The notes: generated from the sequence alone by a model not told the origin. 32,000 nt of DNA from Vibrio alginolyticus NBRC 15630 = ATCC 17749 (GCF_000354175.2 NC_022359.1:210001-242000); one strand, 5' to 3'. Positions 1 to 32,000 are shown, counted from the stretch's first letter. Program-made: numbers and translations.

Positions 1-2
1 AC

Positions 3-962
3 AAGCAGAATGGTGAGCAAGACTTTAACTCTGCGTCAGCGGTATCGAGTTTTCACCTTACGGCCTCTACTTTGAACAGCGCAAACAAAGTACAAAGTCA
101 TGGTTTTGATACTGATGACCGCTCAGCTTCAGATCCGGATGCCAACTTGACCAGTACACCAGGGTTAACAGAATCGACTGATCTTGCAGCGCAAGCTCAA
201 GCTTTAACCCAGGGTATGATTACCATGGCAGAGAAGCAGGCTGAGAAACTAGGAAAAGCGTCATCTTTAATGACTGCGAGCGAAGTTAAGTCTGTTACTC
301 AAGATTCGTCTAACGCTATGTTAAACACATCATCAAAACAAGATGTGAAGCAAAGTCTGCCGACTTCATCGAGTTCGCGTTTGCCTATCTCCGGTGCTGA
401 GTTTCAAACTCTTTTGAATCAACCTGTTCAAGGGCAACCAACCGCCTCTCTACTTCAAGCACAAGCTCCTACAACACAACCTGCACATTCACCGATTGCG
501 ACGAGTCATGTTCAAGCTCAAGGCTCTGAGTGGGCAGCAGTGCGTGTTGATACCACTGCCGGAAAGTGGGGAGAGCAAATGATGCAAGTATTACATGATC
601 GCGTGACGCTCCAAGCTCAACAAAATGTACAAGAAGCAAAAATCCGCCTAGACCCACCAGACTTGGGGAAACTGGATTTACTTGTACGTGTTGAAGGTGA
701 CCGATTAAGTGTCCACATCAACGCCAATGCCGCAGCAACACGAGAAGCTTTAATGCAAGTTTCGGAACGATTGCGTACTGAGTTACAAGAGCAAAACTTC
801 GTTCATGTCGATGTCAATGTTGGCTCTGATCAAAACCAAGGTCGAAATGACCCACATGCAAACGAAGAAGACGCCAATATTTTCGCCGCACGAGAATCTG
901 GTGCATTCCAAACCACGACAACAACTAACTATTCAGAACACTGGCTAAGCACTCAAGCTTAG
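3..962 (+). CDS. fliK: Lateral-flagellar hook-length control protein FliK (LafE-like); 5' end lies outside the window
   Basis: Frame 3 has no stop from nt 3 up to the listed TTG at 72, so the CDS enters from upstream. The N-terminal part is Ser/Thr/Gln-rich and low-complexity. It is followed by the conserved FliK C-terminal block RLDPPDLGKLDLLVRVEGDRLSVHINANAAATREAL. The gene sits directly upstream of fliL-sigma28-motAB. Confidence 0.8.
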   Translation, partial: KQNGEQDFNSASAVSSFHLTASTLNSANKVQSHGFDTDDRSASDPDANLTSTPGLTESTDLAAQAQALTQGMITMAEKQAEKLGKASSLMTASEVKSVTQDSSNAMLNTSSKQDVKQSLPTSSSSRLPISGAEFQTLLNQPVQGQPTASLLQAQAPTTQPAHSPIATSHVQAQGSEWAAVRVDTTAGKWGEQMMQVLHDRVTLQAQQNVQEAKIRLDPPDLGKLDLLVRVEGDRLSVHINANAAATREALMQVSERLRTELQEQNFVHVDVNVGSDQNQGRNDPHANEEDANIFAARESGAFQTTTTTNYSEHWLSTQA

Positions 963-984
963 TGAATCTTCGAGGAAAAAGGTT

Positions 985-1485
985 ATGACCAAACAACAAA
1001 TGATCGCCCTGTTTATCGCCATGATCATCACCAGTGCCCTCGTTTCGGCCGTCACAATTATGGGCGGAATCTGGTACTTAAACAAACACGCTCAAGAGTC
1101 ACCTGACTCTGGTTCACTGATCGAAGACTCTCCACTGTCTTTTTTGGTCACAGAACAACCGACAAGTAAAGGTCCTAGCTTCCATCCTTTGGACAAAGTC
1201 GTTTTGACCGTTAAAGGCAAGAAACAGACTCACTTTGTGATGCTAGAACTGGCAATTGAGACACGCCGTCCAGAGCGTATCAAAGAGATCGATGAATACA
1301 TGCCTATGGTACAAAACTCTCTATTAAAACTGTTTAGCGACAAAACGTTTGATCAGTTACAGCAAGCGGGTGCCATCGATATTCTGCAAGACGAAGTGAA
1401 GCAAACGCTTCTACTCGCTTTTGCTAAAACAGACATCGTCCGAGAAATCGACGATGTTTTGTTGACTAAATATGTTGTGCAATAA
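985..1485 (+). CDS. fliL: Flagellar basal-body-associated protein FliL (lateral system)
   Basis: 166 aa with one N-terminal TM helix (IALFIAMIITSALVSAVTIMGGIWYL). The FliL-type C-terminal region reads HFVMLELAIE...MPMVQNSLLKLFS. An SD GAGGAAAAAGG precedes the ATG. The flagellar gene context supports the call. Confidence 0.85.
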   Translation: MTKQQMIALFIAMIITSALVSAVTIMGGIWYLNKHAQESPDSGSLIEDSPLSFLVTEQPTSKGPSFHPLDKVVLTVKGKKQTHFVMLELAIETRRPERIKEIDEYMPMVQNSLLKLFSDKTFDQLQQAGAIDILQDEVKQTLLLAFAKTDIVREIDDVLLTKYVVQ

Positions 1486-1497
1486 CGGAGCACAACC

Positions 1498-2226
1498 ATG
1501 TTAGACATGAATGTACAAGACACTTACACCACAGAAGAGGAAGTGACAACACCGTCACGACCAATTGATGAAAACGCATTGCTACAACGTCATCAGGTCA
1601 TGGTAAAACGCGTAGTTAACCAGCTGCGCGTTCATGCCACTTCTCACTGTAGTATTGAAGATATGCAGCAGATAGGCCTTATCGCTCTAGTCGAGGCTGG
1701 ACGCCGATATGGCGATGTTGACGATCCTCACTTTCCTGCTTTCGCCGTTTGTCGAGTTCGGGGAGCTATTTTAGACGAATTACGCCGACTAGATTGGCGT
1801 TCACGTAAGACTCGTCAACAAGCCCACGAGCTCAACGACGTGACTCGAGATCTCACTCGAACGTTAGGTCGAATGCCAACGGATGCCGAAATCATCCAGG
1901 CTTTAGGGACGAATGAGCAAGATTATTACAACCGCCAAAATGCCGCTCTCGCAGGCGAGATGCAAAGCCTTGACCAACTGATGGAGAGCAGCGGTGATAG
2001 CTACATTGGCGGGCAATACGATGGCATGGAACATGAACATATTCGTCGTAGTTTAGACAGTGCTTTGGGTAAATTACCTAAGCGCGATCAACTGCTCCTG
2101 ACTCTGTTCTATCAACATGAACTCAACTTACACGAAATAGCTCTGGTATTGGATCTGACACCACCTCGTATATGTCAGCTTCACAAACAAGCGCTGAAAC
2201 AACTCAACCAATTAATGTCCTCTTAG
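1498..2226 (+). CDS. lafS: FliA/sigma-28 family sigma factor of the lateral flagellar system (LafS)
   Basis: 242 aa. Sigma-70 region 2 reads IGLIALVEAGRRYG...FAVCRVRGAILDELR. The region 4 HTH reads LNLHEIALVLDLTPPRICQLHKQALKQL. It lies between fliL and motA, as in the Vibrio parahaemolyticus laf cluster. Confidence 0.9.
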   Translation: MLDMNVQDTYTTEEEVTTPSRPIDENALLQRHQVMVKRVVNQLRVHATSHCSIEDMQQIGLIALVEAGRRYGDVDDPHFPAFAVCRVRGAILDELRRLDWRSRKTRQQAHELNDVTRDLTRTLGRMPTDAEIIQALGTNEQDYYNRQNAALAGEMQSLDQLMESSGDSYIGGQYDGMEHEHIRRSLDSALGKLPKRDQLLLTLFYQHELNLHEIALVLDLTPPRICQLHKQALKQLNQLMSS

Positions 2227-2236
2227 GAGTCACAAG

Positions 2237-3094
2237 ATGCAAAAGTTTTTTGGAGTGCTCACTATCCTGGTGTGCGTCTTCGGTGGATATATGTGGGCCG
2301 GTGGTAGCTTAGGTGCTATCTGGCAGCCAGCCGAATTCCTTATCATTATTGGCGCCGCTGCTGGTTCTTTGATCATCGGTAATCCGCCTCATGTACTGAA
2401 AGAAATGCGTCGCCAAGTGCCAGCGACCATTAAAGGTCCAACAGAAGAGCATGAGTACTACATGGAATTAATGGCACTACTCAACAACTTGCTAGAGACA
2501 GCGAGAAACCGCGGATACAAGTTTCTGGATTCTCATATTGAGGCTCCGGAGCAAAGCTCTATGTTCCTCGCTTACCCGACGATCGCAGAAGATCATCGCC
2601 TAATTTCTTTCATTACTGACAATTTACGTTTAATGGCAATGGGACAGATGTCGCCTCATGAATTAGAGGGACTGCTAGAGCAAGAAATCGAAGCAATACA
2701 GAACGAAATGCTTTTACCTTCACGCTCACTACAGCGTACAGCAGAAGCACTACCTGGCTTCGGTATTCTTGCAGCAGTTGGTGGCATCATTATCACCATG
2801 CAAGCTATTGATGGCTCAATCGCTATGATTGGTTATCACGTTGCGGCAGCTCTCGTTGGTACATTCATTGGTATTTTCGGTTGTTACTGTGGCTTAGATC
2901 CACTAAGTAACGCCATGGCTCAGCGAGTAAAACGTAATATGACTGCTTTTGAGTGCGTTCGTGCAACCTTGGTTGCCTACGTAGCGAAAAAGCCGACATT
3001 GCTCGCCATTGACGCTGGTCGTAAACATATTCAGCTAGACATCAAACCAACATTCAACCAAATGGAGAAGTGGTTAGCTGAACAGGAGGGATAA
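2237..3094 (+). CDS. lafT: Flagellar stator protein MotA (lateral, LafT)
   Basis: 285 aa multi-TM protein. The MotA/TolQ/ExbB-type C-terminal channel segment reads [17 protein letters not shown]...[16 protein letters not shown]. An SD AGGAG is present. Its TAA overlaps the motB ATG (TAATG at 3092-3096). Confidence 0.9.
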
Positions 3095-4089
3095 TGCAAA
3101 AACAAGAGCATGTAGTGTTCAAACGTGCCAAAGTATACAGCCATGATGAGTCGTCTCATGGCGGCGCGTGGAAAGTCGCGTTTGCTGACTTCATGATCGC
3201 CCTAATGGCGCTGTTTCTTGTACTTTGGGTTATGCAGGTGGTAGACAAAGAAGAGCGTAAAGCGATTGTTGCCCACTTGCATAGTTCAAGCGTATTCGAC
3301 AAGAGTTACGGCAACCCATTTGATACGTCACAAAGTATTTCTCCTATCGACTTGGCACAGGACTCTTCTGTGCCAAGTAAACACAACTCCAACCATGTGG
3401 TAAGCTCTTACTTCAAAGGTGATGGGGATGGACCAGAAATTGATTCTTTGATTCCTGGTAACTTCGATACTCAAGAGCAACTTGCCGCACTAGCGAAAGT
3501 AATTGAGCAAATGACTGCCCAAATTAATGCGCAGGGAAATGTAAACGTCACGGTGACACCACAAGGTTTGCGTATCGTCCTTCAAGATGATTACAAACAG
3601 CATATGTTCAGCCGTGGTGGTGCAGAACTTACTCCTTTTTTTGAAGATTTACTGCTCGCACTAGCACCTGTATTTCATCGTGTTAACAACCCTCTGATCA
3701 TCAGCGGACACACAGATGCAATTCCATTTAAAAAGCGTTTTGGTCGTCAATCTAACTGGGCGTTATCAGCCTCTCGAGCAGACGTAGCAAGAAATACGTT
3801 AGTTGAAGGCGGTATGCCGGATGATAGAGTAATGCAGGTAACGGGTATGTCAGATAGAGCGCTGCTTAATCCTGATGAGCCAGATTCTAGCGAAAACCGT
3901 CGTATTGAGCTGTTTGTTTTAACGACTCCTGCCGCTAAAGTGCTTGAGACCCTTTTTGGCAACCACCAAGAAAGCGAACTGCAAAAAGCGAAAGATAAGG
4001 CTGAATTCAACCAACCAGTCATTCGTCAAGAAGTCATCAATTACTCCGGCGATACCGCCACCAGCGAAGTAAAAATTCAAGAATTATAA
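3094..4089 (+). CDS. lafU: Flagellar stator protein MotB with OmpA-like peptidoglycan-binding domain (lateral, LafU)
   Basis: 331 aa. The N-terminal plug/TM segment [20 protein letters not shown] contains the conserved Asp. The C-terminal OmpA-like motif reads [16 protein letters not shown]...NRRIELFV. It is translationally coupled to motA. Confidence 0.9.
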
Positions 4090-4096
4090 TCTTAAA

Positions 4097-4120
4097 AGGT
4101 CACCACTCTGATGGTGACCT
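4097..4120 (+). terminator. Hairpin after lafU (possible weak terminator)
   Basis: AGGTCACCA (4097-4105), a 6-nt loop, then TGGTGACCT (4112-4120). The 9-bp stem sits 8 nt after the lafU stop. The trailing sequence is CTCTAACC, which is not a real U-run. Confidence 0.4.
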
Positions 4121-4166
4121 CTCTAACCAAAGCCTCTGTTACTGTGACTTTTTAGTTGAGTTCTAT

Positions 4167-4454
4167 ATGCACATAACATCATCCGAAAAAAGAAAAAGCG
4201 ACTTACTGAAGAAAGCCTTTTTATGGCTCATTGTCTTCGATTACCTTTTATTGGCGTTTTTCTTAACTCAGCTATCAAGTATGACATTAAACAGCGGAAC
4301 CATGATCAGCTTGTTACTTGTAGTTTATAACGTCTTACTTGTTTCGCTATGTTTTCAACGAACCAACAAGCAGGACTCTTACATTATCTACCCTGTTTTG
4401 TCCGCAACGTTATTAGCATTTGTCTGCTTTCTTTACTTCTTTTTTTTAATTTAG
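4167..4454 (+). CDS. Hypothetical small integral membrane protein (about 3 TM helices)
   Basis: 95-aa ORF, strongly hydrophobic (FLWLIVFDYLLLAFFL, ISLLLVVYNVLLVSLCF, VLSATLLAFVCFLYFFFLI). It is AT-rich with no clear SD and I recognise no family. Confidence 0.45.
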   Translation: MHITSSEKRKSDLLKKAFLWLIVFDYLLLAFFLTQLSSMTLNSGTMISLLLVVYNVLLVSLCFQRTNKQDSYIIYPVLSATLLAFVCFLYFFFLI

Positions 4455-4669
4455 CTCCCCGACTCGACCATTGATTTTACTTTTACTGCTTTTTCGAAGT
4501 GGTCGAGCTGGTGAGTCTGAATCCACCACGTAGCCGCTTCCATCAACAGCTCTGGGTCGTCATTTTTATTAGCGAAAAACGCATAAAATGAGAGACCAAC
4601 CAATTCACCTTTACTCGCGATCTTTTTGTCACAGACCTCTATAATTTTGTCTCTCAGCGAAGCTCTCAT
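4451..4669 (-). CDS. Hypothetical 72-aa soluble protein, downstream partner of the bPH gene
   Basis: The ORF starts 10 nt after the bPH stop with an SD-like AGGGA. It looks helical and acidic and I recognise no family. Its stop overlaps the stop of the convergent 95-aa ORF by 4 nt. Confidence 0.5.
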   Translation of the reverse strand: MRASLRDKIIEVCDKKIASKGELVGLSFYAFFANKNDDPELLMEAATWWIQTHQLDHFEKAVKVKSMVESGS

Positions 4670-4679
4670 TTCTAATCCC

Positions 4680-5057
4680 TTAACCTAGTACATACTCACT
4701 AACCATACGGTTGAAAGAAATCAAATCAAACGAGCCTTTAATTTCAAAACGCACTCTTCCCACCTCACTCATGAAGAACTCGATTTCACAATCCAAATCA
4801 AAAGTACCAGAGGTCTCGATAGAAAATGCATTGATCTTACTGTAAGGCAAAGAAGTGTAATCCACTTTTGAGCCGGTAATCCCTTGCACATTTGCCGCTA
4901 TCACTCGCTTGTTCGTAAACACCACTTGGTCACGAACTGTTTTAAAAGCAGCGAAAATAGTCTCACCATCAATCAAGAACTTAAGGAAGTCTTCTCTGGC
5001 ATTAGAAACGTCAATGGGCTTAAGCTTAAATACAGAGGAATTGTCGAAATCAATCAT
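4680..5057 (-). CDS. Bacterial pleckstrin-homology (bPH, YokE-like) domain protein
   Basis: 125 aa. The pattern GETIFAAFKTVRDQVVFTNKRVIAANVQGITGSKVDYTSLPYSKINAFSIETSG..FEIKG is typical of the YokE/bPH_1 family. An SD AAGGA is present. Confidence 0.75.
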   Translation of the reverse strand: MIDFDNSSVFKLKPIDVSNAREDFLKFLIDGETIFAAFKTVRDQVVFTNKRVIAANVQGITGSKVDYTSLPYSKINAFSIETSGTFDLDCEIEFFMSEVGRVRFEIKGSFDLISFNRMVSEYVLG

Positions 5058-5169
5058 AATTAGTCCTTTGAGTGGGCGTTAGAACGAATTATCAACGTAT
5101 CAGATAGCACCACTTTTGCCTACTCGCAACGCACGTTTCTGCTTGATTCGCCCAACAACGAAGCGTCAC

Positions 5170-5385
5170 TCACTTCCACCCTTGCATCCATTGCTCAGAG
5201 TCTTTTAGGTCTTGCCAGTTCATCTCTCGGTCGCGTTTACTCATGACTGCCTCGATGACACATCTCACAACGTTACCATCTTCATCTAGTTCCATTTCCG
5301 TCACAACAAAATGCTTCTCTTTGTTTTTAGGTGAAATTGCCGTCCATTTACTGTGCAATAGTTTCTTAGGGTGGATTCTGTTCAT
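5170..5385 (-). CDS. TIGR02450-family tryptophan-rich small protein
   Basis: 71 aa. The signature KKLLHSKWTA..KEKHFVVTE....G.V..C.IEAV.S.R...NW.DLKD...W..GW is characteristic of this family. Confidence 0.75.
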   Translation of the reverse strand: MNRIHPKKLLHSKWTAISPKNKEKHFVVTEMELDEDGNVVRCVIEAVMSKRDREMNWQDLKDSEQWMQGWK

Positions 5386-5523
5386 CGCATTGTACCAATT
5401 TAACTACCATGTTGATGCATACGACTGAATACCAAGAGAGAATCAGATTTTGTTTTTGCAAACCTACAAAAGATAAAACCGCAAAAGAGATCACTCCCTT
5501 TCGCGGCCCTAACTACAACCCGA

Positions 5524-5997
5524 CTAGGTCTTCTGACCATTCAATCGAGGGTTTAAGTACTGACTTTGGAGCAACTGTAGCCCTTTACCGACCAGAACAA
5601 TCACTACCGCGCCAATCAGGACAGGCGTGAAGAGAAAACTCCATCCCTGCCCAGACGCCATGATCAAAATTGGATTTGCACCCGCAGGTGGATGAGTGGT
5701 CTTCGTAATCAGCATCGCAGAAACACCTAGCCCCGTCGCAATCGCGAGCGTGACCGGCGTGACGTCAACATACTGGCTAAACGCAATACCGATAGATGCC
5801 GTGATGAAGTGACCAATGATCACGTTTTTTGGTTGAGCGAGAGGGCTGCTAGGCACCCCAAACACCAGTACTGCGGTAGCACCAAATGGTGCCATCAGGA
5901 GTACAACCTCCGTCAGTGATACCTCAGCGTAGGACAATACGCCAATAGCCAACGTAGCGCCAAGCCCGGCAACCAACGATAAAATTAAATTATTCAT
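5524..5997 (-). CDS. HPP family integral membrane protein
   Basis: Contains the signature KTTHPPAGANPIL within a 4-5 TM protein. The ORF track starts at GTG 6003. ATG 5997 (MNNLIL...) is preceded by the SD GAGGTG and is preferred. Confidence 0.85.
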   Translation of the reverse strand: MNNLILSLVAGLGATLAIGVLSYAEVSLTEVVLLMAPFGATAVLVFGVPSSPLAQPKNVIIGHFITASIGIAFSQYVDVTPVTLAIATGLGVSAMLITKTTHPPAGANPILIMASGQGWSFLFTPVLIGAVVIVLVGKGLQLLQSQYLNPRLNGQKT

Positions 5998-6009
5998 AAA
6001 CACCTCAAA

Positions 6010-6053
6010 GTAGACCGAATTGTCTACAAAATAAAATAGACAAATCTGTCTAC
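6010..6053. promoter_or_regulatory. Two tandem inverted repeats (G)TAGAC-N6-GTCTA(C); candidate TetR operators in the HPP/tetR divergent region
   Basis: GTAGACcgaattGTCTAC occupies 6010-6027 and aTAGACaaatctGTCTAc occupies 6036-6053. The TAGAC starts are 26 bp apart. They fill almost the whole gap between the HPP start (5997) and the tetR start (6096). Confidence 0.5.
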
Positions 6054-6095
6054 CTTTGTCAATATGTGTTTATGGAACTTTTTGAGGACATAGTT

Positions 6096-6641
6096 ATGAA
6101 CAAAAAGAAACAGTTATTGATCGACACAGCTTTGTCACTGTTTTACAAACAAGGCATAAACTCTATTGGCATCAATGAAGTTCTCAATGTTTCCGGCGTG
6201 GCTAAACGCACGCTATATAACCATTTTGAGAGCAAAGAAGCGCTTATCATCGCCGCATTAGAACAACGCCACCAAATATTTATGGAATGGTTGGAGGAAA
6301 AGCTTTCTTCAGCACAAACGAGCGCGGAGGTGATCGATCAGTTATTTACAGCACTCAACGGCTGGTTTCATGGCTCTGAAGAAAAGTTGGGCGAGTTTCG
6401 CGGTTGCTTTTTCATCAATACGTCCGCGGAATTCAGTGACGACAGTGGCGAGATCGCAACGTATTGCCGCTACCATAAGCAGCAAGTCAGAGAGCTAATT
6501 CAACGCTATCTCAAATCAGACAACGCTGCATTACTCGATGCCATTTGCATCATGAAAGAGGGCGCGATCACTACCGCTTACATGACGAAAGAGTACGACA
6601 ACGTCACGAAAAAATGCGTGACCATTTTGCACAAGCTGTAA
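6096..6641 (+). CDS. TetR/AcrR family transcriptional regulator
   Basis: The N-terminal TetR HTH reads LIDTALSLFYKQGINSIGINEVLNVSGVAKRTLYNHFESKEALI. ATG 6096 has the SD GAGGA 7 nt upstream. The GTG 6066 extension in the ORF track is unlikely to be translated. Confidence 0.9.
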   Translation: MNKKKQLLIDTALSLFYKQGINSIGINEVLNVSGVAKRTLYNHFESKEALIIAALEQRHQIFMEWLEEKLSSAQTSAEVIDQLFTALNGWFHGSEEKLGEFRGCFFINTSAEFSDDSGEIATYCRYHKQQVRELIQRYLKSDNAALLDAICIMKEGAITTAYMTKEYDNVTKKCVTILHKL

Positions 6642-6682
6642 TGCGGTCAGGTATAGTCATTCGCGAATTAAGTATTCAAACC

Positions 6683-6710
6683 AAAGGCACCAGTCGGTGC
6701 CTTTTGTTTT
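6683..6710. terminator. Bidirectional rho-independent terminator between convergent tetR and GRE genes
   Basis: AAAGGCACC, loop agtc, GGTGCCTTT, then TGTTTT on the plus strand. The minus strand has TTTGGTTT after the same stem. Confidence 0.7.
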
Positions 6711-6725
6711 AGTTAGTCAGTGCAC

Positions 6726-9149
6726 TTACAGCTCGTGCTCAGTACGTGCGATGATGTCGTCTTGAGCATCTGGTGATAGCGCTGTGAAGAAGGCTGAGTA
6801 GCCTGCGACTCGCACAACAAGATCACGATATTGCTCCGGGTTCTTCTTCGCAGCTAGCAAGGTCTCACGAGAGACGATATTGTACTGAACATGCCAGCCT
6901 TTGTGGTGGTTGAAGAAGGTACGAATCAACATAGAAAGCTTGAGCTTATCCCCTTCAGACTCAACCGCTGCCGGACTTAATTTCTGGTTAAGCAGCACGC
7001 CACCCAAGATCTTATTCGCTTGGATCTTACCCACTGAGTTATACACTGCGGTTGGACCTAAACGGTCTGAGCCAGATGACGGGCTTGCACCTTCTGCCAA
7101 TGGTGTTTTCGCTTTACGACCATCTGGCGTTGCCATGGTTGAAGCACCGAATGGGACGTTTGCCGAGATACTTGATGTACCTGCGTAGTAACCGCCGCCA
7201 ATTGGACCACGCCCATGACGCGTATTAACGAACTGTTCTAGCTCATCAATGTACACTTGGTAAGCGTCTGCCAGTAGTTGGTCTACTGCGTCATCATCGT
7301 TACCGTATTTTGGTGCAAAGTTGATAAGACGTTGGCGAAGCTGTTCGTTCTCCATGCCGTCGAAATCTTCTGCCAATGCTTTTGCCAACTCTGGTTGGGT
7401 GATTTGCGCGTCATCGAAAACAAGGTGCTTGATGGCAGCTAGGCTGTTACCCAAGTTTGCGATACCGACTTGCAAACCAGATACCCAATCGTATTTCGCG
7501 CCGCCTTCTTTCACGGTTTTACCGCGAGCCAAACAGTCATCCACCAGCGTTGAACAGAAGATGTCTTGTGCCTGCTGTTCAAGCACGCTGTCCACTACCG
7601 TATCAATCTCAATCGATTTACGGGTGTAGTAGCGGATTTGCTCTGCCCAAGAAGCTGTCACTTGCTCAAAGTTCTCAAAGTTGCCTTTTGCTAATGACTT
7701 ATCGTGCGGCAAGAAAGCTTTACCCGTTGTTGCATCCACACCTTCGTTCAATGAAGCGAGCAGGATACGAGCGAAGTTAATGAAGCTCATGCCCGTACAA
7801 CGGTAACCCCATTTGCCCGGAACCGCCGTCTCGATACAGCCGATAGATGCGTAGTTGTAAGCGTCTTCTTTCTCTACACCAAGCTTGATGAATTCAGGAA
7901 TAACAACCTCATCGTTGTTAAAAGCTGGCATGCCGAAGCCGCACTTAATCACCTCGATACAGCCCATTAAGAACTCTTGGTTCAAACCTTCGTGGTAACG
8001 CACACTCAAGTTAGGTTGCGTCGAACGTAACTGACCACAAGATTCCAGAATCGCCCAAGAAAGGGGATTCACTGCGTCTTCTGGCTCACCCTTTTCATTC
8101 AACTTCTGGCCGCCGATACACACGTTTTGGTACAGCGGAGAACCTGCCGATGCTTTCGAGTGCGCACCAGAGCGAATCTTGTTTACTTCAAGCAGCTTCA
8201 ACCAGCAGCTTTGTAAAAGCTCAAGTGCGAAGCCTTTTTCAAGCGTGCCGTTTTCGATATCACGAACATAGAATTCGTTGAGGAACTGGTCCATACGACC
8301 GAAAGAAACCGAGTGACCGTTCGATTCGATTTGTAGCATCAACTGAACGAAGTAGCTTAATTGCAATGCTTGCCAGAAGTTTTCTGGTGCGTAGCTTGCT
8401 ACATGACGACAGTTTGCCGCAATGCTTTCTAACTCAGCTTTGCGCAGCGGGCGCGTCTCTTCTAACGCCATTTTTGCTGCTAATTCAGCGTAGCTCACCA
8501 TGTGATCTTGAATGGCAAGCAGTACGATTTCGACTGATTTATAGAACTGCTCTTTCTTCAAGCCTTCAAAGGTCGAAACATCATTGTTAGCACGGTGCTG
8601 ACGAACATCCTCTAACAAACCGTTCATGCCTAGCTTCAAGATTTTCTCGTTGTCCACCGCTAGGTGCGCGTCACCCGAAGTCATGTTGCCTTCAGCTTTA
8701 ATGATGGTGCTGGCTAAGATCTCTTGCTGCTCATCAGTAAACAAACCATAACAACGGTCTTGAACGGTTTTACCGCGCCAGTACGGCGTGATGCTGTGGA
8801 TGCTTTGCTTATCTTCTTCAGTGACCGCAAAGCCTGCACCAGGACGGTCGGCTAGCTCATCAATTTCCGCTTCAATCCAACGCACTGTGTATTCTGGGAA
8901 AATAGGCGCAGCGCGCACTTTGCTCGCTTGGTTACCGACGATCAACTCATCGTGTTTAATCCAAATCGTACGAGTGCGTAAGTGCTCTTGCAGTGCCAGC
9001 GCACGTTGGACAATCACAGGTTTGTCTTCGTTTGCTTGATAAGCACGAGTGTATGCCTCTGCACGCTCGGTACAGACAGGTGGCGTTACGATATTTACCA
9101 GTGCCGATTTGTGCGCTTTGATACGCTCAGGAAGGTAATTTAGGTCCAT
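6726..9149 (-). CDS. ybiW: Glycyl radical enzyme, YbiW/PflD (dehydratase-type, not PFL) family
   Basis: 807 aa. The C-terminal glycyl-radical fingerprint RDLVVRVAGYSAFFTALSPDAQDDIIARTEH places Gly783 at nt 6801-6803. The catalytic loop SIGCIETAVPG has a single Cys438 (nt 7836-7838) with Glu440 at +2, not the Cys-Cys of pyruvate formate-lyase. The N-terminus ERIKAHKSALVNIVTPPVCTERA and the block WIKHDELIVGNQASKVRAAPIFPEYT match my memory of E. coli YbiW. The activase lies 2 nt upstream. Confidence 0.9.
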   Translation of the reverse strand: MDLNYLPERIKAHKSALVNIVTPPVCTERAEAYTRAYQANEDKPVIVQRALALQEHLRTRTIWIKHDELIVGNQASKVRAAPIFPEYTVRWIEAEIDELADRPGAGFAVTEEDKQSIHSITPYWRGKTVQDRCYGLFTDEQQEILASTIIKAEGNMTSGDAHLAVDNEKILKLGMNGLLEDVRQHRANNDVSTFEGLKKEQFYKSVEIVLLAIQDHMVSYAELAAKMALEETRPLRKAELESIAANCRHVASYAPENFWQALQLSYFVQLMLQIESNGHSVSFGRMDQFLNEFYVRDIENGTLEKGFALELLQSCWLKLLEVNKIRSGAHSKASAGSPLYQNVCIGGQKLNEKGEPEDAVNPLSWAILESCGQLRSTQPNLSVRYHEGLNQEFLMGCIEVIKCGFGMPAFNNDEVVIPEFIKLGVEKEDAYNYASIGCIETAVPGKWGYRCTGMSFINFARILLASLNEGVDATTGKAFLPHDKSLAKGNFENFEQVTASWAEQIRYYTRKSIEIDTVVDSVLEQQAQDIFCSTLVDDCLARGKTVKEGGAKYDWVSGLQVGIANLGNSLAAIKHLVFDDAQITQPELAKALAEDFDGMENEQLRQRLINFAPKYGNDDDAVDQLLADAYQVYIDELEQFVNTRHGRGPIGGGYYAGTSSISANVPFGASTMATPDGRKAKTPLAEGASPSSGSDRLGPTAVYNSVGKIQANKILGGVLLNQKLSPAAVESEGDKLKLSMLIRTFFNHHKGWHVQYNIVSRETLLAAKKNPEQYRDLVVRVAGYSAFFTALSPDAQDDIIARTEHEL

Positions 9150-9151
9150 AG

Positions 9152-10093
9152 TTAACCTCTTACAATCACGTTAAGTTGGGTGTTTTCGCTTGCGTATTGC
9201 ATGGCGCTTTCTAGCAGTTCTGGTTTGTTTAATGGCTTGTCAGAACACTCGTAAGGCATATCGAGCAAACGGTATTTATTGATGCCGAGCGTGTGGTACG
9301 GCAGCAAGTGAAGTTCTTGGCAGCTTTCTAGTGAAGCCGCAAAATCGATGATGTCTTTCAACTCTTCGATGGTGTCATTGAACCCCGGCACCACGGGAAC
9401 GCGAATCACAATGCATTTCGCGATAGGTGCCAGTTTTCGGAAATTGTCTTTGATGCGTTTTAGTGAACCTTTCGCCCAGTTAAGAAACTTCTCTTCATCG
9501 GTGTGTTTTAAATCCGCCAACCAGCAATCAATATGCGGCGCGGCTTTTTCGACGTTCTTCCACGGCACATGCATGCACGATTCAATGGCGGTAGAGACTT
9601 GGTTGTCATGCAGACGCTGTGCGAGTTCTGCTACCAAATCAGCTTGCATGAGTGGCTCACCACCGGAGAAGGTCACGCCACCTTGGCTTTGGTCGTAGAA
9701 AGGTTTGTCCTTCATTAAGGTGTCGAACAACATGTCTGATTTCGCCTCTTCACCGCAGACAGTCAGTGCTTGCGTAGGACAGACGTCTCGCAGCGCGATC
9801 AGTTGGTCTTCTTTGATGGCTTTGCGATTGATGATGATCTGGTTGTCGATACATTGAATACCATCACCTACCGTTTCACTATCCGCTGTAGATTGAGTTG
9901 TGGCTTGATAAGCAGAAACGCACAGCTGGCAATCTTCCATGCAGCTTCGCTGATCAAACAACAGTGAATGCTTTTCGCTGCGACTTTCTGGGTTTTGACA
10001 CCAAGGGCAAGACAAGCTGCATCCTTTAAGAAAAAGAATGGAACGAATGCCATCACCATCATGGGTAGAGAATCGTTGGATATTGAAATACAT
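9152..10093 (-). CDS. ybiY: Glycyl-radical-enzyme activating enzyme (radical SAM)
   Basis: 313 aa. The N-terminal GDGIRSILFLKGCSLSCPWCQNPE gives C25-x3-C29-x2-C32. A Cys-containing ferredoxin-like insert spans residues 51-113. GGVTFSGGEPL is the SAM-binding motif. It sits directly upstream of the GRE on the same strand. Confidence 0.9.
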   Translation of the reverse strand: MYFNIQRFSTHDGDGIRSILFLKGCSLSCPWCQNPESRSEKHSLLFDQRSCMEDCQLCVSAYQATTQSTADSETVGDGIQCIDNQIIINRKAIKEDQLIALRDVCPTQALTVCGEEAKSDMLFDTLMKDKPFYDQSQGGVTFSGGEPLMQADLVAELAQRLHDNQVSTAIESCMHVPWKNVEKAAPHIDCWLADLKHTDEEKFLNWAKGSLKRIKDNFRKLAPIAKCIVIRVPVVPGFNDTIEELKDIIDFAASLESCQELHLLPYHTLGINKYRLLDMPYECSDKPLNKPELLESAMQYASENTQLNVIVRG

Positions 10094-10265
10094 CTCTGCT
10101 TGCCTCTTGGTTTGTGCTACTGCTGTGTACCTAATTCGTTTCTTTTGCTCGTTGAGTCTTATGAACAGCTTTTGTGTTTTCTAACTGAAAGCTTCATTTG
10201 AGCGTTTACAAGTTTCACTTGAGTTTCATTTAATGAAATTATTATGGTTTCAAATGAAATTTCAA

Positions 10266-10279
10266 TTGATCAAAATCAA
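10266..10279. promoter_or_regulatory. Perfect FNR-type box TTGAT-N4-ATCAA, with a candidate class II promoter for fsa
   Basis: TTGATcaaaATCAA occupies 10266-10279. A -10-like TATAGT lies at 10302-10307. If the TSS is near 10314, the box centre is at -41.5. The fsa ATG is at 10350. Confidence 0.6.
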
Positions 10280-10349
10280 GATCTCGTTCGATTGTCAGAT
10301 CTATAGTGATCCCATCATCAAAACGAAGATTTTGTTTAAGGTAGAAACC

Positions 10350-11024
10350 ATGATTGAACTTTATTTAGATACTGCTGATGTGGCAGAAGTAAAACGCTTT
10401 AACCAGTGCCTACCGCTAAAAGGCGTGACGACAAACCCAAGCATTTTGGCGAAGTCAAAGCAGGGACTGAATGAAACCCTCGCAGGTATGCAAGAAGCAC
10501 TTGGCGGTACACCTCGCTTTCACGCTCAAGTCGTGAGTTCAACCGTCGAAGGCATGGTGGCAGAAGCGCGCCAATTGAATGAATTGCCTTACGATATGGT
10601 GGTAAAAGTGCCAGCAACAGAAACCGGCTTAGCGGCAATTAAGCTAATGAAAAAAGAGGGAATTCAGGTTCTTGCTACCGCTATCTATTCCGCTCAACAG
10701 GGTTTCCTTGCGGCACTGTGCGGTGCAGACTACCTAGCACCTTACGTAAACCGCATTGATGCGATGAACGGCAACGGTGTTGAAGTGGTCGCGGATCTTC
10801 AATTGTTGCTCGATCAAAACCAACTACCAGCGAAGATTTTGGCAGCCAGCTTCAAGAACACTCAACAAGCGATGGAGGTGATGAAACTGGGCATCGAAGC
10901 CATTACATTACCAACTGATGTGGCGGCACAAATGTTCGCACATCCAGCAGTAAAACCGGCGGTTGAGCAGTTCGATAAAGACTGGAAAGAGACGTTCGGC
11001 GATAAACTTTCATTTGAAAGCTAA
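10350..11024 (+). CDS. fsaA: Fructose-6-phosphate aldolase (transaldolase-fold, FSA/TalC family)
   Basis: 224 aa from ATG 10350, with an SD AAGGTAG. The N-terminus MIELYLDTADVAEVKRF....LKGVTTNPSIL and the Schiff-base Lys context MVVKVPAT are typical of FSA. The 39-codon extension from 10233 in the ORF track runs through the promoter region. The gene is divergent from the GRE operon, as in E. coli fsaA/ybiY-ybiW. Confidence 0.9.
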   Translation: MIELYLDTADVAEVKRFNQCLPLKGVTTNPSILAKSKQGLNETLAGMQEALGGTPRFHAQVVSSTVEGMVAEARQLNELPYDMVVKVPATETGLAAIKLMKKEGIQVLATAIYSAQQGFLAALCGADYLAPYVNRIDAMNGNGVEVVADLQLLLDQNQLPAKILAASFKNTQQAMEVMKLGIEAITLPTDVAAQMFAHPAVKPAVEQFDKDWKETFGDKLSFES

Positions 11025-11058
11025 TTAAAAGTAGCAGCTAGACGTCTCAATGAATAAT

Positions 11059-11115
11059 AAAGGGAATCTTAACTCACCCTGTGCGCCGGTGAACTTAAGG
11101 TTCCCTTTTGTATTT
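11059..11115. terminator. Long hairpin terminator between convergent fsa and DUF2809/cre operon
   Basis: AAAGGGAATCTTAA (11059-11072) pairs with TTAAGGTTCCCTTT (11095-11108) with one G-U pair and a 22-nt loop. TTTTG follows on the plus strand and TTTATTATT on the minus strand. Confidence 0.55.
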
Positions 11116-11264
11116 CATATAAACAGGTGAGGTTTACAGCAGTTCTCTATTGGTCAGTGACCAAAGGTACACGCGCTTGAGTAAACTGATTTTGATCCTT
11201 TTACGAATACCTCGTTTGGAATGGCGGAGTCGGTTTGGTAGCGTAATGGCTTTCATCTCGTTTT

Positions 11265-11693
11265 TCATTTCTTTTCCATCCACCAACACAGTAGACCTCC
11301 GATGCAGTAAGCCAGCATATCTTTCCAATCAAATGTGGCGCCCAAAATTACAGCCAGAGGGGATGAAGATTCGATACCAAACCAAACTGCGACCTGTAAC
11401 AGTTGCCCTAACTCAACAGCAAACGCAATCAACACCACCAGTGAAACCAGCCAGTTAACAGGCATGGAGAACAAACTTGCAAGAAAGTAGTAGAGCCAAA
11501 CCACAACGAGAACATCACCAAATGTCGGACGAATAAAGCTGTCTCGAACATAGAGCGCAATAACGACCAATGCGATAAAACACACCAAGCTTTTCAGTCC
11601 ATTTTTTGCAGAAAATCGCAGGTGGATAGCGGATGTCTCTTCCACCATATCACTTGGCTGACCAGTGAGAGTTTCTCGCTTAAACGTCTTCAT
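11265..11693 (-). CDS. DUF2809-like small integral membrane protein
   Basis: Four hydrophobic segments. The motifs RDSFIRPTFGDVLVVVWLYYF and FDWKDMLAYCIGGLL resemble DUF2809. The start is uncertain: GTG 11708, ATG 11693 or ATG 11648. The first two overlap the creD stop. Confidence 0.6.
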   Translation of the reverse strand: MKTFKRETLTGQPSDMVEETSAIHLRFSAKNGLKSLVCFIALVVIALYVRDSFIRPTFGDVLVVVWLYYFLASLFSMPVNWLVSLVVLIAFAVELGQLLQVAVWFGIESSSPLAVILGATFDWKDMLAYCIGGLLCWWMEKK

Positions 11694-13020
11694 GATTCGC
11701 CTTTGCACTTTCTTCCGCTTTATTATTTCGTGCGTACCAGTCGATGTTGCGTGTAATGACCATAGTGAAACTCAAAATCGCGAAACACAGTAATGCCCCC
11801 ATGACCAATGCGTAGCTTTCTGCTTGTAGCAAGCCAAACAGTAATCCGTAGAGAGTGAGCAAACACGCTCCGAAGATCGCGCCGTGTTTGGTGTTGCTCA
11901 ACATACCGCTCACGTAAACACTTAAAAGCCCCGTCGATGCGACTGCTGACACCACATATGCCCAGTTAAAGCCGAGGTGTTCACTCATCGAAATCAGCAA
12001 TAGATAGAAAAGCGCTAAAGCCAGACCAATAAAGCCGTATTGTACTGGGTGAACCGGACGCGCTTGGAACAGCTCCAGTAAGAAGAAACTCGCAAATACT
12101 AATGTGATAACCAACAGTGAATAGTTCACAGCTCGGTGAGATTTCAAATAGTGGTCCACGGGATCAATCAAATCTACGCCCATTTGTCGCTGTTCAAGCT
12201 CGTGACAAGCGTGATTCGATGACAAACAGCTTTGGAACAGCTGCGCAATATTGGTAGAGAAGTTGTTGCTCGCCCACTGTGCGTTAAATCCATCTTCAGA
12301 TACTTCTGATGACACCGGTAAGTAATCACCGATAAAGCTTGGATGCGCCCAAGTTGAAGAGAGTTCAACCGTTGTTTGACTGCCAATTGGTGTGACTTGA
12401 AGCTGTCCCATCCCTTGTAGCAAGAAGTTAAGATCGAAAGCCAAAGGTTGTGCTGGGTTTAGGTCTGCAAGTGTCAGATCACTGTGGAAGCCTTGTGGTA
12501 ACTGATTTAACCCCGTTCCCGGTGCGACTTCGATGTTAGCACTCTCCATGGTCATGTCATCCAAACGAATTAATCCGCGGCTATCTTCAATGCCAACCAC
12601 TAGGCTCATGTTGTCAATATCAAGCCCCTGCAACGCCGCGAGATCGTCTGCATCGAAAGTGCCTTTCAGTGCCACTTGTGCTTTGTATAAACGCGCACGG
12701 TATATGCCTCGGTACTTTTCAAAACTGTCCAGATTCGCGCTCATATCAAAAGTGCTAGGTAAAAGAAATTTACGACGCTCTTTAATCTGTACTTTGTCAT
12801 CTCGGTAACTGGTTTCGGTGTAGTTAACCATGATGAATGGACCAATGATGCGCTGCTCGCCGCTGCTGCTGCGTGCGATGTCGTTTCTGACTTCATCTTG
12901 GCGATATGAGCGCTCTGAGATCAGCCCTGTGACCATTGAAAGCGGGATTTGCAATAAGACAAACAAAAACAGCACGAAGGCGAACTTCGTGCCGAGTTGG
13001 TTATTGAGGATCTTTTTCAT
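11680..13020 (-). CDS. creD: Inner-membrane protein CreD
   Basis: 446 aa. The N-terminal TM plus LISERSYRQDEV motif, a large periplasmic domain and a 5-TM C-terminal block fit the CreD family layout. It follows creBC. Confidence 0.9.
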   Translation of the reverse strand: MKKILNNQLGTKFAFVLFLFVLLQIPLSMVTGLISERSYRQDEVRNDIARSSSGEQRIIGPFIMVNYTETSYRDDKVQIKERRKFLLPSTFDMSANLDSFEKYRGIYRARLYKAQVALKGTFDADDLAALQGLDIDNMSLVVGIEDSRGLIRLDDMTMESANIEVAPGTGLNQLPQGFHSDLTLADLNPAQPLAFDLNFLLQGMGQLQVTPIGSQTTVELSSTWAHPSFIGDYLPVSSEVSEDGFNAQWASNNFSTNIAQLFQSCLSSNHACHELEQRQMGVDLIDPVDHYLKSHRAVNYSLLVITLVFASFFLLELFQARPVHPVQYGFIGLALALFYLLLISMSEHLGFNWAYVVSAVASTGLLSVYVSGMLSNTKHGAIFGACLLTLYGLLFGLLQAESYALVMGALLCFAILSFTMVITRNIDWYARNNKAEESAKANHEDV

Positions 13021-13095
13021 GTTTCATTCTCCATTTGCTGATGGGAGTAATCTAAATCAGCAATTTGGAGAACGAATGGAGCTAATGTGGAGTTT

Positions 13096-14541
13096 CTATG
13101 GAGTTGGTAAAATCAGGGTCACTTTCACGCCAGAATCGACGTTTTCGACTTGCAACTGACCTTTGTGCAGCTTGATCACTTGCTCAACAAAATTAAGCCC
13201 AAGCCCAGTGCTCTTAACGCCATTTTCCCGAGCGAGGGAGTAGAAGCGCTCGGTCAAACGCGACATCGCGTAGTCGGGAATGTGAGGACCTGAATTGAAA
13301 ATCGACAAGCACACCTTCTCTTTTGTGACCTCCGCTTTCCATTCAATGCATCCCTCTGAATCAACAAAATCCAGCGCATTGTCCATCAAGTTAAAAACGG
13401 CTTGTTTCAGTAAGAAGGCATCACCAAGCACGGCAAGATGATCATCAATTTGGATGTTGGCAGTGACCGACTTTGCACTCAAACGCGCATCCGCCGATTC
13501 AACCACCTCATTGACCATTTGTTTTAGCGAGATAGCTTCGACTTGTTCTAGCTCAGGGCGCTTTTCAAGACGAGCAAGTTCGAGCAACTTATCAATCAAT
13601 GACTGCATGCGGTCGCTTTCTCGCTCAATGTTGCCAGCAAAGCGCGTGACCTTTTCTTCAGGCAACGGCATTTGCAATATTTCACTCGCGCCTTTAATCG
13701 CTGATAACGGGCTTTTCAGCTCATGAGTCAGCGTCTGTACGTACTCTTCCACATATTGTTTACCATCGAGCTGATTGCGCATTTTCTCCAATGCGTCGCT
13801 TAGCGTGCCGTACTCATAAAAGATACGAAATGTCGGCTTAGAGACCTTTTCACCCTCACCCATTTTGGTCGCGTAGTCTTCTAGCTTGTTCAGTGCCGAG
13901 TGAATTCGCCAAGCAAACAATGCCCCTGCCAATAGCACTAAACCACTCATCCATACCATCCAAAACAGCACATTGCGTTTAGAAAGATCGATGAAGGGTT
14001 GTACTGAGCGATTGGATTTGGCTACCGTCACGCTGCCAATGATTTCACCTTTGTGGTAAATGGGCGCAGCCACGTGCATAACGGTTGAGAGCGGATCTTT
14101 CGGGTCTTCGATGGTACTGCGCGCGCCGTATTGACCACGCAACGTGAGATAAACATCGTTCCATTGCGAGTAGTCTTTGCCTACGTCTTGCTGCCAAGAA
14201 TCCGCAATCACAATGCCTTGTTTATCGGTGATGTAAATTCGATGGTTAATCGCTTTTTTACCGATTTCCCAAATGCGCGCTTGAGGCTCTCGCTGTCCAT
14301 AAGCCGTTAATAGTTTGGAGAAGCGACTCTCAGACAACTTGTCATTCGCGACGTCTTCTTCCGCCAATACCGCGAGTAAGTTCGCCATATCCACTAGCGT
14401 CTCTTCGGTGGTTTGGCGCACGGTTGGCTTAAGTTCTTGGACAACCGTTTTGCTCACCATGTAAGCCGTCATCCCGACTAAGATGAAGTAGAGAAAAAAC
14501 AGTCTGAGTCCAAGCGGGATCTTCGGCCAGCGATTCATCAT
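13096..14541 (-). CDS. creC: Two-component sensor histidine kinase CreC
   Basis: 481 aa. The periplasmic block DYSQWNDVYLTLRGQYGARSTIEDPKDPLSTVMHVAAPI closely matches E. coli CreC as I remember it. The H-box is LTHELKSPLSAI and the ATPase G-box is STGLGLNFV. The start overlaps the creB stop (ATGA). Confidence 0.9.
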   Translation of the reverse strand: MMNRWPKIPLGLRLFFLYFILVGMTAYMVSKTVVQELKPTVRQTTEETLVDMANLLAVLAEEDVANDKLSESRFSKLLTAYGQREPQARIWEIGKKAINHRIYITDKQGIVIADSWQQDVGKDYSQWNDVYLTLRGQYGARSTIEDPKDPLSTVMHVAAPIYHKGEIIGSVTVAKSNRSVQPFIDLSKRNVLFWMVWMSGLVLLAGALFAWRIHSALNKLEDYATKMGEGEKVSKPTFRIFYEYGTLSDALEKMRNQLDGKQYVEEYVQTLTHELKSPLSAIKGASEILQMPLPEEKVTRFAGNIERESDRMQSLIDKLLELARLEKRPELEQVEAISLKQMVNEVVESADARLSAKSVTANIQIDDHLAVLGDAFLLKQAVFNLMDNALDFVDSEGCIEWKAEVTKEKVCLSIFNSGPHIPDYAMSRLTERFYSLARENGVKSTGLGLNFVEQVIKLHKGQLQVENVDSGVKVTLILPTP

Positions 14542-15248
14542 TCACCTTTTATGCAGTAAAAGTAACCAAAGCCACGCTTGGTACAGATGCGTTCAGACAT
14601 CTCAAACGGCTTCAACTTATGGCGAATGGCTTTGATGTGGGTATCGATATTGCGCTCGTACGCAGCTTCCGGCGCCATGTCAGCAGCGATCATAAGTTGC
14701 TCTCGACTCAATACATTGGAAGAGACGGAAATCAGCCTATCGAGGATCTTAAATTCCACCGCAGTTAACCCAAGCATTTGTCCACCGACACCGTAGTCGA
14801 AGTTCTGCGCAACTAAATCTTGACTAAATTGAGGTTGTTCTGGAACAGCTACAGGCTCTGGTTTGTGCTCCATCATTGGCGCTTTAGCTTTGATTCGAAG
14901 TTTAATGCGAGCCAACATTTCGCGCGGGCTAAATGGCTTAGTCACGTAATCATCCGCGCCAATTTCCAAACCGACTACGCGGTCAATTTCATCGCTTCTT
15001 GCGGTGAGAAAGATTATGGGAATATCAGAAAACTCACGGATGGTTTTGCATAATTCAAAACCATTGCCATCCGGTAAGCCTACGTCTAAGACAAGTAACG
15101 CTGCGGAGTTGTGCTGCAAAAAAGCTAAGCCCTCTCCTGCTGTTGCAAACCACTCTGCGTGGTAGCCATCCATCTCTAATACATGAATCAGGTTCTCTGC
15201 GATAGCAGATTCATCCTCGATAATAAGGACGGTGGGTTGTTCGCTCAA
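14538..15248 (-). CDS. creB: Two-component response regulator CreB (OmpR family)
   Basis: The receiver domain reads VLIIEDE...LVLDVGLPDGNGFELC and is followed by a winged-helix C-terminus. There is no ATG or GTG upstream of the receiver. TTG 15248 has the SD GAGG 8 nt upstream and gives 236 aa. The ORF-track start, TTG 15332, has no SD. Confidence 0.85.
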   Translation of the reverse strand: MSEQPTVLIIEDESAIAENLIHVLEMDGYHAEWFATAGEGLAFLQHNSAALLVLDVGLPDGNGFELCKTIREFSDIPIIFLTARSDEIDRVVGLEIGADDYVTKPFSPREMLARIKLRIKAKAPMMEHKPEPVAVPEQPQFSQDLVAQNFDYGVGGQMLGLTAVEFKILDRLISVSSNVLSREQLMIAADMAPEAAYERNIDTHIKAIRHKLKPFEMSERICTKRGFGYFYCIKGE

Positions 15249-15507
15249 TGTCTTAGCCTCATTGACGGTGTTTATCTTTATGTTGGTATTATCACTTAAT
15301 TTGGGGCCAAGGCTAGTGGATTGATGCAGCAAAGGCGCAGTTCGTGGATAATACTAATCAAACACACTTCTATTCAGCATAATAAATTTATCACTTAGAT
15401 TAATGAGTCACCACAATTGTGAATACAATGATTTCAACCATTGATATGAACAGTGTTCATTTTAAACTCAAGTTATCAATTCGATTTTATTTAAAGGACA
15501 GTCACTG

Positions 15508-16020
15508 ATGAAAAGAGCGCTAATCCCCCTGGCTTTACTGACTTTGCTCTCAGGTTGCGCCAGCATGTCTCCGGATGAGTGCAAAACGGCAAACTGGTAC
15601 AACGTAGGTTATCAAGATGGCCGAGATGGCAACGATCCAAACATTATCAATAGCTATACCGAAGACTGTGGTGAAGCGGGTGTGACACCCGACCGAGCGA
15701 AATGGAAAGAAGGCTTTGATAAAGGCACTATCCAATATTGCTCACCAGACAATGGGTACACTGTCGGTATCGAAGGCAAAGAATATTACGGTGTATGCAG
15801 CAGCAAAGAGTTTATTGAGAACTACCAGTTAGGTCATCAAGAATATCAACGCCAGCAACGCATCCAACAAATCGATACTGAAATCTCGGTCATCGATAAT
15901 CAGCTTGATGGCAATCCAGACAAAGATAATGCCAAGAGACTGAAAGAGAAGAGAAAGCGATTGGCTGACGAGCGTTCAAGCCTCTTGTCGCCAACCATCA
16001 ACTTGAATCTGAATTTCTAA
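15508..16020 (+). CDS. DUF2799-family lipoprotein
   Basis: Signal peptide with lipobox LLSGC. The repeated W(Y/K)..G..DG motifs (ANWYNVGYQDGRDG, AKWKEGFDKG) are typical of DUF2799. The C-terminus is charged and looks coiled-coil. Confidence 0.8.
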   Translation: MKRALIPLALLTLLSGCASMSPDECKTANWYNVGYQDGRDGNDPNIINSYTEDCGEAGVTPDRAKWKEGFDKGTIQYCSPDNGYTVGIEGKEYYGVCSSKEFIENYQLGHQEYQRQQRIQQIDTEISVIDNQLDGNPDKDNAKRLKEKRKRLADERSSLLSPTINLNLNF

Positions 16021-16040
16021 ATCGATTGGATTTAGCTTCT

Positions 16041-16078
16041 AAAAATTCATGGCCCTAGCTCAGTTCTAGGGTCATGAA
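16041..16078 (-). terminator. Hairpin plus U-run terminating the GNAT operon (overlaps its stop codon)
   Basis: 13-bp arms at 16046-16058 and 16066-16078 with one mismatch and a 7-nt loop. TTTTT follows on the minus strand (plus-strand A-run at 16041-16045). Confidence 0.5.
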
Positions 16079-16513
16079 TTGACTGTTCGGATCGAGTTCG
16101 TAATCCCCGAACGGCTCGCAGTACACAAAGCCATGCTTTTCATACAACAGGCGCGCTGGTTTAAAAAACTCCATCGAGCCCGTTTCTAAACTCAAGCGCT
16201 GCAAACCTTTTTGCTTCGCTTGCTCAATCACATGAATCAATAATTGAGATGCCACACCTTGGTTTCTTGCCGTAGGCGTGGTGCGCATGGATTTCAGCTC
16301 CGCGTGTTGGTCATCCAACTCTTTAATCGCCGCACACCCAAGCAGTTGCTCACCTTTCCATCCGGTCCAAAATGTCACTTCTGGCGCTTTGAGCTTATCT
16401 AAATCTAACGCATGCACGCTTTCTGGTGGTGACGTGGCGTACATGTCCTGTAAATGTCCTTCCAACAGCGCTATCACTTGCGGCCGTTCTAAATTGTCGA
16501 TTTCAATCCTCAT
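16055..16513 (-). CDS. GNAT family N-acetyltransferase
   Basis: 152 aa. The acetyl-CoA-binding motif is RNQGVASQLLIHVIEQAKQKG. The general GNAT fold pattern ends in FYEKHGF. Confidence 0.85.
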   Translation of the reverse strand: MRIEIDNLERPQVIALLEGHLQDMYATSPPESVHALDLDKLKAPEVTFWTGWKGEQLLGCAAIKELDDQHAELKSMRTTPTARNQGVASQLLIHVIEQAKQKGLQRLSLETGSMEFFKPARLLYEKHGFVYCEPFGDYELDPNSQFMTLELS

Positions 16514-16537
16514 CTTTCCATCCTTGGTTTTTCCTAG

Positions 16538-17008
16538 CTAAAGCGGCTGTCTCATAATGTGTTGCGGTCCAACGGGGCCTCCGTGGTAAAGCTCATTGGT
16601 ATCTTCAAACCCTGATTTTAAATAGCACTGATAAGCGGGTATGTTGCGGCAATTCACGGTGAGATAAAGCGCATCAAACTCGGGATAATGGCGTTTGGCG
16701 AAATCGGCAAACTGTTGAATGGCTTGCTTGGCGATGCCTTTGCCTTGATGACGGTGATCCACCAGCAAAGCACGTACGCCTAAACTGTTTTTCGGGCAAA
16801 AATCGTATTTCTCGCTGTAAGCAGCATCAAATAGAAAAAAGCCAACCACGTCATCGTCTGCCAAAATCAGATGCGGAAGCTCTGTGGGTTCAAGACGTGT
16901 AAGCATTTCACCCACATCCGCGACCGTAAACTGCGATTGCTCTTCTAGAACGCTAAGTTCGCAAGTGTGTTCATGTCGCTCAGGCGAATACTTTTCAATA
17001 GTAATCAT
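16538..17008 (-). CDS. GNAT family N-acetyltransferase
   Basis: The motif is HQGKGIAKQAIQQFADFAKRH ... YLKSGFE. ATG 17008 (MITIEKY) is preceded by the SD AAGGAAG. The 29-codon upstream extension in the ORF track is unlikely to be translated. Confidence 0.8.
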   Translation of the reverse strand: MITIEKYSPERHEHTCELSVLEEQSQFTVADVGEMLTRLEPTELPHLILADDDVVGFFLFDAAYSEKYDFCPKNSLGVRALLVDHRHQGKGIAKQAIQQFADFAKRHYPEFDALYLTVNCRNIPAYQCYLKSGFEDTNELYHGGPVGPQHIMRQPL

Positions 17009-17140
17009 AATCTTCCTTGTTGTTTTTATGCTCAATTCATACAGGGTATGTCGTAAATAGAAATACCTAGTGTCGTATTTCCCACTCGCAGGCAAACGTT
17101 TAGCACTCTATTATCCTCGCCATTCGATAGAGAGGTTTCC

Positions 17141-18331
17141 ATGTCCCGTTTTTTACTTTGTAGTTTTGCACTCGTTTTACTCTACCCTACTGCCATTGAT
17201 TTGTATCTTGTTGGTTTGCCTCAAATTGCGTCAGATCTCAACGCCAGTGAATCTCAGTTGCATATTGCGTTTTCGATCTATTTAGCTGGCATGGCTACCA
17301 CCATGTTATTCGCGGGGAAAATTGCAGACTCTGTGGGACGAAAGCCTGTTGCCGTCGTCGGCGCGATGATCTTCGTGCTCGCGTCTTTTCTCGGCGGGAT
17401 GGCTGAGCAACCAAACACTTTCTTGATTGCTCGCTTTTGCCAAGGCATCGGGGCTGGATCTTGCTATGTCGTCGCATTCGCGATTTTACGCGACACGTTA
17501 AACGATGAACGCCGCGCGAAAGTATTGTCGATGCTCAATGGCATCACCTGTATCATTCCAGTGATCGCACCCGTGATTGGTCACTTGATTATGCTGAAAT
17601 TTCCTTGGCCGAGTTTGTTTACCACGATGGCAGGAATGGGCATTCTCGTCAGTGTATTGGCCATTTTTGTTCTCAAGGAATCACTACCCAGCCAACAAGG
17701 TGAAGAACAGACAACGCCAGAGAGCCATCAAGAGACTTTCTTCGAGCGATTTTTTATCAGTAGGCTGATCATTACTGCACTTGGAGTGACCACTATCCTG
17801 ACCTTTGTTAACGCTTCACCAATTGTTGTGATGAGTATGCTTGGTTTTGATCGCGGTGGCTATTCTTCCATCATGGCGGGGACTGCGACGATCAGTATGT
17901 TGATTTCGTTCTCGGCGCCATTGGCATTGGGGATTTTCAAGCAGCGAACCTTAATGATGAGCTCTCAAGTATTGCTCGTTTGTTCAGCCATCGTGCTCAG
18001 TGCAGCCCATTTCCATGATGGACAACCTTTTTACTATGTGTTCGGACTTGGGCTGATTTGCGCAGGCTTCGCTTGTGGCTTTGGCGTGGCCATGAGCCAA
18101 GCGCTCAGCCCATTCTCTCAACAAGCTGGCGTGGCAAGCTCGTTACTGGGCATTGCTCAAGTTTGTAGTTCCGCGTTCTATATTTGGTTTATGGGTTTCA
18201 TCGGCGTTACTGCACTGAATATGTTGGTGTTTATCTTAGTGCTAGGTAGCGTAATCAGCCTTGCTCTAATACTATTGATTCCAAAGCCTGTTCACGATAC
18301 CCATTATGAAGAAATCCCTAGCGCGACTTGA
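17141..18331 (+). CDS. mdtL: MFS multidrug efflux transporter MdtL
   Basis: 396 aa, 12 TM. The N-terminus [52 protein letters not shown] is near-colinear with E. coli MdtL as I remember it. It is followed by yidZ, as in E. coli. Confidence 0.9.
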
Positions 18332-19274
18332 TTTAAACTTAATGTTCACTCTGCAATTATTGTTGCAAGAGCAAAGCGTCTCGAAAACCTCGAAAAAGCT
18401 GAACGTTACGCCCTCTACCGTAAGTAAGTCGCTCAACAAACTTCGTCATTGGTTCGATGATCCTTTGTTTGTCAAAACACCTAAAGGTCTTGCGCCAACG
18501 CCCTTGGCGCAAAGCATGGAGCAAGATCTTGCAGAATGGCTGCAAATTGGCTGCCAGATTGCAGAAAAACGCAGCGATATTACGCCTAAAGGAGTGCGTT
18601 TTGATATCACGATTGAGTCGCCATTAGTGCTCACAATGCTGGACAGACTCATCGTCGCTATCCACCAGCGATACCCTGAAGCGAAAGTAAAAACCAGTAA
18701 CTGGGATTACGACTCACTCGACGCCATCATTCGAGGCGAGGCGGATATCGGTTTTACCGGCCGAGAGAGTCACCCGAGATCGAAAGAGTCGTTGGATCTT
18801 CTGCCGTATTTCTTGGATTTTGAGATTCTATTTTATGACCTGCCGATGGTGTATTTACATAAAGATCATCCGGCATTACAGCAAGAGTGGAATCTCGAGA
18901 CCTTTCTGAGCTACCAACACATCAATATTGTTTGGGAAAAAAGTGAAACTTGGGCGTTGGATGAAGTATTAACGGAACTAGGGCTACAGCGCTCTATCGG
19001 GCTGACGATGTCCAACTTTGAGCAATCCCTTTTTATGGCAGCGCAGCCGACGCATGACATGATCACCACCGCGCCGCACTATTGCAAAAGTTACACAGAA
19101 AAGCTGCATCTCGATTTGGTGTGCTTGCCAATTCCATTAGACCAAGCTCAACAAGACAAGTTACTGATTCCATTTACCATGATTTGGCATAAACGCAATG
19201 CGTACAATCCCAAATTGCTATGGTTGAAAAACACCATTAAGTCATTGTACAAACAACCTTCCCAACCACAGTAA
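18306..19274 (+). CDS. yidZ: LysR family transcriptional regulator YidZ
   Basis: The N-terminal [52 protein letters not shown] matches E. coli YidZ as remembered. The gene overlaps mdtL by 26 nt. Confidence 0.85.
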
Positions 19275-19415
19275 GACTCAGGCTAAGGTCAGGTTTTCTC
19301 TGGTTATTTTTAATGACTTTCTTGCTCTGATAGCTATAACTAATCACTTTATCAACTAATAAAAATGTTCTTTTGGATCTACACTAGCTGTTCATTTACA
19401 CGCTAAGGATCAAGG

Positions 19416-20285
19416 ATGTCGACCTTTTTACTCACTGCCATTGCGATGCTGGCGTTCGCTGCCAATTCATTATTGTGTCGACTTGCCTTAGCAGAAGGGT
19501 TAATTGATGCAGGAAGCTTCACGCTCGTTCGATTGATATCCGGCGATGTTATCTTAATCACAATGCTTGTCGTGAGAGGTCAGTGGAAAACCGATCGGCC
19601 AACTTCTCGCTTTCGCTTTTTTGCTGGCGTGGCGTTATTTGGTTACGCTGCCCTTTTCTCTTTCGCGTACTTACAACTGGCGACAGGAACCGGTGCTTTG
19701 CTTTTGTTTGGTGCCGTGCAACTTACATTACTGGCGATCTATTGGTGGCAAGGTGAGCGCTTTCAGTTTCTCGAAATCATCGGTATCGGCCTTTCAATTG
19801 TTGGGTTTGTTTGGTTGATGTTGCCATCTGCCACGCGCCCCGATATTAGCTCTGCACTTCTCATGTTGATTTCTGGCGTTTGTTGGGCTGCGTTTACTGC
19901 GCTCGGTAAACAAGCGCCTTCTCCAAGTAGTGGCATCACGTGGGGATTCATCGCTGCATCAATAATTGGCGTGCTCCTTTCGCCATTAATCTTGTCCTCA
20001 ATCCACCTTTCTTTGAGCGGAGTGTTGCTCGCTATCGCATCTGGTGCCATTGCCTCTGGCCTTGGTTATACGCTTTGGTATCAAGTAATGCGTAAGCTCT
20101 CTTTGCTTCAAGCCGCCGTCAGCCAACTTTCCGTGCCAGCCATTGCTTTGCTACTCGGCACCGTCGTACTCCACGAGCCTCTTTCACTGCATATTCTTTT
20201 AACCAGCGGCATCATTCTTGGTGGCATCGCTTTGGTTTTTTTATCTCGATCCAAAAAAACAAACGAACAATCGGCAAGCCGATAA
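19416..20285 (+). CDS. EamA/DMT family transporter
   Basis: 289 aa with about 10 TM helices in two EamA-like halves. An SD AAGGATCAAGG is present. Confidence 0.85.
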   Translation: MSTFLLTAIAMLAFAANSLLCRLALAEGLIDAGSFTLVRLISGDVILITMLVVRGQWKTDRPTSRFRFFAGVALFGYAALFSFAYLQLATGTGALLLFGAVQLTLLAIYWWQGERFQFLEIIGIGLSIVGFVWLMLPSATRPDISSALLMLISGVCWAAFTALGKQAPSPSSGITWGFIAASIIGVLLSPLILSSIHLSLSGVLLAIASGAIASGLGYTLWYQVMRKLSLLQAAVSQLSVPAIALLLGTVVLHEPLSLHILLTSGIILGGIALVFLSRSKKTNEQSASR

Positions 20286-20673
20286 AAAGTAATAACTTTC
20301 CCTCTCAAGTACCCATTCATCATCTATGCTTTTTAAAGCAGTAAAGCTCATTGCAGATGGTACAAGTGGTCTGCTTTGGTACCAGGCGAAGAATATAAGG
20401 TGAGAATTGGCTCACACAATGCAGCGATTTTGTTTCAAAAGTGAGAATCATCACAGATCGCGAATTTGCTCGTTTTAGGCGTTTCACCAATAACGCCAAG
20501 GGCTAGCACGAGATCAAGCCAAATACGCACTTTTTGTTTTGACAAAGGGTTTACAAAGCACACTTTTTCACCCGCTATATTCCGCCCCCCGAATTTATTC
20601 AGAACAAGATTCGGATTATTCATATAAGAAATTCATCAACTTATAACGATAAGCCTGAGCAAACTTTGACACT

Positions 20674-22848
20674 ATGAACGACAAAATAAAATTCGCTATT
20701 AAAGTATCGCTTAGCCTGACTCTGGCTTATCTAATCCCGTTTGCCATGGGTTGGCCGCAAGCATCGACGGCCGCAACCACAGTGATGCTGATTGCATCCA
20801 CAGGCAGTCGTCGTGAATCACTCGCCAAAGGTACCTTACGCGTGTTAGGTACATTGGTTGGTGCCGTGGTTGGCTTGTTACTGGTGGGGTTGTTTGCTCA
20901 AGACCGCTTGCTGTACATGCTGAGCGTGTCGGTTGTGGTCTCATTCATTTTTTACTTCCGTAATGCCTATCAAAAAGATCCTACGCTACTCATGCTGACC
21001 GGTGTGATGACGTTGATGATGTCCAATGGCGGTGACGCAGAAGGTGCGTTCCTTTATGGCGTTGACCGCGCCTATATGACGGTGTTTGGGGTGGTGGTTT
21101 ACACACTCGTGGGGACTTTCTTATTCCCGACCAAAACAGAACAAAACCTAAGACAGCTCATCGAACAACTCAACCAAGCACAACGCGCGTTGTTCACCGC
21201 TATCTTGCAAAATTTCGAGCAAAAATCGGCAGGGCAAATCTCTCCTCAAGAAGGCGGAGAAGAAAATCCAGAAGCTGAAGAGCCACAACCTAGCGTGGAC
21301 ACTCTCATCGAACAGATGTTTGCCGCCCAAAATGCGCTCGAACAGCGTTTTGCCACAGTCAGTGTGGAATGCAGCGACGTGTCGGCCTACATGAAAGAGT
21401 GGCGCTTGGCGGTTCATTTGAACAAGCAAGTAACGCAACAATTGACCGTTGCGGCGCACAGCCACTTTAGCCACCAACAAGACCGTGAAAGCATCAGCAA
21501 CTTTGATCAAGCCGTGGCGGAAATTGACGCGCTATTTGATACCTGCCAACAAGTCTGGGACGAAAAAGAACCCGCTTATCGTGCTCAGGAGTTCAAAGTC
21601 AAATACAACCAAGCGTTGCTAGAAGACGCAGCTCACCTAGAGAAAGGCTCTGCGCTTACGCTTGGTCACCTGTTGGAACTGATGCATCAAAACTTGTCGC
21701 GTTTAGCGGAGAGCATTAGCTGTATTGACTCTGTGACGAACAATGTCTCCTTTGACGTGCCACTGCCGAAACCGAAAGGCAAGTTTCTATGGTGGGACGC
21801 AGAAAACTTTAAAACTGCGGTCAAAACCTTTGTTACCTATTGGGTTGCAGGACTGATTTGGATTTATTTCAATCCACCAGGCGGCTACTCGTTCGTGGTC
21901 TTCTCGACCATGTTTATGTCTTTGCTGTCGTTCGTACCTGTGCACCCGATATTGTTACTTGTGCTGTTCACTTTCGGCTTCTTGTTCGCGGTGCCTTCTT
22001 ACGTCTTCATTCTTCCGCAATTGGATCTCGGGTTAGAACTTGGCCTGTTCATCTTTATCTACACCTTTATCGGCTTTTATCTGTTTAACGGGCCAGTGAC
22101 GATTTTCTACATGGTGGGCTTGTTTGTTCTGGGTTTAGACAACAACATGTTCTATCACTTCGGGATCCTCATGACGATCATGCTGTTGTTCTACATGGTG
22201 GTGTTCATGATTATTTTCGCGCACTACTTCCCGTTTAGCTCACGACCAGAACACCTCTTTTTGACCATAAAAGAACGCTACTTCCGACATACCCGAGAGC
22301 TGTTCACTACCTATCAACAGCAGTCCAGCTCGGTTATTACGCCGCTCAAACGGGCCTTGCACTTGGTGACGCTCAATGTCTCATCGAAAAAGCTCAAAGT
22401 CTGGGGTTCGAAAATCAACCACAAACACTTTGATAAAACCACGCCAGAAGCGATTGGCGCGTTTAGCAAAGCGTGTGATGTACTCAGTAATCACATCAAC
22501 ATCTTAATGGCCGCCGAGAAAAAGTTGATGGCCAATCCGCTGATTACTCAGCTTCGTCAACAACACCGCGATTCCATCATTCCTTTGATGGCAGGCGCTT
22601 TAGCCAGCCATCAAGCAACACAAGAACTCGACTCCGTATTCGACCAATACAGTCAGGATTACCAAACATTCGAAGATAAACTGGAAGATTTTTTTAGTGA
22701 GTTGGATTTATCTGACTACGCTTATTCAGAGATAGCCGGTTTTTATATCTTGCTGAATTTAAAACGGAACGTGTTCGAAGCAATCAAGCATTGCAAGCAA
22801 ACCTACGAGGATATCGATTGGGTGAACTTACAACAGAAGCGTTTTTAA
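20674..22848 (+). CDS. FUSC (fusaric-acid-resistance / AaeB-like) family inner-membrane efflux protein
   Basis: 724 aa. Two hydrophobic multi-TM blocks (N-terminal and central) are separated by long helical cytoplasmic regions. The N-terminus IKFAIKVSLSLTLAYLI is typical of FUSC. It is followed by OMF, DUF1656 and HlyD genes. Confidence 0.85.
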   Translation: MNDKIKFAIKVSLSLTLAYLIPFAMGWPQASTAATTVMLIASTGSRRESLAKGTLRVLGTLVGAVVGLLLVGLFAQDRLLYMLSVSVVVSFIFYFRNAYQKDPTLLMLTGVMTLMMSNGGDAEGAFLYGVDRAYMTVFGVVVYTLVGTFLFPTKTEQNLRQLIEQLNQAQRALFTAILQNFEQKSAGQISPQEGGEENPEAEEPQPSVDTLIEQMFAAQNALEQRFATVSVECSDVSAYMKEWRLAVHLNKQVTQQLTVAAHSHFSHQQDRESISNFDQAVAEIDALFDTCQQVWDEKEPAYRAQEFKVKYNQALLEDAAHLEKGSALTLGHLLELMHQNLSRLAESISCIDSVTNNVSFDVPLPKPKGKFLWWDAENFKTAVKTFVTYWVAGLIWIYFNPPGGYSFVVFSTMFMSLLSFVPVHPILLLVLFTFGFLFAVPSYVFILPQLDLGLELGLFIFIYTFIGFYLFNGPVTIFYMVGLFVLGLDNNMFYHFGILMTIMLLFYMVVFMIIFAHYFPFSSRPEHLFLTIKERYFRHTRELFTTYQQQSSSVITPLKRALHLVTLNVSSKKLKVWGSKINHKHFDKTTPEAIGAFSKACDVLSNHINILMAAEKKLMANPLITQLRQQHRDSIIPLMAGALASHQATQELDSVFDQYSQDYQTFEDKLEDFFSELDLSDYAYSEIAGFYILLNLKRNVFEAIKHCKQTYEDIDWVNLQQKRF

Positions 22849-22858
22849 AGGTGGGGAT

Positions 22859-24502
22859 ATGATGCTTCCAAAACTAACCAAACCAAGCCTCGCCATACTT
22901 TCTTTGCTCGGACTCAGTGCGTGTACCACGGTAGGACCAGATTATGTTCATCCAAAGCAGGCGCCACTGCCAAGTGACTGGTCGGTGCAAAAAGCAGCCA
23001 AAGATACGCAGCAATCAGAGCAACAGCTACAACAATGGTGGCAGCAATTTAATGACTCAACTCTTAATCAGCTGGTTGAGTTGGCGAGCAAACAAAACCT
23101 CGATTTAGAAGCCGCAGGGCTACGAATTGTCCAAGCACGTTCATTGCTTGGTATTTCGACTGGCTTGCAATACCCACAAGTTCAAACCGTGTCAGGAAAC
23201 CTAGCGCGTGCCTACGTAAATGATCAGGGCGTGAATAACGCCACTTTGTCGTTTGATGCTGCTTGGGAAATGGATGTTTGGGGCAAGTATGCTCGCGGTA
23301 TTGAGTCGGCAGAAGCGGGTTACTACGCATCCATCGCATCGTATCACGACATCATGGTCACCATAACCGCCGAAGTGGCGCGCAATTACATCAACTATCG
23401 CACATTCCAAGAACGTATTTTGCTGTCTCGCCGCAATATCGAGATTCAAGAGCGTGTCGTCCGCATTACACAGGTGCAGTTCGACTCTGGCAACGTTACA
23501 GAATTGGACGTTCAACAAGCTAAAAACCAACTCTACACCACCAAAGCAGCGCTACCGAGCCTCGAAGTGGCAATGAAGCAATCACGTACTGTGTTGGCTT
23601 TGCTACTGGGTCTGTTACCAGAAGAAGTAGATGGACTGCTACAGTCGGATGGGATGCACAAGCAAATCGCTGAGTACGAAGCCCAGTTCAAATCAACGGG
23701 CAGAAAATCGGCGCTATCGGGCACCGACGAGCGCTCCATTGTGCCACGTCCACCGCTTTTGGATACGCAAGTGGATGCTAACTTAGTGATGCGACGTCCG
23801 GATTTGCAAGTCTCTGAGATGCAAGCTCGCGCGCAAAGTGCGCAGATTGGCGTGGCAGAAACCGCTCTGTACCCAAGCTTTTCGTTGTTCGGTTCCATCG
23901 GTATCGACAGTACGGTTCCCGATGGCAGCAGTTTCAGTTTTAGCGATTCGCTCACCATGGTGGTTGGCCCAACGTTCAGTTGGAACATTTTCCAATACGG
24001 ACGCGTGAAAAATAACATTCGTTTCGAAGATGCTCGCTTCCAAGAAACGCTGACGAACTACAACAAAAAGGTACTGCAAGCCGTTAATGAAGTCACCAAT
24101 GCAATCGAAGCGTATGACCTGTATTTGCAGCAAAAAGATTTACGCTTGCAATCGGTCAACTCTTCCATTCGTGCGTTCAACATATCCATGACACAGTACG
24201 AAAACGGACAAATTTCATTCGAACGTCTGCTTAACTCGGTAGAAAAAATGACCCGCGCAGAAGACAGCTACGCAACGATCAAAGGTAATGTTGCGAACCA
24301 AGTTGTCGCGCTCTACAAAGCCCTCGGTGGAGGCTGGCAAACCCAAACAGGCAAGCCTTTCATCAGTGAATCGATTGCCACGCAGATGACAGAGCGCACT
24401 GACTGGGGAAGTTATTTAAATGAAGAAAACCGCGTATTGCCGCCTTTGCGACTCGAAACTCCGGCTGAGACCAGTGATGAAAACAAAACGGAGGATCGGT
24501 AA
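22859..24502 (+). CDS. Efflux outer-membrane factor lipoprotein, NodT family
   Basis: Lipobox LGLSAC followed by TTVGPDY. WWQQFNDSTLNQLV and LYKALGGGW are hallmark NodT/OprM motifs. Confidence 0.9.
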   Translation: MMLPKLTKPSLAILSLLGLSACTTVGPDYVHPKQAPLPSDWSVQKAAKDTQQSEQQLQQWWQQFNDSTLNQLVELASKQNLDLEAAGLRIVQARSLLGISTGLQYPQVQTVSGNLARAYVNDQGVNNATLSFDAAWEMDVWGKYARGIESAEAGYYASIASYHDIMVTITAEVARNYINYRTFQERILLSRRNIEIQERVVRITQVQFDSGNVTELDVQQAKNQLYTTKAALPSLEVAMKQSRTVLALLLGLLPEEVDGLLQSDGMHKQIAEYEAQFKSTGRKSALSGTDERSIVPRPPLLDTQVDANLVMRRPDLQVSEMQARAQSAQIGVAETALYPSFSLFGSIGIDSTVPDGSSFSFSDSLTMVVGPTFSWNIFQYGRVKNNIRFEDARFQETLTNYNKKVLQAVNEVTNAIEAYDLYLQQKDLRLQSVNSSIRAFNISMTQYENGQISFERLLNSVEKMTRAEDSYATIKGNVANQVVALYKALGGGWQTQTGKPFISESIATQMTERTDWGSYLNEENRVLPPLRLETPAETSDENKTEDR

Positions 24503-24705
24503 TGCCTCATGAACTCTCTTGGGGAGACGTTTACTTTTCTCCTACGCTACTCGTGCTCTTTCTCGCCGTCACGGCCACGTGGATAACGGTGATGATATTG
24601 AACAAGACACGTTTGTCTCGCTTCATCGCTTTTCCGTCTCTGACGTTTATTGCCATCATGGTCGGTTATGTGGTGGCCATCGACAGCTTTTATATTCAAT
24701 TTTAG
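24502..24705 (+). CDS. DUF1656 (AaeX-like) small membrane protein
   Basis: 67 aa, 2 TM. It sits between the OMF and HlyD genes, as in FUSC-type efflux operons. Its ATG overlaps the OMF TAA. Confidence 0.8.
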   Translation: MPHELSWGDVYFSPTLLVLFLAVTATWITVMILNKTRLSRFIAFPSLTFIAIMVGYVVAIDSFYIQF

Positions 24706-25608
24706 GTGCCAAACAAGATGAAAAAACTATTCGTAATCGTACTCAATCTTGTCATTCTTGGTGGCGCAGCTTGGCTCGGCTATCAAAAGTTTGAGGAATA
24801 CTTTAATAACCCATGGACACGAGATGGACAAGTGCGTGCCAACGTCATCAAAGTGGCTCCTCGCGTTTCAGGCCCAATTGTAAATGTCGCGGTGCAAGAC
24901 AACCAAGAAGTAAAAACGGGGGATTTACTGTTTGAAATCGACCCTGCGACTTACCAGGTTGCGTTATCTCAAGCCGAAGTAGCACTGGAGCGCTCCATTG
25001 TTAGCTCTCGCGGTAAAAAAATCGAATATGACCGCTTAAAAGACATTCGTGCCAAAGACCGTGGCGCGGTTTCGCACAAGGATCTGATTCGTCGTGAAAT
25101 CGCTTACGAAGAATCGCTACTGCAAATCAAATCTGCAGAAGAGCAACTAAAATCAGCACGCCTTAACCTCAGCTTTACCAAAGTTTATGCGACCGTCGAT
25201 GGTTTTGTATCTAACCTCGATATTAGAAACGGTACGCAAGCGGTCGCAAACCAACCACTGCTCGCACTGATCGACAAAAACAGCTTTTGGGTATTTGGTT
25301 TCTTCCGTGAAAACCAACTTGCGCAAATCGAACCTGGCAGCCAAGCGCGTGTCACTTTGATGTCTCACCCAGACACGCCAATTGACGCGACGGTTGACTC
25401 GATTGGTTGGGGTATTGCGCCCAAAGACGGCACGGTCGGCTACAACCTTCTTCCAAACGTAAACCCTGTTTTTCAGTGGATTCGCTTAGCACAACGTATT
25501 CCGGTGCGAATCTCCCTACAAGAACTTCCTGAAGATGTTGACCTTCGATTCGGGCTTTCTGCGTCCATCATGGTGATGAAAGAGTCATCCGCAGAAAGTG
25601 AACAATAA
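24706..25608 (+). CDS. HlyD/AaeA-like membrane-fusion (periplasmic adaptor) protein
   Basis: N-terminal TM helix. The lipoyl-like segment VAPRVSGPIVNVAVQDNQEVKTGDLLFEIDP is followed by a coiled coil and then YATVDGFVSN. The start is either GTG 24706 or ATG 24718 (MKKLFV). Confidence 0.85.
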   Translation: MPNKMKKLFVIVLNLVILGGAAWLGYQKFEEYFNNPWTRDGQVRANVIKVAPRVSGPIVNVAVQDNQEVKTGDLLFEIDPATYQVALSQAEVALERSIVSSRGKKIEYDRLKDIRAKDRGAVSHKDLIRREIAYEESLLQIKSAEEQLKSARLNLSFTKVYATVDGFVSNLDIRNGTQAVANQPLLALIDKNSFWVFGFFRENQLAQIEPGSQARVTLMSHPDTPIDATVDSIGWGIAPKDGTVGYNLLPNVNPVFQWIRLAQRIPVRISLQELPEDVDLRFGLSASIMVMKESSAESEQ

Positions 25609-25612
25609 CTAA

Positions 25613-26311
25613 GTGAGAAGAGCCATGGTCATTGGTAAAAACCTCAAAAATATTAATGAAGAAAACAACTTCTTCTATCTAACCTTAGCACTAGTGATTT
25701 TGTTGCTAGGGAGTGCGATGGCACAAGTCGTAGGTGAAGGGACGATTGAACACATACTTCAGGCTTTCACGGTTCTGACGTTTATCGTCTGTTTTGCGAG
25801 CCTTCGCTTTGACAAAACCTGGTCTCGTTTCCTCTACAGCCTGTTTGGTATTTGGGTTCTTGTGATTGTGATCAAGACCGTTTTCGACATCAGAGAGATG
25901 AATGTGGTGATGCTTGCCCTCACCTTTGCGTTCTTTTTCGGCACTTTTAAATCCATCGCAAGACAGATTCTTTTCACCGGCCATGTCAACAGCAACAAAG
26001 TCATTGGCTCGGTCGCGCTTTTCTTGCTGCTTGGTCTGATGTGGGCGATTGCCTACCTCATTCTGCTTGAGTTTTCGCCTGAAGCCTTTACCGGTATGGA
26101 AGCGATTTCTTGGGGGCAGAACTTCTCCAATGCAGCGTATTTCAGTTTCGTTACCTTAACCACGCTCGGTTATGGCGACATTAGTCCTCTAACACCACTG
26201 GCTCAAGTCGTGGTGTATTTAGAGGCCATCACAGGTGTTTTTTATATGGCGATTGTTGTTTCAAGTCTCGTCAGTTCTAACATTGATCATCAGGTAAACA
26301 AAAATGGATAA
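25613..26311 (+). CDS. Potassium channel family protein (pore-only, Ion_trans_2 type)
   Basis: The selectivity filter FVTLTTLGYGDISP lies between two C-terminal TM helices. Additional N-terminal TM helices lack voltage-sensor Arg repeats. The start is GTG 25613 or ATG 25625. Confidence 0.85.
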   Translation: MRRAMVIGKNLKNINEENNFFYLTLALVILLLGSAMAQVVGEGTIEHILQAFTVLTFIVCFASLRFDKTWSRFLYSLFGIWVLVIVIKTVFDIREMNVVMLALTFAFFFGTFKSIARQILFTGHVNSNKVIGSVALFLLLGLMWAIAYLILLEFSPEAFTGMEAISWGQNFSNAAYFSFVTLTTLGYGDISPLTPLAQVVVYLEAITGVFYMAIVVSSLVSSNIDHQVNKNG

Positions 26312-27452
26312 ACAATCGGTAAAAATCGACAGTAAGCTTTTCATCAGTAATATGGTGGAATCAGCAATACGCATTGGCTTGATCTTTGTCTTGCTGATGT
26401 TTACGTACGACATCATCAAACCCTTCATACTTCCGGTTATTTGGGGCGCTATTATAGCCGTCGCTTTAATGCCGCTTACCCAAAAATTGCAGCGTGTATA
26501 TGGTGGTCGCAGAGGCCTGGCAGCCACAACCATTGCTTTACTTGGTATTGCCCTCCTTGTCACGCCACTTGTTATGGTATCAGGCTCCATTGTGGATGGT
26601 GCAACGCACGCGCTTGAAGTACTACAAAATGGACAAGTGAAAATACCAGGGCCAAAAGCTTCCGTAGCGGATTGGCCTATCGTGGGTGATAAGCTCTACG
26701 AAGTGTGGACCCTATTCGCTACTAATCTTGAACAAGCTATTCAAACCTTTATGCCACAAATAAAGGCAGGGCTCACATCTTTACTGGGTACACTTGGGGG
26801 CGTATTGGGAAGTTTACTGCTTTCAATCTTGTCACTTGCGATTGCAGCAGGTTTCATGACGTACTCTGAATCTGCGGCATCAGGCCTAAGAACCATCGCG
26901 ATTCGAACCGCAGGTGAAAACGCAAAAAGCTGGACCACGCTTATCGCAGCGACAATTAAAAGCGTACTGCTTGGCGTAGTCGGTGTAGCGGCGATTCAAG
27001 CACTGTTGATCGGTGCTGGTTTCTTCGTATTTGGCGTTCCGGCAGCAGGTTTACTCACACTGCTTCTAATGATTTTATGTATCGCTCAGCTCCCGGCGTT
27101 GCTCGCTGTGCTACCTGTGATTGGCTTCATGTACATGACCCAAGACACCTCAACAGCAACCATGTTTACTGTTTGGGTCGTAGTTGCGGCTCTTTCTGAA
27201 AACCTGTTCAAACCAATGTTAATGGGACGTGGCGTCGACGTGCCAATGCCTGTGATTCTGCTCGGTGCCATCGGTGGTATGCTTTTCTACGGCATCGTTG
27301 GTCTGTTCTTAGGTGCCGTTATCCTAGCAATTTGGTATGAGTTATTTGTTTGGTGGTTAAGCATTGAGAAAGCACAACAGCAAGAAGAAATGGCAGAACA
27401 ACAAGACGCTTCTAATGACCAATCAGAACCTGGACACGGTGCAGGCATATAA
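26304..27452 (+). CDS. AI-2E (PerM/UPF0118) family transporter
   Basis: 382 aa with about 8 TM helices. The topology and Gly-rich C-terminal helices are typical of AI-2E. The gene overlaps the channel gene by 8 nt. Confidence 0.85.
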   Translation: MDKQSVKIDSKLFISNMVESAIRIGLIFVLLMFTYDIIKPFILPVIWGAIIAVALMPLTQKLQRVYGGRRGLAATTIALLGIALLVTPLVMVSGSIVDGATHALEVLQNGQVKIPGPKASVADWPIVGDKLYEVWTLFATNLEQAIQTFMPQIKAGLTSLLGTLGGVLGSLLLSILSLAIAAGFMTYSESAASGLRTIAIRTAGENAKSWTTLIAATIKSVLLGVVGVAAIQALLIGAGFFVFGVPAAGLLTLLLMILCIAQLPALLAVLPVIGFMYMTQDTSTATMFTVWVVVAALSENLFKPMLMGRGVDVPMPVILLGAIGGMLFYGIVGLFLGAVILAIWYELFVWWLSIEKAQQQEEMAEQQDASNDQSEPGHGAGI

Positions 27453-27496
27453 TAAATCAATAAGTTAGAAATAAATTTAATCTATAACTTATGATA

Positions 27497-27530
27497 TCAA
27501 ACCGCTGCATTTCAGCGGTTTGATTCTATT
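27497..27530 (+). terminator. Rho-independent terminator of the efflux/channel/AI-2E cluster
   Basis: TCAAACCGCTG (27497-27507), loop cattt, CAGCGGTTTGA (27513-27523). This is a perfect 11-bp stem followed by TTCTATTT. Confidence 0.85.
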
Positions 27531-27668
27531 TGGATCACAGTTTCGTCGTAATAAATGCGATAAAAATGACGTTCTTGTTAAATTTTCATACTTATTACAC
27601 TTGGGAGTTGCAATCGGGCAATGAACGATGCACTCTCGATGACCACTAATTTGCTTAGGATAAAAACA

Positions 27669-28340
27669 ATGAAATTGATCAAGCCTTTAACTTGTGCGCT
27701 TGCTCTCGCAATGAGTGGCATGGCATTCGCAGATGTAACCGTGAGTGTTCCTGACAACGTTTCAGTATTAGCGGCTAACGGTGAAAAAGCAGATCTTTCG
27801 GGTGGTTTTTTCGCCTCTGAAAGAACACTGACGTTACCTGATGGCCTTAACCAAGTCGTATTTCGTTTCGCCCCTTACTTCAACCAAGGTAATGACCGTT
27901 TAAGTGTTGAAAGCGATGTTATCGTTACACGATTTGACGCGACCAATGCCGAACTCACTCTACAAATGCCAGAATACCGCAACCTACGTGATGCGGAAGA
28001 GAAGATCAAAGACTTAGATTGGAAACTGGTTGATGATTCTGGCAACGCAATCGCGGTTGACCAGGACAAGTTGCTCAAACCGGGTATGCAAATCGGTCGT
28101 GATTACGTGCGTGAAATCGAAGATTATAACCAAGCTGGCGGTGCAGCAGCCGTGGCTTTTGCTGGCGCAGCAACCATGCAGCCAGTCACGCTTCCTGCAA
28201 AGGTTCCTGCGGATATGAAGCAAGTGAGAGCAACTGCGGTTAAAGCGGATTCGACAGCTGAAGAGATGCTGCACTTCTGGTACCAAAAAGCAGACGCAGA
28301 AACCAAAGCTCGCTTTAAGAAATATGTTAATCAACAGTAA
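27669..28340 (+). CDS. yccT: YccT/UPF0319 (DUF2057) family periplasmic protein
   Basis: Signal peptide MKLIKPLTCALALAMSGMAFA. It is colinear with E. coli YccT features: LPDG.NQVVFRF, and the C-terminal EMLHFWYQKADAETKARFKKY resembles LKYWF..AD..TR..F. ATG 27669 has the SD AGGA, and the upstream extension in the ORF track is unlikely to be translated. Confidence 0.8.
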   Translation: MKLIKPLTCALALAMSGMAFADVTVSVPDNVSVLAANGEKADLSGGFFASERTLTLPDGLNQVVFRFAPYFNQGNDRLSVESDVIVTRFDATNAELTLQMPEYRNLRDAEEKIKDLDWKLVDDSGNAIAVDQDKLLKPGMQIGRDYVREIEDYNQAGGAAAVAFAGAATMQPVTLPAKVPADMKQVRATAVKADSTAEEMLHFWYQKADAETKARFKKYVNQQ

Positions 28341-28363
28341 ATCTGGTTAACTTTATCGATATT

Positions 28364-28390
28364 AAAAAAGCCACTTCACGTGGCTTTTTT
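28364..28390. terminator. Bidirectional rho-independent terminator between yccT-like and RDD genes
   Basis: AAAAAAGCCAC, loop ttcac, GTGGCTTTTTT. Both strands have a U-run. Confidence 0.8.
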
Positions 28391-28399
28391 GATCAAAAA

Positions 28400-28846
28400 T
28401 TAGGAAGCTTGGACAACTTTAGTATTGGCGATCAAGTCATGCAACAATCGTCGCTCCGGATGAAAGAACAACAATGCCAAATTTACCAACGGGATCCCCG
28501 GAATGAGCATCTCCAGCAAGTAGCTAATAACAAGCCTTAACCCTGCTGTAACTTTCGTTGCCTTACTATCATTTTTCATTACAACTTTAATACCAATCAT
28601 GCGCATACCAATGGTTTGCCCATGACTCAATGCATTCCAGTTGATCATTAAAACCGTTGGTAAAGAAAGCAAGTAAAACGCCTGAGTTTCACGAACAAGC
28701 GTGAGGTTATCTGCTAAAGAGAGCTGAAAGTCGTTAAGAAAAGAGTTAATACTCAATGCGATGATTAACACGACCACCATCGCAAAGAGCAGGTCGATAA
28801 AACCAGCAATGATTCTCTGTTGCTTGCTCGCGATAAAAGCATACAT
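28400..28846 (-). CDS. RDD family membrane protein
   Basis: 148 aa, 3 TM. The motifs are RIIAGFIDLLF ... GQTIGMRMIGIKVV ... RLLHDLIANTKVV. Confidence 0.8.
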   Translation of the reverse strand: MYAFIASKQQRIIAGFIDLLFAMVVVLIIALSINSFLNDFQLSLADNLTLVRETQAFYLLSLPTVLMINWNALSHGQTIGMRMIGIKVVMKNDSKATKVTAGLRLVISYLLEMLIPGIPLVNLALLFFHPERRLLHDLIANTKVVQAS

Positions 28847-29026
28847 GGACTTCAGTCACCTCAATGTAATTGGTTAAGCGAGAATGACTGAGTGTACAGA
28901 CGCGCAATGGTGAGCGCAGTTTAGGTATTGCCAACATAATATTCAACTAAGAACATACTAAATCGCGGTCGTATCTCAAAAGTAATCATTACATCTTGAG
29001 CATAACCGTATCAATTTAACAAAACG

Positions 29027-29791
29027 CTACCAGTAACGTTCGTAAATGATATTTCCCCCAGTTTGATGGCGATACTTTTCCAAGCCTAGCTCTTGTAAAA
29101 CGGGCACGGTATCTTTGATCATTTGTGGATTCCCACACATCATGACAAAGCTACGCTGAGCTGAGAATGGCGCATCAGCGGCGTTGGACAGTAAACCCGA
29201 TTCGATGAGTTCAGGAATTCGGCCTTGTAATTTACCATCAACCACTTCCCTGCTGACTATCGGTATATACTTTAATCTGCCTTCATATCGTTGCTGAAGC
29301 TGTTCAATTAGGTATTTATAAACCAGATCTTTTTCGAAACGAACGGCATGAACCAGCACAATGCGCTCATTGTGAGGCGGTAAGTTTATATCATCCAGCA
29401 GCGACAAAAACGGTCCAATCCCCGTACCTGTAGATAGCAGCCACAGGTCATGAGCCTGTTTAGGAATAGAATCATGGATTAAATCGCCATGTGCGGTGGT
29501 ACCGACATAAATGCTATCACCAGATTTAAGCTTTTGGAGCCGTGGAGAAAGTTGTCCTTGAGGGTCGGCTACTATTAGAAACTCCAACCAATCGAATTGC
29601 TCGCTTGGCGCATTAACCACAGAGTAAGCGCGGCTGATCGGCTTACCTTCATCATCAAGCAAAGCAAGCTTGGTGAATTGGCCAGCTTTAAAGGAAAGAG
29701 GCGCGCCAGATATTCTCAAACTGAACAGCTCACCTGTCCAATCGATGCGTTTCTCAACTCTTGCGAGGTTGAAACCTTTGAGTTCAATCAT
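29027..29791 (-). CDS. fpr: Ferredoxin/flavodoxin-NADP+ reductase
   Basis: 254 aa. FKAGQFTKLAL, the FAD motif RAYSVVN, LSPRL, the NADP motif LLSTGTGIGPFLS, MMCGNPQM and the terminal YERYW are colinear with E. coli Fpr. An SD AGGAGG is present. Confidence 0.9.
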   Translation of the reverse strand: MIELKGFNLARVEKRIDWTGELFSLRISGAPLSFKAGQFTKLALLDDEGKPISRAYSVVNAPSEQFDWLEFLIVADPQGQLSPRLQKLKSGDSIYVGTTAHGDLIHDSIPKQAHDLWLLSTGTGIGPFLSLLDDINLPPHNERIVLVHAVRFEKDLVYKYLIEQLQQRYEGRLKYIPIVSREVVDGKLQGRIPELIESGLLSNAADAPFSAQRSFVMMCGNPQMIKDTVPVLQELGLEKYRHQTGGNIIYERYW

Positions 29792-30001
29792 GAGACACCT
29801 CCTATCTGGTTACTCTTAGTTAAACTTACGCCTTCAACTCGATTATGTAAAGTTTCTGGTTTACATAATCAAACCACTATTTCATTTCACATTTTAAAAA
29901 CAATTTTATTACATATTAAATGATTACATCTAGAATAAATGCTCAAAGTGATAAGTCGCGTCGCAATTTGTGGCAAAGCAGATGAAAAAGGAGCAATAGA
30001 A

Positions 30002-30454
30002 ATGGACACACTGTTAAAGGACTTTCCCGTTATCACAGAGATAAAAGTCGCATGGGGTGAAATGGATGCTCTGCAACACGTTAATAACGTGGTCTATTTT
30101 CGCTACTTCGAGACCGCACGTTTAGATTACTTCAACAAAATTAACCTGCTGGTCGACCTGCAGACCTCGCAAATTGGGCCAGTACTGAGCGAGACTCAAT
30201 GCCGCTACAAATTGCCTGTTACTTACCCAGACACGCTATTAGTCGGTTCTCGCGTAATCGACATGCAAGAAGATCGCATCACGATGGAGTACCAAGTGCT
30301 GAGTAAGAAGTGGGGTAAAATTGCGACCATCGCGACCGCCACTGGTGTGATGTTTGATTTTAAGAACAACGTAAAAGCGGCGATTCCAGACCACGTTCGC
30401 CAGTCGATTTTAGATTTGGAAGGAACTGTGGGTAGCACGCATCATTTAGAGTAG
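30002..30454 (+). CDS. Acyl-CoA thioesterase, 4HBT (hotdog, YbgC-like) family
   Basis: The catalytic motif is WGEMDALQHVNNVVYFRYFETARLDYF. ATG 30002 has the SD AAGGAG. The 21-codon extension from 29939 in the ORF track is unlikely to be translated. Confidence 0.85.
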   Translation: MDTLLKDFPVITEIKVAWGEMDALQHVNNVVYFRYFETARLDYFNKINLLVDLQTSQIGPVLSETQCRYKLPVTYPDTLLVGSRVIDMQEDRITMEYQVLSKKWGKIATIATATGVMFDFKNNVKAAIPDHVRQSILDLEGTVGSTHHLE

Positions 30455-30480
30455 CAAGAAATGAGAGATTAAAGGCGAGG

Positions 30481-30513
30481 TTCCCGACAGCGATTCTTCA
30501 TCGCTGTCGGGAA
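30481..30513. repeat. REP-like perfect hairpin (13-bp stem, 7-nt loop) 3' of the thioesterase gene
   Basis: TTCCCGACAGCGA, loop ttcttca, TCGCTGTCGGGAA. No U-run follows. Its ends (TTCCC...GGGAAT) resemble the palindromic units of the adjacent array. Confidence 0.6.
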
Positions 30514-30528
30514 TAACGTATGGCTAAT

Positions 30529-31423
30529 CTTCCAACCTACGCGATAAGAGAACTAGCGTCATTCTAGCGAGCCAAGGCGAGACTAAGAATCTACTTACCG
30601 CTTGCTGCAGGCCTATAGAGATATAAATAAACTCAATACAATCTGAGAGTAGATTCTGAATCACGCTCGTTCCTCGCGGTTCAGAATGACGGTTCGAGTT
30701 TGGCTCTGACCTCTACAAAACTATCTAAAAAAGTGATTCCAGACAAGCCTAAGTGACCATCCGGAATCTCGCTTTAGACGCATCAGCAGAGCGACTCTTC
30801 CAGCCTACGCGATAAGAAAAACTTCGTCATTCTAGCGAGCCATAGCAAGACTAAGAATCTACTTACCGCTTGCAGCAGACCATAAAGCCATGAATAAACT
30901 CAATACAATCTGAGGGTAGATTCTGAATCACGCTCGTTCCTCGCGGTTCAGAATGACGGTTCGAGTTTGGCTCTGACCTCTACAAAACCATCTAAAAAAG
31001 CGATTCCAGAAGAACCTAAGTGAGTCACTCGGAATCTCGCTTTAAACGTATCAGTAGAGCGACTCTTCCAGCCTACGCGATAAGAAAAGCTACGTCATTC
31101 TAGCGAGCCAAAGCGAGACTAAGAATCTACTTGCCGCTTGCTGCAGACCATAAAGCCATGAATAAACTCAATACAATCTGAAGGTAGATTCTGATTCACG
31201 CTCGTTCCTCGCGGTTCAGAATGACGGTTCGAGTTTGACTCTGACCTCTACAAAACCATCTAAAAAAGCGATTCCAGACAAGCCTAAGTGACCATCCGAA
31301 ATCTCGCTTGAGACGCATCAGCAGCGCGACTCTTCCAGCCTACGCGATAAGAAAAGCTGCGTCATTCTAGCGAGCCATAGCGAGACTAAGAATCTGCTTG
31401 CCGCTTGCTGCAGACCATAGAGC
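30529..31423. repeat. Tandem array of 3.3 copies of a 267-268 bp non-coding composite unit
   Basis: Units start at the CTTCCARCCTACGCGATAAGA motif at 30529, 30797, 31065 and 31332. The last unit is truncated near 31423. Copies are roughly 90% identical by eye. There is no ORF of 60 aa or more on either strand. Confidence 0.9.
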
Positions 31424-31425
31424 GG

Positions 31426-31644
31426 TTAGCAGAATGTCTCGATGTACAGCGCTTCCACCTTATCTCTGGCCCATTGCGTTTTACGCAGGAACTTCAGCGA
31501 CGATTTGATTGAAGGATCTTTCTTGAAACAGTTCACACGAACGCGCTCATACATGCCATTCCAACCAAAGTGTTCAACTAGTCGGGTGACGATTTTCTCT
31601 AAACTCAACCCGTGAAGTGGGTTATTCGGCTGCTGTTGGCTCAT
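31426..31644 (-). CDS. VF530 family (DUF2132) small DNA-binding-like protein
   Basis: 72 aa. The family-typical sequence is [20 protein letters not shown]......[29 protein letters not shown]. Confidence 0.85.
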
Positions 31645-31776
31645 GCTATTGATCCGGTAAAGTGAAGTTGCGCGCTAATCTAACTCAAACTCGCCGTGCA
31701 ACCTAATGTTTTAACCTTGAATTGGCCTACGACTCTCCCCTATAGTAGCCCAAACTTCTTAAAAGCCCTTTTCATT

Positions 31777-32000
31777 ATGAAAGCCCTCAACGACCTCAAT
31801 ATTTTTGTCGAAACCGCGCGCCAAGGCAGCTTTTCAAAAGCCGCTAACAGTATGGACATGACACCTGCCGCCATTAGCGCATCGATTAAGCGTCTTGAAG
31901 GGCAAATCGGTTTCCCGTTGTTTGTGCGTTCCACCCGAAGCCTGCGTTTAACCTCAGAGGGCGAACTGTTTTTAGACAAAACCACGCAAGCGTTGGCAAC
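31777..32000 (+). CDS. LysR family transcriptional regulator, 3' end outside the window
   Basis: The plus-strand frame from ATG 31777 stays open to the window edge. It reads MKALNDLNIFVETARQGSFSKAANSMDMTPAAISASIKRLEGQIGFPLFVRSTRSLRLTSEG, a canonical LysR HTH. It is missing from the ORF track because it has no stop. The listed minus-strand ORF 31740-31985 is its antisense shadow. Confidence 0.85.
   Translation, partial: MKALNDLNIFVETARQGSFSKAANSMDMTPAAISASIKRLEGQIGFPLFVRSTRSLRLTSEGELFLDKTTQALA

Follow-up and report, generated by a model that had tools for sequence, protein, structure and literature searches.

The locus lies on chromosome 2 of Vibrio alginolyticus, a marine host, within a mosaic stretch, and consists of three genes: a glycyl radical enzyme (GRE), its activase and, divergent from both, an aldolase. 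Positions are those of the window, that is, the whole 32-kb stretch of DNA that was analysed. The main features are:

6683..6704: GC-rich hairpin from a terminator scan, in the gap where the GRE and TetR genes converge
6726..9149, minus strand: GRE, ybiW orthologue, 807 aa, with Cys438, Glu440 and Gly783; predicted 1,5-anhydroglucitol-6-phosphate C-O lyase/isomerase
9152..10093, minus strand: ybiY orthologue, radical-SAM GRE-activating enzyme, 313 aa (TIGR02494, 310 bits)
10094..10349: shared divergent control region, 256 bp between the activase gene and fsa, with phylogenetic footprints
10350..11024, plus strand: fsa, fructose-6-phosphate aldolase (FSA), 224 aa; predicted 1-deoxyfructose-6-phosphate aldolase

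In profile searches, the GRE matches the Pfam PFL-like (PF02901, 689.6 bits) and Gly_radical (PF01228, 117.4 bits) domains, and scores 1126 bits against TIGR01774, the PFL2/glycerol dehydratase subfamily. The glycyl loop, RVAGYSAFF, spans residues 780-788 (RVAGY, 780-784) and has Gly783 at the radical position. The thiyl loop, IGCIET, carries Cys438 and Glu440. With a PFL-like barrel, a C-terminal RVxG domain and an adjoining activase, the protein is a glycyl radical enzyme. Another GCIE, at residues 396-399, is coincidental.

The activase gene lies upstream of the GRE gene on the same strand, with 2 nt between its stop codon and the GRE ATG. The protein has the CX3CX2C motif (Cys25/29/32) and ferredoxin-like cysteines (Cys51/55/58/105). 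It is 51% identical to E. coli YbiY and all cluster cysteines are invariant; in its ferredoxin-like domain the Vibrio protein has about 13 inserted aa. The start of fsa is placed at the ATG at 10350, where MIELYLDTAD fits E. coli MELYLDT, giving 224 aa. The product scores 355.7 bits with NF009296 (cut-off 306), and is 53% identical to FsaA and 51% to FsaB. Residues D7, Q60, K86, T110, Y132, R135 and S167 are invariant with both; they match the FSA-type catalytic residues (D6, Q59, K85, T109, Y131, R134 and S166 in E. coli numbering, K85 being the Schiff-base lysine). The protein is an FSA-family aldolase with the full catalytic set. The initial annotation, which had described the 807-aa GRE with its RVAGYSAFF and GCIE loops (Glu440 at +2 from Cys438), the activase 2 nt upstream and the divergent 224-aa aldolase, was accurate on all of these.

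Orthology of the GRE to YbiW

The GRE matches the structures of E. coli YbiW (PDB 8ID7/8YJN) over its full length with 1305 bits. The next distinct enzyme among the structure matches, B12-independent glycerol dehydratase, scores 576 bits and PflD 481. Identity to YbiW is 71% over the full length with just 2 gap positions, compared to 37% for PflD, and at the DNA level ybiW-ybiY is 70% identical in all 5426 of 5426 complete E. coli genomes. The Cys loop, the Gly loop and nearby conserved segments are almost identical to those of YbiW; Cys438 and Glu440 lie in IGCIETAV, which aligns with the same sequence in E. coli (Cys441 and Glu443). As a proxy for the other residues that bind substrate and phosphate in the 8ID7 complex, conserved alignment columns were compared: among 492 invariant in Aeromonas and enteric YbiW, 450 are retained, as are 237 of the 268 (88%) that also differ from PflD. 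This locus and E. coli ybiW-ybiY/fsaA also agree in protein lengths, in the CxE-loop, RVAGY and CX3CX2C motifs, and in having fsa divergent from the other two genes. Because of the full-length identity, the score against 8ID7 relative to PflD and the same gene order, the GRE is a clear orthologue of YbiW, with conserved synteny.

Two other assignments were rejected. Database names such as "Formate C-acetyltransferase" for PDB 6XS4, and that of NF007437, would make the GRE a paralogue of pyruvate or 2-ketobutyrate formate-lyase (PflB, TdcE). These are legacy names, however, and the GRE reaches only 152.8 bits with TIGR01255 against a cut-off of 994.2; its GCIE loop has a single Cys where PFL has Cys-Cys. 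We regard a formate-lyase as scarcely credible, and the initial separation of the GRE from bona fide formate-lyases held. A PflD-type 1,5-anhydromannitol-6-phosphate lyase was also rejected (NF007437, 577.5 bits against a cut-off of 1109; 37% identity; no PTS genes in the window). The E. coli PflD-PflC/FsaB branch resembles the present module in enzyme class, product and aldolase step, but PflD has 765 aa and its gene lies inside the frw PTS cluster (frwCBD/ptsA) with gldA nearby, none of which is found here.

The GRE 1,2-eliminases (glycerol dehydratase, CutC, HypD, IslA/HpsG) share with the GRE the TIGR01774 subfamily and the CxE Cys loop. They differ in that the equivalog models of characterised GRE eliminases and decarboxylases all fall far under their cut-offs here, and in that the YbiW reaction is, in section 5.7 of PMC13450708, an isomerisation with redox-neutral ring opening ("GRE isomerase") and not an elimination. 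Thus the initial label "dehydratase-type" stands for the sequence subfamily but not for the chemistry. The common loop, the rank of glycerol dehydratase as top structure after YbiW, and the use of dihydroxyacetone by FSA enzymes (PMC6643234) could nevertheless suit a true eliminase, acting on glycerol, propanediol or another diol, beside an unrelated FSA serving dihydroxyacetone and fructose-6-phosphate metabolism. With a YbiW score more than twice that of any dehydratase, we consider this very improbable.

The shared control region

The 256-bp region between the divergent genes contains the following elements:

10212..10238: second operator-like element, TTTCAC-N6-TTTCATTTAATGAAA, spanning the predicted ybiY transcription start and conserved in Vibrio
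10238..10265, minus strand: predicted ybiY-ybiW promoter, with -35 TTGAAA at 10265..10260, a 16-nt spacer and -10 AATAAT at 10243..10238
10248..10259: palindrome TTTCAAATGAAA (TTTC-N4-GAAA), between the -35 and -10 of the predicted ybiY promoter
10266..10279: perfect FNR box TTGATCAAAATCAA, centred at 10272.5
10302..10307, plus strand: predicted fsa -10 hexamer TATAGT

The box TTGATCAAAATCAA is the sole TTGAT-N4-ATCAA in the 32 kb, where 0.04 are expected from shuffles, in agreement with the perfect FNR box and 256-bp control region first proposed. Each of the 75 orthologous intergenic regions that were compared has an FNR box with 0-2 mismatches; in 73 of them the distance to the start codon of fsa is 61-80 bp, a position thereby held in more than 70 species. 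The fsa -10 hexamer is TATAGT or TATATT in 21/21 aligned Vibrionaceae-type regions; the start it implies, at about 10314, would place the box at -41.5 (class II geometry). On the opposite strand, the ybiY-ybiW promoter has 10 of 12 matches in the promoter scan and implies a start at about 10231, which again would place the box at -41.5. The -10 hexamers are symmetric about the box, and the distance to both starts, as predicted from the hexamers, is 41.5 bp. A single FNR dimer is predicted to make expression depend on oxygen.

The palindrome lies 19 bp from the centre of the FNR box in Vibrio, Aeromonas and Enterobacteriaceae, and of 20 Vibrionaceae-type loci 19 have the same palindrome ahead of yciT. 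The TTTCAC-N6-TTTCA arrangement of the second element also recurs upstream of yciT in related loci. In E. coli, the ybiY-fsaA intergenic region has an FNR-like box and a TTTC-N4-GAAA palindrome at equal spacing, although it is about 127 bp long rather than 256 bp; the activase leader here is about 120 nt longer. YciT binds this E. coli region (PMC8464067; bioRxiv 10.1101/2025.05.13.653802). ChIP-exo peaks of YciT are found at ybiY and fsaA, and deletion of yciT changes the expression of these genes (PMC8464067). The ybiYW promoter is YciT-bound and active anaerobically only (bioRxiv 10.1101/2025.05.13.653802); that preprint cites PMC8464067, the ChIP-exo work, for an upregulation of ybiY and ybiW. 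The palindrome at 10248..10259 is probably an operator of the DeoR-family repressor YciT. A YciT-type repressor probably also controls the locus, by way of TTTC-N4-GAAA operators that overlie the core promoter of ybiY.

No yciT was found in the 32-kb window. Elsewhere, orthologues follow the GRE gene directly in 35 loci, plus loci L085-L087, from many genera. This four-gene cassette, fsa divergent from ybiY-ybiW-yciT, is the arrangement in most Vibrio, Photobacterium, Aeromonas, Rahnella, Franconibacter and Buttiauxella. It has the same three enzyme genes and control region (the DNA of L085-L087 is 96% identical to 6723-11023 of the window), but no yciT is linked to the cassette in the window or in the related harveyi-clade loci L002, L004, L007 and L010.

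Conservation of the cassette and its proposed function

Conservation was assessed in 80 species loci spanning Vibrio, Photobacterium, Aeromonas, Psychromonas and Enterobacterales. The activase gene adjoins the GRE gene in 78 of them and a divergent fsa is present in 73, while the flanks of the cassette vary. This retention in 73/80 species is an addition of the present analysis, as are the conserved placing of the FNR box, the second conserved palindrome and the lack of the yciT gene that follows the GRE in many genera. The E. coli arrangements that the initial annotation had cited were both confirmed: fsa is divergent from ybiW-ybiY, and fsaB lies close to pflD-pflC. Linkage through changing flanks, with FNR and YciT-type sites shared between GRE and fsa, also argues against a diol dehydratase beside an unrelated aldolase. 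Similarity to related loci stops at 6683-6723, directly after the GRE stop codon, and the hairpin at 6683..6704 likely terminates transcription from both sides and marks where the conserved cassette ends on the left. Orthology, motifs, synteny and regulatory-site conservation are direct observations of this study.

A pathway called "anhydroglycolysis" was reportedly described by Ma et al. in JACS in 2024 (doi 10.1021/jacs.4c07718), with YbiW as 1,5-anhydroglucitol-6-phosphate C-O lyase/isomerase; the title is said to call the pathway widespread. It is thus known biology, and the initial idea was right yet not new. According to the sections on these enzymes in two sources, E. coli YbiW and PflD act on 1,5-anhydrohexitol-6-phosphates (PMC13450708, section 5.7; PMC12441222, section 5.1), the substrates that the initial annotation had put forward as a hypothesis, and the YbiW product, 1-deoxyfructose-6-phosphate, is cut by FSA into glyceraldehyde-3-phosphate and hydroxyacetone (PMC13450708; PMC12441222). 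The former source, where it treats YbiW, gives Cys441 as the thiyl and has Glu443 deprotonate the C2 hydroxyl (PMC13450708).

The three genes are very probably the Vibrio harveyi-clade orthologues of ybiW, ybiY and fsaA, forming the 1,5-anhydroglucitol branch of this pathway. Substrate, product and mechanism, like YciT binding, are taken from the E. coli literature, and the same substrate would apply in Vibrio by analogy. 1,5-Anhydroglucitol would be taken up and converted to the 6-phosphate by a PTS encoded elsewhere. The activase would place a radical on Gly783, from which it would move to Cys438 and take the C2 hydrogen off the substrate; Glu440 would remove the C2 hydroxyl proton, and the ring C-O bond would break, giving 1-deoxyfructose-6-phosphate. 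A Schiff base on Lys86 of FSA would then split this into glyceraldehyde-3-phosphate and hydroxyacetone. YbiW orthology and the published E. coli function together support what had been suggested at the outset, namely that a radical reaction cleaves a C-O bond in a phosphorylated hexitol derivative and that FSA splits the resulting deoxy-ketose phosphate.

As first noted, the cassette has no PTS, kinase or sugar transporter gene beside it. The 32-kb window contains no PTS or kinase gene, and no gene for a YbiV-like phosphatase or for a hydroxyacetone reductase. In all clades examined, the cassette is without a linked transporter or kinase. The E. coli ybiW locus likewise has no transporter, and section 5.1 of a review (PMC12441222) ascribes the phosphorylation to a PTS, so this organism is not unusual in having no transporter next to the cassette.

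An enzyme with this fold and chemistry might act on another substrate in marine vibrios, such as 1,5-anhydromannitol-6-phosphate, the PflD substrate, or an anhydro- or deoxy-sugar phosphate from algal or host glycans. The remaining 42 of the 492 YbiW-invariant positions (Aeromonas and enterics) are changed in the Vibrio clade, a few non-conservatively (G148T, Y291N, R295V, D395M and K575H in alignment numbering). The neighbours differ as well: E. coli has ybiV (or ybiU) downstream of ybiW, but the window has neither, and a GH129 glycosidase gene lies beside yciT in some close relatives. A literature search found no biochemical or genetic data on the Vibrio proteins of the cassette. However, full-length identity at the level seen here, with three-gene synteny, usually means the same function, and the distance from PflD, with most of the discriminating columns retained, points the same way, so that another substrate appears unlikely. 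With 1,5-anhydroglucitol-6-phosphate as the substrate, the cassette would provide the route described for the E. coli module, an oxygen-sensitive radical entry of this compound into glycolysis.

An orthologue of the E. coli YbiW module

The cassette comprises a plus-strand fructose-6-phosphate aldolase (FSA) gene, fsa, a shared intergenic region and two genes on the opposite strand:

6726-9149, minus strand: ORF of 807 aa, the glycyl radical enzyme (GRE), with PFL-like and glycine-radical domains
9152-10093, minus strand: ORF of 313 aa, the radical-SAM GRE activase, from domain and family profile matches

As the initial annotation had it, the two ORFs adjoin with a gap of 2 nt. Both loops that it read in the GRE are also borne out: the glycyl loop RVAGYSAFF occupies residues 780-788 (Gly783), and the catalytic loop is IGCIET, with a single cysteine (Cys438) and Glu440. 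In the activase, the CX3CX2C motif is formed by Cys25, Cys29 and Cys32. The divergent gene indeed encodes a 224-aa FSA, whose true start is the ATG at 10350 (MIELYLDTAD), though the ORF is listed from 10233. FSA shares 53% identity with FsaA and 51% with FsaB, and its catalytic residues D7, Q60, K86, T110, Y132, R135 and S167 are invariant relative to both. An in-frame upstream ATG (10233-10349) lengthens the ORF by 39 codons, spanning the FNR box and the -10 hexamer of the intergenic region, and public gene calls vary: 256 aa from the upstream ATG in L085 and L087, and 224 aa in L086 (all three are fetched loci with close GRE relatives). The short form, which agrees with E. coli FSA, is almost certainly the correct one.

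The DNA of the GRE and activase genes is about 70% identical to E. coli ybiW-ybiY, which is matched in 5426/5426 complete E. coli genomes. Full-length alignment of the GRE protein with E. coli YbiW gives 71% identity and 2 gap positions; identity to the paralogue PflD is only 37%. Solved structures exist for close homologues; among the structures scored, YbiW (8ID7, 8YJN) reaches 1305 bits, glycerol dehydratase 576 and PflD 481. The alignment shows retention of 450 of the 492 columns invariant in Aeromonas and enteric YbiW, and of 237 of the 268 YbiW-invariant columns that also differ from PflD. A pyruvate formate-lyase identity is out, given the single-Cys thiyl loop and a TIGR01255 score of 153 bits against a cut-off of 994. 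The activase shares 51% identity with E. coli YbiY and keeps every cluster cysteine. About 13 residues (SAYQATTQSTADSETVGDGIQC) are inserted relative to YbiY in its ferredoxin-like cluster domain (about residues 60-85), and there is an extra cysteine, Cys81.

The YbiW substrate is 1,5-anhydroglucitol-6-phosphate and the PflD substrate 1,5-anhydromannitol-6-phosphate; each enzyme opens the ring C-O bond of its substrate (PMC13450708). Both yield 1-deoxyfructose-6-phosphate, which the aldolases cleave to glyceraldehyde-3-phosphate and hydroxyacetone. The mechanism put forward has the thiyl Cys take the hydrogen from C2 and the loop Glu remove the proton of the C2 hydroxyl (PMC13450708). The 1,5-anhydrohexitol substrates are phosphorylated by a PTS, and the pathway permits growth of E. 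coli and other gut bacteria on 1,5-anhydroglucitol (PMC12441222). Function and mechanism of YbiW and PflD are taken here from these two reviews (PMC13450708, PMC12441222). The radical C-O cleavage, its product, the aldolase step and the substrate class of 1,5-anhydrohexitol-6-phosphates, all proposed in the initial annotation, agree with this published function. The module and pathway are thus already known, published in 2024, and the earlier reading is supported: the window cassette is a well-conserved and unremarkable orthologue of a pathway characterised recently. Given 71% identity and conserved synteny, the substrate of the Vibrio GRE is very probably exactly that of E. coli YbiW. A literature search found no Vibrio work on anhydroglucitol.

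Linkage and surroundings of the cassette

In E. coli, too, ybiW-ybiY are divergent from fsa, as the initial annotation had noted. Linkage was examined in 80 loci from different species, each encoding a close GRE relative and together covering Vibrio, Photobacterium, Corallincola, Neiella, Psychromonas, Aeromonas and many Enterobacterales. An adjacent activase gene was seen in 78/80 and a divergent fsa in 73/80. The flanks are not conserved: homology of the window to its closest relatives ends at 6683-6723 on one side and at 11020-11115 on the other, and cassettes with 96% DNA identity are found in very different surroundings. Since linkage is kept while the flanks vary, GRE, activase and fsa form a self-contained cassette. 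In a recurrence count over 30 non-E. coli loci, the only families present in more than seven were the GRE, the activase, FSA and the DeoR-family regulator yciT; no linked transporter, kinase or reductase was found in any clade examined in this way. An entry system is missing at the window cassette just as at the ybiW locus of E. coli, and this is not organism-specific. The phosphatase gene ybiV lies downstream of ybiW in most Enterobacteriaceae, whereas it is absent from the window and from all Vibrio and Aeromonas loci.

Several variations on the layout were seen. In five Klebsiella/Raoultella loci (L058, L070, L071, L075, L078) and in Vibrio albus (L023), ybiY-ybiW are kept without an adjacent fsa, and in the two Klebsiella loci inspected (L070, L075) moeA-moeB directly abut the activase gene. 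Among close relatives (L002-L010, L085-L087) the cassette stands out as a separate block with 93-96% DNA identity between varying flanks. In a locus labelled Photobacterium jeanii (L003), it shows 94% DNA and 99% GRE protein identity to the harveyi-clade copy of the window, which suggests a recent horizontal transfer or a mislabelled assembly.

Elsewhere in the window, a DUF2809 gene, creD and genes for a creC-like histidine kinase and a creB-like response regulator lie beside fsa (11265-15332); they are missing at the equivalent position in V. rotiferianus (L010) and V. diabolicus (L007), and so represent an insertion or deletion relative to these. Just past the GRE terminator, 4680-6641 encodes a bacterial PH-domain protein, an HPP-family membrane protein and a TetR-family regulator, whose synteny extends to V. 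diabolicus and not to V. harveyi (L002), and which do not track the cassette. The flagellar set at 72-4089 (a FliK-like hook-length protein, FliL, a sigma-70-family, sigma-28-like factor, MotA and MotB) is consistent with the lateral flagellar cluster that harveyi-clade vibrios carry on chromosome 2. A putative tripartite efflux system (20674-25608; FUSC-family inner-membrane protein, outer-membrane OEP protein and HlyD-type fusion protein) is followed by genes for an ion channel and an AI-2E-family transporter (25613-27452).

The control region

The intergenic region is 256 bp long and contains a perfect FNR box at 10266-10279, the sole TTGAT-N4-ATCAA of the 32-kb window (shuffles expect 0.04); the length and the perfect box stand as initially annotated. 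The other elements are:

10302-10307, plus strand: predicted, conserved fsa -10 hexamer, TATAGT or TATATT, 22 bp after the FNR box, from the alignment
10265..10238, minus strand: predicted ybiY promoter TTGAAA-16-AATAAT, from a promoter scan, directly abutting the FNR box
10248-10259: palindrome TTTCAAATGAAA, flanked by the predicted ybiY -35 and -10 elements
10212-10238: second Vibrio element, TTTCAC-N6-TTTCATTTAATGAAA, over the predicted ybiY start

The FNR box was compared across 75 orthologous intergenic regions, and the best match in each has 0-2 mismatches. It stands 61-80 bp from the fsa start codon in 73/75 regions; between it and the activase start there are 55 to 180 bp. The centre of the FNR box is 32 bp away from each -10 hexamer, a spacing from which we infer starts at about 10314 (plus strand) and 10231 (minus strand), which would place FNR at -41.5 of each, a class II position. 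The predicted FNR control agrees with anaerobic data from E. coli, where the ybiYW promoter is active only anaerobically and has an unassigned activator footprint (bioRxiv 10.1101/2025.05.13.653802), and where fsaA goes up upon anaerobic shift (PMC6643234). The predicted activase leader (about 140 nt) is about 120 nt longer in the window than in E. coli. It folds no more stably than shuffles (z = +1.09), which leaves a riboswitch or attenuator there unsupported, and an Rfam scan of the whole window gave no match.

The second regulator suggested by the region is YciT. In E. coli, this DeoR-family protein binds at ybiY and fsaA by ChIP-exo, and deletion of yciT alters the expression of both genes (PMC8464067); as cited in a later study, that work showed ybiY and ybiW to be upregulated (bioRxiv 10.1101/2025.05.13.653802). 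The ybiY promoter pulls down YciT, which overlaps the RNA polymerase footprint (same preprint). In Vibrio, E. coli and Aeromonas, the centre of a TTTC-N4-GAAA palindrome lies 19 bp from the FNR-box centre, the equivalents of the window copy being CTTTCGAATGAAAG in E. coli and CTTTCATTCGAAAG in Aeromonas. The exact motif occurs twice in the 32 kb against 1.3 expected, which is within chance; the second copy (TTTCATTTGAAA, 11008-11019) falls within the final fsa codons. A search of the E. coli locus for CTTTC-N4-GAAAG gave no hit near ybiV, so the motif does not account for the ybiV-proximal YciT peak. Reading TTCAC-N6-TTCAT (10213-10228, next to creBCD) as a CreB 'cre-tag' was considered and rejected, as TTTCAC-N6-TTTCA also precedes yciT in cre-less loci.

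A yciT orthologue lies directly 3' of the GRE gene in 35 of the loci examined, and in L085-L087. In Vibrionaceae and Aeromonas its product is 49-58% identical to E. coli YciT and bears that name at NCBI. The palindrome is found just 5' of yciT in 19/20 Vibrionaceae-type loci, which points to autoregulation of yciT and supports the palindrome as a probable YciT operator. Sugar phosphates are typical effectors of DeoR regulators, so a plausible model is that YciT represses the cassette, that a pathway intermediate would lift this repression, and that FNR activation would be added on top.

In yciT-bearing Vibrionaceae (L003, L005-L009, L013-L020, and L085 at 5926-6000), the 75-bp GRE-yciT spacer carries TTTCAC-N6-TTTCAAATGAAA and then a GC-rich hairpin whose loop holds TATAAT (AAGAGGCACTATAATAGTGCCTCTT). 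It looks like a GRE terminator overlapping an operator-controlled yciT promoter. A gene for a GH129-family glycoside hydrolase runs convergent to yciT in the closest relatives that bear yciT (L085:6799-9057), a possible hint to the natural carbohydrate source, or a coincidence.

The harveyi clade and implications

The window and its harveyi-clade relatives (L002, L004, L007, L010) have no yciT beside the cassette, and none was found in the 32-kb window. Homology to yciT-bearing cassettes stops exactly with the GRE stop codon, beyond which the terminator hairpin is a different one. The YciT-type operators are intact in the window sequence, at a divergence too shallow for this to be read as selection. 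One tentative reading, which we regard as rather unlikely, is that the clade lost its linked yciT and kept the operators and the FNR box, so that one FNR dimer, 41.5 bp from two divergent promoters, would switch on both units without oxygen. The clade would then carry a natural 'derepressed' variant of anhydroglycolysis (the E. coli route from 1,5-anhydroglucitol-6-phosphate), perhaps adapted to anhydro-sugars released when algal or host glycogen is broken down. If this were true, the conserved FNR box would also tell which activator leaves the unassigned footprint at the ybiYW promoter of E. coli.

The main finding, that a pathway of 2024 was correctly rediscovered from sequence alone, matters little in itself. 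It supports re-annotation of many Vibrio genes from 'formate C-acetyltransferase' or 'glycyl radical protein' to 1,5-anhydroglucitol-6-phosphate lyase. The comparative work adds a modest, testable control model, in which FNR would be the anaerobic activator and YciT, whose gene is linked in many genera, the substrate-responsive repressor. The model joins two E. coli regulatory studies that were unaware of the pathway function (PMC8464067; bioRxiv 10.1101/2025.05.13.653802), and the same work marks out a clade without the linked regulator.
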